Source: Vicinamibacteria bacterium (GTDB lineage Bacteria; Acidobacteriota; Vicinamibacteria; Marinacidobacterales; Marinacidobacteraceae). From it: DNA of 64,000 bases. Numbering within the stretch: position 1 is the stretch's first letter; every line of letters starts with the position of its first letter. Made by a program: the position numbers and the translations under genes. The notes beneath the pieces are model-generated. The model saw nothing but the letters and a program-made list of their open reading frames with translations, did not search any database and was not told the origin of the DNA. Shown here in pieces: positions 1 to 64,000 of this stretch. Where the stretch lies: NCBI GenBank assembly GCA_965199715.1, contig OZ241322.1, positions 2,189,486 through 2,253,485 of the forward strand. The letters run 5' to 3'.

Positions 1-326
1 TTCCCCTCGAGATCGACCGCGAAGATGTAGATGTCGCCCACCTTCCAGTCGCCCTCGTCGCGGAAGTTCGCATCGAGAAACGCGAACGCGTCATCGGGCG
101 CGGCGGCGTCGAGGGCGGCCACGGTCTCGGCTACGAACGCCTCGAGCGACTCGCGGTCCATGACATCGGACGCGCTCGTCTCGGGCGGGGCCGGCGCCGG
201 ATCAGGGAGGGGCGCCGGGGCCGGGGCGGGCGCGGGAGTCGGCGCCGGGCTGGCGTCGTCGTCGCAGCCGGCGGCGAATGACAGCGAGAACGCCGCGAGG
301 GCGGTCAGCACGCGAAAACGCTTCAT
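1..326 (-). CDS. Secreted lipoprotein, partial (C-terminus lies beyond window start)
   Basis: Reverse-complement translation from the ATG at ~324-326 gives MKRFRVLTALAAFSLSFAAGCDDDASPAPTPAPAPAPAPLPDPAPAPPETSASDVMDRESLEAFVAETVAALDAA... This is a signal peptide plus AAGC lipobox followed by a Pro/Ala linker. The ORF runs off the window edge, so it is absent from the ORF track. Confidence 0.45.
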   Translation of the reverse strand, partial: MKRFRVLTALAAFSLSFAAGCDDDASPAPTPAPAPAPAPLPDPAPAPPETSASDVMDRESLEAFVAETVAALDAAAPDDAFAFLDANFRDEGDWKVGDIYIFAVDLEG

Positions 327-405
327 TTCAGTCTCCCTTGGTCGCTCCGAAAGCGGCCGACAAGCTACTACACGGGGCGCGGCGAACGCGTAGCATTCTC
401 CGGCC

Positions 406-2301
406 ATGGGAAGGCTCGACGCGCGTCCGGTTCGGGGCGAGGATCTGCGCCGCTTCGAGCGGCGGCTGTTCCGCGACGTCCGCACGCTCGAACGGCTGAT
501 CCAGACCGGCCGCATCGAGAAGGACGTCCATCGGGTCGGCGTGGAGCAGGAGATGTTCCTCGTCGGCGACGCCTTCCGCCCGGCGCGGGCGGCGATGGAG
601 GTGCTCGACGAGCTGGACGATCCCAGGTTCACTACGGAGGTCGCGCGCTTCAACCTCGAGGCCAACCTCGACCCGATGCTCATCGAGGGGAACTTCCTCC
701 GGCGGATGGAGGCGGAGCTCGAAGCGGCCATGACCCGTGCCGCCGAAGCCGCCGGGAAGGTCGGCGTGGACGTCTGCCTGACCGGCATTCTCCCGACGCT
801 GCGGCTCTCCGATCTCACCCTCGAGAACCTCACTCCGCTCCCGAGGTACCGCACGCTCAACGAGGCGCTGTCGCGGGTGCGGGGCGGGGCGCCCTACACC
901 GTCCACATCGGCGGCGTGGACGAGCTCCACGCCACGCACGACAACGTGATGCTGGAGAGCTGCAACGCCAGCTTCCAGGTGCACCTCCAGGTGGGAGCGG
1001 AAGAGTTCGCCCGGGTGTACAACCTCGCCCAGCTCGTCGCCGCGCCGGTGCTGGCGCTGTCCGCGAACGCGCCCCTGCTGTTCGGACGCCGACTCTGGCG
1101 GGAGACTCGGATCGCGCTCTTCCAGCAGGCGATCGACACCCGCACCGCCGGCCCGCACGAGCGCCAGCGCGCCGGCCGCGGCGCGTTCGGGCGCGATTGG
1201 ATCCGCGGCGGCGTGCTCGACATCCTTCGGGACAACATCGCCCGCCACGCCGTGCTCCTCGACGCCGGCGAGGAGGACGATCCGGACGAGGATCCGCCCC
1301 GGCTCTCGGCGCTGTGCCTCCACAACGGCACCGTCTGGCGCTGGAACCGCCCCTGCTACGGGATCACCGATGGCAAGCCGCACCTGCGTATCGAGAACCG
1401 CTACCTCCCGAGCGGGCCGAGCATCCCCGACCAGGTCGCGAACGCGGCGCTGTGGCTGGGCCTGATGAGCGGGCTGTCGGGGGAGGGCGCGGATCCCGCC
1501 GACCAGATGGCGTTCTCCTACGCGCTTGAGAACTTCGTGGCGGCCGCCCGGCTCGGGCTCAAGGCCGAGATGCACTGGACCGACGACCGGCACTGGCGGA
1601 TTGGCGACCTGCTGGAGCAGGAGCTGCTTCCTCGGGTCCGCGAAGGGCTGGCGCGCAAGAACGTCGATCCGGCCGACGTGGACCACTACGTCGGCATCCT
1701 CGAGGAGCGGACGCGCACCGGGCGGACCGGGGCGTTTTGGATCCTCGACGGGTACAACCGCATCCGCCGCCAGGCCTCCCGCTCGGAGCGGATGAGCGCG
1801 ATCACCGGGGCGATGCTGCGGCAGCAGCGCCGGGGCGAGCCGGTCGCCCGCTGGGAGCCGCCCGCGCCCGAGGACGCCGGAAGCTGGAAGCACCACTACA
1901 TGCGCGTCGAGCAGTTCATGACCACCGAGCTGAGCACCGTCCACCCCGACGAGTCGGTGCGCCGCGCCGCCATCCTCATGGACTGGGGGCGGATTCGGCA
2001 CATTCCCGTGGAGGACGACGACCGGCTGGTCGGGCTCGTCTCCTACCGGACGATCATCAAGCTCGTCGCCGAGAGCGGCCTCGAGGAGGACGAGCTGCTC
2101 TCCGTGGGCGCGGTCATGAAGACCGACATCGTCACGATCGGCCCGCACACGTCGTCGGTCGAGGCCATCCGCATCATGAACGACCGCGGGGTCGGAGCGC
2201 TGCCGGTGGTGCAGGAGGAAGGGCGCCTCGTCGGGATCGTCACCGAGCACGACTTCACCCTCATCGCCCGGAGCCTGCTCGAGGAGCGGCTGAGCGAGTA
2301 G
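406..2301 (+). CDS. Glutamate-cysteine ligase family 2 (YbdK-like carboxylate-amine ligase) fused to a C-terminal tandem CBS domain pair
   Basis: 631 aa. The N-terminal ~470 aa have a GCS2-like pattern (VGVEQEMFLV, NASFQVHLQV, RLWRETRIALFQQ). The C-terminal ~150 aa are a CBS pair (TTELSTVHPDESVRRAAILM...IPVEDDDRLVGLVSYRTII and VMKTDIVTIGPHTSSVEAIRIMNDRGVGALPVV...LVGIVTEHD). Confidence 0.8.
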   Translation: MGRLDARPVRGEDLRRFERRLFRDVRTLERLIQTGRIEKDVHRVGVEQEMFLVGDAFRPARAAMEVLDELDDPRFTTEVARFNLEANLDPMLIEGNFLRRMEAELEAAMTRAAEAAGKVGVDVCLTGILPTLRLSDLTLENLTPLPRYRTLNEALSRVRGGAPYTVHIGGVDELHATHDNVMLESCNASFQVHLQVGAEEFARVYNLAQLVAAPVLALSANAPLLFGRRLWRETRIALFQQAIDTRTAGPHERQRAGRGAFGRDWIRGGVLDILRDNIARHAVLLDAGEEDDPDEDPPRLSALCLHNGTVWRWNRPCYGITDGKPHLRIENRYLPSGPSIPDQVANAALWLGLMSGLSGEGADPADQMAFSYALENFVAAARLGLKAEMHWTDDRHWRIGDLLEQELLPRVREGLARKNVDPADVDHYVGILEERTRTGRTGAFWILDGYNRIRRQASRSERMSAITGAMLRQQRRGEPVARWEPPAPEDAGSWKHHYMRVEQFMTTELSTVHPDESVRRAAILMDWGRIRHIPVEDDDRLVGLVSYRTIIKLVAESGLEEDELLSVGAVMKTDIVTIGPHTSSVEAIRIMNDRGVGALPVVQEEGRLVGIVTEHDFTLIARSLLEERLSE

Positions 2302-3582
2302 CTAGCGCAGCGGGAACAGCGCGGCCAGCAGGATCACCTCAATCACGCCGAGGACGCCGAGCAGCGCGATTCCGGCGCTCCACGTCCGGAACGTCTCGCG
2401 CTCGCTGAATCCGGCGAGCCGCCCGACCACCCAGAACCCCGAGTCGTTCATCCACGAGCCGATCATCGACCCGAACCCGATCGCGGCGAAGAGATAGCCG
2501 GGGTGGAACGGGAGATCCGGCCCGACCGCGCCCGCCATGATCGCCGAGCCGGTCAGGATCGCGACCGTCCCCGATCCCTGCGAGACCTTGAGCACGACGG
2601 CGACGCCGGCGGCGAGGAGCAGCGTCGCGGTTCCGGCGGCCTCGAGACTGCGCAGCGTCTCCTCGATCCCCGCGCCGGCGAGCGCGAGCCCGAACGCTCC
2701 GCCGGCGGCGGTGATGAGGATGATGGGTCCGGCCTCGACCACCGCCGGGCCGAGCTCCCGCACCGGGGCTCTTCGGGACCTGCCGAGGAGGAGCACGCCG
2801 GCGACCGCCCCCAGCAGCAGCGCCGCGTTCCGGTGGCCGAGGACCGCGAGCGCCGTAGCGTCCGACGCCGACGCCGCCGTGATGAGGACGACGGGAAGCA
2901 GCACCGGCAGGAGCGACGCGGCGAGCCCCGGCGCGTCCCGGACGGCCGGCGGTTCGCCCGCGTCCCGCAGCGTCCCCGCCGCGATCCGCCGGGAGAGGAC
3001 GATCGCCAGCGCCGCGGGCGCCGCGCCGAGCGCCAGCCCGAACCCGACCGCGGTCCCGAGATCGATGCCGAGCGTGTCCGCCATGGCGAGCGGCCCCGGC
3101 GTCGGCGGGGCGAGCGAGTGGGTGGCCACGCCTCCGATCGCGATCGCGGCCACGAAGTGCGCGTAGCGGCCGGGCGCCCGCCGCCCGAGCGCCCGCGCCA
3201 ACGGGACGAGAAGGAAGAACACGGTGTCCACGAACACCGGGATCGCGAGGATCCAGCTCGCGGCGAGGAGCGCCCACGCCGCCCGGCGCTCCCCGAAGGC
3301 GCCCAGCAGCGCGCGGGCGATGCAGTCGGCGGCCCCGCTCGCTTGGAGGCAATGGCCGATCACCGCCGCCAGCGCGATGGCGATCCCGATGGCGCCCGCC
3401 ACGGACCCGAATCCGGCGGCGCTCGCGTCGAGCGCGGCGAGAAGCCGCTCCGCCCAGCCGGCGCTCGAGGGCGCGAGCGTCCCCGCGACGATGGCGCCGA
3501 GAATGAGGGCGAAGAAGGGATGCAGCCGCAGCCAGCCGATGAGCGCCACGACGAGCGCCGTGGCGACGACCAACGGGACCAC
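2302..3582 (-). CDS. GntP-family permease (gluconate:H+ symporter-like)
   Basis: 426 aa with about 12 predicted TM segments and a Gly/Ala-rich GntP-like pattern. GTG start lies 4 nt after the upstream BNR gene stop (TGAGCGCGTG), so same-strand and operon-like. Confidence 0.8.
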   Translation of the reverse strand: MVPLVVATALVVALIGWLRLHPFFALILGAIVAGTLAPSSAGWAERLLAALDASAAGFGSVAGAIGIAIALAAVIGHCLQASGAADCIARALLGAFGERRAAWALLAASWILAIPVFVDTVFFLLVPLARALGRRAPGRYAHFVAAIAIGGVATHSLAPPTPGPLAMADTLGIDLGTAVGFGLALGAAPAALAIVLSRRIAAGTLRDAGEPPAVRDAPGLAASLLPVLLPVVLITAASASDATALAVLGHRNAALLLGAVAGVLLLGRSRRAPVRELGPAVVEAGPIILITAAGGAFGLALAGAGIEETLRSLEAAGTATLLLAAGVAVVLKVSQGSGTVAILTGSAIMAGAVGPDLPFHPGYLFAAIGFGSMIGSWMNDSGFWVVGRLAGFSERETFRTWSAGIALLGVLGVIEVILLAALFPLR

Positions 3583-3586
3583 GCGC

Positions 3587-6500
3587 TCAGCGCCCGGGCG
3601 CGATCATCGGGGGAAGTCCGGCGGCCCCGAGCTCCGCGTTGAAGGCGTCCAGTTCCCCGGTCGAGAGCTGCTGGAACCGCTCCCGCGTCGCCGCCAGCTC
3701 CTCCTCGTAGAGCGCGAGCACCTCGAGGTGTTGGTCGGTGGGGAGGTGGTCGCTGCCGCCGACGTAGCCGTGCAGGCTCACCAGCTTGGCGTGGAGGCGC
3801 CGCGGCCAGCGCAGGTTGTCCTGCGCCGCCTCGCCGCCGGTGAGCCGCAGTTCGAAAAAGCGCGCCTCGAGTTCCATGAGGGCGCTCTCGTACTCCGACG
3901 CGGTGGTCCGGATCGAGGCCGACTGAGCGATCGCGCGGCGCTCGGCGATCTGCTTGCGCAGCCACTCGACGCCCTCGATCATGTCGCCCACCTCCACGAC
4001 CATCGCCTGGATGCGCGCCAGCGTCCCGGTCTGGGTTTGGATCTCGGCGTCCGACGCGGGCGACCGCGGATCGCGCCGCACCGCGAGCGGCTGCTCCAGC
4101 GTCGTTTCGCCGACCGTGAGCCGCACCGCGTAATCGCCGGGAGGCATGAGCGTCGCGACCGGACGGGATTCGGTGAGCAGCCGGAAGCCGCGCGCCGGGA
4201 GCACCTGGTTCGGGCTGTCGCGGGGCGGGGTGCGCAGCCGGGGCTGGCGGGTCGCGCCGTTGCGCAGGTTCCAGACGACCCGGTGCAGTCCGGGGCCGCC
4301 CGGCGCGTCGAGGGCCCGCACCAGCTCTCCGTCGCCGTCGAGGATCTCGAGGGAGACCTCGCCCCTTTCCGCCAGGCGGTAGTGCAGCGTGGCGCCGTAG
4401 GGCGGGTTCTGGCCGGCTCCGGGATCCTCCGGCTGGCTCATCGGGGCCGACCGCAGCCGGAACCGCCACGCCTCCCTCGGGCGGAAGAGCTGCGGGCCGT
4501 CGGGATCCTCCGTCCACTCCCGCAGCGGGGTCATGTCGTCGAGGATCCAGAACCCGCGTCCGTAGGTGGCCGCGACCAGATCGCCGAAACGCTCCTGGAT
4601 CGTCAGCCAGTGCACCGGCGCGCGCGGCAGGTTCGTTTGCAGCGGGCGGAACGACTCCCCGTCGTCGAAGGAGACGTGAACGGCGTTCTCGGTACCGAGG
4701 AACAGCAGGCCCGGACGCTCCGGATCCTCGCGGATCGCATGCGCGTAGCTGTGGGTCGTCTTGGGCAGGTCCCGCCCGAGGCGGGTCCAGGTGGCGCCGT
4801 AATCCGTCGTCCGGTACGCCCACGTCTCGTTGTCGCCGAGCTGGTGGAGGTCCACGGTCACGTACGCCTTTCCGGCGGCGTAGCGCGAGGGCTCGATATT
4901 GCTGAACGTCCCCAGCGCCGGCACGCCGGGGAGGTTCTCGGACACGTCCTCCCAGGTTTCGCCGCCGTCGCGCGTGACGTGCAGCTTCCCGTCGTTGCTC
5001 CCCGCCCATAGAACCCCCGCCGCATGCGGCGACTCGGCGATCGAGAACAGCACGGCGGCGTAGGTGGGGCTCACGTCGTCGAAGGTGAGCCCGCCGGTCT
5101 TCAATTGGAGCGCCGCGTCGTCGGTCGTGAGGTCGGGGCTGATCGCGGTCCAGCTCTGGCCGGAATTCGTGGTCAGGTGGACGCGCTGGCTCCCCGCGTA
5201 CACCCGGTTCGGGTCGTGCGGCGAGATGTGGATCGGGAACGTCCACTGGAAACGGTCGCGCAGCTCGCCCGCGGCCCACCCCTCCGGATTGTCGGGCCAG
5301 ACGCTCACGTTCCGGGCCTGGCCGGTGCGCTCGTCGAACAGCTCCAGAATCCCCTCGTAGCAGCCGGACCACACGCGCCCGGAGTCGCTCGGGTCGGGAA
5401 TCGCGAAGCCCGACTCGCAGCCGCCGACCGGACGCCACGCGCCGATCGGGATCCCGCCGGACGCCAGGCTGTTGGACGGTCCCCGCGACGACGGGCCGTC
5501 CTGCCGGTTGCCCATGACCCGGTACGGGATCTCGTCGTCCGTGTACACGTGGTACATCTGGGCGATCGGCAGGCGCGGACGCATCCAGGTCTCGCCCCGG
5601 TTCGTCGAGATGCTCACGCCGCCGTCGTGGCCGACGATCATCCGGTCGGGGTCGTCGGGAGCGATCCACATGTCGTGATGGTCGCCGCCGGAGTCGTTGC
5701 GGAACGTGGTGCGGCCCCCGTCCAGCGTGGTCATGTGCCGAGTGGCGAGGAAGTGCGCCTCGTCCGCGTCGTCGGGCGCGGCCACGACCCGCGTGTAGTA
5801 GTGCGGCCGCTGGTTCAGCGCGTGGTCCGGGTTCACCATCTCCCACGTTTCGCCGAGGTCGTCCGAGCGCCAGAGCACGCCGTCCTGGTCGTCGAGCGGC
5901 GCGAAGAGCTCGTTGGAGCTGGTCTCGATGAGCGCGTAGATCCGCCTCGGGTCGGCGGGGGTCATGGCGAGCGCGATCTTTCCCATCGGCCCGGTCGGGA
6001 GCCCGTCCCCTTCGAGGCGCTCCCACGTCTCGCCGCCGTCGAGGCTGCGGAAGACCCCGCTGCCGGGGCCGCCGCTCTCCCGGCCCCACGTCCACATCCG
6101 CATCTGCCACATGGCGGCGAACAGGATGCGCGGGTTCGCCGGACTGAGGACGACCTCGGACGCGCCGGTGTTCTCGTCCACGAAGAGCGTCCGCTCCCAG
6201 GTCGCGCCGCCGTCGGTCGTGCGGAAGATCCCGCGCTCCTCCTGCGGCCCGTAGAGGTGGCCGAGCGCCGCGACCCACGCCGTGTCGGGGTCGTCCGGAT
6301 GGGTGACGATCCGCGAAATCCGCCCCGTGCCCTCCAGCCCGACGTGGGTCCAGGAGTCGCCCCGGTCGGTGGAGCGCCAGACCCCGTTCCCCAGCGAGAC
6401 GTTGCTGCGGATGTGAGCCTCGCCGGTTCCCGCCCAGACGACGTTCGGATCGGCGGCGGAGACCGCGAGCGCCCCGATGGACAGCACCGGCTGGTCGTCG

Positions 6501-6718
6501 AACACCGGAGTCCAGTGGACGCCGCCGTCGTAGCTGCGGAAGACCCCGCCCGACGCGGCCCCGAAGTACCAGGTGTGCGGCTCGCCGTGCACCCCATGCA
6601 CCGAGGTGACCCGGTTGCCGACCGGACCGATGTGTCGCCAGCGCAGCGCGGCGAAGGGATCGTCGGCGGCCGCGCCGGCCGCGAGGAGCAGGGACAGAAG
6701 GAGGAGGGGAGCCCGCAT
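3587..6718 (-). CDS. Secreted BNR/Asp-box repeat protein of the sortilin-VPS10 / xyloglucanase-like beta-propeller family
   Basis: 1043 aa. Signal peptide MRAPLLLLSLLLAAGAAADDP. Many Asp-box motifs (SxDxGxTW: YDGGVHWT, STDRGDSWT, TTDGGATWE, SLDGGETWE, SDDLGETWE, TRDGGETWE, TTDYGATWT, FDDGESF). Confidence 0.8.
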   Translation of the reverse strand: MRAPLLLLSLLLAAGAAADDPFAALRWRHIGPVGNRVTSVHGVHGEPHTWYFGAASGGVFRSYDGGVHWTPVFDDQPVLSIGALAVSAADPNVVWAGTGEAHIRSNVSLGNGVWRSTDRGDSWTHVGLEGTGRISRIVTHPDDPDTAWVAALGHLYGPQEERGIFRTTDGGATWERTLFVDENTGASEVVLSPANPRILFAAMWQMRMWTWGRESGGPGSGVFRSLDGGETWERLEGDGLPTGPMGKIALAMTPADPRRIYALIETSSNELFAPLDDQDGVLWRSDDLGETWEMVNPDHALNQRPHYYTRVVAAPDDADEAHFLATRHMTTLDGGRTTFRNDSGGDHHDMWIAPDDPDRMIVGHDGGVSISTNRGETWMRPRLPIAQMYHVYTDDEIPYRVMGNRQDGPSSRGPSNSLASGGIPIGAWRPVGGCESGFAIPDPSDSGRVWSGCYEGILELFDERTGQARNVSVWPDNPEGWAAGELRDRFQWTFPIHISPHDPNRVYAGSQRVHLTTNSGQSWTAISPDLTTDDAALQLKTGGLTFDDVSPTYAAVLFSIAESPHAAGVLWAGSNDGKLHVTRDGGETWEDVSENLPGVPALGTFSNIEPSRYAAGKAYVTVDLHQLGDNETWAYRTTDYGATWTRLGRDLPKTTHSYAHAIREDPERPGLLFLGTENAVHVSFDDGESFRPLQTNLPRAPVHWLTIQERFGDLVAATYGRGFWILDDMTPLREWTEDPDGPQLFRPREAWRFRLRSAPMSQPEDPGAGQNPPYGATLHYRLAERGEVSLEILDGDGELVRALDAPGGPGLHRVVWNLRNGATRQPRLRTPPRDSPNQVLPARGFRLLTESRPVATLMPPGDYAVRLTVGETTLEQPLAVRRDPRSPASDAEIQTQTGTLARIQAMVVEVGDMIEGVEWLRKQIAERRAIAQSASIRTTASEYESALMELEARFFELRLTGGEAAQDNLRWPRRLHAKLVSLHGYVGGSDHLPTDQHLEVLALYEEELAATRERFQQLSTGELDAFNAELGAAGLPPMIAPGR

Positions 6719-6730
6719 GGGCGAAGTTTC

Positions 6731-7606
6731 CTACGCCCGGGCGGCGACCGGGTCCGGACCCCGGAACGTCACCCGCCACAGCAGCCGGTCCTCGGACTCG
6801 TCGAACGGGGACGCGGCGTGCATCGCGCACCGGTTGTCCCACACGGCGAGATCCCCCGGCCGCCAGTCCTGACACACCGCGAAGTCGGGGCCGGTCGCGT
6901 GGCGCTCGAGGCGCCGGACGAGCGAGCGGCCGGCGTCCGGGTCGAGGCCGCTCACGCTCCGGACATGGCAACCGGGAACGCACAGCGCGTCGCGCCCCGT
7001 CTCGGGGTGCCGGACGATCAGCGGGCGGACGACCGGCGGGTGGGTCCGGCGGACCTCGGGAGGAAGCGGCGGCCGGTGCGGGTTCGTGCGCCGGAGCAGG
7101 TCGTCGAGGAAGGCGTAGGAGTGCACCCCGTAGCGGCCCGTCGCTTCCTCGAGCAGCGCCGTTGGAAGCGCGTCGTGCGCGTGGGCCATGCCGGCGAACC
7201 AGGTGCCGCCGCCCGAAGCGGGGTGCGTGCGGACGTGGAAGATGGAGCCGGCGGGCTGCGGGACGCGGAAGCTGTCGTCGGTGTGCCACTGGACGCCGCC
7301 CGGCTCGGCGCGGACGAACAGCGAGCGCAGCCTGCCGGTCGCCTTCTCGCGCAGGTTGCCGAGGCGGAGGATCTCCGGATGGCCGGGGAGGAGGAACCCG
7401 GGGTCGTATTTCTCGTTGCGCTCGAGCGAGCCGAAGGCGCGGCAGAACGGGAGGAAATCGTCGGGTTCGAGGAGGCCGCCGCCCCGCAGGACGAGGAGGC
7501 CGCCGGATTCGAGCCAGAGCGCCCGGAGCGGGGCGAGGTCGCGCCCGAGCCGGAAATCGGGAACCAGCCGGCCGAAGCCCGACGGCGTGAGCGGAGCGGC
7601 GCTCAC
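6731..7606 (-). CDS. TauD/TfdA-family Fe(II)/2-oxoglutarate dioxygenase
   Basis: The C-terminal ~290 aa of track ORF 6731..8134 carry TauD-like motifs (WHTDDSF, HVRTH..GGGTWFAGMAHA, WDNRCAMHAASPF). The N-terminal 175 aa of the track ORF are Arg-rich and overlap the upstream gene. I chose the GTG at 7604-7606, which overlaps the M28 peptidase stop (GTGA), as the start. Confidence 0.75.
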   Translation of the reverse strand: MSAAPLTPSGFGRLVPDFRLGRDLAPLRALWLESGGLLVLRGGGLLEPDDFLPFCRAFGSLERNEKYDPGFLLPGHPEILRLGNLREKATGRLRSLFVRAEPGGVQWHTDDSFRVPQPAGSIFHVRTHPASGGGTWFAGMAHAHDALPTALLEEATGRYGVHSYAFLDDLLRRTNPHRPPLPPEVRRTHPPVVRPLIVRHPETGRDALCVPGCHVRSVSGLDPDAGRSLVRRLERHATGPDFAVCQDWRPGDLAVWDNRCAMHAASPFDESEDRLLWRVTFRGPDPVAARA

Positions 7607-9039
7607 CCGCCGTGGGGCAGTCGGTCCGGCATGTCGGCGAGGACGTAGCCGAGCACGGCGAGCATCCCGACGGCTCGCCGGAAGTGGTCCGGGTCCACCT
7701 TGTCGAGCGTGTCCGACTCGGTGTGGTGCCAGTCGAAGTAGTGCTCGCCGACCGTGCGGAACCCGATGCCGGGCACGCCGTCGGCCATGAGCGGGCCGAT
7801 GTCGGCGCCCCCGCCGCCTCGGGCCATCAGTTCGGCGTCGATGCCCGAGAAGAGGCTGCCGATGGGCCGGAGGATGGAGAGCGCCTCGTCGTAGGGGCCG
7901 TCCTCGCCGGAGACCCACTGGAGGCCGATCCCGAAGCCCACCGGCCGCTCGGCCCCGCCGTCCATCTCGATCGCCGCGACGTGGCCGCCGATCGCGTCGC
8001 CGACGTACTCCCGGTAGGCGCGGCCGCCGCGCAGGCCGTTCTCCTCGTTGGTCCAGAGCACGACCCGCAGCGTGCGCCTCGGCCTCAGTCCGAGCCGGTG
8101 CAGGAGCGTCAGGCCGTGCCAGGCGGCGACGCACGCCGCGCCGTCGTCATGCGCCCCATGGCCCACGTCCCACGAGTCGTAGTGGCCGCCCATGACCACG
8201 ACCTCGTCGGGAAGCTCGCTTCCGGTGATCTCGGCCATGACGTTGTGGGAAAGCGCGTCGGGAAGGATTTCGTTCGACATCTCGAACCGCAGCCGGATCG
8301 GCATGCCGAGGTCATCCATCCGCCGCAGGGCCTCGGCGTCCTCCACCGTGAGCGCCGCCGCCGGGATGCGCTGGAGGCCGTCCTCGTACTGCATGTTCCC
8401 GGTGTGCGGCGTGTGGAGGCTGCTCCCGGTCGCCGAGCGCACGAGACTCGCCACCGCGCCCATCCGCGCGGCGCGCACGGCCCCCATGCGGCGGTAGGCG
8501 CCGGTGCCGCCGTATCCCGTCCAAGGGACCGCCCACACGACGATCTTGCCTTCGACCTCGCTGCGCGGCATGGCCTCCAGTTCCTCGAACGAGCGGGCCA
8601 CGACCGCCTCGGTCGTCAGGCCTCCGTCCGGCGTCCCGACGCTTCCCCCGAGCGAGAGGATGCGGAGGTCGCGTTCGAGGTGGGGTTCGTCGGCGAGAAG
8701 CCGGAGCGAGGCCGGCCCGCGAACCCAGTGGGGCACCTCGACTTCCTGGAGGTGGATCTTCTCGAGTCCCTCCGCCCGCATCGTCTCCGCCGCCCAGTCG
8801 ATGGCCTGTTCGAGCCCGGCGGAACCGCTTAGCCGGTGGCCGATCCGCAGCGAGAGGTGCTCGAGCTTCGCCCAGCCGTCCACGTCCACGAGCGCCGCGC
8901 CGAGGACGCGCCCGGCGACTTCGCGATAGCGGTCGGCGAGCTCGTGGCGGTCCCCCGGAAAGCGCTCCGGGTCCGGCGGCTGCGCCCAGGCGGGGGCAGT
9001 CAGGAGGAGCGCGGTGAGAAGCAGGCCGATGCGTCGCAT
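7603..9039 (-). CDS. M28-family zinc aminopeptidase with N-terminal signal peptide
   Basis: Start taken at the second Met (MRRIGLLLTALLLTAPAWAQ is a signal peptide). M28 metal-ligand motifs present (GGHYDSWDVGHGAHDDGAA, NEENGLRG, DWHHTESDTLD). Confidence 0.8.
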   Translation of the reverse strand: MRRIGLLLTALLLTAPAWAQPPDPERFPGDRHELADRYREVAGRVLGAALVDVDGWAKLEHLSLRIGHRLSGSAGLEQAIDWAAETMRAEGLEKIHLQEVEVPHWVRGPASLRLLADEPHLERDLRILSLGGSVGTPDGGLTTEAVVARSFEELEAMPRSEVEGKIVVWAVPWTGYGGTGAYRRMGAVRAARMGAVASLVRSATGSSLHTPHTGNMQYEDGLQRIPAAALTVEDAEALRRMDDLGMPIRLRFEMSNEILPDALSHNVMAEITGSELPDEVVVMGGHYDSWDVGHGAHDDGAACVAAWHGLTLLHRLGLRPRRTLRVVLWTNEENGLRGGRAYREYVGDAIGGHVAAIEMDGGAERPVGFGIGLQWVSGEDGPYDEALSILRPIGSLFSGIDAELMARGGGGADIGPLMADGVPGIGFRTVGEHYFDWHHTESDTLDKVDPDHFRRAVGMLAVLGYVLADMPDRLPHGG

Positions 9040-9082
9040 CGGCGGAGAATAGACTCGACAGGTTCCTCGCCGGAGGTGATCC

Positions 9083-11092
9083 ATGCGCTTTCTTCTGACG
9101 CTGCTCGCCGCGTTCGCCGTGCTGCCCGCCGCCGCGCAGGACGGCAGGCGGAACCTCGAACTCGAGGACTACCTCTCGTGGGAGGCGGCGCGGAACCCGC
9201 AGATCGCTCCCGACGGCGGCCTCGTCGCCTACGAGCGGCGGTTCGTGGACGCGGTCAACGACCGGTGGAACACGGAGATCTGGGCCATGGCCCCCGACGG
9301 TGGGAACCACCGGATGCTGGTCAAGGGCTCCGGGCCCGTCTGGTCCCCCGACAGCTCCCGGATCGCGTTCATCCGATCCGGCCAGATCTTCGTGATCGGG
9401 ATCGGCGGCGCGCAGCAGGAAAGCCAGGTCACGCGGATCGAGAACTCGCCTTCGGATGTCCGCTGGCGCCCCGACGGCGAGGCGCTCCTCTTCCGCGCGG
9501 TCGCTCCGCCCGCCCCGGACGACGCCTGGAGCATCGACATGCCGGAGGCTCCGGAGGGCGCGGAGTGGACCGGTCCGCCCCGGATCGTGACTCGCCTCAA
9601 CTACCGCCGGGACGGTTCCGGGTACACGCCCGCGGGATACCGGCACATCTTCCTCGTGCCGGCGGACGGCGGAACGCCCCGGCAGCTCACCTCGGGCGAC
9701 TACCACCACGACGGCGCCCGGTTCCTCGGCGACGGCGGCGGCATCGTCTTCAGCTCGCTGCGGACGACGGACGCCGAGCACGCCTGGCGCGAGTCGGAGA
9801 TCTTCAAGCTGGACCTCGAGAGCGGCGATCTCACCGCGCTCACCGACCGGGTCGGCCCCGACTCGGGACCGGTCCCGAGCCCCGATGGCGAGCACGTCGC
9901 GTACACGGGAATGGACTTCACGACGGACACCTACCGCGAGGAGACGCTTCAGGTGATTCGCGCCGACGGGAGCGGCGCGGCCGTGCTGGCGACCGAGATG
10001 GGGCGGCGGCCGGGTGTCGTCGGATGGGCCGCCGACGGGAGCGGCGTGTACTTCAACGCGCAGCTCAAGGGGACGAGCAACCTTTACTTCGCCCCGCTCG
10101 ACGGCGAGGCGCGCCCGGTCAGCGCCGGGAACCACATGCTCTCCGTGTCGTCGGTCTCGAACGACGGGACGGCGGTGGGCGTGCGCACCTCGTACCACAA
10201 CCCCGGCGACCTGGTCTCGTTTCCGGTGGATGCGCCCGACCGGGTCGCGAGCCTCCACCAGACCAACGCGTCGTTTCTCGCCGACGTCCGGCTCGGGGAC
10301 GTGGAGGAGGTCTGGTACAAGGCGCCGGACGGCCTCGACGTCCACGGCTGGATCGTGAAGCCGCCGGACTTCGACCCGAGGCGGAAGTACCCGCTCATCC
10401 TGCGCATCCATGGCGGCCCGCACGCCATGTACAACTCCGGGTTCGACTTCAAGAACCACGACCACGCTGCCAACGGGTACGTGGTGCTGTACACGAACCC
10501 CCGCGGCAGCAGCGGTTACGGCAGCGCGTTCGGGAACGAGATCAAGAACGCCTATCCGGGGGAGGACTACGACGACCTGATGGCGGGCGTGGACGAGGTG
10601 ATCTCGCGCGGGTACATCGACGAGCGGAACCTGTTCGTTTACGGCGGCAGCGGCGGCGGCGTGCTCACCTCGTGGATCGTGGGCCGCAACGACCGGTTCA
10701 CGGCGGCCGTCGCGAAGGCGCCGGTGACCAACTGGCTGAGCTTCGTGGGCACCACCGACGGCGCTTCGTGGTACCGGAACTTCGAGAAGATGCCGTGGGA
10801 CGACCCCGAGGAGCACCTGCGCCGCTCCACGCTCATGTACGTCGGGAACGTGACCACGCCGACCATGCTCATGACCGGCGACCGCGACCTGCGCACGCCG
10901 ATGGAGCAGACCGAGCAGTACTACCGCGCGCTCAAGATGCGCAAGGTGCCGACGGCGATGGTGCGCCTCACCGACGGCTGGCACAGCCGCAGCCTCCCGC
11001 CGACGAACTTCCTGCGGGTCCAGTTGCTGCTGCGCAAGTGGTTCGAGCGCTTCGCCGTGGGGGACGAGATGACGACCGACCAGCAGGACTGA
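9083..11092 (+). CDS. S9-family serine peptidase (prolyl oligopeptidase / acylaminoacyl-peptidase type) with N-terminal TolB-like beta-propeller
   Basis: 669 aa. Signal peptide MRFLLTLLAAFAVLPAAAQ. Propeller repeats (WSPDSSRIAF, PSPDGEHVAY). Catalytic domain GGSGGG nucleophile elbow (VYGGSGGGVLTS), followed by D and H triad residues (GDRDLRTP..DGWHS). Confidence 0.85.
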   Translation: MRFLLTLLAAFAVLPAAAQDGRRNLELEDYLSWEAARNPQIAPDGGLVAYERRFVDAVNDRWNTEIWAMAPDGGNHRMLVKGSGPVWSPDSSRIAFIRSGQIFVIGIGGAQQESQVTRIENSPSDVRWRPDGEALLFRAVAPPAPDDAWSIDMPEAPEGAEWTGPPRIVTRLNYRRDGSGYTPAGYRHIFLVPADGGTPRQLTSGDYHHDGARFLGDGGGIVFSSLRTTDAEHAWRESEIFKLDLESGDLTALTDRVGPDSGPVPSPDGEHVAYTGMDFTTDTYREETLQVIRADGSGAAVLATEMGRRPGVVGWAADGSGVYFNAQLKGTSNLYFAPLDGEARPVSAGNHMLSVSSVSNDGTAVGVRTSYHNPGDLVSFPVDAPDRVASLHQTNASFLADVRLGDVEEVWYKAPDGLDVHGWIVKPPDFDPRRKYPLILRIHGGPHAMYNSGFDFKNHDHAANGYVVLYTNPRGSSGYGSAFGNEIKNAYPGEDYDDLMAGVDEVISRGYIDERNLFVYGGSGGGVLTSWIVGRNDRFTAAVAKAPVTNWLSFVGTTDGASWYRNFEKMPWDDPEEHLRRSTLMYVGNVTTPTMLMTGDRDLRTPMEQTEQYYRALKMRKVPTAMVRLTDGWHSRSLPPTNFLRVQLLLRKWFERFAVGDEMTTDQQD

Positions 11093-11439
11093 CCGGTTTC
11101 TCTGGAGCGGTGGCGGCCAGTCCGCGTTCGCCGCGTCCCCGTGTCGGTCCTCAGTGGGACGGTCTGCGGATTCCGGCGGCCGGCCGGACCCGGACTCCGT
11201 CCAACCCGGACCCGGGTGGCGACCTCTGGCGGCCAACTCCTCGGGCGCAGGGTCCTCGAACCGGTGCGCCTGTCTCGCCTCATCCACTCATCGCGCCCGA
11301 TCTCCATGTTGGCGTTGAGGTCGTCGCGAATCTTCCGCATGAGCGCGAGGCCGCGGAGCCCCGGCGCGGCGCAGTCAACCGGCATAGTCCACCATCGCGG
11401 GCGCGGTGATCTCGACAGCGGGATGGCCGAGACTCCGGT

Positions 11440-11814
11440 TCACGGCGTTGTAGGTGGCCCGGTCCGGAAACCGGTCCATGGGCGTGAAGCACCAAGAGGC
11501 GAGGCAGTCCGCCCCTGCGAGAGTGGGATGGCGACGTGGAGGGCGTCGGTGCGGTGGTTCGGGCTGCATGCGCCGACCTCGATGTAGGCGTCGGCGAGCC
11601 GGTCGGCCTCGCGCGAGGCCCGCACGACTTCCACATGGGCGTCGGGGACGCCGCCCATGATCGAGCGAACGGGCCTCGGAGCTCCGGCGAGCTCGTGAAG
11701 CGCCACGTCGGAGATGACGAGGACCGCGAGTCCTCGCCGGATGGCGCCGAGCAGCCGGTGCGTCGGACGATCGAACAGCTCGTCCTCGAGACCGGCGAGC
11801 ACGGTCGTGTCCAT
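11440..11814 (-). pseudogene. VapC-like PIN-domain toxin remnant (C-terminus frameshifted)
   Basis: The terminal 124 aa of antisense ORF 11440..14487 read MDTTVLAGLEDELFDRPTHRLLGAIRRGLAVLVISDVALHELAGAP...ADRLADAYIEVGA. This matches PIN/VapC signatures (LDTxVL N-terminus, ISxxxLxEL, DAxI). The expected C-terminal TxDxDF-like segment (TPMDRFPDR) appears only in another frame (ORF 11375..11569). No antitoxin is recognisable. Confidence 0.3.
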
Positions 11815-11924
11815 GTGCGTCCGCGGCTGCCGGATCGGCGGGGGCGGCTCTTCGGCGACGACGTGGAGACCCTCGGGCACGAGGCCACGCGCGCGATCGT
11901 CGCCGCCGGCGGCTCCGCGTCCGG

Positions 11925-12560
11925 GACGGCGCGGGACGCCTTCGTCGTTCCGATTCCGGGCCGCATCACGGCTCTCGAGCGCGACCTGGAGGCGGCGGCG
12001 GAGGCCGAACGCCCGGCCCTCGAGCGCGAGTTGGCCACCACGAGGGCCTACGGCGAGGCGCTCGCCGAGATCGCGCCGGTCCCGCCCACGATGACGCTCG
12101 CCGAGCGCATGACCCTCCACCGGGGCGGCCACGAGATCCAGTTGCTGTGGTTCGGCCGCGGCCACCCGCCTGGAGACGTGGTGGTGTTCCTGCCCGAGCG
12201 GCGCGTGCTCGTCACCGGCGACCTGATTCCGTTCGGACTTCCGTTCATGGGCGACGGGTTCCCCGAGTGGGGCGACACGATCCGCGCCGTCGCCGAACTG
12301 GACTTCGAGGTCGTCCTGCCGGGCCACGGCCCGCCGTTCGAGGGTCGCGAGCGCCTGCCGCATCCGGCGGCGTACCTGGACGATTCTGGGCGGGCGCGGC
12401 CGAGGCCCGCGAGACGGGCCTCTCGGCCGAAGAGGCCGCCGCGACCCTCGACCTGACCGCCCACGCCGCCAACTACCCGTCGATCGACGGGCCGGGCGCT
12501 CCGCTGATCGCGGTCGAACGCGCCTACCGGCTGCTCGCGGAGAATCGCGACGGAGGGACT
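11925..12560 (+). pseudogene. MBL-fold metallo-hydrolase fragment (N-terminal half missing, C-terminal frameshift)
   Basis: Frame of ORF 11536..12456 contains the MBL C-terminal motifs (HRGGHEIQLLWFGRGHPPGDVVVFLPERRVLVTGDLIPFG, VLPGHGPPFEG). No HxHxDH motif is found in any upstream frame. After PHPAAYLDD the protein-like sequence continues in the +2 frame (GRFWAGAAEARETGLSAEEAAATLDLTAHAANYPS...) and runs into the next gene without a stop. Confidence 0.35.
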
Positions 12561-12600
12561 CGCCGTTGCCAGCGGGCCGCCGGCGGCCCAAAATGGGCGC

Positions 12601-14514
12601 ATGAGACGCACGCTTCCGGGACTCGTGTCCCTCCTCGTCCTCTCCGCAACGGTCGCCGGAGCGCGGCCCCAGAAGCCGGTGCTCCACGGCCGCCACTGGA
12701 TGGCCATCACCGGCAAGCCGCTCGGCGCGACCGCGGGCGCCATGATCTTCCAGCAGGGCGGGAACGCGGTGGACGCGGCCTGCGCCATGCTGGGCGCGAC
12801 CGCCACCATGTTCGACGCGCTGAGCTGGGGCGGCGAGACGCAGGCGCTGATCTGGCACCCGGAGCTCGAGAAGGTCATAGGAATCAACGCGCTGGGCGTC
12901 GCGCCCACCGGCGCCACGCCCGAGTTCTTCCGCGGGCGGGGGATGGACTACCCGCCCGCCGTGGGCCCGCTCGCGGCGGTGACGCCGGGCACGCCGGGCG
13001 GGCTCATGGTCATGCTCGCCGAGTACGGCACGATGTCCCTCGCCCAGGTCCTCGCGCCCTCGATCCAGATGGCCGACGGCTACCCGATCGAGGCGGCGGC
13101 GGCGCGCGGCATTCAGCGGGGCGCGGACCGCATCGCCGAGTGGCCCTACTCGCGGCGCACGCTGCTCCCGCACCGGGACTCGCGCTCCGGCTCCTCCGGC
13201 CCGCAGGACGAGACCGGCAACTACTGGGACCGGGAGGACTCGACGACCCGCGAGTTCAACGCCGGCGGGCCGCTTCCGGGCGAGATCTTCCGCCAGCCCG
13301 AGCTCGCGAACACGCTGCGCAAGCTCGTCGAGGCCGAGGCCGAGGCGCTCGCGGCCGGCATGGACCGCAAGGCCGCCATCCTCGCCGCCTACGACCGCTT
13401 CTACAAGGGCGACATCGCCGAGGAGTTCGCCCGCGGCGTCCAGGAGCAAGGCGGCATCATCACGACCGACGACCTCGCCAACTGGAAGGTCCACATCGAG
13501 GAGCCCGTCTCCACGTCGTACCGGGACGTCGAGGTGTACAAGCTCACCCACTGGGTGCAGGGGCCGGTGCTCCTCCAGGCGCTGAACATCCTCGAGCCGC
13601 TCGACGTCGGCTCGATGGGCTACAACAGCAGCCGCTACATCCACACGCTCTACCAGGCGATGAGCCTCGCCTTCGCCGACCGCGACTTCTACTACGGCGA
13701 CCCGTACTTCCCGCCCGAGGAGCCCATCATGGGGCTGCTCTCGAAGGACTACGCGGCGCTGCGGGCGGAACTGATCCGGCCCGACCGCAACGACCCGCAC
13801 ATCGGCCCCGGCGATCCGTACCCGTTCCAGGGTGGCGAGAACCCGTTCGGCGAGTATCTCGACCGCTTCTCGGGCGGAACGGGCCAGCCGACCACGGAGG
13901 AGGAGCGCGAGGAGTTCCTCGATGGATTCCTCGCCGGCACGACCTCGATCCAGGCCGCGGACGCCTCGGGCTGGGTGGTCTCGGTCACGCCGAGCGGCGG
14001 CTGGCTCCCGGCGGTCCTCGCCGGCGAGACCGGCATCGGCCTCAGCCAGCGCATGCAGAGCTTCGTGCTCGACCCGGCGATGAACCCCTACAACGTTCTC
14101 GAGCCGGGCAAGCGCCCGCGCGCCACGCTCACCCCGAGCCTCGCGCTCAAGGACGGCGCCCCCTTCCTGTCGTTCGCGGTCCAGGGCGGCGACGGGCAGG
14201 ACCAGAACCTGCTGCAGTTCTTCCTGAACGTCGTCGAGTTCGGGATGAACGTGCAGGAGGCCGCCGAGGCCGCCAATTTCAACAGCTACCAGATGCGCAG
14301 CTCGTTCGGCGCCCACGACTCCGACCCGGGCTCGATCCTGCTCCACGACGACACCCCGCCGTGGACGCGGGGCGAGCTCGAGAAGATGGGCTACCGCCTC
14401 CGCTTCGCGCCGCGCACTTCGGGGCCGATCAACGCCATCTGGTTCGACCGCGTCCACGGCACCTTCTGGGGCGGGTCCAGCCAGCACGGCGAGGACTACG
14501 GGGTGGCGTGGTGA
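12601..14514 (+). CDS. ggt: Gamma-glutamyltransferase
   Basis: 637 aa. Signal peptide, then GGT family pattern (GGNAVDAACA, autoprocessing-site region TTHYSVVD-like context TSIQAADASGWVVSVTPSGG, C-terminal GGSSQHGEDYGVAW). Confidence 0.9.
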   Translation: MRRTLPGLVSLLVLSATVAGARPQKPVLHGRHWMAITGKPLGATAGAMIFQQGGNAVDAACAMLGATATMFDALSWGGETQALIWHPELEKVIGINALGVAPTGATPEFFRGRGMDYPPAVGPLAAVTPGTPGGLMVMLAEYGTMSLAQVLAPSIQMADGYPIEAAAARGIQRGADRIAEWPYSRRTLLPHRDSRSGSSGPQDETGNYWDREDSTTREFNAGGPLPGEIFRQPELANTLRKLVEAEAEALAAGMDRKAAILAAYDRFYKGDIAEEFARGVQEQGGIITTDDLANWKVHIEEPVSTSYRDVEVYKLTHWVQGPVLLQALNILEPLDVGSMGYNSSRYIHTLYQAMSLAFADRDFYYGDPYFPPEEPIMGLLSKDYAALRAELIRPDRNDPHIGPGDPYPFQGGENPFGEYLDRFSGGTGQPTTEEEREEFLDGFLAGTTSIQAADASGWVVSVTPSGGWLPAVLAGETGIGLSQRMQSFVLDPAMNPYNVLEPGKRPRATLTPSLALKDGAPFLSFAVQGGDGQDQNLLQFFLNVVEFGMNVQEAAEAANFNSYQMRSSFGAHDSDPGSILLHDDTPPWTRGELEKMGYRLRFAPRTSGPINAIWFDRVHGTFWGGSSQHGEDYGVAW

Positions 14515-16625
14515 CGCGCCCGCTGCTCGCCGCGCTGCTCGTCGCGCATCCGGCGGCGGCGCAGGAGCCCGCGACGATCGAGGTCACGCCCGCCGAACTG
14601 GAGCTGCGCGCCGGCGACACGGCGCAGCTCGAAGCCGTCGTCCGCGACGCGGACGGCATGGTCGTCGAGGACGCCGAAGTCCTCTACCTGCCGCTGTACG
14701 GCCAGTACTGGAACCTCGAACACCGCACCTGGGGCTTCAACATCTTCAAGGTCTCGCCCGACGGCGAGGTCTCGACCCGCGCTCCGGGCGACTTCGAGAT
14801 CATGGTCCGGGTCGTCGAAGGCGGCCCCGACCGCTCGGCCCGCGACGCCGAGGCGGACGGTTACGTCGAGCAGCGCGTCCCGGTGACGATCCGCCCGGCG
14901 CCCGTGGCCTCGCTGACGCTTTCCGCCGCGGGACCGCTGTACGCCGGCACCGAGGTCGTCGTGGAGGCGGACGCCGTGGACGCGATGGGCGACCCGGTCC
15001 AGGGTCTCACCGTCGCGTTGGCGAGCTCCGACCCCGCGATCGCGCTTCCGGTCTCCCGGCCGCCCACGACCGCCCGCGAGCCGACCCGCGGCCTCGTCCG
15101 CCTCGTCGGCCCGGGAACCGCGACGCTCACGGCGACCGGCGGCGACGCGACCGCCTCGATGGACGTCGAGGTCCTTCCGAACCCGGTGACCCGCCTCGAA
15201 ATCGAGGCCGATCGCGAGATGGTCCGCACTGGCGACGTGGTGACCTTCACGGCCACGGCGTTCACCGAATCCGGCGAGACCGGCGCCGTGCCGGTGGGCT
15301 TCAGCGTCTCGGCGGTGACCGACTCGATGGGAGCGGGCGGTCCCTCGACCGGGCTCGTCACTCCCGACGGACGCTTCGTGGCCGACCTCCCCGGCGTGTA
15401 CACGGTGGTCGCCCACACCGGCGGCGCCTCCGCATCGCAAGGGATCCAGGTCGGCGACCGGAATGTCCGGCGGCACATCGAGCTGGTCGGGCACGGCCGG
15501 GTCAGCGACCGCGCGACCTCGGATCTCTGGGTATGGGAGGCGCCGAACGGCCGCGACTACGCGATCACGGGCACCCACAGCGCCGAGGGCCACGCCTACA
15601 TCTGGGACGTGACCAACCCCGAGAGCATCGAGATCGCCGACGTGGTCAAGGTGGACGCCCGCACCGTGAACGACGTGAAGATTTCCGAGGACGGCGCGAC
15701 CGCGGTGATCTCCCGCGAGGGAGCCTCGAACCGCCGCAACGGGCTCGTCATCCTCGACGTGTCCGACCCCTCGGTCGGCGTGCGCGTCCTCGCCCGCTAC
15801 GACGACCAGCTCACCGGCGGCGTCCACAACACCTTCATCCACGAGGGGCACGTGTACGCGCTTTCGGGCGGACGACGCTTCGACATCGTCAACATCGAGG
15901 ATCCGGCGGCGCCCCACCGGGTCGGCAGCTTCGCGCTCGACAGTCCGGGCCGCTCCATCCACGACGTCTGGGTCGTCGAGGGCGTGGCCTATTCGGCCAA
16001 CTGGAAGGACGGCGTGGCCGTGATCGACGTGGGCGGCGGAACCCGCGGCGGATCCCCTCAGAACCCGGTGCTCATGGGCCAGTTCCCGTTCCCCACCGGA
16101 TGGAACCACGCGGTCTATCCCTACCGCAGCGAGTCCACCGGCAAGCTCTACATCTTCGCCGGCGACGAGGCGGCCCGCACCGGGCGCTACAGCCCGCAGG
16201 CGGAGATCGGGACCGGGACCCCCGGCTACGAGAACGAGCCCACCCGCTGGCGGGGCTGGATCCACATCCTCGAATGGGACGAGGACTTCGAGAGCCCGGC
16301 GCGGCTCGTGGGGCGCTACGAGGTGCCCGAGGCGGGCAGCCACAACATCTGGATCGAGGACGACGTCATGTACGTCGCGTTCTACAACGGCGGCCTCCGG
16401 GTCGTGGATGTCTCGGGCGAGCTGCTCGGCAACCTCTACCGCCAGGGCCGCGAGATCGCCCGATTCCTTCCGCTGGACCCCGAGGGCTTCCTGCCGAACG
16501 CGCCGCAGGTCTGGGGCGCGCAGCCGCACAAGGGCCACATCTTCTTCTCGGACCGGAACTCGGGCCTGTGGGCGGTCCGCCTCGTCGAGGCCGCGGACAT
16601 GGCCGCGACCGACGCGCAGCAGTAG
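14511..16625 (+). CDS. Secreted Big_2 (bacterial Ig-like) domains plus LVIVD-repeat beta-propeller protein
   Basis: GTG at 14511 overlaps the ggt stop (GTGA). Signal peptide MTRPLLAALLVAHPAAAQ. Ig-like segments (TIEVTPAELELRAGDTAQLEAVVRD). LVIVD repeats (GLVILDVSDP, FDIVNIEDP, VAVIDVGGG, LRVVDVSGE). Confidence 0.75.
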   Translation: MTRPLLAALLVAHPAAAQEPATIEVTPAELELRAGDTAQLEAVVRDADGMVVEDAEVLYLPLYGQYWNLEHRTWGFNIFKVSPDGEVSTRAPGDFEIMVRVVEGGPDRSARDAEADGYVEQRVPVTIRPAPVASLTLSAAGPLYAGTEVVVEADAVDAMGDPVQGLTVALASSDPAIALPVSRPPTTAREPTRGLVRLVGPGTATLTATGGDATASMDVEVLPNPVTRLEIEADREMVRTGDVVTFTATAFTESGETGAVPVGFSVSAVTDSMGAGGPSTGLVTPDGRFVADLPGVYTVVAHTGGASASQGIQVGDRNVRRHIELVGHGRVSDRATSDLWVWEAPNGRDYAITGTHSAEGHAYIWDVTNPESIEIADVVKVDARTVNDVKISEDGATAVISREGASNRRNGLVILDVSDPSVGVRVLARYDDQLTGGVHNTFIHEGHVYALSGGRRFDIVNIEDPAAPHRVGSFALDSPGRSIHDVWVVEGVAYSANWKDGVAVIDVGGGTRGGSPQNPVLMGQFPFPTGWNHAVYPYRSESTGKLYIFAGDEAARTGRYSPQAEIGTGTPGYENEPTRWRGWIHILEWDEDFESPARLVGRYEVPEAGSHNIWIEDDVMYVAFYNGGLRVVDVSGELLGNLYRQGREIARFLPLDPEGFLPNAPQVWGAQPHKGHIFFSDRNSGLWAVRLVEAADMAATDAQQ

Positions 16626-16631
16626 GGAGGA

Positions 16632-17861
16632 TCAGCCGGGACCGGCGGCCGGGGCGCCGCGGCGGATGCCGCCCACGACGGTGAGCAGATCCTCCACGTC
16701 CCGGTCGCCGAAATCCCCGTCGCTCGTGGCGTCGGCGATCGCCCGGGCGGCGCGCCAGACGTCGAGGATCCCGAGCCTGCCGTCCCGGTTCAGGTCACCG
16801 AGCGTGTCGAACGCGGCGTCGATCTCCTCGCCCCGCCGGTCGGCGTCCGGGCGCAGCGCGTCGTGGGACAACTGCCGCAACTGCTGGATCGCGGCGGCGC
16901 GCTGGCCGCCGGGATCCACGATGTAGCCGAGAAACCCGAACAGGCCGAGGCTCAGGCAGACCCCGCCCGCGGCCGCGGTCCCGAGCACCAGCAGGCCGAG
17001 CCGCCGCCGTCCGACGGACACCCGCTTGAGGTCGTCGCCGATGGAGAGAGCTTCGGGCGGGGGCGGGGGAAAGTCGGGGGCGACGCCCGGGGGCGGAGAC
17101 GTCCGCTGCATCCGCCGCACCCAGACGGTCAGCACGATCGCCAGAATGCCGAGCGCGGGAACGAGGATGCCGGGCGGGGTCCACACGGGCTCGCCCAGCG
17201 TGTCGAGGTCGGCGAGGTTGAACAGCAGGAGAGCCGCGGCGTTGTGGAAGAAGTGGATCGCGATCGGGACGAGGATGCTCCCGGTGGCCGCCGCGGCGAT
17301 CCCGAGGACGACCCCGGCCACGAAGTAGTTGGGCAGGATCAGCCCGTGCATCACCGTGAACAGCAGCGCGGTGACGCAGATCGCCCCGGCCCGGCCGAGG
17401 CGGTGGAGCCCGGTCTGGATCACGCCCCGGAACAGGAGCTCCTCGGACACGGCGGCCCCGACGCAGACCCCGGCGAGCCGAATCCCCCACTCGATGAACC
17501 CGTCGGCGCGGATCATCTGGTTGAGGCTCTCGAGGAAGGCCGGATCCAGCGGCATGACCTGCTGGGCGAGGTTCGCGAGCTGGTCGCTGACCACGAAGAG
17601 CCCGAGCGCCACCGGCGCCGACAGCAGGAGATCCGACAGCCGCGCCGGGCGGAGCAGGAACACCGGGTACGGGCGCAGTCGGAACACCCGGATCGCGCCG
17701 ACCGCGATCACGAGCGTCGCCGCCGGGATGAGCAGCATCGCGACCTCGATCGGGAGGCCCGACCGGCCCAGCAGGAAGCCCAGCCCGAGGATCGACGCCA
17801 GCGCGGTCAAGAAGGTCAGGAAGACCTGCGAAGCCGTTGCGACGCCGAGGCGTTTCTTCAC
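16632..17861 (-). CDS. CPBP-family (CAAX protease-like) intramembrane protease with C-terminal dockerin-like Ca-binding repeat
   Basis: The membrane core carries CPBP motifs (EELLFRG, FTVMHG, HFFHNAAALL). The C-terminal soluble tail has a DxNxDGxxxxxD dockerin/EF-hand-like loop (DLNRDGRLGILDVWRAARAI) and a second degenerate copy (SDGDFGDRDVEDLL). Confidence 0.7.
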   Translation of the reverse strand: MKKRLGVATASQVFLTFLTALASILGLGFLLGRSGLPIEVAMLLIPAATLVIAVGAIRVFRLRPYPVFLLRPARLSDLLLSAPVALGLFVVSDQLANLAQQVMPLDPAFLESLNQMIRADGFIEWGIRLAGVCVGAAVSEELLFRGVIQTGLHRLGRAGAICVTALLFTVMHGLILPNYFVAGVVLGIAAAATGSILVPIAIHFFHNAAALLLFNLADLDTLGEPVWTPPGILVPALGILAIVLTVWVRRMQRTSPPPGVAPDFPPPPPEALSIGDDLKRVSVGRRRLGLLVLGTAAAGGVCLSLGLFGFLGYIVDPGGQRAAAIQQLRQLSHDALRPDADRRGEEIDAAFDTLGDLNRDGRLGILDVWRAARAIADATSDGDFGDRDVEDLLTVVGGIRRGAPAAGPG

Positions 17862-17876
17862 GTATCGCGGTGGTAA

Positions 17877-20654
<2,778 letters not shown>

Positions 20655-20663
20655 GATGCATGC

Positions 20664-20852
20664 ATGGCTTCGTTTCTTCTCTGGGCGCTCCTGTTCGTCG
20701 TCTGCTGGCCGGTCGCGCTGCTCGCGCTCGTCCTGTGGCCCGTCGTCTGGCTGCTGCTCCTGCCGTTCCGTCTGCTCGGAATCGCCGTCGATGGCGCGTT
20801 CTCGCTGCTGCGGGCGATGGTGACCCCGCCGGCCCGGGTGTTCGGTGGCTGA
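20664..20852 (+). CDS. Small hydrophobic membrane protein (62 aa), hypothetical
   Basis: MASFLLWALLFVVCWPVALLALVLWPVVWLLLLPFRLLGIAVDG: two TM helices. It is 10 nt after ligA and overlaps the amidase start by 8 nt. Confidence 0.4.
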   Translation: MASFLLWALLFVVCWPVALLALVLWPVVWLLLLPFRLLGIAVDGAFSLLRAMVTPPARVFGG

Positions 20853-22221
20853 CGTCCTCCGGCGCGAGCTGGCCGGGCTCGATGTCGCGCCGCTGACTTC
20901 GGGCGCGCTCGCCGGACGCTGGCGCAAGGCGTCGCTTCCGCCGCTGCCCGGCCCGTGCGAGCCCGGAGCGATCGCGCGGCTGCGCGAGAACCCGGGCGAC
21001 GCGGCCGAACAAGCCCGCGCCCGCGCCGCGGGCGACGAACTGGGGGCGTTCATCCGGGTGTGCGCCCCAGCGTCCGAGCGCGTCGAGGGGCCTCTCGCCG
21101 GGATCCCGTTCACGGTCAAGGACATCGTGGACGTGCGCGGGCTCCCGACGACCTCCGGTTCGCTCTTCCCCCGCGACGCCGAAGCGGACGCGCCGGCGTG
21201 GGCGCGGCTCGCCACCGCGGGCGCGATCCTCATCGGCAAGACGAACCTCCACGAGTGGGCGTTCGGGCTTACCGGCGAGAACCCGCACTTCGGAACGATC
21301 CGCAACCCGGCGGACCGCCAGCGGAGCGCGGGCGGCTCGTCGTCGGGGTCGGCCGCCGCGCTGGCCGCCGGAATCGGCTACGGCTCGATCGGCACCGACA
21401 CCGGCGGTTCCATCCGGATTCCGGGCGCGCTCACCGGAACCGCCGGCCTGAAGCCCTCGTACGGGCGGGTTTCCGCCGAAGGCGTGACTCCGCTCTCGTG
21501 GAGCCTCGACCACGTGGGGCCGATGGCCCGGACCGCCGCCGACCTCGACCTCATCTGGTCGGTTCTCGCCGGAGTCCCCGAGCGGGCGGCCACCCGGTCG
21601 CCCCGCCCGCTCGACGGAATCCGCCTCGGCGTTCCCGAGACCTTCTTCTTCGAGAATCTCGTCCCCGAGGCGAAGGCGGCGACGGAAGCGGCGATCCGCG
21701 CCCTCGAAGGCCTCGGCGCCGCGCCCGAATCGGTCGCGATCCCCGAAATCGCCCTCGCGGCCCCGGCGCGCAACCTGATCGCCTTCGCCGAGGCGGCGGC
21801 GTTCCATCGGGAGCGCATGCGCCAGCGCCCCGGCGACTTCGGCGCCGACGTGCGGCGGAATCTCGAGGCCGGGGGCCGGATCGCGGCGGACGACCTCATG
21901 GCGGCGCTCTCGGCGCGGCGCCTCGTGACCGACGCCGTCTCGCGGACGCTGCGCGACGTGGACGCCCTCGTGGTCCCGACCGCGCCGACGGGCGCGCCCC
22001 GCATCGGGGCGGCCGAGCTGGACAACGGCGAGCCGGTCCGTCCGGGGCTGATGCGGCTCGTCGGCCCGTTCAACCTGACCGGACACCCGGTCGCGCAGGT
22101 TCCGGCCGGCCGGGACGCCGCCGGGCTCCCGCTCGGGGTCCAGATCGTCGGGCCGCACGGCGGCGAGGATCGCGTCCTCGGGATCGCCCGATGGCTGGAG
22201 GCGGTACATTCCGCAAGGTGA
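20845..22221 (+). CDS. Amidase-signature family amidase
   Basis: 458 aa. Motifs GPLAGIPFTVKDIVDVRGLPTTSGS and GGSSSGSAAALAAGIGYGSIGTDTGGSIRIPGALTG (Ser-cisSer-Lys catalytic region). Confidence 0.8.
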   Translation: MADVLRRELAGLDVAPLTSGALAGRWRKASLPPLPGPCEPGAIARLRENPGDAAEQARARAAGDELGAFIRVCAPASERVEGPLAGIPFTVKDIVDVRGLPTTSGSLFPRDAEADAPAWARLATAGAILIGKTNLHEWAFGLTGENPHFGTIRNPADRQRSAGGSSSGSAAALAAGIGYGSIGTDTGGSIRIPGALTGTAGLKPSYGRVSAEGVTPLSWSLDHVGPMARTAADLDLIWSVLAGVPERAATRSPRPLDGIRLGVPETFFFENLVPEAKAATEAAIRALEGLGAAPESVAIPEIALAAPARNLIAFAEAAAFHRERMRQRPGDFGADVRRNLEAGGRIAADDLMAALSARRLVTDAVSRTLRDVDALVVPTAPTGAPRIGAAELDNGEPVRPGLMRLVGPFNLTGHPVAQVPAGRDAAGLPLGVQIVGPHGGEDRVLGIARWLEAVHSAR

Positions 22222-23006
22222 AGCTGCTCGAAGGGAAACGAGGTCTGATCGTCGGGGTAGGGAACCGGCGGTCCTTCGCGTGGGGCGTGGCGCAGGCGGC
22301 GGCCCGCGAGGGCGCCCGGCTCTCGCTGAGCTTCCAGAACGAGCGGCTGGGCCGCAACGTCAACAAGCTGGCGGCCGGGATCCCGGGTACCGGGACGCTG
22401 CCGCTCGACGTGGCCGACGACGCCCAGTTGGACGCGGCGGTGGAGTCGGTCCGCGAGCAGCTCGGCGGCCTCGACTTCCTCGTCCACTCGGTGGCCTTCG
22501 CGCCCCGCGACGAGCTCGTCGGCGCCTTCGCCGCGACCTCGCGCGGCGGCTTCGGCCTCGCGCTGGACATATCTGCCTACTCGCTGACCGCGCTGACGGC
22601 GCGGTTCCGCTCGATGCTCGGCGAGGACGACGGCGGCGCGGTGGTCACGCTGTCGTACCTCGGGGCGGAGCGGGCGTTTCCGAACTACAACGTCATGGGG
22701 GTCGCCAAGTCGGCGCTCGAGTCCTCGGTGCGCTACCTCGCGAGCGACCTCGGCCCCGAGGGGATCCGGGTGAACGCCATCTCCGCGGGGCCGGCGAAGA
22801 CGCTGGCGTCGTCCGCCGTCGGCGGGATTTCGCGGATCGTGGACCACTACCGCGCCCACGCCCCGCTCCGCCGCGCCACGACCCCCGACGAGGTGGGGGA
22901 CGCGGCCGCCTTCCTGCTCTCGCCGCTGGCGCGCGGCGTGACCGGCGAGGTCCTGCACGTGGACAGCGGCTTCCACGCGATCGGCGCGACGCTCGGCGAT
23001 GGCTGA
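22218..23006 (+). CDS. fabI: Enoyl-[acyl-carrier-protein] reductase (NADH) FabI
   Basis: GTG overlaps the amidase stop (GTGA). MKLLEGKRGLIVGVGNRRSFAWGVAQAAAREGARL, then the Tyr-x6-Lys region (YNVMGVAKSALESSVRYLA) and the NAISAGP motif. Confidence 0.85.
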   Translation: MKLLEGKRGLIVGVGNRRSFAWGVAQAAAREGARLSLSFQNERLGRNVNKLAAGIPGTGTLPLDVADDAQLDAAVESVREQLGGLDFLVHSVAFAPRDELVGAFAATSRGGFGLALDISAYSLTALTARFRSMLGEDDGGAVVTLSYLGAERAFPNYNVMGVAKSALESSVRYLASDLGPEGIRVNAISAGPAKTLASSAVGGISRIVDHYRAHAPLRRATTPDEVGDAAAFLLSPLARGVTGEVLHVDSGFHAIGATLGDG

Positions 23007-24222
23007 CGAGCTCATCTACGACTGGAACCGGCCGGATCCCGAAAACGTCTGGAAGCCGCGGAACCCGGTCCTGCTGAACGACGAGACGCTCCGGGACGGG
23101 CTCCAGAGCCCGTCGGTGGTCTCGCCGCCCATCGAGCAAAAGGTCCGGGTGCTGCATCTCATCGACGCGCTCGGCGTCCAGTCCGCCGACATCGGCCTGC
23201 CGGCGGCGGGGCCCCACGTGGAGTCGCAGGTGCTCCGCCTCGCCCAGGAGATAGTGAGCGCGAAGCTGCAAGTCCGCCCCAACTGCGCCGCCCGGACGCT
23301 CGTCGCCGACATCGAACCCATCCACCGGGTCTCCGAGAAGGTCGGCATCCCGATCGAGGTGGCCGCCTTCATCGGCTCCAGCCCGATCCGCCAGTACGCC
23401 GAGGAGTGGGATCTCGACTTCCTGCTGCGCCAGACCGAGAAGGCGGTGACGTGGTCGGTGCAGCGCGGGCTTGCGGTGGAGTACGTCACCGAGGACACGA
23501 CCCGCGCCCGCCCCGAGACCGTCCGCAAGCTGTATCTGGCCGCGATCCGCTGCGGCGCCCGTCGCGTCGTGGTCTGCGACACCGTCGGCCACGCGACTCC
23601 CGACGGCGTGACCCGGCTCATCCGATTCGTGCGCGAGGTGATCGACGAGAGCGGCGCCGACGTGCAGCTCGACTGGCACGGCCATCGGGATCGAGGCCTT
23701 TCGGTGCCCAACAGCCTGACCGCGATCGAGGCCGGGGCCGACTGCGTCCACGGCACCGCCATCGGCATCGGCGAGCGCTGCGGGAACACCCCGATGGACC
23801 AGCTCCTCGTGAACCTGAACCTGCTCGGTTGGACCGACAACGACCTGTCGGCGCTGCGCGACTACTGCGAGGCGGTCGCCGAGGCCACCGGAGTTCCCAT
23901 TCCCGCGGGGTACCCCGTCGTCGGTCGCGACGCCTTCCGGACCGGGACCGGGGTCCACGCCGCGGCCATCATCAAGGCGAGGGAGAAGGGCGACGACTGG
24001 CTCGCCGACCGGGTGTATTCGGGAGTCGCCGCCGGCGACTACGGGCTCCGCCAGAAGGTCGAGGTCGGGCCGATGAGCGGTCTCGCGAACGTGACGTACT
24101 GGCTGCGCCAGCACGGCCACGCCGCCACGGACGAGCTGGCCGCGAGGGTGTTCCGCGCGGCGAAGAGCGCCGACCGGGTGCTCACCGACGCCGAGATCGA
24201 GGGAGTCGTCAGGAGCGGCTGA
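22999..24222 (+). CDS. HMGL-like / LeuA-family pyruvate-carboxyltransferase-domain protein (2-isopropylmalate / homocitrate / citramalate synthase-like paralog)
   Basis: 407 aa. DETLRDGLQS substrate-binding motif, HGHRDRGLSVPNSLTAIEAGADCVHGTAIGIGERCGNTPMDQLLVNL metal-site region. No C-terminal allosteric domain. 8-nt overlap with the fabI stop. Confidence 0.75.
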   Translation: MADELIYDWNRPDPENVWKPRNPVLLNDETLRDGLQSPSVVSPPIEQKVRVLHLIDALGVQSADIGLPAAGPHVESQVLRLAQEIVSAKLQVRPNCAARTLVADIEPIHRVSEKVGIPIEVAAFIGSSPIRQYAEEWDLDFLLRQTEKAVTWSVQRGLAVEYVTEDTTRARPETVRKLYLAAIRCGARRVVVCDTVGHATPDGVTRLIRFVREVIDESGADVQLDWHGHRDRGLSVPNSLTAIEAGADCVHGTAIGIGERCGNTPMDQLLVNLNLLGWTDNDLSALRDYCEAVAEATGVPIPAGYPVVGRDAFRTGTGVHAAAIIKAREKGDDWLADRVYSGVAAGDYGLRQKVEVGPMSGLANVTYWLRQHGHAATDELAARVFRAAKSADRVLTDAEIEGVVRSG

Positions 24223-25066
24223 CCGCGAGGCCCACGCCCTCGTGGATCAGCCGCGCGGCCAGCAGCAGCGTCCGCTGCTCGGCGTCCCCGCCCGGGCACG
24301 CCTCGACCACGTCCATCCCGGCGAGGCGGAACCGCCGCCCGATCTCGTGGACGAGGTCCAGCCCGGCGCGGGCGGAGAGTCCGCCGGGCACCGGATGCGC
24401 CACCGCCGGCGCGAAGGCCGGATCGAACCCGTCCATGTCGATCGTCAGGTACACGCGGGCGCCGTCGGGGAGATGGTCGAGGAACGACGTCCGGCGCGCG
24501 GCCTCCCGGGCGGTGATGGAGCGCACGCGGCCGGGATGGGCCTCGCGCAGCGCGAGCTGGACCGGGTTCTCCGTGCGGACCCCGATCTGGGTCACGCTGC
24601 GCACCCACGGGAACTCGAGCAGGCGCGCGGCGACGCAGGCGTGGGAGTCGCGGTTCCCCTCGAAGTCGGGATACATGTCGGGGTGCGCGTCCCACTGGAC
24701 CACGTGCAGGTCGCCCCGGCCCTCGAACGCGGCGACGAGCGGCGGAGTGATCGCGTGGTCGCCCCCCAGAACGAACGGAACCCGCCCGGCGTCCAGCTCG
24801 GGGGCGACGGCCTTCCGGTAGCGCTCCTTGTCGGATTGGAATCCCTCGGCCGAGGGTTCGAGGTCGCCGAGGTCGTACAGCGCTCCCGCGCAATCGACCA
24901 TCGCCTCGGTGCACGAGTTGTGGCAGTCGCCGTCGTAGGCGACCCGGATGGCCGGCGGGGCGTCGGAACAGGCGCTGCGGAAGGTGGACTGCGTGGCGTC
25001 CCGGACGCCGAGCAGCGAGGCGGGAGCGTCCGGATGCTTCGTGAGGAGGCCGGCGAACGGGATCAT
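24209..25066 (-). CDS. Ureohydrolase-family enzyme (agmatinase/arginase/formiminoglutamase-like)
   Basis: 285 aa. Mn-binding motifs GGDHAITPP, DAHPDMY, DMDGFDPAFAPAV. Its 3' end overlaps the LeuA-like gene by 14 nt (convergent). Confidence 0.8.
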   Translation of the reverse strand: MIPFAGLLTKHPDAPASLLGVRDATQSTFRSACSDAPPAIRVAYDGDCHNSCTEAMVDCAGALYDLGDLEPSAEGFQSDKERYRKAVAPELDAGRVPFVLGGDHAITPPLVAAFEGRGDLHVVQWDAHPDMYPDFEGNRDSHACVAARLLEFPWVRSVTQIGVRTENPVQLALREAHPGRVRSITAREAARRTSFLDHLPDGARVYLTIDMDGFDPAFAPAVAHPVPGGLSARAGLDLVHEIGRRFRLAGMDVVEACPGGDAEQRTLLLAARLIHEGVGLAVSRS

Positions 25067-25093
25067 CCGGCAAGGCTACTAAGCTCCCCGCCG

Positions 25094-26524
25094 ATGCCGA
25101 AGCCGCCGCGCCCCGCCGTCGGGGCGATGCTCGTTCGGGGCGGCCGGACGCTGCTCGTGCGGCGCTCGCCGAAGCTGCGCGCCTTCGCGAACTTCTGGGC
25201 GTTTCCCGGCGGCACAATCGCCCGGTCGGACTCCGGCCCCGCCGAGGCCGCCGCCCGGGAGGTCTTCGAGGAGACCGGAGTCCTGCTGGCGCGGGGCCGC
25301 GATCCCGCCGTCCCGCTGGACCCGCTGCGCCGGGCGCTGCTGGCGGAGGAGATTTCGTTCGCCGAGGCGCTGCGGCGGACCGGCGCGACGCTGCGCGACG
25401 CCGACTTCGTCGAGGTCGAGTCGCTCACCACCCCCGAATCCGCCCCGTATCGCTTCGAGACCCGGTTCTTCCGGCTGCCACTCCCCGACGACGCCGAGGT
25501 CTCCGTCTGGCCGGGCGAGATCGTGGACTCGGCGCTCGCGACCCCCGAGGAGGCGCTCGCCCGCTGGCGAGACGGCGCCATGGCGCTCGCGCCGCCGATC
25601 ATCGGTCTCCTCGAGCGCTGGTCGGACGACGACGCCCAGTACCGCGAGCGGAACCGCGTCGAGCGGGCGCGCCGCCCGGTCGTCCGGTTCTCGCCCGGAT
25701 GCGCGGTGATTCCGTGCCGGACGCGCACGCTCCCGCCGGCGACCCACACGAACGCGATCCTCATGGGGACCTCCCGGCGCTTCCTCGTGGATCCGGCGCC
25801 CGAGGATCCGGACGAACGAGCGATGCTCTTCGAACTGGTGGACCGCCTGCTCGGTGCCGACCGGCTCGAGGCGGTGCTGGTCACCCACCACCATCCGGAC
25901 CACGTGGGATCGGTCGCGGCGGCCGCCGAACGCTACGAAGTTCCCGTCGGGGCGCACCGAGAGACCCTCGCCCGGCTGCCGGCCTTTCCCGGCGCGACCC
26001 GCGCGCTGGACGAGGGCGACGTTCTCGATCTCGGGACCGCGCCCGACGGCTCGCCCGACTGGCGCCTTGGGGTCCAGTTCGTGCCCGGCCACGCGCCCGG
26101 GCACCTTGCGTTCGTCGAGAGCCGCTACGGCGCGATGATCCTTGGCGACATGGTCTCGTCGATCTCGTCGATCCTGATCTCGCCCGAAGACGGCGATCTG
26201 GGCCAGTACATGGATTCGCTGCGCCGCCTCGCCGGCGAGTGCCGGGGGATGGCGTATCCGGGCCACGGGACGCCAGTGGTCGATGGCCCGGGGCTGCTCG
26301 CGAAGCAGGTCAAGCACCGGGAAGCTCGGGAGGCGGCGGTGCTGGACGCGCTCGGGGAGCGTCCGGCCGCCCTCCGCGAGATCGGGTTGCGCGCGTATCC
26401 GGAAGTCCCCGAGTCGGGGCCGGTGCGCCGTATGGCCGAGACCGCGCTGACCTCCGGCCTGCTGAAGCTGGAGCGGGAGAATCGCGCGCGGCGCGGCGGG
26501 GACGGCTGGGCGCTCGCCGGCTGA
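25094..26524 (+). CDS. NUDIX hydrolase domain fused to MBL-fold metallo-hydrolase domain
   Basis: The N-terminus has the Nudix box (GGTIARSDSGPAEAAAREVFEETGVLL). The C-terminus has the MBL motif VLVTHHHPDHVGS plus downstream His (VPGHAPGHLAF, YPGHG). Starts 28 nt from the divergent agmatinase-like start. Confidence 0.75.
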   Translation: MPKPPRPAVGAMLVRGGRTLLVRRSPKLRAFANFWAFPGGTIARSDSGPAEAAAREVFEETGVLLARGRDPAVPLDPLRRALLAEEISFAEALRRTGATLRDADFVEVESLTTPESAPYRFETRFFRLPLPDDAEVSVWPGEIVDSALATPEEALARWRDGAMALAPPIIGLLERWSDDDAQYRERNRVERARRPVVRFSPGCAVIPCRTRTLPPATHTNAILMGTSRRFLVDPAPEDPDERAMLFELVDRLLGADRLEAVLVTHHHPDHVGSVAAAAERYEVPVGAHRETLARLPAFPGATRALDEGDVLDLGTAPDGSPDWRLGVQFVPGHAPGHLAFVESRYGAMILGDMVSSISSILISPEDGDLGQYMDSLRRLAGECRGMAYPGHGTPVVDGPGLLAKQVKHREAREAAVLDALGERPAALREIGLRAYPEVPESGPVRRMAETALTSGLLKLERENRARRGGDGWALAG

Positions 26525-26526
26525 AC

Positions 26527-27801
26527 CTACTCGGCCGTGCTGCCGGGCACTGTGTTCCCGGCGATCACGACGCGCTCGATCGTGCGCAGCGCCGCGATCC
26601 CGTCGAGTGGGTTCTCGCGCAACACGATGAAATCGGCCCACTTGCCGGGAACTAGCTCGCCCACTTCGTCAAAATCCAGACACCGCGCCGCGTCGCGGGT
26701 GGCCGAGAGGAGGATCTGTTCGGCGCTCAGCCCCGCCTCGGCCATCTCGGCGGTCTCGATGTGCTCGAAGTAGCCCTGGAAGCGCGCCGGCGGCCCGGTG
26801 TCGGTGCCGAACGCGATGGTCACCCCGGCGTCGGCCACGGCCTTCACGTTGGCCATCGCGATCGGGTAGTGCTCCCGATAGCCCTGCGCGGACGGGCTCG
26901 CGGCGACCCGCGCCATGCGCTCGGGATCCCGCAACTGGTCCAGCACCGCCGGATCGGCGTCCTTCAGGAAGAACGGGTCGTCGAAGAACTCGGGCACGTC
27001 GGCGTACACGAAGGTGGAGATCTCCCGCACCAGCGTGGGCACGTAGCAGACGCCCTTTTCCAGCATGAGGTCGAGAAACTCCTGATCGACCGGCTGGTCG
27101 CGCACGCTGTGGGCGATCAGCCCCGACCCCAGGCGCAGCGCCTCCTTCGCGTCGTCCAGGTAGAAGATGTGGGTCGTGACCCGCTTGCCGGCCTCGGCGG
27201 CGAGCGCCATGACCCGCTCGATGGTCTCCGACGGCACCCGCTCGTTCGCGCCGAGGTTCGTGTCGATCCGCATCTTGAGGAAGTCGGCGGGCAGCGCGAG
27301 GCTCTCGGTCACGATCGCCTCGGCCTCCTCGGGCGAGCCGCTCGAGACGATCCCCCCGCCGATCCAGATGCGGGCGCGGTCCAGCGACTCGTCCTGCTCG
27401 TCGCGCAGCGCCGCCGCCTCCGGCCCGTCGCCGCCCAGCGAGGCGATGCTCGTGACCCCGTAGCGGGCGTAGAGCGCGAGCTGCCGGACGAGGTTCTCGC
27501 GAGTGTAGTGCCCGCCTTCCAGACCCATCACGTCGCCCACGTGCCCGTGCGCGTTCACGAAGCCGGGAATGACGGTCATCCCCGAAAGGTCCGTCACCTC
27601 GGCCCCGGCGGGAACCTCGACCGCGCCCGCCGCCGAGACCCGTCCGTCGCGCACGACGAGAACCGCGTCCTCGACGGCAGCCGCGCCGGTCCCGTCCCAC
27701 AGCGTGATCCCGGTGTAGGCGGTGACTCCCTCGAGCGGGGGCGGCGGCTCGGGGCCGCAGCCGAGCAGGGCGATCAGGGCGAGGGGCAGGGAAAGGCGCA
27801 T
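26527..27801 (-). CDS. Amidohydrolase-family lipoprotein (COG1228 imidazolonepropionase / Xaa-Pro dipeptidase-like)
   Basis: Start taken at the internal Met giving MRLSLPLALIALLGCGPE (lipobox). Metal-site motifs IPGFVNAHGHVGD, THIFY, AFGTDTG. The IS256 element ends ~78 nt upstream of its start codon. Confidence 0.75.
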   Translation of the reverse strand: MRLSLPLALIALLGCGPEPPPPLEGVTAYTGITLWDGTGAAAVEDAVLVVRDGRVSAAGAVEVPAGAEVTDLSGMTVIPGFVNAHGHVGDVMGLEGGHYTRENLVRQLALYARYGVTSIASLGGDGPEAAALRDEQDESLDRARIWIGGGIVSSGSPEEAEAIVTESLALPADFLKMRIDTNLGANERVPSETIERVMALAAEAGKRVTTHIFYLDDAKEALRLGSGLIAHSVRDQPVDQEFLDLMLEKGVCYVPTLVREISTFVYADVPEFFDDPFFLKDADPAVLDQLRDPERMARVAASPSAQGYREHYPIAMANVKAVADAGVTIAFGTDTGPPARFQGYFEHIETAEMAEAGLSAEQILLSATRDAARCLDFDEVGELVPGKWADFIVLRENPLDGIAALRTIERVVIAGNTVPGSTAE

Positions 27802-27878
27802 GGGAACCTCCGGGGGCGGCTGAGCATATCCGTGGGCCGTAGTGCCTCCGGCGCTTTCGCCCGGAGAAGGGACTGTCC

Positions 27879-27899
27879 GTAATTCCGTGTTTGGGGGCC
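27879..27899. repeat. IS256-family left terminal inverted repeat
   Basis: GTAATTCCGTGTTTGGGGGCC pairs with the right end (16-nt perfect core TTCCGTGTTTGGGGGC... allowing 3 mismatches over 21 nt). Confidence 0.5.
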
Positions 27900-27926
27900 A
27901 TGGCATGAAGTCCGGGAGGACGAGGC

Positions 27927-29177
27927 GTGGCACGCGCACGACAGCTACGAGGGCCGCGCCCGCGGAAGGGGCGGATCAGCGACCGGCTGCTGGATGAGCT
28001 ACTGGCGGGGGAGGACCCGACCGAGGCCTTCCACGACGGGAAGCTGGTCGCCGAGTCGAAGAAGGCGCTCAGCGAGCGGATCCTCGGGGCCGAGATGGGC
28101 CCGCATCTGGACCGCAAGGCGGAGCGGGCGGCGGGGAACCACCGGAACGGGCACAACCGGAAGCGGGCGCTCGCGGGCGACGTGGAGCTGGATCTGGCGG
28201 CGCCCCGGGATCGCCACGGGACGTTCGAGCCGCAACTGGTGGAGAAGTGCGCCCGGCGGCTGCCGGGGTTCGACGAACAGGCGATCTCGATGTACGGGCG
28301 GGGGATGGCGACGCGGGAGATCCAGGGCCGCGTGGAGCAGTCGTACGGGATGAAGGCGTCGGCGGAGACGATCTCCGCGGCCACCGAAACGGTAGCGGAG
28401 GATGTCCGGGAGTGGCGCTCGCGCCCGCTGGAGGCGACCTGCGCGCTGGTGTTCTTCGACGCGCTGCGGGCGAAGATCCGGGACGGGGGCCTGGTGCGGA
28501 ACAAGGCGGCGTGCATGGCCATCGGGGTGACCTGCGGGGGCCGGAAGGAGGTTCTGGGGTTCTGGATCCAGGAGACGGAGGGGGCGAAGTTCCGGCTGGG
28601 GGTGATGAACGAGCTGAAGGGCCGGGGGGTCCGGGACGTGCTGATCGCGGTGGCGGACGGGCTGAAGGGCTTCCCGGAGGCGATCGAGGCGGCGTTCCCG
28701 CAGGCGCTCGTGCCGAAGTGCGTGGCGCGCCTGATCCGGCGGTCGCCGCGCTACGCGTCGCACAAGGAACGGCGGGAGCTGGCGGCGGCGCTGAAGACGA
28801 TCTGCCGCGCGGCGACGGAGGCGGCGGCGGAAGCGGCGCTGGACGCGGTGGAGGACGGGCCGTGGGGTCGGAAGCATCCGGCGATCCCGGCGATGTGGCG
28901 GCGTGCGTGGACGCAGGCGATCCCGTTCCTCGCGTTCTCGGAGCCGATCCGGCGGGCGATCTACACGACGAACGCGATCGAGAGCCGGAACAGTTCGGTG
29001 CGGCGTGCGGTGCGGACGCGGGGATGCTTCCCGCACGACCGTGCGGCGGCGAAGTTGATCTGCCTGGCGCTGCGGCGGGCGCAGGCGGCGTGGAAGCGGC
29101 CGCCGCGGTACTGGCGCGAGGCGCGGGCGGAGTTCGCGATCCGGTTCGGGGCGCGGTTCCAGCCGGATGACCCCTGA
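27927..29177 (+). CDS. IS256-family (Mutator-type) transposase
   Basis: 416 aa with hallmark IS256 transposase blocks (DRKAERAAGNHRNGHNRKRAL, DRHGTFEPQLVEK, DEQAISMYGRGMATREIQGRVEQSYGMKAS, VFFDALRAKIRDGGLVRNKAACMAIGVTCGGRKEVLGFW, DVLIAVADGLKGFPEAIEAAFP). GGGAGG RBS 8 nt before the GTG start. Confidence 0.9.
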   Translation: MARARQLRGPRPRKGRISDRLLDELLAGEDPTEAFHDGKLVAESKKALSERILGAEMGPHLDRKAERAAGNHRNGHNRKRALAGDVELDLAAPRDRHGTFEPQLVEKCARRLPGFDEQAISMYGRGMATREIQGRVEQSYGMKASAETISAATETVAEDVREWRSRPLEATCALVFFDALRAKIRDGGLVRNKAACMAIGVTCGGRKEVLGFWIQETEGAKFRLGVMNELKGRGVRDVLIAVADGLKGFPEAIEAAFPQALVPKCVARLIRRSPRYASHKERRELAAALKTICRAATEAAAEAALDAVEDGPWGRKHPAIPAMWRRAWTQAIPFLAFSEPIRRAIYTTNAIESRNSSVRRAVRTRGCFPHDRAAAKLICLALRRAQAAWKRPPRYWREARAEFAIRFGARFQPDDP

Positions 29178-29330
29178 GCGCCCGACGGCGAGTTCCCCTC
29201 GGCCTTCCTCCGCTCCGCCGACTCAGCCCGGATCGGCCCCGGCGCACCCTCGGCGGCCCGCCGTTCCGGCCCGGCTCACCCCGCTGGTACCGTCAGACGC
29301 GCCCTGGCGACGGGGGCGAAGAAACATCTA

Positions 29331-29351
29331 CGCCCCCAAACACGGGAATCC
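29331..29351. repeat. IS256-family right terminal inverted repeat
   Basis: CGCCCCCAAACACGGGAATCC is the reverse complement partner of the left IR. Confidence 0.5.
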
Positions 29352-29482
29352 TGATACCTCCGTTCAAGGATCTGCCCACCCGCGCGGCGGGAGTCCGCGA
29401 CGGCTACTCGCCAAGAACGCACGAACTGGGCCGACGCTACAAGGAGCGCTGTGACTTCGAATGCGGGTGCCGTGGGGTTCCG

Positions 29483-29734
29483 TTGACGAACGGGGACGCG
29501 AAACTCCTCGACTTGCACCACATCAACGGAGTGACGCAGGACAACAACTGGGCGAACCTCATGGCGCTATGCAAGCTGTGTCACGCGGGGCAGCCGCAGC
29601 ACGGCCGCCTGCAGGCGTCCGAGGAGGACGAACGTCGGATTCGCGAGCTGCGCAACCGCAAGAACGGGAATCGCGGCGAGGACGACCAACTCGGCCCGGC
29701 GGTGAGCGGACGCGGGGTAGGCTCCGCGCCGTGA
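29483..29734 (+). CDS. HNH endonuclease-domain protein, N-terminus apparently truncated or displaced by the IS256 insertion
   Basis: A complete HNH motif is present, but its first Cys pair lies upstream of the first canonical start: ...GVRDGYSPRTHELGRRYKERCDFECGCRGVPLTNGDAKLLDLHHINGVTQDNNWANLMALCKLCH. The frame is open back to the IS right IR at ~29352, with only CTG/ATA codons available. The track ORF begins at TTG 29483. Confidence 0.5.
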   Translation: MTNGDAKLLDLHHINGVTQDNNWANLMALCKLCHAGQPQHGRLQASEEDERRIRELRNRKNGNRGEDDQLGPAVSGRGVGSAP

Positions 29735-29769
29735 CCGTCTCCCCGGCCTCCGTCCTCGGCCGCCAGAGC

Positions 29770-30615
29770 ATGTGCGGGCGGCTCCTCGAGGTGCTCGTCA
29801 TCGCGCCGCAGGGGGCCATGTGGAGCCATCCCGCGGGCTACCGGGAACTCGGCTACCTGCATCCGCCCGAACCAGACTTGGCCGCCCGGCAGCATCGTGC
29901 GCTGCGCTCCGAACTGGCCGGGTTCGGCGCCAGGGTTCGCGAAGCCGCGCCGACGGGGCTGTCCGCCGACGCGGTGTATTGCCACGACGCCTCGTTCCCG
30001 ACGCCCCGGGGCATGGTGCTGATGCGCATGGGCAAGCCGGCGCGGGCCGCCGAGCCGGAGGCGCATCGGGCGCTCTACCGTGAAATGGACATTCCCGTGA
30101 TCGGCGCGATCGAGGCGCCGGGGGTGATGGAGGGCGGCGATCTCGTCTGGCTGGACGAGCGCACGGTGCTCGCCGGGGAGGGTTACCGGACCGACGCGGC
30201 GGGGATCGCGCAGCTTGCCGCGTTGCTCGCTCCCGACGGCGTGGAGGTGATCGCGTCGGCGCTGCCGCACGGGGACGGGCCGGCGTGCTGCCTCCACCTG
30301 ATGTCCCTCATCAGCGTGCTCGACTCGCGGACGATGGTCGCCGATCCGCGCTTTCTCGCCGTGCCCACGATGAAGCTGCTGGAGGATCGCCGGTTCCGGC
30401 TGATCCCGATCGTGGACGAGGAGCGGGAGACCATGGCTGCGAACGTGCTCGCGCTCGGCCACGGGGAGCTTCTCGCGATCGAGGCCAACGAGCGCACGAA
30501 CGAGCGGCTCGAGGGCGCCGGGTTCCGGGTCCGGACCTATCCCGGCTCGGAGATCAGCCAGAACGGTTCGGGCGGTCCCACCTGCCTCACGCGACCGATC
30601 CGGAGGGCGCAGTGA
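29770..30615 (+). CDS. DDAH / amidinotransferase-superfamily enzyme (dimethylarginine dimethylaminohydrolase / arginine-deiminase-like fold)
   Basis: ~281 aa. C-terminal catalytic Cys motif SEISQNGSGGPTCLTRPI is typical of the guanidino-group-modifying enzyme superfamily. The overall order of blocks resembles DDAH. An alternative GTG start at 29731 overlaps the HNH stop (GTGA). Confidence 0.7.
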   Translation: MCGRLLEVLVIAPQGAMWSHPAGYRELGYLHPPEPDLAARQHRALRSELAGFGARVREAAPTGLSADAVYCHDASFPTPRGMVLMRMGKPARAAEPEAHRALYREMDIPVIGAIEAPGVMEGGDLVWLDERTVLAGEGYRTDAAGIAQLAALLAPDGVEVIASALPHGDGPACCLHLMSLISVLDSRTMVADPRFLAVPTMKLLEDRRFRLIPIVDEERETMAANVLALGHGELLAIEANERTNERLEGAGFRVRTYPGSEISQNGSGGPTCLTRPIRRAQ

Positions 30616-30884
30616 AGCGGCGGAAGCTGGCGGGGTTCCTGACTTTCCTCGCGTTTCTCCTGCTCGTCGCGTACGTCGTCCGTTCCACCATGAGCATGGG
30701 CGGCTCCCGTTGCGAGGTCACGATGACGATGAGCGGTCGGACGGCCACGGTCGGGGCCCGGGGGGCGACGCCCGCCGACGCGACTCGGGCCGCGATCACC
30801 GGGGCCTGCGCCCGGATCGCCAACGGGCGCACCGAGAACATCCTCTGCCTCGACTCACCGCCGCTCGCCGTCTCCTGTCAGTGA
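30612..30884 (+). CDS. Small membrane-anchored Cys-containing protein (90 aa), hypothetical
   Basis: GTG overlaps the DDAH-like stop (GTGA). MKRRKLAGFLTFLAFLLLVAYVV TM anchor, then a soluble tail with 4 Cys. Its 3' end overlaps the convergent minus-strand ORF by ~30 nt. Confidence 0.4.
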   Translation: MKRRKLAGFLTFLAFLLLVAYVVRSTMSMGGSRCEVTMTMSGRTATVGARGATPADATRAAITGACARIANGRTENILCLDSPPLAVSCQ

Positions 30885-31314
30885 CGCGAGCGGCGTGACC
30901 GTTCCGTCGGGCCGCGCGACGAACGCCTCGGTTGGAGTCTTCCAGACCGCGCGCACCGCGAATCGCCAGCGCCGCGCCCGCGCGACCGTCCCCCGGTCGC
31001 CCGTGGGGGCCATGACCATGACGGCCGCGCGGTCCGGGCCGCGGATCGCGCTCGGCACGGTCACGAGGAACGGCCGCCCGGCCCGGTCCCGCAGCGCCGC
31101 CCGCACGTCGCTGCGCAGTTCGCCGGGACGCTCTTCCAGCCACGATCCGGCGGCGCGGGCGAGGGCGGTGGCTTCCCGGACGACCGCTTCCCGATCCCGG
31201 GCGGCGACGACGCGGCGATCCAGCATCCGCTCCGCCGCCGCGGCGTCGGCTTCGAGACCCTCGGCGATCCGCGCCAGCAGCAGGTGGGCGAGCCGCCGGG
31301 TCGCCGCGCTCACT
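30855..31314 (-). CDS. Hypothetical protein (~153 aa) translationally coupled to the AddAB-fusion gene
   Basis: GTG start overlaps the addAB-fusion stop (GAGTGAGCG = GTGA coupling). MSAATRRLAHLLLARIAEGLEADAAAAERMLDRRVVAARDREAVVREATALARAAGSW...PFLVTVPSAIRGPDRAAVMVMAPTGDRGTVARARRWRF... Not matched to a known family by eye. Confidence 0.4.
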
Positions 31315-34300
31315 CGCTCGCCGACGGCGGCAGCACCTTCAGCTTGTGGCGCTTCCAGTGGATCTCCGGCTGCGGCTTCTTGGCCGTCATCGCCGCCGCG
31401 CCCCACAGATCGCCCGGCAGCAGCTTCGCGAGGCCGCCCGCAGCGGTCGGCGCGCCGTCCTTCTTGAACCCGGTCACGCCGGAAAGCGTCAGGCTGCGGC
31501 GCGCCCGGGTCATCGCCACGTAGAGACAGCGTCGCTCCTCGGCGGCGCTCCGGCCCGCGTCCTGGACCTGCCAGTGGCTCGAGTCGCCGATCAGCGCGAT
31601 GCTCCAGTCCCCCTCGTCGCTCTCCTGGACCCGCAGCCCGGAGCCCCATCCGCCGATCCTCGCGTTCAGATCGACCGCCAGCACGTGGTCGTACTCCAGG
31701 CCCTTGGCGGCGTGGATGGTGAGCACCTGCACCGCTCCCGCCGCCCGCAGCGGCGCCTGGGTCGCGTCGTGGCCGTCGCCGCCCGCCGACTCGAGATGCC
31801 GGGCGGCGTCGGCGAACGTCGCGAAGCCGCTCCGCTCCACTCGCTGGACGTGGTGGAGCGCCTTCTCCACGTTCGCCTCCTGCTGGCGCCCCTCGAACGC
31901 CCCGCCGGTCGCCCGCACCCGGTCGAGATAGCCGGTCTCCTCGAGGATCCGCCGCAGCGCGAGCGACGGCGGCAGTTGGCGCGACAGCTTGATCCACGCC
32001 GGCGCGACCCGGCCGGCCTCCGCCAGCGGGCCGTCCGCTTCGATGCGCCCGTTCAGCAGGTCCGCGAACGGCGTCGCCGCCCCGTGATCCCGGGCGCGAA
32101 GCTCCGCCAGCGCGCCGGCGGGGATCGCGAAGAAGCGCGAGCGCAGCAGCTCGACCGCGCGCAGGTCGGACGACGGGCGGGCGAGGAACCGGCAGAGCCC
32201 GGTCAGGTCGAGCACTTCGGATGAGTCGAAGAACCCGGCTCCCTTGACGAGGTACGTGGGAACCCCGAGCCGCTCCACTGCGTCCCGGTAGAGCCCGAGC
32301 CGGGAGGCGGCGCGGGCGAGGATCGCGATGCGGTCGAGCGGAACCCCCCGGGCGGCGAGCGCCGCGATCCGGGCGGCGACCCGCCGCGCCGCTTCGTCGT
32401 GGTCCTGGGCGACCGCGACCGACAGCGGGATCTCCTCCGCCGGCCCCTCGTCCATCGGGCCGGCCTCTTCGGGGAAGCGGTCGTCGTCGTCGTAGCGGAA
32501 GCTCCAGTCGCGGTCGGCCTCGCGGTCGGCCTGCGCGATCGCGGCTGCCGTGTCGTTCACGAACGAGCGCAGCGGGCCGGTGGAGCGGAAGTTCCACCGG
32601 AGCGCGAGGCGGGGATGGGTCTTCGGGCGCATCCGCTCCCGGATCCAGTTCTCGGTGCGGTTCAGGATCTCGACCCGAGCGCTGCGGAAGCGGTAGATGG
32701 ACTGCTTGTGGTCGCCCACCACGAACAGCGTCGGCGCGCCCAGCCGGCCCCCGGTGACCCGGCGCACTTCCTCGGCGGCCAGCCCCTCGCCGCTCGTCCA
32801 CGGTTCGGCGATCGCCCGGAGCAGCTCCCACTGCGGGTCGCTCGTGTCCTGGAACTCGTCGAGAAGCAGGTGGTGGTAGCGGGACTCCAGCCGGAACCGG
32901 CTCTCGGCGAACTCCCCGGTCGCGCCCAGCAGATTCGTGGCGGCGACGGTGAGATCGTCGAAGTCCATGACCCCGCGGTCTTCCTTGAGCCGCTGGTACT
33001 CCGCCTCGACCGCCTGGAGCAGCCGCCAGACCGGGTCGAACGTCCGCTCGTTCAGCGAGTCCAGCCACTCGACGTTGAACTCCCTGAGCAGCGGCCGCAG
33101 CTTCCTGTACTCCGCCATGACCGGACGAAGGGGACCCTTGAGGTGCTTCGGAGCCGTCTTGAGGCCGAGCGGAATCCACTCCAGCAACGCTTCCCGGTCG
33201 AGCGCGTCGCGGGAGCCGGCCTGCTCCGACAGCTTCAGCGCGAGGCGCACCGGGGTCGGCAGCTTGCCGTCGTAGCCCGCGAGAATCCGCCGCGCGTCGG
33301 CCTCGACCCCGCGGAACCCGTCGCGCAGCGCCGGCCGGGGCCGGGGAGCCCCTCCGGCCGCCGCCCGGCTCTCGAAGGTGCGCCGCCAGGTGAGCCGGTT
33401 CTGCAAGTAACCCGCCGCCACCCCGTCCAGCCGGGCGAGGCTCTTGCCGAGCAGCGGCAGTTCCGCGAGCAGCTTGCGGTCGAAGCCGGTCGCCCCGGTG
33501 AGCACCCGGCCGATGGCCTCGGCCTGCACGACCGGCATCTCGCGCTCGTCCAGCACTTCCGCGCCGGGGGCCACGCCGGCGTCCAACGGGAACTCGCGGA
33601 TCAGCCCGAGGTTGAAGGCGTCGAGCGTCGAGACCTGCACCTCGCCGAGATCGGGGCGGCGGGTCCACTCCTCGCGCATCTCCGGCTGCGCGAGCCGGGC
33701 CACGATCCGGTCCTTCATTTCCGCGGCGGCCTTGCGGGTGAAGGTGAGCGCGAGGACGTTGCGGGGCGGGACCCCGGCGCGGATCAGGTTCACGTACCGC
33801 TCGGTGAGCACCGTCGTCTTGCCGGTGCCGGCGGACGCGGCGAGCACTGCGTGGCGCCTCGGGTCGGCGGCCGCCCGGCGGGCCGCGTGGTCGCTCGGCG
33901 TGAACGCGACCGGGGTCCGGGGCGGGGCCTGGGGCGCCGGCGCCCCAGGGACGAGCGTCCGCGCCGGCTCCGGCTCGTCGGGGAGGTCGGGGCGCAGCGG
34001 CAGCGGGCGGTCGAACGGGCGCAGCCGCGCCGGGAACTCCCCGGCGGCGAGCCCGTCGCGGACCTCCCGGATGCGCTTGTCGATCTCCCCGGCGCCGTCG
34101 TCGCCCACCCACGTGCGGTCCTTGAAGAAGGGAACCACGAACGAGTCCGCGCCGACCAGCCGGGCGTAGAGCCGGGCCTGCAGGCGCGCCGCGTCCTTGC
34201 CGCGCGACGAGCCCGACTTGAGCTCGACGACCCGCAGCCCGTCCGGGGTCCGGTCCACCCGATCCACTTTGCCCCGGACGTGCAGCGCGGGGAGCGACCC

Positions 34301-36625
34301 GGTCGCCGGCTCGACGATCCCGTCCAGCTCGCCTTCGACCTGGACCGGCTGCGCGGGGCCGCGCTCCGCCTCCTCGCGCAGGTACCACTCCAGCGCCGAC
34401 GGATGCGAGTCCCCGCCGAACAACCACAGCTCCTCGGCGGCGGAAGCGTCCTCGCCCATGCCGGGGGCGATCGACGAGCGGAAGCGTCGCCGGTAGAACT
34501 CGAGCGCGTCGTCGATCGTCGCTTCGGTGAGCGGCCCGAAGCGGCGGAAGAACTCGGGCGCGGCTTCCAGCAGCTTGTGGACGCGGTCGCCCCGGGCGAT
34601 CGCGGAGCCGAAGTCGTTCAGCGTCTCTTCCCGGGGGAGCCGCAGCACCCGGTCGAGAAAGAACTGCGCCGGGTTCGCCGCGTACAGCGTCAGCGCCGAG
34701 GGCGACACCCAACGACCGAGGTCCACCGCCGAGGGGGCCGTCCGCTCGAGGCTGCGCGGCAGCGGGACCGCGGCCGGGTCGGGGATCCGTTCGGGAAGGG
34801 AGACCGGCGCGCGCTCCTCCGGGTTCGCCCCGAGCGCCTCGCCGAGGCTCGCGAAGATCGGGGATTCGCCGGCGGGGAAGCCGTCCTCGAGCTCGGCCCG
34901 AGCGAAGCCCGCCGCCTTGCGGGGAAGCGTCGCGAACGCGCGCAGCAGGCGCCGCTCCCGCCGCCGCGCCTCCGAGAGTCGCTTGCGGGTCGCGTCCTCC
35001 AGAACCCTCGTCGGAAGGAAGATGTTCCCGGCGCGGGGGCCGGGCCAGTCGGCGTCGCCGACCCCCAGCAGCACGACGCAGTCGTAGTCGCCGAAGGGGG
35101 CGTCCTCGGCCTGGATCAGGTGGACGCCGTCGCGTCCTCGATACCGGACCGTCCGCTGGCGCCGCAACTGGCGGCGGACGCGGTCCCGGAACCGGGCCGG
35201 CGTTCCGACCGGAGTCGCGGGCAGCGCGGGATCCGCCGCCCGCCGCAGCGCGTCCATGGCCGGCTCCGGCCCGCCGGGAAAGCAGTCCTCGACGAAGCCG
35301 ACGAAGCACTCCACCGCCTCGTGGAAGGGCGTTTCCGGGTTCTGGATCGGCGCGAGCCGGCGGGCGTGCTCGGCGAGCCGGGCGAGAACGCGCGCAGCGA
35401 CCCGCAGTTCCCGCTCCCGGCGTTCGTCGCCTTCCGGCGGTTCGACGAGCTTCCCGAGGTTCGCCGGATCGTGAGTGTCGCGCACGTCCTCGTAGGCCAG
35501 GCGCGGCTCGGCGACGTCGGCGAGCCGCGCCGGGGCGTTCCCGAGCGCCTGGTCGCGAAAGAACGGGCTCCGCAGGAGCGCGAACCCGTTCGAGAGGCGG
35601 CCCGGAGCCTCGGCGAAGGCCAGCGCGTCGTCGAGCGCCGCCGGCCACGGCTCCTCGGCGAGCGACGGCTGGAAGTCGGTCTGGAACGGGATCCCCGCGG
35701 CGGCGAGATCGTCCGCGTACGCCGCCGGGCGCCGCGCCGCGACCGCGCAGCGCTCGTACGAACCGAAGCCCGCGAGCATCGCGGCGGCCGCGCGGGTCTC
35801 GCCGGCGCGGTCGGTCGTCCGGAAGAGGATGGATCCGTCGCCGGGGACGAACAGGCGCGGCGCCGGGGCCGCGACCGAATCGGCGCGGACCTCGTCGGCG
35901 GTCCAGCCCGGCGGGAGCGCGGGCGCCGCCTCGTCCTCCAGCAGCAGGAAGTCGAGCCCGCCGACGATCGTCGCGAGGATCTCCGCGTCGGCGATCCCGA
36001 CGGCGTCCCCGCCGCCGACGCGGACCCGGGACCACGGGGCCTCGGGCGGCCGGGCCAGCAACCGCCGCCGCGCCAGGTCGAGATCGCAGCGGCCCGACGT
36101 CTCGAGCCCCTCGACGTAGCCCCGGTGCGCGGACTCCAGCCAGCCGGTCAACCGCAGCAGCCGTTCCGCCCCCTCGTCGGTCCCCCGGGCCTCTTCGAAG
36201 GTCCGCCGGGCGCGCTCCAGCAGCGCGTGGAACGCCGGCCGGTCCGGCGCGATCGGGCGGTCGCGCGCCTGCTCGTCGAAAAGGCGCAGCAGCGGCCCGG
36301 CTAGGCGCAGCGGATTGCCCTTCGGCGCCCCCGGATCGTCCGCCGCGGCGAGCACCGCGCTCTCCATGAGCAGCGAGCGTTCGAGCGGCGTGGCGAGGGT
36401 TCCGGGCGGGTCGGCGCGCAGCAGCAGCTCGGCGAGAGCCTCCGCTGCGGTCCGAACCTGCGGAAGCTCGGCGGCCGGGCGGTCGGGGGCGAGCAGCCGG
36501 TCGCGCAACGCTCGTTCGAGCGCCCGGCTCGCGCCCGACGACGGAGTCAGGATCAGGCCCGAGGCGTCCCCGGCGAGCCGCTCCCGCAGCGTCCGCCAGT
36601 CCCGACAGCGGACGATCCGGATCAC
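31310..36625 (-). CDS. Fused AddB-like (inactive helicase + PD-(D/E)xK RecB nuclease) and AddA/UvrD-like helicase, single 1771-aa polypeptide
   Basis: Residues ~1-880 have no Walker A but carry the RecB nuclease motif (GKVDRVDRTPDGLRVVELKSGSS). Residues ~890-1771 are a UvrD/AddA helicase: Walker A AVLAASAGTGKTTVLTERY, motif II LLLDEFQDTSDPQWELL, VGDHKQSIYRFR, and motif VI region RRCLYVAMTRARRSLTL near the C-terminus. No C-terminal nuclease domain on the helicase part. Confidence 0.85.
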   Translation of the reverse strand: MIRIVRCRDWRTLRERLAGDASGLILTPSSGASRALERALRDRLLAPDRPAAELPQVRTAAEALAELLLRADPPGTLATPLERSLLMESAVLAAADDPGAPKGNPLRLAGPLLRLFDEQARDRPIAPDRPAFHALLERARRTFEEARGTDEGAERLLRLTGWLESAHRGYVEGLETSGRCDLDLARRRLLARPPEAPWSRVRVGGGDAVGIADAEILATIVGGLDFLLLEDEAAPALPPGWTADEVRADSVAAPAPRLFVPGDGSILFRTTDRAGETRAAAAMLAGFGSYERCAVAARRPAAYADDLAAAGIPFQTDFQPSLAEEPWPAALDDALAFAEAPGRLSNGFALLRSPFFRDQALGNAPARLADVAEPRLAYEDVRDTHDPANLGKLVEPPEGDERRERELRVAARVLARLAEHARRLAPIQNPETPFHEAVECFVGFVEDCFPGGPEPAMDALRRAADPALPATPVGTPARFRDRVRRQLRRQRTVRYRGRDGVHLIQAEDAPFGDYDCVVLLGVGDADWPGPRAGNIFLPTRVLEDATRKRLSEARRRERRLLRAFATLPRKAAGFARAELEDGFPAGESPIFASLGEALGANPEERAPVSLPERIPDPAAVPLPRSLERTAPSAVDLGRWVSPSALTLYAANPAQFFLDRVLRLPREETLNDFGSAIARGDRVHKLLEAAPEFFRRFGPLTEATIDDALEFYRRRFRSSIAPGMGEDASAAEELWLFGGDSHPSALEWYLREEAERGPAQPVQVEGELDGIVEPATGSLPALHVRGKVDRVDRTPDGLRVVELKSGSSRGKDAARLQARLYARLVGADSFVVPFFKDRTWVGDDGAGEIDKRIREVRDGLAAGEFPARLRPFDRPLPLRPDLPDEPEPARTLVPGAPAPQAPPRTPVAFTPSDHAARRAAADPRRHAVLAASAGTGKTTVLTERYVNLIRAGVPPRNVLALTFTRKAAAEMKDRIVARLAQPEMREEWTRRPDLGEVQVSTLDAFNLGLIREFPLDAGVAPGAEVLDEREMPVVQAEAIGRVLTGATGFDRKLLAELPLLGKSLARLDGVAAGYLQNRLTWRRTFESRAAAGGAPRPRPALRDGFRGVEADARRILAGYDGKLPTPVRLALKLSEQAGSRDALDREALLEWIPLGLKTAPKHLKGPLRPVMAEYRKLRPLLREFNVEWLDSLNERTFDPVWRLLQAVEAEYQRLKEDRGVMDFDDLTVAATNLLGATGEFAESRFRLESRYHHLLLDEFQDTSDPQWELLRAIAEPWTSGEGLAAEEVRRVTGGRLGAPTLFVVGDHKQSIYRFRSARVEILNRTENWIRERMRPKTHPRLALRWNFRSTGPLRSFVNDTAAAIAQADREADRDWSFRYDDDDRFPEEAGPMDEGPAEEIPLSVAVAQDHDEAARRVAARIAALAARGVPLDRIAILARAASRLGLYRDAVERLGVPTYLVKGAGFFDSSEVLDLTGLCRFLARPSSDLRAVELLRSRFFAIPAGALAELRARDHGAATPFADLLNGRIEADGPLAEAGRVAPAWIKLSRQLPPSLALRRILEETGYLDRVRATGGAFEGRQQEANVEKALHHVQRVERSGFATFADAARHLESAGGDGHDATQAPLRAAGAVQVLTIHAAKGLEYDHVLAVDLNARIGGWGSGLRVQESDEGDWSIALIGDSSHWQVQDAGRSAAEERRCLYVAMTRARRSLTLSGVTGFKKDGAPTAAGGLAKLLPGDLWGAAAMTAKKPQPEIHWKRHKLKVLPPSASE

Positions 36626-36626
36626 G

Positions 36627-36660
36627 CCGGGAGCCTAAGCCGTTTTCGGTAGGCTCCCGG
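36627..36660. promoter_or_regulatory. Perfect 10-bp inverted repeat (CCGGGAGCCT-N14-AGGCTCCCGG) filling the whole 36-bp divergent intergenic region
   Basis: Read directly in sequence between the addAB-fusion start (minus) and the nagZ-bla fusion ATG (plus). The spacer AAGCCGTTTTCGGT is itself near-palindromic. Candidate shared operator or structured leader. Confidence 0.35.
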
Positions 36661-36662
36661 AC

Positions 36663-39497
36663 ATGTTCCGGCGGACGCTTCTCGCGCTGGGGCTTCTCGC
36701 CGGCGGCTGCGGCGAGGAGAGCGCGGCCCGGCGGACCCTCGAGCGGATGGACCTCGAGGAGCGCGTCGGCCAGCTCGTGATGCCGCGGGCGCCGGCGAGC
36801 TTCCGGCACGACGCGGATCCCGAGTGGCGGGAGCTCCTGGATCTCGCCGCCTCCGGCCGAATCGGCGGGGTCGTCGTCTTCGCGGGGACGCCCGAAGGCA
36901 CCCGCGACGTGACCCGGGCGCTCGCCGCCGCTTCCCCCGTCGCGCCGCTCGTCGCCGCCGACTACGAGTGGGGAACGGCGATGCGCACCGAGGGCGGCCT
37001 GCGCTTCCCGCCGGCGCTCCAGGCGGGGGCCGAGCCGGATCCGGACGCGGCGTACCGGCAGGGCGCGATCATCGCGAGGGAGGCGCGGGCCGTCGGCGTG
37101 CACCTCGTGCTGGCCCCGGTGCTGGACGTGCTCCAGTCGCCGGAGAGCGAGGTCATCGGGATCCGCTCCTACGGGGCCGATCCGGCGACCGTCGGCGCGC
37201 TCGGGGCGGCGCTGATCCGGGGGGTGGAGGAGAACGGCGCGCTCGCGACCGCGAAGCACTTCCCCGGCCACGGCGGCACCGCGACCGACAGCCACCACCG
37301 GCTGGCGCAGGTTCCCGCTTCCCGCGAGCATCTCGAACGCCACGACCTCGCGCCCTTCCGCGAGGCGGTCGCCGCCGGGGTCTCGGCGGTGATGCCGGGC
37401 CACCTCGCGGTGCCGGCGCTCGACGGCCGGGCCGACCGACCCGCGATCCTCTCGCCCGAGATCCTCGGGGGTCTGCTGCGCGAGGACATGGGGTTCGCCG
37501 GGCTCGTGGTGAGCGACGCGCTCGAGATGGAGGGGGCGCGCGGCGGCCGGTTCGACGGCGAGGTCGCGGTCGAGGCGGTGGCCGCAGGCGTGGACGTGGT
37601 CCTCGTTCCGAAGGATCCGCTCGTCGCGTTCCAGTCGCTCGTCCGGGGCGTCCGGGAGGGGCGGCTCTCCGAGGAGCGCGTCGCGGAGGCGGCGCTGCGG
37701 GTGCTGGAGGCCAAGGAGCGGCTCGGCCTGCTCGGCGAGCCGGACGCCCCCGACCTGCACCGCTCGTTCGCCGACCCCGCCGACCGGGAGTGGGTCGAGT
37801 CGCTCTTCGGGCGCGGCCTGACGCTCGTGCGCGATCCCGGCGACCTGCTGCCGCTGTCCAGTCCGGCGCTTCTCGTCGAGATCTCGCGGGAGGGGCCGTA
37901 CGAGCCGGACCGCCGCCCGCTGCGCGAGGAGCTTCGGCGGCGCGGCGCCTGGGCGGGCCGCATCCCGACGCTCGCGCACGGAGCGCTCCCGCCCGGCGCG
38001 CTCGAGGAGCGGGCGGCCCGGGCCGACGCGATCCTGCTCGCCGACTATCGCCGGTACGGATACGGCGTTCCGGACGGATTGCTTCAGGCGCTCGCGCCGT
38101 TCGGCGATCGGCTCGTCGCGGTCTCGTTCGGGAACCCGGTCACGCTCTCGGGGCTCCCCGAGGAGGCGGCTATCCTGCTCGCCTGGGACGGCGCCGAGGC
38201 GAGCCAGCGCGCCGCCGCCCGAGGGCTCTTCGGCGAGGCGGACGTGAGCGGGCGGTTGCCGATCCCGTTCGAGTCCCACGCTCTCGGCGAGGGACAGGAC
38301 CAGCCGGCGGTCCGGCAACGGCTCCGGCGAGCGGACCCCGAGGAGGTCGGCATGAGCGCATCGGGCCTCGACGCCGTGCGGCGGGTCGTCCTCGACGCGA
38401 TCGCCGACGGAACCACCCCCGGCGCCAGCGCGATCGTGGTCCGGCGTGGCCGGATCGTGCTTCAGGAGGGCTTCGGGCGGCAGACGTGGGACGCCGGCTC
38501 GCCTGAGATCGCTCCCGACACGATCTACGACCTCGCCTCGCTGACCAAGGTCGTCGGCACGACGACGCTGGTGATGATGCTGGTCGAGGACGGGCTGCTC
38601 GACGTCTCGCTTCCGGTGAGCGCCTACCTCCCCGAGTTCCTCGACCGCGCCCCGTCGGAAGCGGAGCGCGCCCGGCGCGTTCCGGTCACGGTCGCGGACC
38701 TGCTCGCCCACTCGTCGGGGCTGCCCGCGTGGATCCAGTTCTATCTCGAGTTCGATCCCGAGGCTCGCGGGCTTCCGCTCGAGGACGCCCGCCGGATGGT
38801 GCTGGACCGGATCCTCGGCGCGACCTCCGACTACGAGCCGCGCACCGACGCCGTGTATTCGGACAACGGGCTTCTGCTGCTTGGCGAGATCCTCGAGCGG
38901 GTCTCGGGGTCGCGCCTCGACGTCCTGGCGCAGGACCGGATCTTCGGGCCGCTCGGGATGACGGACACCGGCTATCGCCCGGCGGCGGAGCTCCTGCCCC
39001 GGATCGCGCCCACCGAGGACAACCCGTGGCGGGGCCATGTCGTCCACGGGCAGGTCCACGACGAGAACACGGTCGTTCTGGGCGAAGTCGCGGCGCACGC
39101 CGGGCTCTTCAGCACCACCGGCGACCTCGCGACGTTCCTCCAGATGCTCCTCAACGGCGGCGCGATGCGCGGCGAGCGCCTGCTCCGCGCCGACACGATC
39201 GCCCGGTTCACCCGCCGCGCCGGCCTCGTCCCCGGCAGCAGCCGGGCGCTCGGCTGGGACACGCCGTCGGGCGACCGTTCGTCGGCGGGCGGCTTCTTCT
39301 CGGCCTCGTCGTTCGGCCACACCGGCTTCACCGGCACGTCGATCTGGGTGGACCCCGAGCGCGAGCTGTTCGCCGTCCTGCTCACGAACCGGGTGCACCC
39401 GACCCGCGAGAACGACGGAATCTTCCGGCTTCGGCCGTCGTTTCACGACGCGGTCGCCCGCGCCCTCACGGACCACGATCCCGTTCGGCGCGAGTAG
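36663..39497 (+). CDS. Lipoprotein fusing a GH3 beta-N-acetylhexosaminidase (NagZ-like) domain to a class-C beta-lactamase / DD-peptidase (AmpH-like serine hydrolase) domain
   Basis: Lipobox MFRRTLLALGLLAGGCGEE. GH3 motifs (KHFPGHGGTATDSHH, VVSDALEMEG). The C-terminal half has the SxxK active site (ASLTKVVGTT), YSDNG (YxN) and HTGFTGTS (KTG-like) motifs. Confidence 0.85.
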   Translation: MFRRTLLALGLLAGGCGEESAARRTLERMDLEERVGQLVMPRAPASFRHDADPEWRELLDLAASGRIGGVVVFAGTPEGTRDVTRALAAASPVAPLVAADYEWGTAMRTEGGLRFPPALQAGAEPDPDAAYRQGAIIAREARAVGVHLVLAPVLDVLQSPESEVIGIRSYGADPATVGALGAALIRGVEENGALATAKHFPGHGGTATDSHHRLAQVPASREHLERHDLAPFREAVAAGVSAVMPGHLAVPALDGRADRPAILSPEILGGLLREDMGFAGLVVSDALEMEGARGGRFDGEVAVEAVAAGVDVVLVPKDPLVAFQSLVRGVREGRLSEERVAEAALRVLEAKERLGLLGEPDAPDLHRSFADPADREWVESLFGRGLTLVRDPGDLLPLSSPALLVEISREGPYEPDRRPLREELRRRGAWAGRIPTLAHGALPPGALEERAARADAILLADYRRYGYGVPDGLLQALAPFGDRLVAVSFGNPVTLSGLPEEAAILLAWDGAEASQRAAARGLFGEADVSGRLPIPFESHALGEGQDQPAVRQRLRRADPEEVGMSASGLDAVRRVVLDAIADGTTPGASAIVVRRGRIVLQEGFGRQTWDAGSPEIAPDTIYDLASLTKVVGTTTLVMMLVEDGLLDVSLPVSAYLPEFLDRAPSEAERARRVPVTVADLLAHSSGLPAWIQFYLEFDPEARGLPLEDARRMVLDRILGATSDYEPRTDAVYSDNGLLLLGEILERVSGSRLDVLAQDRIFGPLGMTDTGYRPAAELLPRIAPTEDNPWRGHVVHGQVHDENTVVLGEVAAHAGLFSTTGDLATFLQMLLNGGAMRGERLLRADTIARFTRRAGLVPGSSRALGWDTPSGDRSSAGGFFSASSFGHTGFTGTSIWVDPERELFAVLLTNRVHPTRENDGIFRLRPSFHDAVARALTDHDPVRRE

Positions 39498-39639
39498 CGG
39501 CGGGCGTTTCGACTCTCGCGGCTCCAGCGGGGACGCCGCCCTGAGCGCCGGAAACGCATGATCCTCTGCCCTCGAATGGACTTCCCGCGCCGCGACCGGC
39601 GTCGATGCGGCTCCGCGCGAACCTCGGAGGAGACCAGTC

Positions 39640-41533
39640 ATGAGACATGCGCGCACGTTCCTGGCCGCCTTGGCGGCGCTCGCCGGCGGCGGTAACGGAC
39701 CGTCGGTCGCCCCCACCCCGACGGCGCCCCCGGCGCGGCATCGGACTTCGAGGCGCGGGGCGGCCCCGGCTACGTCGAGTGGACGTGGAGCGGGACGTCC
39801 AGCGACGGCTGGCAGGTCGAGTACAGCGTCGGCGCGGACTTCGAGCCGGGCGCGAACGCGGAGGTCGTCACAAGCCCGAGCTTCCGCATCGACGGCCTGA
39901 AAGAGGACGACGCGGCGCACGCCCGGGTGCGCGTCGCGGACGGCGCGGTCTCCGACGTCGTGCGCGCGACGGCGTTGAAGCCGCCCGAGCCGATCGCGGC
40001 TCCGGTGCACTTTCAGGTCACGGACGACACGGTGACGTGGACCGCGGTGGAGAACGCGTTGAGCTACGAGGTGCTGGTCCGGACCGAGGGCGGAACGTGG
40101 CTCGTCGTGGCGTGCGGCGGGGACGGGACCGTCACTCGGTGCGCCGCGATCGGGCTGGCGTGGGGCGATTCCTTCGAGACGCGGGTGCGGGCGAATCCCG
40201 ATCCTGCGGACGAGGCCCAAGCCTCGAGCACGTGGACTGCCACCCCCGCGGCGACCACGGAGGAGGAAGCAGGCGGCGCAAGCTTCCGGCAGGGAGAAGA
40301 GGAAGACACGAGTCCGCTGAAGGCGCCGCACCAGTTCAATTTCACGACTTCCGACTTGAGCCGGACGACCTTCCTGGTCACGTAGAACTGGAGCCGGGGC
40401 GCGGAGACGTACGAGCTGCGATACCGCGCCAGCGGCGCCGCGGAATGGGTGAGCGGCGCCTGCGCCCATCCCACGTCGGAGGCGTGCGTGGTGACGGGCC
40501 TGACCGACGGGAACGACCACGAAGAGCAGGTCAGCTCGATTCCGCCGGCCTCGTCCTCGCGGCAGCCGAGCGAATGGGGCGAGAGCTCCGTCACGACCCC
40601 CGAGGACACGGGCCCGGTCCAGCTCGCCAAGCCGACTCGGGTTCTCGCCTCGACCACGAGCGCCACGAGCGTGTGGTTCGTCTGGAACCCCGTGGATGCG
40701 GCCGCGATCCACGAGGTGCAGGGAAAGCGCGTCAGCGCGTCCTCGTGGGACGACATGACCTGCACCGGGGACTCCCGCGACACCCCGTGCAATGTCACGG
40801 GACTCTCCCTCCCGCCAGCAGTACGACTTCCGGGTGCGGGGGGCCCGATCCGAACGACGCGAACCTGTCCATCGGGGCGTGGAGCGACACGCTGACCGCC
40901 ACGACCAAGGGCGGCGGAACGGGGACCGGCGCGCTTCCCGCGCCCACCGGCCTGACCGGTTCGTGGAACGTCGCCGTCCCGAGGTCCCTCTTCCTCGCGT
41001 GGAAGCCGGTGGAGAACGCGGTCACGTACGACGTGCAGCACACGCAGATCGGAGTGACCGGCTGCATCAACGAATGCTCCGGGACGACCCGGATGGGCTG
41101 CACGATCGACGGTCCGGCGCGGGCGGCGCTGCGCGAGATCCGCGTGCGGGCGCACCCGGCCTCGAGCGACACGGACCGTTCCACGAGCGACTGGTCCGCG
41201 GGGATCTTCCTTTCGACTCCCTCGGATCCGGGCCCTCCGCGCCTCGGGACTCCGACCGGCTTCAACTCGTCCAACACGGACGCGACCACCGTCTCGCTCA
41301 CCTGGACTCCGGCGTTCGACATCGGTCAGCGGACCTACGAGGTGCGGCTCAAGGCCAGCGGCGGCGACTGGGAGGCCTCGGGTTGCGGCGCGACCGCCAG
41401 CTTCTTCTGCGACGTCACCGGCCTGACCCCCGCGACGGAATACTCGGCGCGCGTCCGGTCGGTTCCGAATTCCGACGAGTTCCGCACGAGCGACTGGAGC
41501 ACGGAAATCAGCTTCACGACATTGAGGCGGTGA
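39640..41533 (+). pseudogene. Tandem fibronectin-type-III-repeat lipoprotein disrupted by at least 3 frameshifts and 1 in-frame amber codon
   Basis: Signal peptide MRHARTFLAALAALAGGGNG. FN3-like modules are readable only by hopping across ORFs 39640..39900, 39927..40385, 40449..40895, 40792..41541 and 39647..41533 (e.g. VTDDTVTWTAVENALSYEVLVRTEGG, NWSRGAETYELRYRASG, PCNVTGLS...YDFRVRG, TYEVRLKASGGDWEASGCGATASFFCDVTGLTPATEYSARVRS). TAG at ~40384 sits inside a module. The frameshifts coincide with C5 and G6-7 runs. Confidence 0.6.
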
Positions 41534-41617
41534 CCTCCTGAGGCCGGGGCCTGGACAGCGACGTCAGTTCGAGCGATTGGGTCCAGGTGAACTTATCGGC
41601 CGCGAACTAGCGCCGCG

Positions 41618-41646
41618 GCGCCCTCCGCCTCTGTTGCGGAGGGCGC
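41618..41646 (+). terminator. GC-rich hairpin (11-bp stem GCGCCCTCCGC / GCGGAGGGCGC, 7-nt loop) downstream of the FN3 locus
   Basis: Perfect inverted repeat read in sequence, with no U-tract. This is plausibly an intrinsic-type terminator or mRNA-stabilising hairpin for a high-GC genome. Confidence 0.35.
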
Positions 41647-41689
41647 TCCCTATCCCCTACGATTTCCGGGCGTTCCTCCCGGAGGCCCC

Positions 41690-42883
41690 ATGAGAGATTT
41701 CAGGAAATTCGTCCCTTCCGCGGTTCTCGCGGCCGCGTTCGTCGGCTTCGGCTGCCAGCCGCCCGCCGAGGACGCCGGCGGCGACATGGACATGATGGAC
41801 CACGGCGGAATGCCGGACTACCACCCGGATCCGACCTGGCCGCTTCTGCCCTCGGACTGGCTGATCGGCGAGGTCTCGGGCATCGCGGTCGATCAGCACG
41901 ACAACATCTGGATCATTCAGCGGCCCCGCACGCTCAACGCCGACGAGGCCGGCCTCGCGCAGGATCCGCCGCTCACCGCGTGCTGCAACCCGGCGCCGCC
42001 CGTCCTCAAGTTCGACGTGGAAGGACACCTGCTCGACAGTTGGGGCGGCGCGAACGGGTACCCGGGCGAGGGTTACGAATGGCCCGCGAGTGAGCACGGC
42101 ATCTTCGTGGACCACAACGACAACGTCTGGGTCGGCGGCAACGGTCCGGACGACCATCAGGTCATCAAGTTCAGCAACGACGGGACGTTCCTCATGCAGA
42201 TCGGCCAAGCCGGCATGACCGAGGGCAGCAACAGCACCCAGTATCTCGGCCGCCCCGCCGACATCGAGGTGGACCCCGAGACGAATGAGGCCTACATCGC
42301 CGACGGCTACCTGAACAAGCGGGTCGTGGTGTTCGACGGGGACACCGGCGAGTACAAGCGCCACTGGGGCGCCTACGGCAACATGCCGTCCGACGACGAC
42401 ACCGGCGGGTTCGAGCCGGGCATGGAGCCGATCGACCAGTTCCGGACCCCGCTCCACGCGGTGCGCGTCGCCCGCGACGGCATGGTCTATGTCGCCGACC
42501 GGGTGAACAACCGCATCCAGATCTTCCAGAAGGACGGCACCTACGTGGACGAGCTGATCGTCGAGGGCAACACGCTCGGCAACGGCTCCACCTGGGACCT
42601 CGAGCTCTCGCACGACGACGCGCAGCAGCACCTGTTCAACGCGGACGGCGCGAACCAGCGCATCCACGTGATCGAGCGCGCCGACATGGAGGTCCTCGGC
42701 CACTTCGGGCGCCGGGGACGGCTCTCCGGGCAGTTCCACTGGGTCCACAACCTCGTCGTGGATTCCATGGGCAACATGTACACGGCCGAGGTGAACCAGG
42801 GCCGCCGGGCGCAGAAGTTCGTCCTCACGTTCGGCCACGATCACAGCGGCGACCCCCACGGCCACGAGGGTCACGGCCACTGA
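41690..42883 (+). CDS. NHL-repeat beta-propeller lipoprotein with C-terminal His-rich tail
   Basis: Lipobox AAAFVGFGCQ. NHL-type repeats (GIAVDQHDNIWI, GIFVDHNDNVWV, ADIEVDPETNEAYIAD, HAVRVARDGMVYVADRVNNRIQIF). C-terminus HDHSGDPHGHEGHGH. Confidence 0.75.
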   Translation: MRDFRKFVPSAVLAAAFVGFGCQPPAEDAGGDMDMMDHGGMPDYHPDPTWPLLPSDWLIGEVSGIAVDQHDNIWIIQRPRTLNADEAGLAQDPPLTACCNPAPPVLKFDVEGHLLDSWGGANGYPGEGYEWPASEHGIFVDHNDNVWVGGNGPDDHQVIKFSNDGTFLMQIGQAGMTEGSNSTQYLGRPADIEVDPETNEAYIADGYLNKRVVVFDGDTGEYKRHWGAYGNMPSDDDTGGFEPGMEPIDQFRTPLHAVRVARDGMVYVADRVNNRIQIFQKDGTYVDELIVEGNTLGNGSTWDLELSHDDAQQHLFNADGANQRIHVIERADMEVLGHFGRRGRLSGQFHWVHNLVVDSMGNMYTAEVNQGRRAQKFVLTFGHDHSGDPHGHEGHGH

Positions 42884-43046
42884 GCCCCGGACCGGAGCCC
42901 GTCGCCGCGGGCTCCGGTCGCTCGCCTTCGCGCTGATCGCGGCGGTAGCGCCGGTCGTTCCGGCGGCGGCGCACGACATCCCGGACGAGATCCGGGTTCC
43001 GGTCTTCATCCGCGACGTCGGGGACGAGAAGCACCTCGTCGCCCGG

Positions 43047-44192
43047 GTGCCGCTGCTCCTGCTGCTCTCGCTGGACGTCCCCAAGCGCGGCGCGGGATTC
43101 CTCGACCTCGAGCGCGCCGGCTCGTCGCTGCGGCGGGGAGCGGAGGCGTTCGCCCGGGAGGCGCCGCTTTTCGACCCGGACGGCGGCCTCCTTCCGTGGA
43201 CCCTCCACGAAGTGCGGGTGGCGCTGCCGTGGGACCGGTCGTTCACGTCGTTCGACGCGGCGCTCGCGAAGGTCCGCTCGGGGCCGCTGTCCGCCGACGA
43301 CCAGGTCTTCTGGAACCAGGGCTTCCTCGACCTCCACCTGAGCTACCCCAATCCCGACGGCAGCGTCTCGGTCGAATGCAACGTGGCTCCCGGATTCGGG
43401 GAGCGAGTGGCGCTCGACGTCATCCACGAGCGGCCGGGCGACGACGGCGAGACCGAGAGCCGGCTCTACCACGTGAGCGTCCGCGAGGGTCGGGTGGTGC
43501 TGGACCCGTCCAGCCTCCAGGCGGCCCGGTATTTCTTCCGGTCCGGCGTGGAGCACATCCTCACCGGCTGGGACCACCTGCTGTTCCTCGGGTGCCTCAT
43601 CGCCCCCTTCGGGCGCCTGGACATGCTGCGGAAGCTGCTGCTGGTAGTGACCGGATTCACGGTCGCCCACTCGGTGACGCTGGTCTCGGCGGCGCTCGGA
43701 CACGCTCCGGCGGCGCTTTGGTTCACCCCGCTCGTGGAGGCCGTGGTCGCGCTGTCGATCCTCTACACCGCGGTCGAGAACTTCTTCGACGTGGGCGCGT
43801 TGCGCCGGGCGCTGCTCGCGCTCGCGTTCGGGCTCTTCCACGGGTTCGGCTTCGCCTTCGCGCTCGGCGAGTCGCTGACCTTCGCCGGCGAGCACGTCCC
43901 GCTCGCGCTCTTCTCGTTCAACCTCGGCGTCGAGGCGGGACAGGTGGCGGTGGTGCTGGCGCTCGTGCCGCTGCTCAGCCTCGCTTCGCGATACCGCCGG
44001 CCGGCGACGCTCGTCTTCTCGGTCTTCGCCGGCCATGTCGCGTTGCACCTCGCCGGAGACCGGCTCGGCGAGCTGCAGGTCGCGTGGAGCCTCGCGGGGA
44101 ACCCGCCGCCGGAGTGGTCGTGGTTCCTGTGGCCGCTCGCGGCGGCCGGAGCGGCCGGCTGGATCCTCGTCTGGCGGCGCCGAGCCGCCTGA
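43047..44192 (+). CDS. HupE/UreJ-family (Ni/Co-binding) membrane protein; true start probably ~150 nt upstream
   Basis: Hydrophobic HupE-like C-terminal domain with conserved His (AHSV, FHGFGFAFALGE, GHVALHL). Upstream in-frame sequence encodes a signal peptide ending AAA|HDIPDE (N-terminal His of mature HupE proteins), but no ATG/GTG/TTG exists between the NHL gene stop and 43047. Confidence 0.65.
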   Translation: MPLLLLLSLDVPKRGAGFLDLERAGSSLRRGAEAFAREAPLFDPDGGLLPWTLHEVRVALPWDRSFTSFDAALAKVRSGPLSADDQVFWNQGFLDLHLSYPNPDGSVSVECNVAPGFGERVALDVIHERPGDDGETESRLYHVSVREGRVVLDPSSLQAARYFFRSGVEHILTGWDHLLFLGCLIAPFGRLDMLRKLLLVVTGFTVAHSVTLVSAALGHAPAALWFTPLVEAVVALSILYTAVENFFDVGALRRALLALAFGLFHGFGFAFALGESLTFAGEHVPLALFSFNLGVEAGQVAVVLALVPLLSLASRYRRPATLVFSVFAGHVALHLAGDRLGELQVAWSLAGNPPPEWSWFLWPLAAAGAAGWILVWRRRAA

Positions 44193-44220
44193 GCGGCGCT
44201 GCTAGCCTTCCGCCCGCACC

Positions 44221-45267
44221 ATGCACGTCGAACGAGTCCAGCGATCCCGCCTCCCCGAGGTGGATCTCGCGAACGTGGATTTCGGTCGGGTGTACAGCGA
44301 CCACATGCTGGAGGCGACGTTCCGCGACGGCGCCTGGGAGGAGCCGCGCATCGTCCCGTTCGGGAACCTGGAGCTCCATCCGGCGACCGCGGTGTTCCAC
44401 TACGCGCAGGCGATCTTCGAGGGCATGAAGGCGCACCTCACCGACGACGGCGAGCCGGTGCTGTTCCGCCCGAGGGAGAACTGGCTGCGGATGAACCGCT
44501 CGGCCCGGCGGATGGTCATGGAGGAGATCCCCGAATCGGTGTTCCTCGACGGGCTGCGCGAGCTGGTTCGCGCGGACCGCGGCTGGATTCCGCCGAACCG
44601 GCACGGCTCGCTGTATCTGCGGCCCTTCCTGTTCGCGTCGGTGCCGTGGATCGGCGTGGGGCCGTCGGGGGAGTACCGGTTCCTCGTCATCTCGGCCCCG
44701 GTCGGGGCCTACTACTCGGGCGCGGTGCGGCTGTTCGTCACCCGGCGCTGGATCCGCGCCGCCGAGGGCGGGATCGGCGAAGCGAAGGCCGCCGGCAACT
44801 ACTCGGCCAGCTACTACGGCATGAAGGAGGCCCGCGAGCATGGCTGCGACAACGTCATGTGGCTGGACGCGAAGGAGCACCGATACGTCGAGGAGTGCGG
44901 CACGATGAACATGATGTTCGTCCTCGGCGACCGGGTCGTGACGCCGAGCCTCGGAGGGACGATCCTGCCGGGGATCACCCGCGACAGCGCGATGCGCATC
45001 CTCCGGGAGCAGATGGGCGTGGAGGTGGAGGAGCGCCCGATCTCGATCGAGGAGGTGGCGGAAGCGGGGGCGGCGGGGACGCTGCGCGAGTGCTTCGGCG
45101 TCGGAACGGCGGCGGTCGTGACTGCGGTCTCGGCGCTCGTCGGCGGCGGCTGCGACGTAGCCGTGCCCGATCCCGGCCCGATCCAGCGCGAGCTCCGGCA
45201 GCGGCTCACCGACATCCGCCTCGGGCGCGCGCCCGATCCCTGGGGTTGGGTGGAACGGCTCGGCTAG
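44221..45267 (+). CDS. ilvE: Branched-chain amino acid aminotransferase
   Basis: 348 aa class-IV aminotransferase pattern (FEGMKAH, GSLYLRPFLFA, EAKAAGNYSASYYGMKEAREHGCDNVMWLD, ECGTMNMMFV, LPGITRDS). Confidence 0.9.
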   Translation: MHVERVQRSRLPEVDLANVDFGRVYSDHMLEATFRDGAWEEPRIVPFGNLELHPATAVFHYAQAIFEGMKAHLTDDGEPVLFRPRENWLRMNRSARRMVMEEIPESVFLDGLRELVRADRGWIPPNRHGSLYLRPFLFASVPWIGVGPSGEYRFLVISAPVGAYYSGAVRLFVTRRWIRAAEGGIGEAKAAGNYSASYYGMKEAREHGCDNVMWLDAKEHRYVEECGTMNMMFVLGDRVVTPSLGGTILPGITRDSAMRILREQMGVEVEERPISIEEVAEAGAAGTLRECFGVGTAAVVTAVSALVGGGCDVAVPDPGPIQRELRQRLTDIRLGRAPDPWGWVERLG

Positions 45268-46463
45268 CGGCGGCGCTCGCGCTCGCCGCGGCCTGCGCCC
45301 CCGCCGAGTCCCCGGTTCCCGGCCTCGACCGGATCGTCCGGGAAGGGCCGGGAGACCTCGAGGGCCTTCGGGTCGGGCTGATCTCGAACCACACCGGGCG
45401 CACGCGGGACGGCGTTCCGGCGGCGCGGGCCCTTCTCGACGCGGGCGTGGAGGTGCGGGTGCTGTTCGGCCCCGAGCACGGGTTCTCCGGAGCCGTCGCG
45501 GCGGGCGACGACGTGGAGTCGGGCCGCGACCCGGGCACCGGCCTGCCCATCGTCAGCCTCTACGGCGCGGAGTTCGCGCCCGATCCGGAGACGCTCGCCG
45601 GCCTCGACGCGCTGGTCTTCGATATCCAGGACGTCGGGGTTCGTTTCTACACCTACATTTCGACGCTGCGCCTCGCGCTCGGGGCCGCGGGCGAGGCCGG
45701 CCTTGGGTTCTGGGTGCTCGACCGCCCGAACCCGAACCGGGGCGACCGGGTCGAGGGGCCGATGCTGGACCCCGCGTTCCGCTCCTTCGTCGGCGCGGAC
45801 CGGCTCCCGCTGCTCCACGGGATGACCGTGGGCGAACTGGCGCTTCTCTTCGGCCATCGCCTCGGCCTCGGCGACTCCGTCCGGGTCGTGCCGGTCGCGA
45901 ACCTGGCGCGGGCGACCCCGTGGGGCGACGCGCCGTGGAACCCGACCTCGCCGAACGTCCCGACGCTGCACGCGGCGCAGGTCTATCCGGCGTTCGGCCT
46001 CTTCGAGGGAGTGGCTCTCTCCGAGGGGCGCGGCACGGCGACGCCCTTCGAGCTCGTCGGCGCGCCGTGGGCGGACCCGGCTCGCTGGCTCGCGAACCTC
46101 GGCGCCGTCCCCGGACTGCGCCTCGAGCCCGCGTCGTTCACGCCGAGGCCTTCCGCCGCCGCGCCCCGTCCCCGGTTCGCCGGCGAGGAAGTCCACGGCC
46201 TGCGGATCGCGCTCGAGGACCTGGACGCCTTCCGCCCGGTTCGGGCCGGCCTCGCCGCCATCGAAGCGGTCCGCGCCGCGCACCCGGACGAGTTCGGCTG
46301 GCGCGAGACCGAGCGCGGCTTCTGGATCGACCGGCTTCTTGGAACCGACCGCATCCGGATGGGGATCGAGGCGGGGGTTCCGGTCTCCCGGCTCATGGAC
46401 CCGGAGGCTCCCGCGGTGGAGGCGTTCCTCGAGGAGCGCCGCCCGTTTCTCCTGTATCCGTGA
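45246..46463 (+). CDS. DUF1343-family lipoprotein (exo-beta-N-acetylmuramidase NamZ-like)
   Basis: TTG start 19 nt before the ilvE stop gives MGGTARLAAALALAAACAPAE (lipobox). DUF1343 blocks (GLISNHTGRTRDG, VLFGPEHGF, DALVFDIQDVGVRFYTYISTL, FWVLDRPNPNRGD). Confidence 0.7.
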   Translation: MGGTARLAAALALAAACAPAESPVPGLDRIVREGPGDLEGLRVGLISNHTGRTRDGVPAARALLDAGVEVRVLFGPEHGFSGAVAAGDDVESGRDPGTGLPIVSLYGAEFAPDPETLAGLDALVFDIQDVGVRFYTYISTLRLALGAAGEAGLGFWVLDRPNPNRGDRVEGPMLDPAFRSFVGADRLPLLHGMTVGELALLFGHRLGLGDSVRVVPVANLARATPWGDAPWNPTSPNVPTLHAAQVYPAFGLFEGVALSEGRGTATPFELVGAPWADPARWLANLGAVPGLRLEPASFTPRPSAAAPRPRFAGEEVHGLRIALEDLDAFRPVRAGLAAIEAVRAAHPDEFGWRETERGFWIDRLLGTDRIRMGIEAGVPVSRLMDPEAPAVEAFLEERRPFLLYP

Positions 46464-47302
46464 TGCGCGAGGCGCCGGTCGCCGCCGGCCTGTTCCTCGC
46501 GACGCTGGCCAGCACGATGTGGGTCGGAGCGCTCTTCTTCGGCTCCGGCGTCGCCTACTCGCTGCCGCTGCTGGCGATCCTCCTCAGCCACGAGGTGGGG
46601 CACTGGCTGACCGCCCGGCGCTGGCGGGTGGACGCGAGCCTGCCGTACTTCCTCCCGATGCCGTTCACGCTGGTGGGCACGCTCGGCGCGTTCATCCGCA
46701 TCCGCTCGCCGTTCCCCGACCGGCGATCGCTGATCGACGTGGGGCTCGCCGGCCCGTTCGCCGGGTTCGTGGTCTGTCTTCCGTTCCTCGCGCTGGGGGT
46801 GGCCGGCTCCCACGCCGGGCCTTCGGTCGAGGACGCGATCCGCTTCGGCGAGCCGCTGCTGTTCCGGATGTTCGCGGCCGCATTCGGGCCGGCGCTCGGG
46901 GAAGGGGAGTCGCTCTACCTGGGTCCGATGGGCCTCGCCGCCTGGTTCGGGCTGCTGGTCACCGCGATCAACCTGCTCCCGATGGGGCAGCTCGACGGCG
47001 GCCACGCGCTCTACGCGGCGTTCCGGGAGCGGGCGCATCGGATCTCGCGCCTCGTCCACCTCGCGATGATCCCGCTCGCGTGGTGGTCCCCCTCGTGGCT
47101 CGTCTGGGGCCTCCTGTGCCTGCTGCTCGGCGCCCGCCGCCCGCACCCGCCGACGCTCGACGACGAGGCGCCGCTGCCGAAGAGCCGCGTCCTCATGGCG
47201 GTCGCCGGAGTCGCGGTGTTCGTTCTGTGCTTCACCCCGGAACCGGTCGTCTTCGACTGGGCGGACGTGCTTCCCGTTGACAGGCCGGGAACCGAACCCT
47301 AA
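46463..47302 (+). CDS. M50-family site-2-protease-like zinc metalloprotease
   Basis: ATG overlaps the preceding stop (TGATG). HEVGH zinc motif in TM helix (LSHEVGHWLTARRW) and LLPMGQLDGGH third-ligand motif. Confidence 0.7.
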   Translation: MREAPVAAGLFLATLASTMWVGALFFGSGVAYSLPLLAILLSHEVGHWLTARRWRVDASLPYFLPMPFTLVGTLGAFIRIRSPFPDRRSLIDVGLAGPFAGFVVCLPFLALGVAGSHAGPSVEDAIRFGEPLLFRMFAAAFGPALGEGESLYLGPMGLAAWFGLLVTAINLLPMGQLDGGHALYAAFRERAHRISRLVHLAMIPLAWWSPSWLVWGLLCLLLGARRPHPPTLDDEAPLPKSRVLMAVAGVAVFVLCFTPEPVVFDWADVLPVDRPGTEP

Positions 47303-47335
47303 CTTTCCCGATGCGGGCCGCGCCCGCACCCCGCC

Positions 47336-48502
47336 ATGACCCCCGAACAACCCGACCGCGTCCGCATCTTCGACACGACGCTCCGGGACGGCGAGCAGTC
47401 GCCCGGATGCAGCATGGGTCTCGACGCCAAGCTCGAGATGGCTCGTCAGTTGGCGCGACTTCGGGTGGACGTCATCGAAGCCGGATTTCCCGCCGTCTCC
47501 GAGGGGGACCGGGAGGCCGTGCGCCGCATCGCCGGCGAGATCGAGGGACCGCGCATCGCGGCGCTCGCCCGCTGCGTGCATGGCGATATCGAAGTCGCCT
47601 GGGAGTCGCTGCGGGAGGCGCCCCGGCCCCGGCTGCATGTATTCCTCGCGACGAGCGCGCTCCACCGGGAGTTCAAGCTGCGGATGGCCCGAAAGGAGAT
47701 CGTCCGCCGGACGGTCGAGTCGGTGGGCCACGCCCGCGGCCTCGCCGGCGACGTGGAGTTCTCGCCCGAGGACGGCTCGCGCACCGAGCCGGACTTCCTC
47801 GCCGAGGTCGTCGAGTGCGCCATCGAGGCCGGCGCGACGACCGTGAACATCCCCGACACCGTGGGCTACGCGATGCCGGACGAGTTCCACGCGCTCATCT
47901 CCCACCTCCGGCGCACCGTCCCCAACATCGGCGAGGCGGTCATCAGCGTCCACTGCCACAACGACCTCGGCATGGCGGTCGCGAACAGCCTCGCGGCGGT
48001 CCGGGCCGGGGCGCGGCAGGTGGAGTGCACCGTGAACGGGATCGGCGAGCGGGCGGGGAACGCCTCGCTCGAGGAGGTCGTGATGAGCCTGCGCACCCGG
48101 CCGGACGTGTACGGCGTCGAGACCGGGGTCGCGACCCGCGAACTGTGCGCGGCCAGCCGCCGCCTCAGCCGCCTCACCGGGATGGCGGTTCAGCCGAACA
48201 AGGCCATCGTGGGCGCGAACGCCTTCGCCCACGAGGCGGGCATCCACCAGCACGGCGTGCTCAGCAACCGCCTGACGTACGAGATCATGGAGGCGGCCGA
48301 CGTGGGGGCCGACAGCGTCCTCGTGCTCGGCAAGCACAGCGGCCGGCACGCGCTCCGCTCGCGCCTCGAGGAACTCGGGTTCCGGGTGGCGGACGAGGAG
48401 ATGAGCGGCGTGTTCCGCGACTTCAAGCGGCTCGCCGACCGGCGCAAGGAACTCGACGACGCCGACCTGACCACGCTCATGGCGCAGCGGCGCCGGGCCT
48501 GA
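47336..48502 (+). CDS. leuA: 2-isopropylmalate synthase (short form lacking the C-terminal regulatory domain)
   Basis: [61 protein letters not shown]. It is followed by leuC and leuD. Confidence 0.85.
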
Positions 48503-48514
48503 CCCCCCCCCCCC
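48503..48514. repeat. Homopolymeric poly-C tract (12 nt) immediately after the leuA stop
   Basis: tga CCCCCCCCCCCC gttccttgcc, read directly from the sequence. Confidence 0.9.
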
Positions 48515-48519
48515 GTTCC

Positions 48520-49038
48520 TTGCCCGCCGCGCGCAGTCCCCGGGAGTCGCTCGAGAAGCGCCCGCTCCGCGTGCTGAAGGGCGTGGTGGAGGCCACGACT
48601 CCCGAGGCGCTCGCGGAGGCGGTCGGCCCGCTGGTGGCGAAGCGCCATCCGATCGAGGACTACCGCGCCGCCGCCCGGATCCTCGTCCGCGAGCGGGAGG
48701 TCGCCCGCGCCGAGCGCACCGGCGAGCCGATCCTCAGCGACGCCGAGAGCGGGGCGCTGCGCCGGGCGGCGAGCCGGCTCATCGGGCTGTCGCGGCCGTC
48801 GCCGCTCGCCGGACTCGCCGAGCCGGCCTTCCGGAAGATCGCCGCCGAGCGGAACCTCGAGAAGCTGGCGGAGCGGCTCGCCGAGCTGGACCCCGACGGC
48901 GGTTGGGAGGCGGCGCCCCGGGTCAGCCCGCTGCTCGCGATCCACCTCATCGCGGTCGTCACCGAGGAGGACCGCCGCTACCGGATCAAGGAGGCGGAGG
49001 ACGCCGCCCGAACCGGCGCGCTTCGGGAGACCGCGTGA
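48520..49038 (+). CDS. Hypothetical protein (~172 aa) inserted between leuA and leuC
   Basis: In-frame TTG 5 nt after the poly-C tract. [35 protein letters not shown]...[34 protein letters not shown]. Helical, not matched to a known family by eye. Its stop overlaps the leuC GTG (GTGA). Confidence 0.45.
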
Positions 49039-50420
49039 GCCGCACTCTCTTCGACCGCATCTGGGACGCCCACGAGGCGCTTCCCGCCGGGTCCGACCAT
49101 CCCGCGATCATCCGGGTGGACGTCCACCTCATCCACGAGGTCACCTCCCCGCAGGCGTTCACGCTGCTCCGCGAGCGCGGCCTTTCCGTCCGCCGACCGG
49201 ACCGGACGTTCGCGACGACGGACCACTCGACGCCCACCCGGTTCCGGGACGGCCGGCCGGTCTGGCTCGACCGGGCCGCGAAGCGGCAGGTAGCCGAGCT
49301 CCAGCGCAACTGCGAGGAGCACGACATCCCGATCTTCCCGCTCGGGGACCGCCGCCAGGGGATCGTGCACGTCATCGGGCCGGAGCTCGGGCTGACCCGG
49401 CCGGGCGACGTGCTCGTGTGCGGCGACAGCCACACGAGCACCCACGGCGCGTTCGGAGCGTGGGCGTTCGGGATCGGGACCAGCGAGGTCGCGCAGGTGC
49501 TCGCGACCCAGCATCTGCTCCAGGAGCGCCCGAAGACGCTCGCGGTGGAGGTCTCGGGCCGGCTCGCCGCCGGGGTGACCGCGAAGGACCTCGCGCTCGG
49601 GATCATCCGCCGGATCGGGGTCGATGGCGGGCGTGGCCACGTCATCGAGTACCGGGGCGAAGCGGTGCGCGGGCTCGGCATGGAAGCGCGGATGACGCTT
49701 TGCAACATGTCGATCGAGGCCGGCGCGCGGGCCGGGCTGATCGCGCCGGACGAGACCGCCTTCGCGTGGATCGAGGGCCGCGAGTACGCCCCGAAGGACT
49801 TCGACGGGGCGGTCCGCCGCTGGCGCGCGCTCGCGACCGACGAGGACGCCGTCTTCGACCGGACCCGGACGCTCGACGCCGGTACGCTCCAGCCGATGGT
49901 GACGTGGGGCACGAACCCGGGGATGAGCTGCGGGGTCGGCGAGGCGGTGCCGGCTCCCGACGGGCCCGAGGCGCGGGCGGCGCTCGAGTACATGGGGATC
50001 GAGCCGGAACGCCCCATCGCCGGGCGCCCGGTGGACGTGGTCTTCATCGGGAGCTGCACGAACTCGCGGATCTCCGACCTGCGCGCCGCGGCGGACGTGC
50101 TGCGCGGCCGGAAGACGCATCCGAACACGACCCTGCTGGTGGTGCCGGGGTCCGTCCAGGTCCGCGACCAGGCGCGGCGCGAGCGGCTCGACGAGGTGTT
50201 CGTGAGCGCCGGCGCCGAGTGGCGCGAGCCGGGCTGCTCGATGTGCATCGCGATGAACGGGGACCGGCTGGATCCGGGCCAGCTCGCGGTTTCGACCAGC
50301 AACCGCAACTTCGAGGGCCGGCAGGGCCCCCGCGGCCGGACGATCCTCGCGTCGCCGCAGACCGCGGCCGCGTCGGCGGTGCGGGGCGCGGTCGCCGACC
50401 CGAGGGAATTCGCCCGATGA
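49035..50420 (+). CDS. leuC: 3-isopropylmalate dehydratase large subunit
   Basis: Aconitase-family motifs ([64 protein letters not shown]). Confidence 0.9.
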
Positions 50421-50944
50421 AGCCCGTCCGCAGCTTCCGCTCCCGCGCCGTGGTGCTGCCGGCGGACCACGTGGACACCGACCAGATCATCCCGGCGCGC
50501 TTCTTGACCGCGACCGGGCGCGACGATCTCGGCGACGCGCTGTTCGCCGACTGGCGGAAGGCCCCGGACTTCCCGCTGAACGGCGCCGCGGACGCGGGAA
50601 TCCTCGTCGCCGGGTCGAACTTCGGTTGCGGCTCCTCGCGGGAGCACGCCGCGTGGGCGCTGCGCGACGCCGGGTTCCGGGCGGTGCTCGCCCCTTCCAT
50701 CGCCGACATCTTCCGGGGGAACGCGATCCGCAACGGCCTCGTGCCGGTCGAGCTTCCCTCCGAGGCGCTCGGGCGGATTCCCACCGGGGCCGAGGTGACG
50801 GTGAACGTGGAGGCCGAGTCGGTCACGCTCCCGGACGGCTCGACCGAGCGGTTCGCGCTCCCCCGGTTCGGGCGGCGCTGTCTGCTTTCCGGGCTCGGGC
50901 CGCTCGACTTCCTGCTGGAGAACCTTCCGGCGACGGATGGCTGA
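50417..50944 (+). CDS. leuD: 3-isopropylmalate dehydratase small subunit
   Basis: ATG overlaps the leuC stop (ATGA). [15 protein letters not shown]-type N-terminus ([17 protein letters not shown]), [17 protein letters not shown]. Confidence 0.9.
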
Positions 50945-51509
50945 GCGAGTTCGCTGCGGCTGGGCCGAAGGGCGCTCCCCGCTCTACGTCCGCTACCACG
51001 ACGAGGAGTGGGGCGTCCCGGTCCGGGACGACCGCGTCCAGTTCGAGTTCCTCGTGCTGGAGTCGGCGCAGGCCGGACTGAGCTGGGAGACGATCCTGAA
51101 GCGGCGCGAGGGATACCGGGAGGCGTTCGCCGGATTCGACCCCGAACAAGTCGCTCGCTTCGACCGGGACCGGATCGGGGAGCTGCTGCTGCGCCCGACG
51201 ATCATCCGCAACCGCGCGAAGGTCGAGTCCGCCGTCGGCAACGCCGCCCGGTTCCTCGAGGTCCAGGCCGAGTTCGGGTCGTTCTGCCGGTACGTCTGGG
51301 GCTTCGTGGGCGACCGCCCGATCGCCCGGCTCCGGCGGACGGACGCGGACGTTCCGGCGACCTCGCCCGAGTCGGACGCGCTCGCCCGGGACATGCGCCG
51401 CCGCGGCTTCCGCTTCGTCGGGCGCACGATCCTGTACGCGCACATGCAGGCCACCGGACTCGTGAACGACCACGTCCTCGGCTGCTTCCGCCGTCGGCAG
51501 TTAGGCTAG
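50937..51509 (+). CDS. tag: DNA-3-methyladenine glycosylase I
   Basis: Tag family pattern (CGWAEGRSPLYVRYHDEEWGVPVRDD, FEFLVLESAQAGLSWETIL, zinc-ligand HMQATGLVNDHVLGCF at the C-terminus). 8-nt overlap with leuD. Confidence 0.85.
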   Translation: MAERVRCGWAEGRSPLYVRYHDEEWGVPVRDDRVQFEFLVLESAQAGLSWETILKRREGYREAFAGFDPEQVARFDRDRIGELLLRPTIIRNRAKVESAVGNAARFLEVQAEFGSFCRYVWGFVGDRPIARLRRTDADVPATSPESDALARDMRRRGFRFVGRTILYAHMQATGLVNDHVLGCFRRRQLG

Positions 51510-51514
51510 GCGGC

Positions 51515-52636
51515 GTGCGCGCGCTGCTCTTGGTCCTCGCCGGCGCGGTCCTCGCGTCGTGCGGCGAGGGAGTCTCCGGAACCCCGGCGCCGCCGCCCGC
51601 CCCGGACCGGCCGCCGCGCCAGATCATCGGCCTCGAGACGGTCGCCCCCCGCACGGAAATCCGGATCGGGCAGGCGGTCGGGCCGCTCGTGGTCTATGGC
51701 GTGTACGACGACGACACGACCGGCACCGTGACGGCGACGCTCGTCTCCTCGGACCCGGGCGTGGTCCGGATCGACGACGAGGGACGCGCCGTGGGCGCCG
51801 GCGTCGGCATGGCGGTCGTGACCGCGAGCTTCGAGGGGTTCGAGACGGAACTGGAGTTCGAGGTCGAGGACCCGATCCCAAGAAGCGTGCGGGACCGCCC
51901 CGACGACCTGAGCGGCCCGCAGATCCACTTCATCTACGCGGTGCCGAGCGATATCGAGGACCGCAACCGGGACCGCTTCGGCGAGCTGGAGCGCTCGGCG
52001 CTGGCCCTTCAGGCGTGGGTCGAGGAGGAGACCGGCCAGCGGCTGCGGATCGACACCTTCGAGGGGCGGCCCGACGTGTCGTTCCTGCGGGCCTCGTTCA
52101 CCCATCAGGAGGGCGACGGCACGGTCGGGCGGACGGTGGCCGATCTCCTCGACGACGCGCAGCGGCTGCAGCTCAGGGGCGACAAGATTCCGGTCTTCTA
52201 CTACGAGGGCCGGGTCGTCGGCCTTTGCGGCAGCGCGTACTTCGGCGGGGGCGGCGCCGTGTACCTCGACTGCTCGGACGCGGAGCTCGGGCGGGACGAG
52301 TTCACCGTCTCCACCTTCGAGGCCGTCATGGTGCACGAGATCTTCCACGTGTTCGGCGCGGTGCCGGAGTGCGCCCCCAACTTCATCGAGGGCTGGCACG
52401 TCGAGGACCTGAACGACGACATCATGTTCGCCGGGACCGACCGGTCCCCCAGGGGCGGGGTGTCCTACATCGACGTGGGGCGCGACGACTACTGGGGCCA
52501 CGGCCGCTCCGACTGCCTCGACGTCAGCCGCAGCCGGTTCCTCGAGCCCGTCTCCGGCTCGGCGCTGCGGGCGGGCTCGGTCGAAGTGCGGATTCCGGGA
52601 CCGGACTGGCCGCTTCGCTGCGGAGTCGGCCGATGA
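51515..52636 (+). CDS. Lipoprotein with Big_2-like Ig domain and an HExxH zinc-metallopeptidase-like motif
   Basis: GTG start 6 nt after tag. Lipobox VLASCGEG. Ig-like segment (VTATLVSSDPGVVRIDDEGRAVGAGVGMAVVTASF). Putative metal site AVMVHEIFHVFG. Confidence 0.6.
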   Translation: MRALLLVLAGAVLASCGEGVSGTPAPPPAPDRPPRQIIGLETVAPRTEIRIGQAVGPLVVYGVYDDDTTGTVTATLVSSDPGVVRIDDEGRAVGAGVGMAVVTASFEGFETELEFEVEDPIPRSVRDRPDDLSGPQIHFIYAVPSDIEDRNRDRFGELERSALALQAWVEEETGQRLRIDTFEGRPDVSFLRASFTHQEGDGTVGRTVADLLDDAQRLQLRGDKIPVFYYEGRVVGLCGSAYFGGGGAVYLDCSDAELGRDEFTVSTFEAVMVHEIFHVFGAVPECAPNFIEGWHVEDLNDDIMFAGTDRSPRGGVSYIDVGRDDYWGHGRSDCLDVSRSRFLEPVSGSALRAGSVEVRIPGPDWPLRCGVGR

Positions 52637-54225
52637 TCCGGCTCCTCCTGCTGGCGGGGCTGGCGCAGGCGCAGCCGGCGGATCTGCTGATCCGGGACGC
52701 GCGGGTCGTCGATGGGACCGGAAGCCCGTGGTTCCGGGCGAACGTGGCGGTGGACGACGGAACGATCGTCTCGGTCGGCGCGGCGACGCCGGAAGCGAGA
52801 GACGTGATCGACGCCCGGGGCCTCGTTCTCGCGCCGGGGTTCGTGGACATGCACGCCCACTCCGAGTACGGGATGATCGTGGATCCGAGAGCGCTCTCGA
52901 AGGCGGCGCAGGGGGTCACCACCGAGGTGCTCGGCGAGCACCTTTCCGCCGGCCCGGTGCTCGGCCCAGCCGTGAACGACCCGATGATGGTCGCGCCGCC
53001 GATCCAGCGCGACTGGACGACGCTCGGCGGCTACTTCGACCGTCTCGAGCGGCAGGGAGTGGGCGTGAACGTGCTCTCCTATGTCGGCTCCGGGCAGGTC
53101 CGGGCGTCGGTGATCGGATACGAGGAGCGCGCCGCCAGCCGCGACGAGATGGACGCGATGAAGGAGCTCGTCCGGGAAGGCATGGAGGACGGCGCCTTCG
53201 GGGTCGCGAGCGGCCTCGCCTACATCCCGAACGCCTTCGCCGACACGGCCGAGCTCACCGAGCTGGCGCGGGTCGCGGCGGGGCTCGGCGGAATCTACGT
53301 GAGCCATCTGCGGGGCGGAGCGGAAGGCCTGCGCGAGGGAATCCGGATCGCCCGCGACGCCGGGACCGCGCTTGAGATCCACCACCTGAACTCGACGTCG
53401 GGCTCCCGCATCCCCGAGTTCGCCCGGATCATCGCCGAGGCGCGGGCGTCGGGGGTGGACGTCACCGGCAACGTGTACCCCTACATCGCCGGCTGGACCT
53501 ACCTGCGGTCGCTGCTGCCTCGCTGGGCGCAGGAAGGCGGGGTCGATCGGATGCTCGGACGGATCGTCGATCCGAACGAGCGGGAGCGCCTCCTCGCCGA
53601 GCTTCGCGCCGGCGAGGCCGAGCGCCCCCGCTGGGGCCGCACGTTCGTGAGCTCGTTCCGCGAGGGGGTGGACGGACTCTCGATCGTCGATCTGGGCGCC
53701 TCCCGCGGAACGTCTCCCGAGGAGGCGCTGCTGGATCTCCTCGTCGAACAGGAGGGCGACGGGTTCCAGATCTCCTTCGGCAACACCGAGGCGAACCTCG
53801 TCCAGGCGCTGGCGCTGCCGTTCACCCACATCGGCTCCGACGGCAGCGCGCTCGCGATCGGGATGCGCACCCCGATGGGCAAGCCGCACCCGCGTTCGTT
53901 CGGGACCTATCCGCGGGTGTTCGCGAAGTACGTCCGCGAGGAGCGGCTGTTCTCGCTGGAGGAGGCCGTCCGGAAGATGACCTCGGCCCCGGCGAACCGG
54001 CTCGGCCTCGCCGACCGGGGCCTGGTCCGTCCGGGGATGCGGGCCGACCTCGTCCTCTTCGACCCGGACGCGGTCGAAGACCGGGCGACGTTCGAGGAGC
54101 CGGAGCGCTACCCGTCGGGGATCCCGTGGGTGTTCGTGAACGGCGTCGCGGTCATTCGGGAGGGGGAGCCGACCGGCGCCCTTCCCGGCGAGGTGCTGCG
54201 CGGCCCGGCGTGGCGCGGCCGCTGA
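52633..54225 (+). CDS. N-acyl-D-amino-acid deacylase (D-aminoacylase) family amidohydrolase, secreted
   Basis: ATG overlaps the preceding stop (ATGA). Signal peptide MIRLLLLAGLAQAQ. Metal-site motifs PGFVDMHAHSEY, VSHLRG, IGSDGSA. Confidence 0.8.
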   Translation: MIRLLLLAGLAQAQPADLLIRDARVVDGTGSPWFRANVAVDDGTIVSVGAATPEARDVIDARGLVLAPGFVDMHAHSEYGMIVDPRALSKAAQGVTTEVLGEHLSAGPVLGPAVNDPMMVAPPIQRDWTTLGGYFDRLERQGVGVNVLSYVGSGQVRASVIGYEERAASRDEMDAMKELVREGMEDGAFGVASGLAYIPNAFADTAELTELARVAAGLGGIYVSHLRGGAEGLREGIRIARDAGTALEIHHLNSTSGSRIPEFARIIAEARASGVDVTGNVYPYIAGWTYLRSLLPRWAQEGGVDRMLGRIVDPNERERLLAELRAGEAERPRWGRTFVSSFREGVDGLSIVDLGASRGTSPEEALLDLLVEQEGDGFQISFGNTEANLVQALALPFTHIGSDGSALAIGMRTPMGKPHPRSFGTYPRVFAKYVREERLFSLEEAVRKMTSAPANRLGLADRGLVRPGMRADLVLFDPDAVEDRATFEEPERYPSGIPWVFVNGVAVIREGEPTGALPGEVLRGPAWRGR

Positions 54226-54962
54226 GCGCGCTCCCGGCGGAGCTTCGGGCGCGCTGCCGGGACGGGAGCTTCCGGGGCACGACCTCGGGGCTCGCTCCCG
54301 GCTTCGCGCAGGCGAACCTCGTGGTCCTCCCCGGCGCGCTCGCCGCCGACTTCCGCCGCTTCTGCGAGCGGAACCCGCGCCCGTGTCCGCTGCTTCACGA
54401 CGCCGAGTCGGGGGCGGACTTCCGCACCGACCTGCCGCGCTACGTGGTGCGCCGGCGGGGAGCGTCGCCCCGCGAAACGCTCGACGCGACCGCCGACTGG
54501 CGCGACGACTTCGTCCCGTTCCTGCTCGGGTGCAGCTTCGGCTTCGAGGCGGCGCTCGTCGAGGCCGGGATTCCGCTGCGCCACCGGGACCAGGGCCGGA
54601 TCGTGCCCATGTACGCGACCCGCCGGCGCTGCGAGCCGGCGGGGCGGTTCCGCGCGCCGCTCGTGGTCACCATGCGTCCGATTCCGCGCCGGCGGGTCGC
54701 CGACGCGATCGCGATCTGCCGGGACTTCCCGCTGGCGCACGGCCCGCCGGTGCACGTCGGCGACCCCGCCGAACTCGGGATCGCGGACCTCGCCCGGCCG
54801 GACTGGGGCGACGACTGCGGGATCGGCCCGGACGACGTCCCCGTCTTCTGGGCGTGCGGCGTCACTTCGCAGCTCGCGGTCGAGGCCGCCGACGCCGAAG
54901 TCTCGATCACCCACGCTCCCGGCCACATGTTCGTGACCGACCTTCCCTCGAGAACCTCATGA
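54210..54962 (+). CDS. DUF1445-family protein (putative hydro-lyase / D-glutamate cyclase-like)
   Basis: GTG start overlaps the 3' end of the D-aminoacylase gene by ~16 nt. N-terminus PAELRARCRDGSFRGTTSGLAPGFAQANLVVLP matches the characteristic DUF1445 start. Confidence 0.7.
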   Translation: MARPLSALPAELRARCRDGSFRGTTSGLAPGFAQANLVVLPGALAADFRRFCERNPRPCPLLHDAESGADFRTDLPRYVVRRRGASPRETLDATADWRDDFVPFLLGCSFGFEAALVEAGIPLRHRDQGRIVPMYATRRRCEPAGRFRAPLVVTMRPIPRRRVADAIAICRDFPLAHGPPVHVGDPAELGIADLARPDWGDDCGIGPDDVPVFWACGVTSQLAVEAADAEVSITHAPGHMFVTDLPSRTS

Positions 54963-57373
54963 CAGCCCGAATGACCGCCGCCGCGCTTCTCGTCGCGGTC
55001 GCCGCCGACGCCCAGTGGACGAACCGGTATCCCAAGCTCGAGGGCTACTCGCACCACGTGTACGCCGAGGGCTACGAACTGCCCATCTTCGCGACCGGCC
55101 CTACGGATCCGGCCCCGGCGCCCGACGGGCGGACGATCGCGTTCGCCGCCCGGGGCTGGCTGTGGCTTCTGGACGAGGAGACCGGGGTCGCGCGAAGGCT
55201 CACGAGCGGCGCGGCGGTGGATTCCCGCCCGGCGTGGCGGCCCGACGGCGCGGCTCTCGCCTTTCTGCGCGACGACAGCCTCACGCTCTCGATCTGGACG
55301 CTGGATCTCGCGAGCGGCGAGGAGTCGCGCCGGTTCGCCGACGACTCCATGGTGCTGGATCCGGCGTGGTCGCCCGACGGCGCGTCGCTCTATTTCAGCG
55401 CCGCGACCGCGGGCGACCTTGACGTCTGGCGGCTCGACGGCGAGACCGGCGAACCGGCGCGGGTCACGACGCGCCGCGGCCTCGAGGTCCGGCCCCAGCC
55501 GCTCGCGGACGGCGGGCTCGCGTACATGGCCAAGGGCCGCGGAACCGGAGACGCGGTGGTCGTGCGCGCCGCCGACGGGACGGAGTCGGTGCTGCGCTCG
55601 GAGTCCATCGCCTCGCAGGCGCGTCCGAGCGCCGATCCCGAGGGCCGGTCGCTCGCCGTGAACTGGCCCGCCGGGGACGGAGCCGACGGCTATCGGCTGA
55701 TGCTGCTGGACGCCGCGGGCGGCGACGCGATCGAGCTCGTCGCGGCGCGGGGGCTCCCGGTGGCCCCGGTGTTCGCCGCCGACGGGAAGTCGGTGCTCTA
55801 CGCCGAGGCCGACGAATCGGAGACGTTCCGGCTCAAGCGGGTCTCCGCGTGGGGCGGCCCGGTGGAGGAGGTTCCGATCCGGGCGTGGGACTACGGCGCT
55901 CCCACCGGGCGGGTCCGGATCGCGACCCGCGCCGGCGGGAAGCCCGTCGCGGCGCGGTTGGCGGTGCTCGACGGCTCGTCGCATCCGGCGGCTCCGGAGT
56001 CCGCGATGGCGCGCTTCGACGGAACCCACGGGCGCATCTACTTCTATTCGCCGGGAACGATCGAGATGGAGCTTCCGGTCGGCGGCGAGGCGCGCGTGAC
56101 CGCGACCCACGGCCTCGCGCACCTTCCGGCGGAGGCGGCGTTCTCCGTCCGCGCCGGCGAGACCGTGACCGTCGAACTTGACTTCGAGCGGATCTGGGAT
56201 TCGACCGGGTATCGGTCCGGCGACCACCACTATCACCTGAACTACGGCGGGCCCACCCGTCTGGACCCGGACGACATGGTCGTGATGCTGGCCGGCGAGG
56301 CTCTCGACGTCGGGACGCCGCTCATGGCGAACCTGCACCACCGGCTGAACGACACGGAGTTCTTCGCCGAGCGGCGGCTCGCGGACGCCCCGGCGTTCGT
56401 GTTCGGGCAGGAGGTGCGGTCCCACTTCCTCGGACACCTGGGGATCGTCGGGCTCGAAAGCGCCTTCCAGCCGTGGTTCTGGGGCCCCGGCTACCCGGTG
56501 TACGCGGACGACGACCGCCCGAATGCGGACGCGCTGGCGCACTCGCGGCGCGAGGGAGCGGTGAGCGCCTACATGCACCCGGTCTCGGTGGAGGCCCCGT
56601 TCGAGGACCCGGGCCTGTCCTCGATCCCGGTGAGCCTGATCCCCGACGCGGTGCTCGGCGACCTCGACACGCTGGAGATCGCGTGCCTGTGGACGAACGA
56701 GCTCGGGACCGCCCGCGTCTGGGAGCGGGTGCTCATGCTGGGCGTCCCGCTCGCCGCGTCCGCCGGAACCGACGTGATGCTGGACTTCCACCGCACCATG
56801 GCGGTCGGGACCACGCGCATCTACGTGGAGGCTCCCGGGCCGTTCCAGCTCGGGCCGTACCTGCGAGCGCTCAAGGCGGGCCGGAGCTTCGTGACCACGG
56901 GGCCGCTCATGGACTTCCGCGTCGGCGGCATGCGGCCCGGCGACGCGGTCGCGTCCGGCGAGACCGCATGGACGCTGGAGCTCGCCTCGACCGGGCCGGT
57001 GGAGACGGTCGAGATTCTCGTGAACGGGGAGATCGTGGAGACGCGGCCCGGCCTTGCGGCGGCCGGGTCGGAACGTCTCGAGGGCTCGGTCACGCTGCCC
57101 GAAGGCGGGTTCGTCGCGGCGCGGGCGCGCGGCGCGGAGGAGGGTTGGCCGGGCATGAACGGCGCCGCCTTCGCGCAGACGTCCCCGATCTGGATCGGAC
57201 GGGTCGGCAGCTTCGACCCGGACGCGGCCAGCCGGGCGGCGACGGATCTCCTGCGGGCGCTCGACGTCGCCGAGGCGCGGGTGGACGCGCGCTACGGGGA
57301 CGCGCCGATCCCCCGCATTCGCGCCCGCTTCGCCATGGCCCGGGAACGGCTCGGCGAGTTTCTCCAGCCTTGA
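54959..57373 (+). CDS. TolB-like beta-propeller fused to CehA/McbA-type (PHP-like) metallo-hydrolase domain
   Basis: ATG overlaps the DUF1445 stop (ATGA). Signal peptide, then repeats (AWRPDGAALAF, AWSPDGASLYF, FAADGKSVLY), then GDHHYHLNYG metal site and a large C-terminal domain. Confidence 0.7.
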   Translation: MTARMTAAALLVAVAADAQWTNRYPKLEGYSHHVYAEGYELPIFATGPTDPAPAPDGRTIAFAARGWLWLLDEETGVARRLTSGAAVDSRPAWRPDGAALAFLRDDSLTLSIWTLDLASGEESRRFADDSMVLDPAWSPDGASLYFSAATAGDLDVWRLDGETGEPARVTTRRGLEVRPQPLADGGLAYMAKGRGTGDAVVVRAADGTESVLRSESIASQARPSADPEGRSLAVNWPAGDGADGYRLMLLDAAGGDAIELVAARGLPVAPVFAADGKSVLYAEADESETFRLKRVSAWGGPVEEVPIRAWDYGAPTGRVRIATRAGGKPVAARLAVLDGSSHPAAPESAMARFDGTHGRIYFYSPGTIEMELPVGGEARVTATHGLAHLPAEAAFSVRAGETVTVELDFERIWDSTGYRSGDHHYHLNYGGPTRLDPDDMVVMLAGEALDVGTPLMANLHHRLNDTEFFAERRLADAPAFVFGQEVRSHFLGHLGIVGLESAFQPWFWGPGYPVYADDDRPNADALAHSRREGAVSAYMHPVSVEAPFEDPGLSSIPVSLIPDAVLGDLDTLEIACLWTNELGTARVWERVLMLGVPLAASAGTDVMLDFHRTMAVGTTRIYVEAPGPFQLGPYLRALKAGRSFVTTGPLMDFRVGGMRPGDAVASGETAWTLELASTGPVETVEILVNGEIVETRPGLAAAGSERLEGSVTLPEGGFVAARARGAEEGWPGMNGAAFAQTSPIWIGRVGSFDPDAASRAATDLLRALDVAEARVDARYGDAPIPRIRARFAMARERLGEFLQP

Positions 57374-57408
57374 CAGGCGAGCGCGTCGGGCCGAGTATCC
57401 GCGCCGGA

Positions 57409-58665
57409 ATGCGACGGATCGCGGGGCTCCTCCTCGTCGCGCTCGCGGCGGCGTCCGCGCCGGAAGCGCAGACGCGGCCCCGGGTGTTCTTCGACTGCTC
57501 CGGCCCCCGGTGCGACTCGCGCTACTACCGGACCGAAATCGCCTGGGTGCACTGGGTGAACGACCGCCAGGACGCGCAGGTGCACCTCATCATGACCAGC
57601 CAGAACACCGGCGCCGGAGGGCGGGAGTACCTGCTGGACTTCGCCGGCGCCGGCGACCACGCGGATTACGTGGACCAGCGCCGCTTTCGTTCGCTGCCGA
57701 CGGACACCGATCGGGAGACGCTCGACGGGATCGCCCGCGCGCTCGCGCTCGGGCTCGCCGCGTTCGCCGAGGAGGCCGGATACCGGGGACTGGTCACGCT
57801 GCAGCCGGCGGACCGGGTCGAGGAGGCGGTGGAGCGCGGCGTGGTCTCCGGCGACGAAGTGGAGGACCCGTGGAACCTGTGGGTGTTCCGGATCGAAACC
57901 GAGGCGGGGATCGAAGGGGAGTCGCAGTCCCGGAGGACGAATCTGGAGGGCGGGTTCTCCGCGTCCCGCGTCACCCCGGACTGGCGGATCCGCTTCTGGG
58001 GCGACGTGAACCACGACCGCTACTCCATCGACCTCACCGACGGGACGTTCGAGGACCACCGGACCGGCTGGGACCTCGCGTCGCGCACCGTGTACGCGCT
58101 GCTCGACCACTGGTCCGCCGGAATCGACCTGAGCGCGTCCCGCAACGTGAACTACAACCAGGACTTCCGCGTCGAAGCCTCGCCGGCGATCGAGTACAGC
58201 GTCTTCCCCTACGAGGAGGCCACGCGCCGCAGCTTCACCTTCTACTACACGCTCGGCCCGGCGTACCGGGACTACGTGGAGCGGACCATCCACGGCGAGA
58301 CCTCCGAGACCAGGTGGGAGCAGGCGATGGACGTCCGCTTCAGCCAGCGGCAGCGATGGGGCAACGCCTCGGTGAACCTGCGGGGGTCGCACTTCCTCCA
58401 CGACCTCGGCCAGCGGCTGGTCCGGCTCGGAAGCTACCTTTCGGTGCGGGTCGTGCGCGGCATCGAGCTCAGCGTCTCGGGCAACGTGAGCTGGGTGAAC
58501 GACCAGATCTACCTGCCCGCAGGCGCGGCGACCGACGTGGAGGCGTTGCTCCAGCTCCAGCAGCGGGCGACGGACTTCGACTACGGGGTCGAGATCGGCT
58601 TCGAGTTCCAGTTCGGCTCGATCTACAACAACGTGGTCAACAACCGGTTCGGCCGCCGCTTCTGA
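57409..58665 (+). CDS. Putative outer-membrane beta-barrel protein (DUF481-like), hypothetical
   Basis: Signal peptide MRRIAGLLLVALAAASAPEAQ. Alternating amphipathic strands rich in Y/W/F. C-terminal aromatic residue (..NNRFGRRF), typical of OMP barrels. Confidence 0.5.
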   Translation: MRRIAGLLLVALAAASAPEAQTRPRVFFDCSGPRCDSRYYRTEIAWVHWVNDRQDAQVHLIMTSQNTGAGGREYLLDFAGAGDHADYVDQRRFRSLPTDTDRETLDGIARALALGLAAFAEEAGYRGLVTLQPADRVEEAVERGVVSGDEVEDPWNLWVFRIETEAGIEGESQSRRTNLEGGFSASRVTPDWRIRFWGDVNHDRYSIDLTDGTFEDHRTGWDLASRTVYALLDHWSAGIDLSASRNVNYNQDFRVEASPAIEYSVFPYEEATRRSFTFYYTLGPAYRDYVERTIHGETSETRWEQAMDVRFSQRQRWGNASVNLRGSHFLHDLGQRLVRLGSYLSVRVVRGIELSVSGNVSWVNDQIYLPAGAATDVEALLQLQQRATDFDYGVEIGFEFQFGSIYNNVVNNRFGRRF

Positions 58666-58940
58666 TGGGTCCCCGAACGCCGGAGATTCTCGAGACCGAG
58701 CGCGCCTACCTGCTCGCCAACGCGAAGGAACTTGCCGCCAAGTATCCTGGGAAGCACCTGCTCATCAAGGGCGAGACCGTTTACGGCGCCTTCGAGACGC
58801 GCAACGAGGGAGTGGATCGCGGGTTCCAGTTGTTCCCGAGGGAGTCGTTCCCGGTGCGCTCGGTGCTGCGCCCGGAGGATCCGGAACCGGTGATCGTTCC
58901 GGTCCTGGCGTTGGGTCTTCCCGTCATTGCCGATCCTTGA
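58665..58940 (+). CDS. Small hypothetical protein (91 aa), possibly DUF5678/DUF4926-like
   Basis: ATG overlaps the preceding stop (TGATGG). MGPRTPEILETERAYLLANAKELAAKYPGKHLLIKGETVYGAFETRNEGVDRGF. Weak family guess only. Confidence 0.35.
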   Translation: MGPRTPEILETERAYLLANAKELAAKYPGKHLLIKGETVYGAFETRNEGVDRGFQLFPRESFPVRSVLRPEDPEPVIVPVLALGLPVIADP

Positions 58941-59114
58941 CGCCAGACTTCCGGCGCCTGGCCGGGATTGGCTCGAGCGGTGCGGTGAGCTCTTTCCGAC
59001 GGCGATCCTGCGGACTTGATCGCCCTGATCGGGCGCGACGCGCTCGAGGGCGCGATCCTCATCTGCAACGGCGTGGACGGCTCGTTCTCGCTCTCCTCCG
59101 TGTAGCCCCGCCCG

Positions 59115-60464
59115 TCAGTGCGGCCGGTCCTGACGGGGGATGAGCAGCAGCCGCTCCGCCCGCGGATCGATGTACCAGGTGGACTCGCCGTCGAACAGCG
59201 CGTCCTCCTCCAGCGCGATCCGCACCTCCTGGCCGCCCCACTCGGGCACCGGAACCCGCGCGTTCAGCTCGATCGAGTGCGCGGTCATCGGGAAGAGCGG
59301 GTAATCGCCCTTTCCGGGCACGCCGTCCTGCCGGTCCCACAGACCGATCGTCGGCCCGGCGCCGTGCCCGTGGTAGCCGATCGGGTGCGTGTAGATGGAT
59401 GCCTTGATCCCCTCCACGCTGGCCTGCTCGAGCGCCGCGCCCAGGATCTCGTTGCCGCTGCGCCCGGCGACGAACTCGGCGGTGAGGACGTCCTGGAGCC
59501 GGTTGCCGATCCGAAGCGCCTCGCGCAGCCCCTCCGGCGCGTCCGTCTCGCCGGGCCGCAGCACGTAGGCGTTCATCTGCGTGTCCGTGTTCAGCCGCAG
59601 GTAGGTGATCCCGAAATCCACGTGGATCAGGTCGCCCGGCAGGATCACGTTCGGCGCCGGCCGGGCCGAGTAGTCCTCGCGCAGTTCCTCCGCGCCGGTC
59701 TCGTGGCGCTGGACCGAGACGCCCGGCTGGAACCACGCCTGCAGCTTGAGTTCGCGGATCTTCTCCCGGTACCACCACGACACGTCGTCGGTCGTCGTCG
59801 CGCCGGGCTGGATCACCTCGCCCGACAGCCCCTCGGAGAGGATCCAGCGGGCGAGCCGCACCACGCCGGGATAGACCTCCATCTCCTCGGGCGTCCTCGT
59901 CTCGAGCCACGCGATCGCGAGCCGCTCGACCCCCTTCAACCGGCTCGCGAGCTCCGGCCCGAGCGCCGCCCGCATCGCGGCGTTCTCGCTCGCCGTGAAC
60001 CCGTCGGCGAGGCCGAAGTCCTCCGACCAGTTGATTCCGATGACGTCGGGGTCGCGCTCCCGCACCAGCTCGGCGACCCGCGCCCACTGGTCGGGCTCGT
60101 TGTCGGGATCCCACGCCCTCGGGATGCCGCCGATGTCGTAACGGGCCACCGCGAGCCGCTCCACGCCCTCGGCCGGACCCCGGTCGTGGAACATCAGCAC
60201 CGTCCGCCGCCGCGCCGCGAGCCACGTGTACGGCAGCATCGTGCGGATCACCGGATCCTCGTTGTACTCGCGGGCGGCCACGATCCACAGGTCCACGCCC
60301 TCCCGCCGCATGATCTCCGGCAGCACCGTCTCGAAGCGGACCTCGAGCCAGCGATCCACGAGCGCAGCGCGTTCGCGCATGGGAAGGACGCTCGGCTGCG
60401 CCGGGGCGACGGACGCCGCGCAGGCGAGCAGCAGGAACGGGGGAAGGACGCGGCGAAGGGTCAC
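59115..60464 (-). CDS. M24-family metallopeptidase (Xaa-Pro aminopeptidase-like), secreted
   Basis: Start taken at the GTG giving signal peptide MTLRRVLPPFLLLACAASVAPAQP. The C-terminal pita-bread fold carries His motifs (HPIGYHGHGAGP, E..ELNARVPVPEWGGQEV) and the N-terminal creatinase-like domain. Confidence 0.75.
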   Translation of the reverse strand: MTLRRVLPPFLLLACAASVAPAQPSVLPMRERAALVDRWLEVRFETVLPEIMRREGVDLWIVAAREYNEDPVIRTMLPYTWLAARRRTVLMFHDRGPAEGVERLAVARYDIGGIPRAWDPDNEPDQWARVAELVRERDPDVIGINWSEDFGLADGFTASENAAMRAALGPELASRLKGVERLAIAWLETRTPEEMEVYPGVVRLARWILSEGLSGEVIQPGATTTDDVSWWYREKIRELKLQAWFQPGVSVQRHETGAEELREDYSARPAPNVILPGDLIHVDFGITYLRLNTDTQMNAYVLRPGETDAPEGLREALRIGNRLQDVLTAEFVAGRSGNEILGAALEQASVEGIKASIYTHPIGYHGHGAGPTIGLWDRQDGVPGKGDYPLFPMTAHSIELNARVPVPEWGGQEVRIALEEDALFDGESTWYIDPRAERLLLIPRQDRPH

Positions 60465-60508
60465 GGGCGGGCTCCTCGGGGGGCCGGAAGGATACCGGTA
60501 CACTCGAA

Positions 60509-62092
60509 TTGCGGAGGCTCTCCATGCGACGACTCGTTCCCTTCCTGCTCGGCTTGGCGCTGACCGGCTGCGCCGAGTCGTACGACGTGATCCTCGTCGG
60601 AGGCGAAGTCGTTGACGGCGGAGGAGAACCGGCGCGGTCGGCGGACGTCGGCATCCGCGGCGACCGAATCGCGGCGGTCGGCGATCTGATGTGGGCGCGC
60701 TCGCCGATGCGGGTGGACGTCTCCGGCCTGACGGTCGTTCCGGGGTTCGTGGACATCCACTCCCACGCGGTCCGCGGGGTCATGCGCCATCCGCTCGCCG
60801 AGAACTACCTCCGCCAGGGGGTCACGACCGCGGTGGGCGGCCCCGACGGCGGCTCTCCGCTGCCGATCGGCGCCTGGCTCGACGACTTCGAGGCCGAGGG
60901 CTCCGCGATCAACATGGCGCTGCTCGTGGGGCACGGAACCGTGCGCCGCGAGGTCCTCGGCATGGAGGACCGGGCGCCGACGCCCGGCGAGCTGGAGACG
61001 ATGCGGGGGCTCGTCGATACGGCGATGCGGGAAGGGGCCTGGGGCCTCTCCACCGGCCTCAAGTACACGCCCGCGGCCTTCGCCGAGACCGAGGAAGTGA
61101 TCGAACTCGCGAAGGTGGCCGCCCGGTATCGCGGCGTCCACATCAGCCACATGCGCGAGGAGGGGCTCGCGCTCATGGACGCGGTGCGCGAGACGATCCG
61201 CATCGGCGAGGAGGGCGGCCTGCCCACCCAGCTCACCCACCACAAGGTCGTCGGGGCGCCGATGTGGGGCCGCAGCGTCGAGAGCCTGCGGCTCGTGGAC
61301 GAGGCGGTCGCCCGGGGCGTGGACGTGACCATCGACCAGTACCCGTACACCGCTTCCTCCACCGGGCTCACGATCCTGTTCCCGGCGTGGAGCCTCGCCG
61401 GCGGCGGCGACGCGCTGCTGGAACGCCTCGCCGATCCCGACCAGCGCGAGGCGATTCGGCTCGCGGTGCGCGAGAACCTCGACGTGGATCGGGGCGGCGG
61501 CAGCCCCGACAATGTCGTGATCGCCCGCTGCGCGTGGGACCCGTCGCTCGAGGGGAAGAGCCTCGGCGACATCCTCCGCGAACGCGGCCTCGAGCCGACC
61601 ACCGACGAGGGCGCGACCCTCGCGCTGGAGCTTCAGGAGAAGGGCGGGTTCGGCGGCGTCTTCCACGCGATGCACGAGGACGACGTGCGGCGGATCATGG
61701 CCCACCCGCGGACGATGATCGCGTCCGACGGCGGCGTGGTGGCCCCGGGAGAGGGCGTGCCCCACCCGCGCAACTACGGAACGTTCGCCCGGGTGCTGAG
61801 CCTCTACGTGCGCGAGGGCGGGCTGTTCAGCTTCGAGGAGGCGATCCACAAGATGAGCCGGATGCCCGCGGACCGGCTCGGGCTCTCCGACCGGGGCCGG
61901 ATCGAGGACGGCGCGATCGCCGATCTCGCGGTTCTGGACCCGGACGCCGTCGAGGAGCATGCGAAGTTCGGGGATCCGCACCACTACTCCACCGGAGTCG
62001 GCCACGTGATGGTCGCCGGCGAGTTCGTGCTGCGCGACGGCGAGGTCACCGGAGCTCGCCCCGGTCGGGCCCTGCGCAACCCGGGCTCGTGA
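60509..62092 (+). CDS. N-acyl-D-amino-acid deacylase (D-aminoacylase) family amidohydrolase, lipoprotein (second paralog)
   Basis: Lipobox LLGLALTGCAES. Motifs PGFVDIHSHAVRG, ISHMRE, IASDGG. Same order of blocks as the 52633 paralog. Confidence 0.8.
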   Translation: MRRLSMRRLVPFLLGLALTGCAESYDVILVGGEVVDGGGEPARSADVGIRGDRIAAVGDLMWARSPMRVDVSGLTVVPGFVDIHSHAVRGVMRHPLAENYLRQGVTTAVGGPDGGSPLPIGAWLDDFEAEGSAINMALLVGHGTVRREVLGMEDRAPTPGELETMRGLVDTAMREGAWGLSTGLKYTPAAFAETEEVIELAKVAARYRGVHISHMREEGLALMDAVRETIRIGEEGGLPTQLTHHKVVGAPMWGRSVESLRLVDEAVARGVDVTIDQYPYTASSTGLTILFPAWSLAGGGDALLERLADPDQREAIRLAVRENLDVDRGGGSPDNVVIARCAWDPSLEGKSLGDILRERGLEPTTDEGATLALELQEKGGFGGVFHAMHEDDVRRIMAHPRTMIASDGGVVAPGEGVPHPRNYGTFARVLSLYVREGGLFSFEEAIHKMSRMPADRLGLSDRGRIEDGAIADLAVLDPDAVEEHAKFGDPHHYSTGVGHVMVAGEFVLRDGEVTGARPGRALRNPGS

Positions 62093-63582
62093 GCGCGTCC
62101 CGCTCGGTCGTCGCCGCCGTCGATCAGGGAACCACCAGCAGCCGTTGCCTGCTCTTCGACCGGAGCGGGCGGGTCGTCGGCGCCGCGCAGCGCGAGCACC
62201 GCCAGATTACGCCGGACCGGGGCCTCGTCGAGCACGACGCGGCGGAGATTCGGGACCGGGTGTTCGAGACCGCCGCCGGGGCGCTCGCGTCCGCCGGCCT
62301 GACCGGCGCGGACGTGGCTGCGGTCGGGATCACGAACCAGCGCGAGACGACGGTCGTCTGGGACCCCGAGACCGGCGAGCCGCTCGCGCCCGCGATCGTG
62401 TGGCAGGACACCCGCACCCGCGCCCTCGCCGACGGATTCGCGGAGAGGGTGGGAGCCGAGCGGCTGCGGGAGATCACCGGGCTGCCCGCGGCGACGTACT
62501 TCTCGGGCCCGAAGCTGCAGTGGCTGCTCCGCAACGTCCCGGATCTGCCGGAGCGGGCGCTCTTCGGAACGGTCGATTCGTGGATTTTGTGGAACCTGAC
62601 CGGGGACCGCCGGCACCTCACCGACGCGACCAACGCGAGCCGCACCCAGATGATGGACCTCGCCGACTGCCGCTGGAGTCCAGAACTGCTGGAGGCGCTC
62701 GGGGTTCCCGCGCGGATGCTGCCGGAGATCGTGCCGTCGTCGGATCCCGAAGCGTTCGGCCGGACGAAGGCGGACGGCCCCTTCGGCGCGGAGATCCCGA
62801 TCGCCGGCGTGATCGGCGACCAGCAGGCGGCGCTCCTCGGCCAGCAGTGCCGCCGGCCCGGCGAAGCCAAGTGCACCTACGGAACCGGCGCGTTCCTGCT
62901 GCTTCACACGGGATCCCGACCGGTTCCCTCTTCTTCGGGGATGCTCACGACGGTCGCCTACGCCGACCGAACCGGGGTCGAGTACGCGCTGGAGGGCGCG
63001 GTGGCGGTCGCCGGGTCGCTCGTCCAGTGGCTGCGCGACCAGCTCGGGTTCGCCGACACGGCGGCCGCGGTCGAGAAGCTGGCGCTCGACGTTCCCGACA
63101 CCGGGGGCGTGTACGTCGTCCCCGCGTTCTCGGGCCTATTCGCCCCGTGGTGGCGCGCCGACGCCCGCGGCGTGATCTGCGGGCTGACCCGGTTCGCCGA
63201 CCGCCGCCACCTTGCCCGCGCCGCCCTCGAGGCGACGGCGTTCCAGGTCGCCGACGTGCTCGAGGCGATGCGCAAGGACACGGGCGAGCCGATTTCCGAG
63301 CTGCGCGTCGATGGCGGGATGACGGTGTCCGACCTGCTGCTCGGATTCCAGGCGGACATCCTCGGCGTGCCGGTGGTGCGCCCCGTCCAGCGCGAGACGA
63401 CCGCGCTCGGGGCCGCGATCGCGGCGGGCCTCGCCGTCGGATTCTGGGAGTCGGGAGCGGACCTCCGCGCCGCGCTCGCCGAGGACGCCCGCTTCGAGCC
63501 GGGCATGGAGGCGGAGGAGCGCGAGAACCGAATGGCCGACTGGCGGCGGGCGGTGGAGCGCAGCCTCGACTGGGCGCGGTGA
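62089..63582 (+). CDS. glpK: Glycerol kinase
   Basis: GTG overlaps the preceding stop (GTGA). FGGY kinase family motifs (VAAVDQGTTSSRCLLFD, GITNQRETTVVWD, KCTYGTGAFLL, GGMTVSDLLLGFQADILGVPVVRP). Confidence 0.9.
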   Translation: MSASRSVVAAVDQGTTSSRCLLFDRSGRVVGAAQREHRQITPDRGLVEHDAAEIRDRVFETAAGALASAGLTGADVAAVGITNQRETTVVWDPETGEPLAPAIVWQDTRTRALADGFAERVGAERLREITGLPAATYFSGPKLQWLLRNVPDLPERALFGTVDSWILWNLTGDRRHLTDATNASRTQMMDLADCRWSPELLEALGVPARMLPEIVPSSDPEAFGRTKADGPFGAEIPIAGVIGDQQAALLGQQCRRPGEAKCTYGTGAFLLLHTGSRPVPSSSGMLTTVAYADRTGVEYALEGAVAVAGSLVQWLRDQLGFADTAAAVEKLALDVPDTGGVYVVPAFSGLFAPWWRADARGVICGLTRFADRRHLARAALEATAFQVADVLEAMRKDTGEPISELRVDGGMTVSDLLLGFQADILGVPVVRPVQRETTALGAAIAAGLAVGFWESGADLRAALAEDARFEPGMEAEERENRMADWRRAVERSLDWAR

Positions 63583-63956
63583 TCCGCCGCCTCCAGACCC
63601 TGAACTTCCGCTGCCTGCGGCACATGGACGTGAAGGCAGAACGGGAACTCGGAGTCTCGTGGGTGCGGGAAGTGATCCAGGCCAAGCGGCACAGGCACAC
63701 GATCCAGAGGAAGGAACTCGACGCCCTACGCGGGTCGCTCTACCGATTCGACGCGGTTCGCGGGACCATCGTGGCTACGTCGAGTTTCTCTAAGGGAGCG
63801 CAGGACGCGGCGTTCGCGCAGGGCGCGGCGCCGATCACGCTGATCGACGGCGAGAAGCTCGTTGATCTACTGGTTGAACACAACATCGGGGTCCGAAAGG
63901 AGTCCGTGGAGTTCCTGACCCTGGACGCGGAAGGGCTGGCTCCGGATGAAGACTAG
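63579..63956 (+). CDS. Chimeric remnant ORF: ~30-aa AAA-ATPase-type N-terminus joined to an Mrr-like restriction endonuclease C-terminal domain
   Basis: GTG overlaps the glpK stop (GTGA). MIRRLQTLNFRCLRHMDVKAE resembles the conserved start of ATP-dependent endonuclease/AAA proteins (xLxLxNFRCF). GTIVATSSFSKGAQDAAFAQGAAPITLIDGEKLVDLLVEHNIGV is the Mrr_cat C-terminal signature. Only 125 aa in total. Confidence 0.45.
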   Translation: MIRRLQTLNFRCLRHMDVKAERELGVSWVREVIQAKRHRHTIQRKELDALRGSLYRFDAVRGTIVATSSFSKGAQDAAFAQGAAPITLIDGEKLVDLLVEHNIGVRKESVEFLTLDAEGLAPDED

Positions 63957-64000
63957 GGCCGCCCGAGCGCCCGCCGAGGACTGATTCGCCGTGCGTCTGT

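Follow-up and report, generated by a model that had tools for sequence, protein, structure and literature searches.

A ZorE-family HNH gene remnant between an IS256-family element and a DDAH-like gene: an apparent defence module that is very probably a chance juxtaposition

Introduction

The locus described here combines parts that resemble Zorya type II, the DDAH branch of the guanidino-group-modifying (pentein) superfamily and the IS256 family of insertion sequences. ZorE is the nickase effector of Zorya type II and is dependent on ZorAB (PMC11890865). On annotated plasmids, genes homologous to the HNH gene of our locus are placed last, behind ZorA/ZorB-type genes where these are annotated: the order is zorA2-zorB2-zorE on an Escherichia coli plasmid and hypothetical, OmpA-family, HNH on a Psychrobacter plasmid, and on a Vibrio plasmid the HNH gene comes after a hypothetical gene of ZorA2 size and an unannotated gap. 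The closest relative of the DDAH-like protein, in structure as well as in sequence, is the DDAH of Pseudomonas aeruginosa (PaDDAH; E 1.8e-12).

Here, we analyse a window, by which we mean the whole stretch of 64,000 nucleotides from a Vicinamibacteria bacterium (contig OZ241322.1), in which an HNH reading frame, a DDAH-like gene and a small gene follow one another to the right of an IS256-family copy. A preliminary description regarded the trio as a tightly coupled three-gene unit, with GTGA start-stop overlaps at both junctions and the look of a defence-type module, and offered as its fallback that the HNH gene was a hitchhiker, N-terminally damaged by the insertion sequence (IS), beside a plain guanidino-metabolism-type gene. 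Our results support the fallback: the locus is very probably a chance juxtaposition, in which mobile DNA has come to lie in a variable intergenic spot of a conserved chromosomal block.

The insertion sequence and its chromosomal setting

The IS256-family insertion sequence (27869..29361, plus strand) has outer ends that are approximate, within a few nucleotides, because a second copy was not found. It resembles the IS256 family in its single transposase ORF (27927-29177, plus strand), whose match to PF00872 runs end to end (E 2.3e-100; positions 6-378 of the 379 in the profile), in its length of ~1.5 kb and in its imperfect terminal inverted repeats (27876-27898 and 29332-29354; 83% over 23 nt), the core of which, ATT(C)CCGTGTTTGGGGGC, matches at 17 of 18 positions; an IS256 copy directly left of the unit, as first described, is thus borne out by transposase and repeats alike. 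The left terminus resembles that of IS256 itself (GTCCGTA..ATT..GTGT). Unlike the IS256 family, this element is without a flanking 8-9-bp target-site duplication: where one of ~8-9 bp would be expected, no 8-mer shared between the IS flanks was seen by eye, and the similarity of left and right flanks was not above that of shuffles, which is consistent with deletion or recombination after insertion. The exact transposase sequence occurs only at this locus in the assemblies available, where it is single-copy; in metagenomes, an exact-pattern scan for the IS right end gave no match and a scan with the transposase gave one distant locus, which was uninformative.

By gene calls and Pfam, the genes flanking the locus are core genes that relatives share. 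The conserved left neighbour is an amidohydrolase gene (26527..27801, minus strand; PF01979/PF07969) whose product has a lipoprotein-like N-terminus and which, in relatives without the IS, is divergent from the DDAH-like gene. One such relative, L004, whose DDAH-like protein is 79% identical, has the amidohydrolase gene, a 76-nt spacer, the DDAH-like gene and a 90-aa gene; the order is the same in L006-L008, and in L013-L016 the amidohydrolase gene likewise lies upstream of the DDAH-like and small genes. The IS is missing from the equivalent site in L004-L008 and L013-L016, and the IS and HNH fragment together make up the entire insertion relative to L004. In the comparison with IS-free alleles that had been recommended, syntenic relatives thus have the DDAH-like gene next to the amidohydrolase gene, with neither IS nor HNH.

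We regard the amidohydrolase/DDAH spacer as a variable insertion spot because some relatives hold a HEPN/nucleotidyltransferase pair there: a HEPN and HicB/nucleotidyltransferase pair lies inside the spacer of L013, and the same two ORF clusters occupy the spacer in L014 and L016. A type II restriction-modification (R-M) pair is found close to the site in L004; the HNH gene of that genome was considered as a relative of the window's and rejected, being an unrelated type II restriction enzyme. To the right, and outside the unit, lies a convergent conserved 152-aa gene (30855..31313, minus strand), the 3' end of which shares 30 nt with the small gene. It sits downstream of a fused AddB-AddA-type helicase-nuclease gene, was called, with lengths of 152-200 aa, both in the window's strain and in relatives, and gave no match in family searches (Pfam, NCBIfam, PADLOC). 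An arginase/agmatinase-family gene is located ~4.7 kb upstream, in agreement with the agmatinase-family gene noted before, and a promoter and terminator consensus scan of 27700-31400 found none.

The HNH reading frame

As previously described, an HNH-motif ORF directly follows the IS, its frame being open from 29171 to 29734. Homology to ZorE spans 29363 to 29671, and its onset, nt 29363, is 1-2 nt past the IS end; the rest of the frame, as far as the TGA at 29732-29734, is unmatched. This segment (29363..29734, plus strand), a putative pseudogene, matches the ZorE profiles of PADLOC (PDLC00642; E 5e-25, profile positions 194-279 of 283) and NCBIfam (NF041791; E 5.5e-16, positions 186-274 of 358, a partial match whose score is for that reason far under the 600-bit cut-off). 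A ZorE HMM that we built from 116 full-length relatives (343 positions) matched at positions 184-287 (E 7e-35), and its positions 1-183 found no match anywhere in the window, even with the HMMER filters off. The HNH piece keeps the C-terminal ~105 residues of ZorE and the ~180-residue N-terminal region is missing. It is like the ZorE of Zorya type II in that ZorE is its best profile match and the core HH...N...CxxCH residues are intact; it is unlike ZorE in its upstream CxxC, a zinc ligand found in 106 of the 116 relatives and here absent or altered in spacing, and in an identity of at most 43% to any relative. The earlier statement that the first HNH Cys cluster precedes any canonical start holds as well: TTG 29483 is the first ATG, GTG or TTG in frame, and the sole ORF with a canonical start (TTG 29483-29734, 83 aa) is without the first zinc-ligand region.

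A word-index search with the HNH piece returned only itself, and relatives came from a full HMMER scan, the best non-self ones being 38-43% identical. Those that rank highest are full-length ZorE-profile proteins (270-390 aa), and in most relatives the match is located at residues ~180-285 of proteins of that size. The representative library also has a minority of short relatives (114-190 aa); two of these, P0137 and P0145, look like fragments, because the match, preceded by 20-45 residues, is to the C-terminal part of ZorE only.

The rest of a Zorya system was sought in the window: as tblastn queries, ZorA2 and ZorB2 of E. coli and a ZorA-like protein of Vibrio gave nothing better than E 1, and neither zorA nor zorB was detected. 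A candidate N-terminal remainder of zorE left of the IS, a seemingly collinear tblastn match of Vibrio ZorE at 27544-27864 (E 0.06), was rejected as chance because it lies in opposite-strand amidohydrolase coding sequence and the ZorE HMM is silent there. The tail of the HNH ORF was also considered as a duplicate of left-flank intergenic sequence and rejected, the similarity in a three-way alignment being no better than that of shuffles. Unlike Zorya type II, the locus is without the N-terminal ~180 residues of ZorE, zorA, zorB and a usable zorE start. Judged by these comparisons, the HNH ORF is what remains of a ZorE-family (Zorya type II effector) gene after loss of its 5' part, a relic and not a functional Zorya system; the zorE tail is most likely a pseudogene, unconnected with the neighbouring genes. 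Since the fragment retains a coding signature (GC3 0.83 vs 0.90-0.94 in host genes) and the intact HNH core, the truncation is possibly recent, or some residual function may remain.

The DDAH-like gene

Public gene callers start the DDAH-like gene at GTG 29731, giving a 294-aa product, so that the first GTGA overlap of the preliminary description is present in the sequence and in use; that it is a real start is unlikely. The Met encoded by ATG 29770 is invariant in 21 of 21 aligned homologues, and the extension upstream of it is unconserved. In the closest relative, the gene starts at the position equivalent to ATG 29770. The leader of the gene (29735..29769, plus strand) aligns with the L004 intergenic sequence directly 5' of the conserved ATG and would be a residue of the ancestral amidohydrolase/DDAH spacer. 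The true start is thus most likely ATG 29770, giving a gene at 29770..30615 (plus strand; 281 aa) separated by a 35-nt gap from the stop of the HNH frame. The HNH/DDAH overlap would then be an artefact of ORF calling, and tight coupling would be restricted to the DDAH-like and small genes.

The protein matches PF02274 (1.2e-24; the HMM check suggested earlier for the ORF ending at 30615) and PF19420 (8e-8), both over the gathering scores. In a residue-by-residue alignment to PaDDAH (PDB 1h70/3rhy) over the whole domain, the Cys of GGPTCLT, correctly named before as the catalytic-Cys motif, aligns with Cys249, and the putative triad Cys272, His176 and Glu121 corresponds to PaDDAH Cys249, His162 and Glu114 and is invariant in 21 homologues. 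The likeness extends to Asp60, Asp66, Arg85 and Arg132 of PaDDAH, which, like the triad, match family-invariant residues, and the substrate-anchoring positions Arg92, Arg140 and Asp73 are conserved in the DDAH-like protein. Unlike PaDDAH, the family has an invariant His at the Glu65 position, so that the guanidino-recognition site, and possibly the substrate, would differ, and the protein is ~30 residues longer. The NCBIfam dimethylargininase models all score under their cut-offs; the best of them, the Streptomyces-type DDAH model NF045660, matches at 2.8e-27, but its 96 bits are far from the equivalog cut-off of 340 bits, which sets the protein apart from dimethylargininase proper. Arginine deiminase (ArcA) belongs to the same superfamily and its C-terminal catalytic-Cys segment aligns, whereas the matches are only partial and the DDAH-like protein is ~130 residues shorter; no ornithine carbamoyltransferase or carbamate kinase gene was found among the neighbours covered by Pfam-annotated gene calls or by our scans. 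We propose that the protein works in the cytoplasm as a Cys-His-Glu hydrolase and belongs to the DDAH branch of the superfamily; as the residues that anchor the carboxylate and amino groups are conserved, its substrate is probably a free amino acid resembling arginine.

The family has >4000 homologues, with 585 confirmed matches in species representatives, the nearest of which are labelled Acidobacteriota, Marinacidobacterium or Vicinamibacteraceae, so that the Gemmatimonadota setting assumed in the preliminary description is doubtful. Its neighbours are lineage-dependent and include HemL/Mfd/GalU or ornithine cyclodeaminase (L049), and in Terriglobales an aminotransferase, OprB, Mfd, a nucleotidyltransferase and PurE. 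By all appearances, this is an ordinary, widespread chromosomal gene.

The small gene and its coupling to the DDAH-like gene

The second GTGA overlap stood up: the 90-aa ORF (30612..30884, plus strand; GC3 0.90) overlaps the DDAH stop, and a GGAGG is located 6-11 nt 5' of its start. The protein is basic at its N-terminus, contains a single TM helix and has four invariant Cys within a domain of ~55 aa; it carries the motif RAAITGACARIAxGRTxNILCLD and belongs to a family of 12 clusters; searches of Pfam, NCBIfam and PADLOC gave no family and a fold search with the AF2 model (pLDDT 88) against the PDB gave no significant match. We read it as a membrane-anchored, disulfide-bonded and probably outward-facing protein.

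The 4-nt overlap is found in the window, L006-L008, L009-L011 and L013, and its conservation is confined to one acidobacterial clade; in L013-L017 the small gene lies immediately 3' of the DDAH-like gene. The small gene is present at 6 of 80 species-representative DDAH-like loci, and one relative keeps it with the DDAH-like gene absent. An association of the small gene with the amidohydrolase gene, suggested by L049 and L005, was rejected, the L049 amidohydrolase not being orthologous to that of the window. Conservation of the overlap argues for a functional link between the DDAH-like and small genes within this clade, and we propose that only here is the small protein co-translated with the enzyme. 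That the two form a clade-specific functional pair, with the four-Cys protein perhaps serving as partner, sensor or regulator for guanidino-compound metabolism, is a tentative suggestion that we consider rather doubtful. The translationally coupled pair belongs to Marinacidobacterium/Vicinamibacteria-like Acidobacteriota, and an extracytoplasmic or membrane location is suggested for the small protein when the two genes are read as a pair.

Origin of the arrangement

The relatives show the ancestral state, in which only ~70-90 nt lie between the amidohydrolase gene on the minus strand and the DDAH-like gene on the plus strand, with the small gene after the DDAH-like gene and its start overlapping the DDAH stop. 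We infer that a Zorya II-like cassette, zorA-zorB-zorE, once lay in this spacer, with zorE last and facing the DDAH-like gene. An IS256-family element would then have inserted into zorE, and zorA, zorB and the initial ~180 codons of zorE would have been lost, either in an adjacent deletion mediated by the IS or by recombination of IS copies with each other, leaving an IS without target-site duplication and a zorE tail of ~310-370 nt. An intact zorABE cassette at this site was found in none of the relatives, so that the step of an in-situ Zorya island stays an inferred one. The HNH fragment may instead have arrived with the IS, as flanking DNA mobilised from an earlier insertion site or within a composite or one-ended transposition product, in which case no relic of an in-situ Zorya cassette would exist here. 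IS and fragment account for the whole insertion relative to L004, the target-site duplication is missing and the GC3 of the fragment is below that of host genes, all of which would suit such an arrival; we nevertheless hold it to be unlikely, as no third inverted-repeat copy, IR-like sequence or surrogate end was found where the fragment ends distally, near 29700-29770, the exact transposase is single-copy in the available assemblies and so shows no donor site, and zorE in last place with the IS on its zorA/zorB side fits an in-situ deletion.

Both of these histories treat the HNH ORF as debris. It could also be an intact, naturally short gene, used from a non-canonical start or through read-through from the IS, as the short relatives, the frame open from 29171 and the intact core residues might suggest. 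This is very improbable, for the short relatives tested look like fragments themselves, homology begins at the IS boundary itself, and the frame has neither a canonical start ahead of 29483 nor the CxxC zinc-ligand spacing. Still harder to sustain is the trio as one accessory or defence-type module, travelling with the IS256 element or activated by it, a reading that the comparative data have already largely refuted. It draws on three adjacent same-strand genes with GTGA at both junctions, on an HNH domain of a defence-system type and on a site where relatives hold defence or toxin-antitoxin (TA) cargo. Against it, a ZorE-like HNH was found at 0 of 92 loci outside the window's own strain, and no HNH partner accompanied the DDAH-like homologues at any of 80 loci from species representatives or in any syntenic relative fetched; 74 of the 80 are also without the small gene, and the three genes do not co-occur across genomes. 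This is the pattern that the preliminary description had itself linked to chance juxtaposition. In addition, the HNH is short of ~180 residues at its N-terminus and of a usable start codon, the first GTGA is unlikely to be a real start, the DDAH-like family is widespread and chromosomal with unrelated neighbours, and the PADLOC screen gave no family at E <= 0.1 for the DDAH-like or the small protein. Of the tightly coupled unit, the DDAH/small-gene pair stands and the HNH, with its 35-nt gap, does not.

Concluding remarks

As a three-gene finding the locus is ordinary, because the neighbourhood would have arisen by chance, and its main value is a negative result: an apparent new defence module dissolves on comparison with IS-free alleles. 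It illustrates two traps in high-GC genomes, namely longest-ORF start calls that produce apparent start/stop overlaps and reading frames that stay open through dead gene fragments. Of minor positive value are a documented example of an IS256-family element apparently destroying a Zorya II effector gene, a small variable insertion spot with TA, R-M or IS cargo in relatives, and an orphan family of four-Cys small proteins that is coupled to a DDAH-like enzyme.

Organization of the locus

The window has a GC content of 72%, and re-reading its sequence and locating the ORFs and motifs confirmed the coordinates and motifs of the three ORFs as they were given in the preliminary description. An amidohydrolase gene (26527-27801, minus strand) precedes an IS256-family transposase gene (27927-29177; PF00872 match, E = 2.3e-100) with imperfect inverted repeats at 27876-27898 and 29332-29354; no target-site duplication was found at this element (here, the IS). 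Next come an HNH-motif frame, open from 29171 to a TGA at 29732-29734, a DDAH/ADI-superfamily ORF ending at 30615 and a small ORF of 90 aa (30612-30884). Convergent to the latter is a conserved 152-aa gene (30855-31313, minus), followed by a 1771-aa AddB-AddA-type fusion (31310-36625, minus), and a 476-aa fusion of NUDIX and metallo-beta-lactamase domains (NUDIX-MBL; 25094-26524, plus) adjoins the amidohydrolase gene.

The 1771-aa ORF combines AddB-type (PD-(D/E)XK) and AddA/UvrD-type helicase-nuclease domains, as do ORFs of 1821 aa in L004, the locus of the closest relative (DDAH-like protein 79% identical), and of 1825 aa in L005, that of another close relative. In the more distant loci L006-L011 the two types are separate genes of ~1040 and ~850-930 aa, and the fused form looks like a lineage-specific gene fusion. 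In L009-L011 the syntenic block also holds defence-type cargo, an N6_N4 methyltransferase gene between the AddB-type and GH3 genes (6862-8208, plus, in L009 and L010). The 152-aa gene, for which no family match was found, encodes 152-200 aa in relatives; a 4-nt overlap joins its start to the AddAB-type stop, and its 3' end overlaps that of the small gene convergently by 30 nt, compared with ~90 nt in L006-L011. The NUDIX-MBL fusion is kept in all syntenic relatives, and in PADLOC the NUDIX part weakly matches the candidate system PDC-S07 (7e-7).

The HNH frame and its probable Zorya type II parentage

Profile searches place the HNH ORF in the ZorE family, as the 3' end of such a gene. Sub-threshold HNH matches are all that Pfam yields, whereas the PADLOC ZorE models match at up to 5e-25 (profile positions 194-279 of 283) and the NCBIfam ZorE model at 5.5e-16 (positions 186-274 of 358), both covering the C-terminal part of the profile alone. 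Scanned in full with HMMER, 1.8 billion representatives yielded 682 relatives at identities of up to 43%, mostly of 270-390 aa and matching at residues ~180-285. Seven of the ten best (277-388 aa) match the ZorE profile end to end, and the other three, which are shorter and match its C-terminal part only, look like fragments. An HMM of 343 positions, built from 116 full-length relatives, has a single match in the window, nt 29363-29671 (profile positions 184-287, E = 7e-35). Homology therefore begins 1-2 nt past the point where the IS is inferred to end on the right (~29361), and with filters off in this HMM search profile positions 1-183 have no match in the whole 64 kb. A collinear-looking candidate remnant left of the IS (27544-27864, plus; tblastn with Vibrio ZorE, E = 0.06) proved to be a chance match by profile search; it runs antisense to the amidohydrolase gene and illustrates how, where GC is high, an antisense frame can look like a gene remnant.

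By its sequence the HNH piece was once a real coding sequence, probably foreign, with a GC3 of 0.83 vs 0.90-0.94 in neighbouring host genes. No in-frame ATG, GTG or TTG occurs between 29171 and TTG 29483, which sits downstream of the first zinc-ligand region, and the CxxC found upstream of the HH motif in 106 of the 116 ZorE relatives is replaced by CGCR. The missing start codon and the altered CxxC are read here as signs of decay.

Zorya II has ZorE as its nickase effector, which needs ZorAB (PMC11890865). In annotated plasmids the HNH homologue is the last gene, behind ZorA/ZorB-type genes wherever those are annotated: the order is zorA2-zorB2-zorE in E. coli, a ZorA2-sized hypothetical gene, an unannotated gap and HNH in Vibrio, and a hypothetical gene, an OmpA-family gene and HNH on a Psychrobacter plasmid. 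Neither ZorA nor ZorB was detected in the window, and the IS lies on the side of the HNH piece where zorA and zorB would have stood. From these contexts, the parent of the piece is likely to have been a Zorya II cassette. In the simplest history, the IS256-family element would have entered zorE, and an IS-mediated deletion, a step that we infer, would then have taken out zorA, zorB and the 5' half of zorE. An intact zorA-zorB-zorE cassette was found at the amidohydrolase/DDAH site in no relative examined.

The DDAH-like gene and its small partner

The DDAH-like gene is, by sequence comparison, ordinary and widespread, with lineage-specific neighbours. Of the candidates scored, more than 4000 are homologues (E <= 1e-3), and 585 matches were confirmed in species-representative genomes, mostly of Acidobacteriota. 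In Terriglobales the homologue has a class-III aminotransferase or OprB porin gene on one side and Mfd, nucleotidyltransferase and PurE genes on the other. In L049 (4772-6861), from a Marinacidobacterales MAG, it stands behind an ornithine cyclodeaminase gene, and by clustering only, a gene of that family is placed near the homologue in L051 and L025 (Vicinamibacterales) too; this hints at an arginine/ornithine-to-proline context for the enzyme family. Cys249, His162, Glu114, Asp60, Asp66, Arg85 and Arg132 of P. aeruginosa DDAH (1h70/3rhy, E ~1e-12) are matched by residues invariant in the family, whereas Glu65 corresponds to an invariant His, and the protein falls far under the cut-off of the NCBIfam dimethylargininase equivalogs. 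We conclude that the protein is a predicted hydrolase of the DDAH branch, whose putative substrate is a free amino acid resembling arginine.

By its conservation the small gene is a real one, and its coupling to the DDAH-like gene is confined to one clade. Members of its family (12 protein clusters) have in common a basic N-terminus, a single hydrophobic helix and a domain of ~55 aa in which four Cys are invariant; the AlphaFold model (pLDDT 88) has a TM helix and a beta-hairpin, then two helices and a last strand, with no match among Pfam, NCBIfam or PADLOC families or PDB folds. GGAGG precedes its start, which overlaps the DDAH-like stop by 4 nt in the window, L006-L008, L009-L011 and L013; in L004 a 1-nt spacer separates the two. 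Of the 80 species-representative loci, only 6 carry the small gene; L049 has it as a monocistronic gene, ~1.6 kb away and on the opposite strand, and in L005 (6656-8273; small protein 77% identical) it directly follows the amidohydrolase gene, 55 nt off, with no DDAH-like gene. The pairing is therefore clade-specific and non-obligatory.

A chance juxtaposition at a variable site

The preliminary description favoured a single three-gene module and offered, as a fallback, a hitchhiking HNH gene damaged by the IS. Overlapping GTGA start-stop signals had suggested HNH/DDAH coupling, an artefact of start choice: all 21 aligned homologues share Met 29770 (MCGRL...), while the N-terminal extensions called in some of them are not conserved, the L004 gene begins at the equivalent Met, and the 35-40 nt preceding it in the window align to L004 intergenic sequence, which leaves ~35 nt between the HNH-frame stop and the likely DDAH start. 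L004 has the window's gene order (short-chain dehydrogenase, HMGL-like, arginase-family, NUDIX-MBL, amidohydrolase, a 76-nt spacer, DDAH-like, 90-aa gene, AddAB-type gene) free of IS and ZorE-type HNH, and the more distant L006-L008 share it; in L013-L017 the small gene is immediately 3' of the DDAH gene, with the amidohydrolase gene also upstream in L013-L016. Across 92 loci, including 80 GTDB species representatives with a DDAH homologue, the ZorE HMM matched the window's own strain and no other locus. The window's own genome is absent from the GTDB representatives; those closest to it in the DDAH-like gene (63-68% identity) bear the labels Acidobacteria, Candidatus Marinacidobacterium or Vicinamibacteraceae, whereas Gemmatimonadota had been assumed. 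In the loci compared, neither HNH nor a consistent arginine-catabolic operon accompanies the DDAH-like homologues. Co-travel fails for the HNH and holds for the small gene in one clade only. By the refuting condition that the preliminary description itself had set, the module is rejected, and the fallback is confirmed and sharpened to a ZorE 3' tail starting at the IS edge. Judged from the IS-free alleles, the HNH piece is not part of the DDAH/small-gene unit.

Comparison of these loci also marks the amidohydrolase/DDAH neighbourhood as a variable, recurrent insertion spot. In L013 (4862-5850, minus) a toxin-antitoxin-type pair, made up of a HEPN-domain and a HicB/nucleotidyltransferase gene, fills the amidohydrolase/DDAH spacer, which in the window holds the IS and the ZorE relic, and the two ORF clusters of this pair recur there in L014 and L016. 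L004 (5201-6569, minus) has other defence-type cargo in the block: a type II restriction-modification pair (HNH REase and N6_N4 MTase), two genes upstream and unrelated to the window's HNH piece, is flanked by the NUDIX-MBL gene and the amidohydrolase gene. The three-ORF 'unit' has come about by chance: an IS256-family element and a dead ZorE tail lie next to a conserved DDAH-like/small-gene pair, and the locus holds nothing outside known kinds.

What the first reader, a model, noticed from the sequence alone, without database searches (positions are those of the whole stretch)
30855..36625. Single-polypeptide AddB-AddA fusion (inactive helicase - RecB nuclease - UvrD helicase) with a coupled downstream ORF of unknown function
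Canonical AddAB/RecBCD/AdnAB machines are hetero-oligomers. Here one uninterrupted 1771-aa ORF carries an N-terminal AddB-like module (no Walker A, RecB nuclease motif GKVDRVDRTPDGLRVVELKSG around residue 850) followed directly by a complete UvrD/AddA helicase (Walker A GTGKTT, DEFQD, motif VI). The ORF ends without the second nuclease domain that AddA normally has. A 153-aa ORF starts on the fusion's stop codon (GTGA) and may be a dedicated accessory subunit. This is a permuted, minimal end-resection architecture. If real it implies one nuclease and one motor per polypeptide.
Basis: partly seen in the sequence, partly recalled or inferred. Interest (0 to 1): 0.55.

Follow-up and report, generated by a model that had tools for sequence, protein, structure and literature searches.

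The report
Fused AddB-AddA enzyme with detached dead nuclease
This marine acidobacterium makes its DNA-break-processing enzyme AddAB as one fused 1771-residue protein and keeps AddA's second nuclease domain as a separate, catalytically dead 152-residue protein, which is a natural test of what that domain does besides cutting DNA.

Summary
Window 31310..36625 (-) is one 1771-aa gene. It carries an AddB-like scaffold, an intact PD-(D/E)XK nuclease (GKVDRVD...ELKSG, residues 785-805), a linker, and a complete UvrD/AddA motor (Walker A 930-937, DEFQD 1256-1260). Sixteen homologue clusters (59-64% identity, several on multi-Mb contigs) share the fusion and the same C-terminal end, so it is not an assembly artefact.

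The coupled ORF is 30855..31313 (-), 152 aa, and its GTG overlaps the TGA stop. It is AddA's missing nuclease domain, cut off and inactivated:
- hhalign 93.8% (E 2e-7) to the AddA nuclease domain of relatives, and 0.2% to the AddB nuclease.
- The catalytic D, E and K residues are all replaced.

Relatives show the steps. Vicinamibacterales have separate addB (Fe-S type) and full addA. A sister group has addB, nuclease-less addA and the small ORF. This clade has the fusion plus the small ORF.

I infer that resection cuts the 5' strand only and that the pseudo-nuclease is a structural subunit. This is a new variant of a known kind, of moderate interest.

The parts
31310..36625 (-). addBA fusion gene, 1771 aa (GTG start, TGA stop)
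   Evidence: ORF list and translation. One coding frame throughout by codon-position GC. Pfam PDDEXK_1, UvrD-helicase and UvrD_C. Sixteen full-length homologue clusters at 59-64% identity.
34766..36625 (-). AddB-like helicase-fold scaffold without an ATP site (residues 1 to about 620; LILTPSSGA in place of a Walker A)
34046..34708 (-). AddB-type PD-(D/E)XK nuclease domain (residues 640-860), catalytically intact, without the four Fe-S cysteines
   Evidence: Pfam PF12705, E 8.5e-21. D788, E801, K803 and Q816..Y820 are invariant in 17 sequences. In the alignment with separate Vicinamibacterales AddB proteins, their Cys of YLxCPF is Asn (NPAQFF, 34658..34675) and their CxxCx5C is missing.
34211..34273 (-). 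Nuclease active-site motif GKVDRVDRTPDGLRVVELKSG (residues 785-805)
   Evidence: invariant D/E/K.
33911..34045 (-). AddB-AddA junction and Pro-rich linker (residues 861-905). The former addB stop and addA start lie near residue 895-905.
   Evidence: Comparison with the unfused relatives L085 and L087: AddB ends ...DLP..P-rich*, and AddA begins (V/M)..PRTPAPAFVPTDHRAREAAADPRR, which matches window PRTPVAFTPSDHAARRAAADPRR at 902 onward.
31436..33910 (-). AddA SF1A (UvrD-like) helicase motor, residues 906-1730. Walker A at 33815..33838, DEFQD at 32846..32860.
   Evidence: Pfam UvrD-helicase E 7e-49 and UvrD_C E 6e-24. Best NCBIfam hit addA_alphas, E 3.6e-72. Best PDB sequence hit AddA 3u44_A, E 1.4e-40. 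Motifs.
31313..31435 (-). Conserved C-terminal tail (...GLAKLLPGDLW...EIHWKRHKLKVLPPSASE*), which corresponds to the start of the linker that precedes the nuclease domain in full-length AddA
   Evidence: The same end is found in all fused homologues. It aligns to positions 4-50 of an HMM of the last 260 aa of full-length relatives' AddA.
31310..31313 (-). GTGA start/stop overlap (translational coupling site)
   Evidence: Sequence. An NTGA overlap (GTG in 4, TTG in 2) is present in 6 of 6 fused-clade loci. In L083 a stop in the small ORF's frame 10 nt upstream leaves this GTG as the only possible start. The unfused L091 has the same 4-nt overlap.
30855..31313 (-). Small ORF, 152 aa, pI 11.5: detached, catalytically dead AddA nuclease domain (pseudo-nuclease subunit)

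Best explanation
This is an AddAB-type double-strand-break end-processing enzyme of a marine Vicinamibacteria lineage (closest named genome: Ca. Marinacidobacterium). It has been remodelled in three steps.

1. The AddB nuclease domain lost its four Fe-S cysteines.
2. AddA's C-terminal nuclease domain was cut off as a separate gene and lost its catalytic Asp, Glu and Lys.
3. addB and addA, adjacent and in the order B then A, fused into one 1771-aa reading frame.

Shown here:
- The fusion is real and conserved.
- Its N-terminal half is an AddB homologue with an intact nuclease site and no ATP site.
- Its C-terminal half is a complete SF1A motor that stops before the nuclease domain.
- The 152-aa ORF overlapping the stop codon (GTGA) is specifically derived from the AddA nuclease domain, is predicted to fold well, lacks the catalytic residues, and occurs only beside nuclease-less addA genes.

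Inferred:
- The small protein is made in step with the fusion by termination-reinitiation at GTGA.
- It re-binds the fusion at the place the AddA nuclease domain occupies in B. subtilis AddAB, as a structural part of the exit path for the 3' strand.
- The enzyme unwinds DNA from a broken end with the AddA motor and cuts only the 5' strand with the AddB nuclease. This leaves a 3' tail for RecA without needing Chi to switch off cutting of the 3' strand. Engineered AddA nuclease-dead mutants of B. subtilis AddAB behave this way (Yeeles and Dillingham 2007, from my own knowledge).
For: Fusion is real:
- One coding frame throughout.
- Sixteen homologue clusters of 1784-1879 aa at 59-64% identity with the same domains and the same C-terminal end.
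- Invariant residues run through the junction.
- Relatives sit on 2.9-4.2 Mb contigs.

AddB identity:
- Orthologous separate genes in Vicinamibacterales hit addB_alphas at E 1e-14 to 5e-23.
- Profile-profile probability 98.3% to the N-terminal region of alphaproteobacterial AddB.
- PDDEXK_1 with invariant D788, E801 and K803.

AddA identity: best family addA_alphas, E 3.6e-72, and best PDB hit AddA, E 1.4e-40.

Small ORF is a dead AddA nuclease domain. It starts where the nuclease domain would start in full-length relatives, so the order is collinear.

Coupling: an NTGA overlap in 6 of 6 fused loci and in the unfused L091.

Evolutionary series, all in the same neighbourhood (GH3/beta-lactamase gene upstream; 90-aa ORF and ADI gene downstream):
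- Two genes with a full AddA.
- Three genes, addB, nuclease-less addA and the small ORF, in L085/L086, L087 and L091.
- The fused form.

Mechanistic background: each AddAB nuclease domain cuts one strand (PMC3064778).
Against: - No experiment or complex prediction shows that the small protein binds the fusion.
- About 17 related Vicinamibacterales loci have a nuclease-less AddA with no small ORF at all. The domain is therefore dispensable in some lineages.
- The small ORF evolves faster than the fusion (49-57% against 59-64% identity). Its codon-position GC signal in the window is ambiguous.
- Sequence-only evidence for its AddA origin is moderate: hmmsearch E about 0.009, and 93.8% by hhalign only after adding distant members.
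- The fusion scores far below the curated NCBIfam cut-offs: addA_alphas 244 bits against 860.75, and no addB_alphas hit for the window protein itself.
- In B. subtilis the AddB Fe-S cluster is essential for binding DNA ends (PMC3064778), and it is absent here. Alphaproteobacterial AddB proteins also lack it.
- Cutting of the 5' strand only, and independence from Chi, are inferred and were not tested.
Confidence: 0.7

Rival explanations
1. The small ORF is a decaying remnant of the AddA nuclease domain with no present function. The working enzyme is the fusion alone.
For: All catalytic residues are gone. It evolves faster than the fusion. About 17 related lineages have a nuclease-less AddA and no small ORF.
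Against: The ORF stays open and in the same place in at least nine fused or unfused lineages, down to roughly 30-50% identity. It shows more third-position and synonymous change than replacement change per site. It has a confidently predicted compact fold (pLDDT 93). The start/stop overlap is conserved. It has its own invariant residues, such as RRLAH, P..PS and RRYR.
Confidence: 0.1
2. The small ORF is not a separate protein. A programmed -1 ribosomal frameshift near the end of the fusion gene adds it as a C-terminal domain, giving a full-length AddB-AddA-pseudonuclease polypeptide.
For: The small ORF is in the same relative frame (-1) in all six fused loci, and that frame is open far upstream in the window.
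Against: In L083 that frame has a stop 10 nt before the fusion's stop, which leaves no room for a slippery site. In L085 and L087 the small ORF is separated from addA by 78 and 37 nt. An NTG start sits exactly on the stop in 6 of 6 fused loci. The long open frame in the window is a high-GC artefact.
Confidence: 0.04
3. The fusion or the split is an assembly or sequencing artefact (a collapsed stop or frameshift) in a high-GC region.
For: The region is 72-77% GC. Frameshifted AddA genes that look like errors do occur in some metagenome-assembled genomes (L051, L057), and some alphaproteobacterial 'fusions' have junk-like junctions (P0069, P0085).
Against: The same architecture, the same C-terminal end and the same small-ORF frame recur in 16 or more independently assembled homologues at 59-64% identity. 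Residues through the junction are invariant.
Confidence: 0.02
4. The locus is not a repair enzyme but a helicase-nuclease defence system, or has been recruited for defence, with the small protein as a sensor or regulator.
For: The helicase part matches PADLOC GajB and DRT-associated UvrD-like helicase models. Restriction-modification or toxin-antitoxin genes lie nearby in some relatives (N6_N4_Mtase, HNH, AbiEii and PIN in L081, L083 and L084).
Against: The PADLOC matches are generic UvrD homology and weaker than the AddA match (153 against 244 bits). The small ORF has no PADLOC hit. The gene sits in a stable chromosomal neighbourhood (GH3/beta-lactamase, ADI, amidohydrolase, NUDIX-MBL) shared across the clade. 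It is collinear with, and appears orthologous to, the addB-addA pair of Vicinamibacterales. The defence-type neighbours differ from genome to genome.
Confidence: 0.05

Closest known systems
Bacillus subtilis AddAB (PDB 3U44, 3U4Q, 4CEH)
   Different: Here the two subunits are one polypeptide. AddB has no Walker A and no Fe-S cluster cysteines. The AddA nuclease domain is a separate polypeptide without catalytic residues. Only one strand can be cut.
Alphaproteobacterial-type AddAB (NCBIfam TIGR02786 addB_alphas and TIGR02784 addA_alphas)
   Same: These are the best-scoring families for both halves. AddB lacks a Walker A and the Fe-S cysteines. The gene order is addB then addA. Occasional full-length AddB-AddA fusions exist: P0099 (2166 aa) is clean, while P0085 and P0069 have doubtful junctions.
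   Different: The alphaproteobacterial proteins, fused or not, keep an active AddA nuclease (GxxDRL...DYKT). The window protein is far below the curated cut-offs of both families. Here the fusion is fixed across a whole clade and comes with a detached dead nuclease domain.
Vicinamibacterales addB-addA operons (loci L002-L055)
   Same: Collinear with the window protein over its full length at about 35% identity, with the same gene order.
   Different: They have two separate genes. AddB keeps the four-Cys Fe-S motif (YLxCPF...CxxCx5CRKDY). AddA either keeps an active nuclease domain, or has lost it in about 17 loci with no small ORF left behind.
RecBCD: RecC's inactivated nuclease-like domain and RecB's tethered nuclease domain
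   Different: In RecBCD the dead domain is part of RecC and the single active nuclease belongs to the motor subunit RecB. Here the motor's own nuclease domain is the dead one and is not covalently attached at all. There is no RecD-like second motor.
Mycobacterial AdnAB
   Same: A helicase-nuclease heterodimer related to AddAB. The AdnA and AdnB nuclease domains are among the structural matches. Nuclease-dead AdnAB still supports recombination (PMC5314763, by its title).
   Different: AdnA and AdnB both carry helicase motifs and active nucleases. The N-terminal half here has no Walker A.

Membership tests
AddA (AddAB helicase-nuclease subunit A) | Complete SF1A UvrD-like helicase motifs (Walker A, DExx, motifs III, V and VI) | tested here: met
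   Pfam UvrD-helicase E 7e-49 and UvrD_C E 6e-24. GTGKT 933-937, DEFQD 1256-1260, GDHKQSIYRFR 1304-1314, VAMTRA 1703-1708.
AddA (AddAB helicase-nuclease subunit A) | C-terminal RecB-family nuclease domain with catalytic Asp and (D/E)xK on the same polypeptide | tested here: not met
   The ORF ends before the domain. The homologous domain is the separate 152-aa ORF, and its catalytic D/E/K are replaced.
AddA (AddAB helicase-nuclease subunit A) | Score above the curated NCBIfam equivalog cut-off (TIGR02784 or TIGR02785) | tested here: not met
   addA_alphas 244.2 bits against a cut-off of 860.75; addA_Gpos 178.2 against 707.65. These are still the two best-scoring families.
AddB (AddAB subunit B) | N-terminal SF1 helicase-like fold that is not an active motor | tested here: met
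AddB (AddAB subunit B) | C-terminal PD-(D/E)XK nuclease domain with intact catalytic residues | tested here: met
   PF12705 E 8.5e-21. D788, E801, K803, Q816 and Y820 are invariant in 17 sequences and align with the GKADRID / DYK / QLPxY motifs of separate AddB proteins.
AddB (AddAB subunit B) | Four-cysteine Fe-S cluster flanking the nuclease domain (Firmicutes-type and Vicinamibacterales AddB) | tested here: not met
   All four Cys are absent in the fused clade and in the three-gene relatives. This feature is not universal: alphaproteobacterial AddB regions also lack it.
AddB (AddAB subunit B) | Score above the curated NCBIfam cut-off (TIGR02786 or TIGR02773) | tested here: not met
   The window's N-terminal 900 aa gives no addB_alphas hit at E <= 1. 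Separate orthologues in Vicinamibacterales give 52-81 bits against a cut-off of 486.5.
AddAB system | addB and addA encoded together as partners | tested here: met
   They are fused here. They are adjacent in the order B then A in unfused relatives.
AddAB system | Dual-nuclease processing of both strands, regulated by Chi | not testable with these tools
   Only one catalytically competent nuclease site is encoded. Activity and Chi response need biochemistry.
AdnAB | Both subunits carry helicase ATPase motifs and an active nuclease | tested here: not met
   No Walker A in the N-terminal half, and only one active nuclease site.
RecBCD | RecB with an active tethered nuclease, RecC, and a RecD 5'-3' motor | tested here: not met
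   recB models score lower than AddA models (140.6 against 244.2 bits). There is no RecD-like gene in the operon or its flanks.
Gabija and other UvrD-helicase defence systems (PADLOC) | A specific match to a defence-system helicase together with its partner genes | tested here: not met
   Only generic UvrD-level matches (GajB up to 111 bits, RTasHel 153 bits). No GajA or reverse transcriptase partner, and the small ORF has no hit.

The most novel reading that the evidence does not exclude
The detached pseudo-nuclease is not a fixed structural subunit. It is a free, exchangeable factor: a trans-acting version of the RecB or AddA nuclease 'swing' domain, which docks on the fusion and hands the 3' tail to RecA or otherwise gates it. 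On this reading the regulatory, non-catalytic role of the nuclease domain has become a separate protein, in an enzyme that cuts only the 5' strand and no longer needs Chi.
Probability: 0.2. Interest if true: 0.7.

Novelty: new variant of a known kind. Interest (0 to 1): 0.5.

Why it matters
AddAB and RecBCD are the textbook bacterial machines for processing broken DNA ends. An open question is what their nuclease domains do apart from cutting: guiding the 3' strand, responding to Chi, or loading RecA.

This lineage offers a natural dissection of that question:
- The motor's nuclease domain is catalytically dead and physically separate, yet it has been kept and co-translated over a long evolutionary span.
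- Sister lineages have dropped the domain altogether.
- Other sister lineages keep it active and attached.

The non-catalytic role can therefore be tested with three natural versions of the same enzyme.

The locus also shows that an obligate heterodimer can become a single chain simply by losing a stop codon. It shows too that the Fe-S cluster, essential for DNA end binding in Bacillus AddB, has been lost in a second lineage besides alphaproteobacterial-type AddB. A single-chain resection enzyme with one nuclease could be a convenient tool or structural target.

Tried and rejected
- **The 3285-aa ORF (30855..40712, minus strand).** I considered whether it could be real. Its translation is Arg/Gly/Pro-rich, and codon-position GC shows that plus-strand genes occupy 36663-41533. 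Only its last 152 codons are coding.
- **Frameshift joining of the small ORF to the fusion.** Rejected.
- **Direct HMM search of the small-ORF family against AddA proteins.** It gave one weak but collinear hit (E 0.009). The first hhalign with 9 close sequences gave only 19-28% probability. The result became convincing only after adding distant family members.
- **Word-indexed homologue search with the N-terminal 900 aa.** It returned only 3 hits, so it gave no depth for AddB. I used loci, NCBIfam on orthologues and profile-profile comparison instead.
- **NCBIfam on the window's N-terminal half alone.** Only sub-threshold noise.
- **Profile search of PDB sequences.** It did not recover AddB by sequence. 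The fold search did.
- **Scan of 1.84 billion representatives with the small-ORF profile.** It found no AddA protein with an attached dead domain, only 11 hits, all 150-245 aa (P0119 matches only through a read-through tail).
- **A small ORF downstream of the nuclease-less AddA genes of Vicinamibacterales.** None found.
- **PADLOC.** Generic helicase hits only.
- **Promoter and terminator scan.** Nothing useful.
- **Literature.** I found no paper on natural AddB-AddA fusions or on this clade. Cromie 2009 and Yeeles 2009 are not held.
- **L089.** A truncated or rearranged addB copy, uninformative.

Full report
**1. The observation**

The window is 69-77% GC, so long open frames occur by chance. 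One example is a 3285-aa frame at 30855..40712 on the minus strand, which overlaps the finding. Its translation is Arg/Gly/Pro-rich nonsense apart from the last 152 codons.

The 1771-codon ORF at 31310..36625 (minus strand) is different.
- Codon-position GC stays at about 0.53 / 0.93 / 0.80 in one minus-strand phase from start to stop.
- Upstream of 36660 the pattern switches to plus-strand genes: a GH3/beta-lactamase fusion at 36663..39497 and an fn3 protein at 39647..41533.
- Downstream of 30620 it switches to a convergent plus-strand ADI/DDAH-like gene at 29461..30615.

Pfam places PDDEXK_1 at 640-827, UvrD-helicase at 914-1325 and UvrD_C at 1630-1715. The nuclease motif is at 785-805 rather than about 850. 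The only Walker A is at 930-937, and DEFQD is at 1256-1260.

The small ORF begins with GTG at 31313, overlapping the TGA stop (GTGA). It ends at 30855 and is 152 aa.

**2. The fusion is real**

The identical protein is on record on a 2.35-Mb contig. Sixteen further clusters of 1784-1879 aa share 59-64% identity and the same Pfam domains. They share the same C-terminal end...EIxWKRHRLAVLPPS..*. Many residues are invariant straight through the junction region.

Relatives were recovered on contigs of 2.9-4.2 Mb from independent samples, and one on a 362-kb contig. A collapsed stop or frameshift in one assembly cannot explain this.

The closest named genome is Candidatus Marinacidobacterium (Acidobacteriota; Vicinamibacteria; Ca. 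Marinacidobacterales).

**3. What the two halves are**

The C-terminal half scores best against addA_alphas (E 3.6e-72). Among solved structures it scores best against B. subtilis AddA (3u44_A, E 1.4e-40).

The N-terminal half alone gives only noise against NCBIfam. Three other lines show that it is AddB.
- The genome scan found dozens of Vicinamibacterales loci collinear with the whole 1771-aa protein at about 35% identity. In these the same sequence is split into two ORFs, an upstream gene of about 1000 aa and a downstream helicase gene. Those upstream genes hit addB_alphas at E 1e-14 to 5e-23, and also addB_Gpos, rexB and Cas4.
- I built a profile of the region before the nuclease domain, using the fused clade and its relatives. 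It aligns over 588 columns with the AddB region of proteins that pass the addB_alphas cut-off (hhalign 98.3%, E 1.8e-14).

The nuclease active site is intact. D788, E801, K803 and Q816..Y820 are invariant and align with the catalytic motifs of the separate AddB proteins.

**4. The Fe-S cluster is gone**

Separate Vicinamibacterales AddB proteins carry the classical four cysteines: YLxCPF before the nuclease domain and CxxCx5CRKDY at the C-terminus. In the fused clade the first Cys is Asn (NPAQFF, residues 651-656). The C-terminal three are replaced by ...PFDWPLAIRPDLP..., which runs on into the Pro-rich linker.

In B. subtilis this cluster is reported as essential for binding DNA ends (PMC3064778). 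The loss is not without precedent, because the AddB regions of alphaproteobacterial proteins also lack these cysteines.

**5. The small ORF is AddA's nuclease domain, detached and dead**

The ORF is conserved directly after the fusion gene in five further fused-clade loci (L001, L081-L084), always in the same relative frame. Four further clusters were found by homologue search. Between loci, third-position and synonymous changes outnumber what a non-coding region would show.

Pfam, NCBIfam and PADLOC find nothing in it.

At sequence level:
- The tail of the fusion aligns to positions 4-50 of an HMM of the last 260 aa of full-length relatives' AddA.
- The small ORF then aligns from about position 109 onward. 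The order is therefore collinear with an intact AddA.
- With 17 family members, hhalign against the AddA nuclease domain of Vicinamibacterales gives 93.8% probability, E 1.8e-7, over 145 columns. Against the AddB nuclease domain it gives 0.2%.

In that alignment the catalytic positions of the full-length domains are all replaced:
- the Asp of RGxIDC falls at the conserved VPS / IPT segment of the small ORF;
- the E-x-K of VLEFKTG falls at VLVMAPxG;
- the Gln of QLxxY is Arg, while the Tyr is kept.

The protein is very basic (pI 11.5, 27 Arg).

**6. Coupling, not frameshifting**

In 6 of 6 fused loci an NTG codon (GTG in four, TTG in two) overlaps the TGA stop of the fusion. In L083 the small ORF's frame has a stop 10 nt upstream, so that GTG is the only possible start and there is no room for a slippery site. 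In unfused relatives the small ORF either overlaps addA by the same 4 nt (L091) or follows it after 37-78 nt (L087, L085). It is therefore a separate polypeptide, probably made by termination-reinitiation.

**7. The evolutionary series**

A profile search of 1.84 billion representative proteins found only 11 matches. Ten belong to this family and are stand-alone proteins of 150-245 aa; the eleventh (P0119) matches only through a read-through tail. None is part of a long AddA.

The genomic contexts of the distant members are informative. L085/L086, L087 and L091 carry three genes:
- addB of 1018-1134 aa, already without the Fe-S cysteines;
- addA of 900-947 aa without a nuclease domain;
- the small ORF.

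They sit in the same neighbourhood as the window locus, with the GH3/beta-lactamase gene divergent upstream and the 90-aa ORF, ADI gene and amidohydrolase downstream.

In L085 addB and addA are in the same frame, separated only by TGA and one codon. Loss of that stop would produce exactly the fusion seen here.

The most economical order of events is therefore:
1. addB (Fe-S type) plus full addA, as in most Vicinamibacterales.
2. Loss of the Fe-S cysteines, then splitting and inactivation of the AddA nuclease domain, giving the three-gene form.
3. Fusion of addB and addA, giving this clade.

Separately, about 17 of roughly 55 Vicinamibacterales loci have a truncated AddA with no nuclease domain in any frame and no small ORF.

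**8. How it most likely works**

What is shown is the gene content: one polypeptide with an AddB scaffold, an active AddB-type nuclease and an AddA motor, plus a co-encoded pseudo-nuclease.

What follows from established knowledge of AddAB:
- AddA translocates 3'-5' on one strand.
- Each nuclease domain cuts one strand. In Bacillus, AddA cuts the 3' strand and AddB cuts the 5' strand (PMC3064778; Yeeles and Dillingham 2007, from my own knowledge).

What is inferred: with the AddA nuclease dead, only the 5' strand is degraded and the 3' tail is always spared, so Chi-dependent attenuation is unnecessary.

The long retention of the dead domain suggests a structural role, such as forming the exit path for the 3' strand or an interaction surface. 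There are two precedents:
- RecC keeps an inactivated nuclease fold as part of a strand channel (PMC1185551).
- RecB's nuclease domain is joined to its motor only by a tether that mediates control by Chi (PMC6326792).

I put about 0.9 on the identity of the parts, about 0.85 on the AddA-nuclease origin and inactivity of the small protein, and about 0.5-0.55 on physical re-association and on 5'-only resection.

**9. Comparison and novelty**

The system works like AddAB and descends from it. It fails several family-defining tests:
- no nuclease on the AddA part;
- no Fe-S cluster in the AddB part;
- scores far below the curated cut-offs of the NCBIfam models.

Fusion alone is not unique. P0099 (2166 aa) is a clean alphaproteobacterial AddB-AddA fusion that passes both the addB_alphas and addA_alphas cut-offs and keeps an active nuclease. 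P0085 and P0069 pass the cut-offs too, but their junctions look frameshifted.

I found no description in the searchable literature of the combination seen here:
- a fusion fixed across a clade;
- a single active nuclease;
- a detached and conserved pseudo-nuclease.

I class it as a new variant of a known kind.

**10. Caveats**

- There are no read-level data, no expression data and no prediction of the complex.
- The small-ORF model rests on a 5-sequence alignment.
- The N-terminal model has a low pTM (0.37).
- The counts of nuclease-less AddA genes among metagenome-assembled genomes may include some sequencing frameshifts (for example L051 and L057).

Noticed in passing
window 30855..40712 (-): A 3285-aa open frame spans the fusion gene and two plus-strand genes. 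It is a high-GC artefact (Arg/Gly/Pro-rich translation, wrong codon-position GC). Only its last 152 codons, the small ORF, are coding.
   Followed up: yes
window 30612..30884 (+): A conserved 90-aa ORF with a hydrophobic N-terminal segment (VKRRKLAGFLTFLAFLLLVAYVV...). Its GTG start overlaps the TGA stop of the upstream ADI/DDAH-like gene, giving a second GTGA coupling. Its 3' end overlaps the 3' end of the small pseudo-nuclease ORF convergently by 30 nt (30855-30884). A 90-95-aa ORF sits at the same place in L081, L083-L085, L087 and L091. Its function is unknown. Its antisense read-through explains the odd ...GCSPSGRPxSGRRPR tails on several database versions of the small protein (P0104, P0105, P0107, P0111, P0119).
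   Followed up: partly
window 27927..29177 (+): An IS256/Mutator-family transposase (PF00872, E 2e-100) lies between the ADI-like gene and the NUDIX/metallo-beta-lactamase gene. In relatives (L081-L084, L087, L091) this stretch holds an amidohydrolase gene and no transposase.
   Followed up: no
window 36663..39497 (+): A 944-aa fusion of glycoside hydrolase family 3 and a beta-lactamase-family domain is transcribed divergently from the addBA gene. Only 37 bp separate the two predicted starts. This neighbour is conserved in all fused and three-gene relatives.
   Followed up: partly
L010, L011, L012, L013, L025, L026, L029-L032, L038, L039, L044, L048, L052, L070 (AddA ORFs): About 17 Vicinamibacterales-type loci have an AddA that stops just after the helicase (853-954 residues after the Walker A, against about 1050-1100). 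No nuclease domain is found in any frame and there is no small ORF downstream. Loss of the AddA nuclease is therefore frequent in this class.
   Followed up: partly
L051 11107..11715 and L057 11257..11865: The AddA nuclease domain lies in a separate 202-aa open frame that overlaps the end of the helicase frame. This is either a sequencing frameshift in these metagenome-assembled genomes or an independent, still catalytic-looking split.
   Followed up: no
P0085, P0069, P0099, P0066 (proteins): AddB-AddA fusion proteins of 2100-2170 aa occur outside this clade. P0099 is a clean alphaproteobacterial fusion. P0085 (Methyloceanibacter methanicus, named 'hypothetical protein') and P0069 have Arg-rich junk-like stretches at the junction that suggest frameshifts. 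P0066 looks like an actinobacterial-type fusion.
   Followed up: partly
L089 3614..6244: An addB-like gene 60% identical to the window's N-terminal half breaks off right after the VDRVD nuclease motif and runs into unrelated sequence. This is a truncated copy or a chimeric contig.
   Followed up: partly
L081 14449..15817, L083 2381..3029, L084 1..1334: Restriction-modification and toxin-antitoxin genes (N6_N4 methyltransferase, HNH, MmeI_N, PIN/MazE, AbiEii) lie near the addBA locus in several relatives. They differ from genome to genome.
   Followed up: no

Follow-up and report, generated by a model that had tools for sequence, protein, structure and literature searches.

Does the tight packing of a D-aminoacylase-like gene against a DUF1445 gene reflect a dedicated route for D-glutamate, or do these genes belong to a broader system for the scavenging of peptides? 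The question is raised by a long, tightly packed same-strand run in what appears to be an uncultured marine Acidobacteriota (Vicinamibacteria-like), in which a sequence-only reading had proposed that an operon of four genes (51515-57373) couples the two functions. All coordinates below refer to the window, which is the whole 64,000-nucleotide stretch of DNA that was analysed.

Gene structure of the locus

The features considered here are as follows.

gA: 51515-52636, + strand, 373 aa, metzincin-like lipoprotein (GC3 frame plot and start-codon candidates)
gB: 52633-54225, + strand, 530 aa, D-aminoacylase-like protein (GC3 frame plot and start-codon candidates)
gC: 54210-54962, + strand, 250 aa, DUF1445 protein (GC3 frame plot and start-codon candidates)
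gD: 54959-57373, + strand, 804 aa, propeller and CehA/McbA hydrolase (GC3 frame plot and start-codon candidates)
gE: 57370-58665, + strand, 431 aa, probable outer-membrane beta-barrel (start TTG, overlapping the gD stop)
gF: 58665-58940, + strand, 91-aa ORF (GC3 of coding type)
gG: 59115-60503, - strand, exported M24-like peptidase (family matches)
gH: 60509-62092, + strand, D-aminoacylase-like lipoprotein (family matches)
glpK: 62089-63582, + strand, glycerol kinase (family matches; ATGA overlap with gH)
Neighbouring module of gG, gH and glpK: 59115-63582, mixed strands, syntenic with gC-gD in relatives

The four plus-strand genes and the overlaps previously described between them were borne out by the frame plot, the start codons and matching public products. 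The products of gA through gF occur at identical lengths in a public protein collection, and the same gene calls recur on contigs from the window's own organism. An ATGA overlap joins gA to gB (52633-52636), a 16-nt overlap joins gB to gC (54210-54225), and a second ATGA joins gC to gD (54959-54962). The unit does not end at 57373, as had been proposed, since gE and gF continue past this position with overlaps of 4 nt (gD/gE) and 1 nt (gE/gF), and the same-strand run begins at 41690, leading unbroken through ilvE, namZ, an M50 peptidase gene, leuA, leuCD and tag to gA. A promoter scan of 44000-63900 returned 0 promoter-like sites and a terminator scan of the same interval returned 7 terminator-like sites against 4.6 expected, none above chance, so that transcription units are not defined by these scans; the cluster may be co-transcribed. 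Scanning the window for Rfam families and tRNAs gave no matches.

The overlaps among gA-gD are not above the genome background. Across the whole window, 17 of the 29 same-strand neighbour pairs overlap, including leuD with tag and gH, which encodes a periplasmic lipoprotein, with glpK; relatives, too, keep gH paired with glpK. Because tight overlaps also join such clearly unrelated genes, adjacency here has little functional weight. These observations, together with the leucine, ilvE and tag genes that the run covers ahead of gA, support the possible but less likely explanation that there is no shared pathway at all, and that independent genes are simply packed tightly on one strand, with the adjacency of gC and gD being synteny inherited within one clade.

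Other genes of potential relevance were present in the window as the earlier reading had listed them, namely the second D-aminoacylase paralog (gH), the M24 peptidase, and M28, S9 and GGT genes (the last 37 kb distant), and namZ is accompanied by a GH3 and PBP4B-like fusion, both being of peptidoglycan-recycling type. A D-amino-acid transaminase was considered for the upstream Aminotran_4 gene and ruled out, as NCBIfam identifies this gene as ilvE (398.9 bits, cutoff 307). Likewise, a lysine-pathway assignment of the HMGL and aconitase genes was rejected in favour of leuA and leuC, again by NCBIfam.

Families and predicted locations of the encoded proteins

The four family assignments (HExxH lipoprotein, D-aminoacylase-like, DUF1445/PF07286 and propeller/CehA-McbA) held, with matches from Pfam, NCBIfam and the PDB. 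Export signals were found on gA, gB, gD, gE, gG and gH, and the general arrangement of exported hydrolases around one cytoplasmic DUF1445 protein is in agreement with signal-type N-termini on gA, gB and gD and not on gC. Four or five exported proteins of hydrolase type in succession look more like a theme than chance, which argues against a set of independent genes.

The gA protein is a predicted lipoprotein with an export-type N-terminus and the lipobox LASC, in which an N-terminal Big_2-type Ig domain precedes a metzincin-like zinc peptidase domain at the C-terminus. No model was found for it in Pfam or NCBIfam, even at E = 10. Its fold is metzincin-like, with HEIFH at residues 274-278 and invariant H295, D302 and M304. 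Its family numbers only 78 members, in Acidobacteriota, and these homologs are found either beside the leuCD-tag backbone or by themselves, and not together with gB-gD.

For gB, the Amidohydro_3 assignment is supported by PF07969 (E 1.3e-25), and the best solved relative is 3GIP, an N-acyl-D-glutamate deacylase (E 6e-65), with a match only ~13 bits above that to general D-aminoacylase (1M7J, E 5e-61). For gH, the corresponding values were E 4e-76 (3GIP) and E 2.5e-88 (1M7J), with 300 bits to the A. faecalis D-aminoacylase. Both fell below the 340-bit cutoff of NF006560 (PRK09061), at 254.6 bits for gB and 225.1 bits for gH. In gB the metal/catalytic set aligns with the solved enzymes (vdmHaHse, vsHlr, eihH and igsDg), as do nvYPYiag and kpHPRsfG, which hold the Tyr and Arg that in D-acylases bind the substrate carboxylate (PMC12149444). 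The residue that binds the D-Glu side chain in N-acyl-D-glutamate deacylase, Arg295 in Bb3285 numbering, could not be located in gB, as phmmer searches with the whole protein and a sub-fragment gave no alignment to 3GIP or 1M7J after YPYIAGWTYL; R292 and R297 lie near this region, in a register that cannot be fixed. The short signal-type hydrophobic N-terminus of gB is kept in its L086 ortholog (83% identical).

The ORF at 54210 was not reassigned to another family, as gC matched PF07286 (E 1.2e-60, 204 bits) and exceeded the NF003969 equivalog cutoff (333.5 bits against 324). It is a DUF1445/UPF0317 protein, called "putative hydro-lyase" by NCBIfam and placed in the Pfam family D-Glu_cyclase, with the PDB relatives 3DB9 (E 5e-80) and 2PIF (E 3e-74) and 54 invariant columns in a 30-sequence alignment of its homologs. 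A signal peptide is absent from gC and from these homologs, and by its location signals the protein is predicted to be cytoplasmic. An alternative start at 54126, adding 28 residues and a possible signal peptide, was rejected, as the added segment is rich in Arg and Gly, lacks a hydrophobic core and disagrees with both the signal-less N-termini of homologs and the 250-aa product on record.

The gD protein has a signal-type N-terminus, and is predicted to be exported, with an N-terminal TolB/S9-type beta-propeller (PD40 repeats) and a C-terminal PHP-type metallohydrolase domain. The latter scored 176.8 bits with NF038032 (CehA/McbA; cutoff 80), with residues 417-746 covering model positions 1-314 of 315, and residues of metal-ligand type (H424, H426, E485, H489, H493, H540 and D605) were invariant in 31 homologs. 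An identity as TolB of the Tol-Pal system was rejected, as TIGR02800 reached 89.6 bits (cutoff 343.15) in a match confined to the propeller portion of the model, and the TolB N-terminal domain was not detected in gD.

The gE protein is probably an exported outer-membrane beta-barrel distantly related to DUF481, as judged from its signal-type N-terminus, amphipathic strand pattern and terminal Phe. Searched against Pfam and NCBIfam at E = 10, it gave only a weak DUF481 match; its family of 2391 representative homologs showed weak DUF481 matches in 11 of 36 members (best E 1.4e-5), with sporadic matches to OMP_b-brl, MipA and Porin_2, and the family profile had no match in the PDB. For gF, no family match was obtained in Pfam or NCBIfam even at E = 10, and tblastn found no match outside L001-L003, placing this ORF in the window's organism only.

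Conservation of the gene order in related genomes

The gene order was compared across related genomes, and the pair that proved conserved was gC-gD, not the full series. The order gA-gB-gC-gD was present in the window and L086 only, and no conservation of it was found beyond close relatives. In the sister genome L087, gA is followed directly by gD and gE, with gB and gC absent. Orthologs of gE (72-79% identical) lie downstream of gD in L086 and L087, the two closest relatives. In contrast, gC and gD are tightly linked in the window, L086, L004/L005, L007, L089 and L110, where they overlap by 4 nt or lie no more than ~20 nt apart, at only 63-70% protein identity across those genomes. In L004/L005, L007, L089 and L110 this pair is all that is kept of gA-gD, and its flanks are otherwise wholly changed, as in L004, which has ribosomal protein genes upstream. 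At 6-10 kb from gC-gD, L004/L005 and L007 also carry orthologs of gG (77-82%) and gH (72-80%), and L110 has the gG ortholog only (79%), at the end of the locus.

That gC and gD stay adjacent at this level of divergence despite fully changed flanks argues against the absence of any shared pathway. Conversely, the gD-linked genes form one clade in the DUF1445 tree, within Vicinamibacteria, indicating a single origin of the link, which could thus be inherited synteny without shared function, and L087 has lost or never had gB and gC, yet retains gA-gD-gE. A member of the same DUF1445 clade from Vicinamibacterales (L006), which is without gD, has an integrase gene and unannotated ORFs as neighbours, and so gives no information on the link.

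Evidence bearing on the proposed D-glutamate route

The earlier proposal can be stated as a salvage pathway in which gA and gD would degrade peptidoglycan stem peptides or poly-gamma-D-glutamate, gB would free D-Glu, and gC would form 5-oxo-D-proline from it in the cytoplasm. The identity of the best solved relative of gB, the membership of gC in PF07286, the presence of namZ and the GH3 and PBP4B-like fusion, and the persistence of gH and M24 genes near gC-gD in relatives are all consistent with this proposal. The coupling on which it depends was not upheld, as direct gB-gC adjacency is confined to the window's organism and L086, two close genomes, and 78 of 80 diverse DUF1445 loci have no D-aminoacylase homolog within 10 kb. 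Only two loci, L007 and L080, have such a homolog, which comes close to the complete absence that the earlier reading had named as its refutation: in L007 it is a gH ortholog, 9 kb from DUF1445, and in L080 it is ~30% identical and on the opposite strand.

The description of DUF1445 proteins as D-glutamate cyclases stands for the mammalian DUF1445 and DUF4392 two-domain protein, which was assayed whole and is the only protein for which this activity (EC 4.2.1.48) has been demonstrated, and does not extend to stand-alone bacterial DUF1445 proteins, for which a literature search found no report of it. D-Glu to 5-oxo-D-proline is the only known reaction for a protein with a DUF1445 domain, and DUF1445 genes tend to accompany those for 5-oxoproline enzymes, with 5-oxoprolinase (Pxp), hydantoinase/oxoprolinase or DUF4392 genes near 56 of the 80 loci. 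This linkage supports a role in 5-oxoproline or lactam metabolism, and gC probably performs glutamate/5-oxoproline-type (lactam) chemistry on an imported product. Genes for DUF4392 occur in 15 of the 80 bacterial loci, adjoining DUF1445 in most of those 15, which suggests that a stand-alone DUF1445 protein may require a DUF4392 partner. None of the usual partner genes is in the window, with no match to PF14336 (DUF4392/GLUCM-like_C) among the scanned window genes, and no enzyme using 5-oxo-D-proline is encoded near gC. Taken with the failure to locate an Arg295 equivalent in gB and the distance to GGT, this evidence makes a dedicated D-glutamate salvage pathway unlikely. Were it correct, D-glutamate cyclase would gain its first context in bacteria, together with a means of using the D-Glu of peptidoglycan or poly-gamma-glutamate.

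As gC-gD is the sole pair conserved across the clade, a two-step, two-compartment route for a non-peptide amide, carbamate or lactam was also weighed, in which gD would cleave in the periplasm, gC would process the import, and gA, gB and gE would be later and unrelated arrivals. The CehA/McbA family contains periplasmic carbamate-ester hydrolases, and DUF1445 is elsewhere associated with ATP-dependent lactam-opening enzymes. Against this, DUF1445 is absent from the surroundings of 76 more distant gD homologs (40-57% identity), L087 retains gD without gC, and the propeller is most like those of peptide-handling proteins, so we regard this route as very unlikely. The distant gD loci have other peptidases around them (S9, M14 and S15), with an Amidohydro_3 gene beside gD in 6 of 76, in line with a role in peptide scavenging. 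It is also unlikely, as a more speculative idea, that in a marine Vicinamibacteria clade DUF1445 swapped its usual partners (DUF4392, PxpABC and hydantoinase/oxoprolinase) for a translationally coupled exported gD, giving an undescribed two-compartment salvage in which gD, with gB in one sublineage, would free D-glutamate, or a glutamyl or lactam compound related to it, from peptides of the environment or the cell wall for conversion by gC in the cytoplasm.

A probable peptide-scavenging cluster

In total, the locus is probably an ordinary peptide-scavenging cluster rather than a dedicated D-glutamate pathway. The specific reading that we tentatively favour is a lineage-specific cluster of envelope hydrolases (gA, gB and gD), a probable barrel (gE) and the cytoplasmic gC, serving the general scavenging of peptides and of N-acyl or D-amino-acid-terminated fragments. 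As a metzincin-like endopeptidase lipoprotein, gA would cleave polypeptides, and gD would, like S9 peptidases, admit oligopeptides or small amides and esters through its propeller and trim them. The bond hydrolysed by gB would be an N-acyl or peptidyl one beside a free alpha-carboxylate, and gC would carry out lactam-type chemistry on an imported product. Any flow from gB or gD to gC would have to cross the inner membrane, and no inner-membrane transporter for passing a periplasmic product to gC is encoded within the cluster. In evolutionary terms, gC-gD is the only conserved pair; gB would have been added beside it in one sublineage, and gA would belong to the upstream leuCD-tag backbone.

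The common pattern would be one in which peptide-scavenging Acidobacteria carry many exported hydrolases in long, closely packed runs on one strand, and in such runs overlap or adjacency alone is no sign of a pathway. The clade-specific pairing of DUF1445 with a propeller/PHP hydrolase is cheaply testable, and two uncharacterised families are defined by this locus, the small metzincin-like lipoproteins and the large DUF481-like putative outer-membrane proteins without a Pfam model.

Comparison with known systems

Compared with metzincins (OgpA/M11-like, adamalysins, archaemetzincin and ulilysin), which are marked by the extended motif HExxHxxGxxH/D and a Met-turn, gA carries the motif HEIFHVFGAVP, which has neither H nor D at +11 as the canonical third ligand; an invariant His 17 residues further along may stand in for it. 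The gB and gH proteins are similar to characterised D-acylases over their full length and keep the HxH, His, His and Asp metal/catalytic residues and the YPY and HPR motifs. They differ from 3GIP and 1M7J in bearing export signals, and from the classical D-aminoacylases in the absence of the bridging Cys (Cys96 of the A. faecalis enzyme, GNCG), with GE-H in gB and GPDG in gH; some "cluster B" deacylases likewise have no bridging Cys (PMC12149444). The insert of gB at the side-chain specificity residue is longer and non-alignable, and the same amidohydrolase family includes the sugar deacetylase OngB.

The gD propeller superposes on those of TolB, tricorn and S9 peptidases, whereas its catalytic domain, unlike the serine hydrolase domain of propeller-gated S9 peptidases, is a PHP-type metallohydrolase that passes the family cutoff shared with the CehA/McbA carbaryl hydrolases; McbA is exported, as gD is predicted to be. 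Like the bacterial UPF0317 proteins Atu3911 (3DB9), PSPTO_5379 (2PIF) and B. subtilis YcsI, gC is a full-length PF07286/UPF0317 protein, and it consists of DUF1445 alone, in contrast to the DUF1445 and DUF4392 fusion of DGLUCY (mouse 9030617O03Rik/human C14orf159). Whereas the usual partners of bacterial DUF1445 are DUF4392, PxpA/PxpC and hydantoinase/oxoprolinase, the conserved partner of gC is an exported propeller/PHP hydrolase.

Gene structure and packing of the cluster

Because the window has a G+C content of 69-77%, spurious frames abound among its raw ORFs, and genes were therefore called from a third-position G+C (GC3) frame plot, start-codon candidates and exact look-ups in a public protein collection, which agree. 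Six consecutive genes (gA-gF) were called in this way, and the calls are identical on contigs from the same organism.

51515-52636, plus strand: gA, HExxH lipoprotein with a metzincin-like fold, 373 aa
52633-54225, plus strand: gB, D-aminoacylase-like protein, 530 aa
54210-54962, plus strand: gC, DUF1445 protein, 250 aa
54959-57373, plus strand: gD, propeller and CehA/McbA-domain protein, 804 aa
57370-58665, plus strand: gE, putative outer-membrane barrel, 431 aa, TTG start
58665-58940, plus strand: gF, 91 aa

The sequence-only reading took the first four genes for an operon, headed by the lipoprotein gA, in which a D-aminoacylase (gB) feeds a D-glutamate cyclase (gC). Its junctions are present (an ATGA at both 52633 and 54959, and 16 nt shared between gB and gC at 54210), and the frame plot, protein look-ups and Pfam, NCBIfam and PDB matches agree with its gene calls and family assignments. 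The block runs on beyond the proposed end at 57373, since gE and gF follow with overlaps of 4 nt and 1 nt. Nor does it have a clear beginning; the tag stop codon lies 5 nt upstream of gA, in a same-strand run that begins at 41690 and takes in ilvE, namZ, an M50 peptidase gene, leuA, leuC, leuD and tag. Across the whole window, 17 of the 29 same-strand neighbour pairs overlap, including plainly unrelated genes (leuD with tag, and the D-aminoacylase-like lipoprotein gene gH with glpK). Gene overlap is the default in this genome and is no evidence for a common function. Scans for promoters and terminators gave no signal above chance.

Simple juxtaposition of genes with no common pathway is a rather unlikely explanation of the cluster, made credible by couplings that are conserved yet functionally odd, such as gH-glpK. 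In that pair (60509-63582), gH (60509-62092) overlaps, through an ATGA at 62089, a gene passing the equivalog cutoff of the glycerol kinase GlpK; one product is an exported amidohydrolase, the other a cytoplasmic kinase. The order M24 peptidase, gH, FGGY kinase is kept in L004/L005, and L007 shows the M24 gene and gH, the locus ending inside gH.

Gene order in relatives

The full gA-gB-gC-gD order was found in the window and in one related locus only (L086), where leuC-leuD-tag-gA-gB-gC-gD-gE run as in the window (identities of 83% for gB, 71% for gC, 78% for gD and 79% for gE). In L087 (gD 79% identical) the same backbone is followed from gA directly by gD and gE, without gB and gC. In L004/L005, L007, L089 and L110 (gD 68-69%), gC-gD alone is kept, the upstream genes are wholly different and gA, gB and gE are missing; L004/L005 and L007 belong to Candidatus Marinacidobacterium (Vicinamibacteria). 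The M24-gH-FGGY module lies 6-10 kb downstream of gC-gD in L004/L005 and L007, and in L110 the M24 gene alone was seen. Tblastn of the compared loci found no relatives of gF beyond the window organism.

The sole evolutionarily stable pair of the cluster is gC-gD, with an overlap or a gap of at most about 20 nt between the gC stop and the gD start in L086, L004/L005, L007, L089 and L110. The link has a single origin, because all gD-linked DUF1445 proteins fall in one clade of a neighbour-joining tree. Among 76 more distant gD homologs (40-57% identity), none had a DUF1445 gene nearby. A D-aminoacylase-like Amidohydro_3 gene was found at six of about 76 such loci, within about 1 kb downstream on the same strand in L140, L152 and L156, within about 1 kb downstream and convergent in L122 and L123, and at a distance of about 6 kb in L132; this would be a weak recurring association. 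Others of the distant homologs are set among S9, M14 and S15 peptidases.

Homologs of gA occur alone or between leuCD-tag and pilMNOPQ, which is why gA is assigned, on gene order, to the upstream backbone, outside the hydrolase block. This backbone (44221-51509) reads ilvE-namZ-M50-leuA-(172 aa unknown)-leuC-leuD-tag-gA on one strand with overlapping boundaries, combines leucine biosynthesis with an exo-MurNAc'ase, a DNA glycosylase and the metzincin-like lipoprotein, and is kept in L086, L087 and L170.

Predicted functions of the proteins

The gB protein is an Amidohydro_3 member (PF07969, E 1.3e-25) scoring below the NCBIfam subfamily cutoff, and its closest solved relatives are 3GIP, an N-acyl-D-glutamate deacylase (6e-65), and 1M7J, the D-aminoacylase of A. 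faecalis (5e-61). Alignment to these shows that gB retains HxH, His, His and Asp, as well as the Tyr (YPY) and Arg (HPR) through which D-acylases bind the carboxylate of their substrate (PMC12149444), and it differs from classical D-aminoacylases in having GE-H in place of the bridging-Cys GNCG. The segment corresponding to the D-Glu-specific Arg295 of Bb3285 is not alignable by sequence, and D-Glu specificity is not assignable to gB on alignment. Export of gB is probable, because its short hydrophobic N-terminus is conserved in the 83%-identical L086 ortholog.

The gC protein is a full-length DUF1445/UPF0317 member (PF07286 at 1.2e-60, NF003969 above cutoff, 3DB9 at 5e-80), and neither it nor its homologs carry a signal peptide. 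It probably carries out glutamate/5-oxoproline-type chemistry on an imported product.

The gD protein carries a signal peptide and joins a TolB-type propeller to a metallohydrolase domain of the CehA/McbA family, which scores 176.8 bits with NF038032 (cutoff 80). An HxH motif and further E, H, H and D residues are invariant among 31 homologs. With these features gD resembles propeller-gated hydrolases, except that a PHP-type metal centre would stand in for the serine hydrolase domain. TolB itself was ruled out by a TIGR02800 score of 89.6 (cutoff 343).

With its signal peptide, amphipathic strand periodicity and terminal Phe, gE is probably an outer-membrane barrel. Its large family, with 2391 representative clusters at an E cutoff of 1e-3 and members of about 420-450 aa, has no Pfam or NCBIfam model; 11 of 36 members gave weak matches to the outer-membrane family DUF481. 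Conserved in the family are, among other features, FDC..C close to the N-terminus and FGSIxNNVVNxRF at the C-terminus.

DUF1445 neighbourhoods in bacteria

The survey covered 80 diverse DUF1445 loci whose products are 47-63% identical to gC, drawn from Acidobacteriota, Rokubacteria, Chloroflexota, Cyanobacteria, Actinomycetota, Pseudomonadota, Planctomycetota, Bacillota and one archaeon. Absence of D-aminoacylases near DUF1445 genes, which would count against the proposed route, was found by tblastn with the window proteins at 78 loci (within 10 kb); it is not complete, the exceptions being L007, whose homolog is a gH rather than a gB ortholog 9 kb distant, and L080, where a homolog of about 30% identity lies on the opposite strand. 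Clustering of neighbour ORFs and annotation of the largest clusters gave the usual partners: CT_A_B (PxpC) at 28/80 loci, LamB_YcsF (PxpA) at 27/80, GLUCM-like_C (DUF4392) at 15/80, mostly directly adjoining on the same strand, and hydantoinase/oxoprolinase A at 12/80. Of the 80 loci, 56 have one or more of these partners (Pxp, DUF4392 or hydantoinase/oxoprolinase) within 6 kb, and amino-acid ABC transporter genes recur. Examples of DUF1445-DUF4392 neighbours are L024:10001-11636 and L055:10001-11788.

This pattern suggests that DUF1445 acts together with DUF4392 and ATP-dependent lactam-opening enzymes, and gives no link to D-aminoacylases. Among the window genes scanned, there are no DUF4392, pxp or hydantoinase genes. 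That gC and gD serve a pathway for some non-peptide amide, carbamate or lactam is very improbable, and a D-Glu/lactam salvage route spanning two compartments, with gC-gD at its core, is also doubtful.

Other genes in the window

A 944-aa fusion (36663-39497) of a GH3 NagZ-like beta-N-acetylhexosaminidase and a beta-lactamase/PBP4B/AmpH-like domain may be a peptidoglycan-recycling enzyme. The sole obvious mobile element is a Mutator/IS256-family transposase gene (27927-29177, E 2e-100), followed by a small HNH-like ORF (29483-29734). An AddA/AddB-like fusion of 1771 aa (31310-36625, minus strand) carries PD-(D/E)XK nuclease and UvrD-type helicase domains, and one protein (406-2301) joins a GCS2 (glutamate-cysteine ligase family 2) domain to C-terminal CBS domains. 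A long ORF at about 25100-26524 (plus strand) with NUDIX and metallo-beta-lactamase domains was overlooked by the GC3 filter.

Interpretation and comparison with known systems

The general outline of an exported hydrolase set with one cytoplasmic enzyme holds. The dedicated operon running from D-aminoacylase to D-glutamate cyclase finds no support, and four points speak against it: gB-gC adjacency is limited to two closely related genomes (the window organism and L086), gA lies outside the module, gB has no assignable D-Glu specificity, and cyclase activity is known for the mammalian DUF1445-DUF4392 fusion but not for a bacterial DUF1445 protein on its own. We consider the D-Glu route distinctly unlikely. 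Our tentatively preferred reading is a lineage-specific envelope-hydrolase cluster that would scavenge peptides and N-acyl or D-amino-acid-terminated fragments.

The sole biochemical anchor for DUF1445 is the mouse D-glutamate cyclase, a DUF1445-DUF4392 fusion assayed whole, whose authors regard DUF4392 as the racemase-like part. Adjoining bacterial DUF1445 and DUF4392 genes are the split form of this mammalian fusion. The neighbour pattern fits a 5-oxoproline/lactam role for DUF1445 and matches the B. subtilis arrangement ycsF-ycsG-ycsI-kipI-kipA. All proteins of the cluster can be placed in known families or folds, and islands rich in peptidases are typical of Acidobacteriota and Gemmatimonadota from soil and the sea. 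What is somewhat unusual is that, in one Vicinamibacteria clade and through one evolutionary event, an exported propeller/PHP hydrolase replaces the canonical DUF1445 partners.
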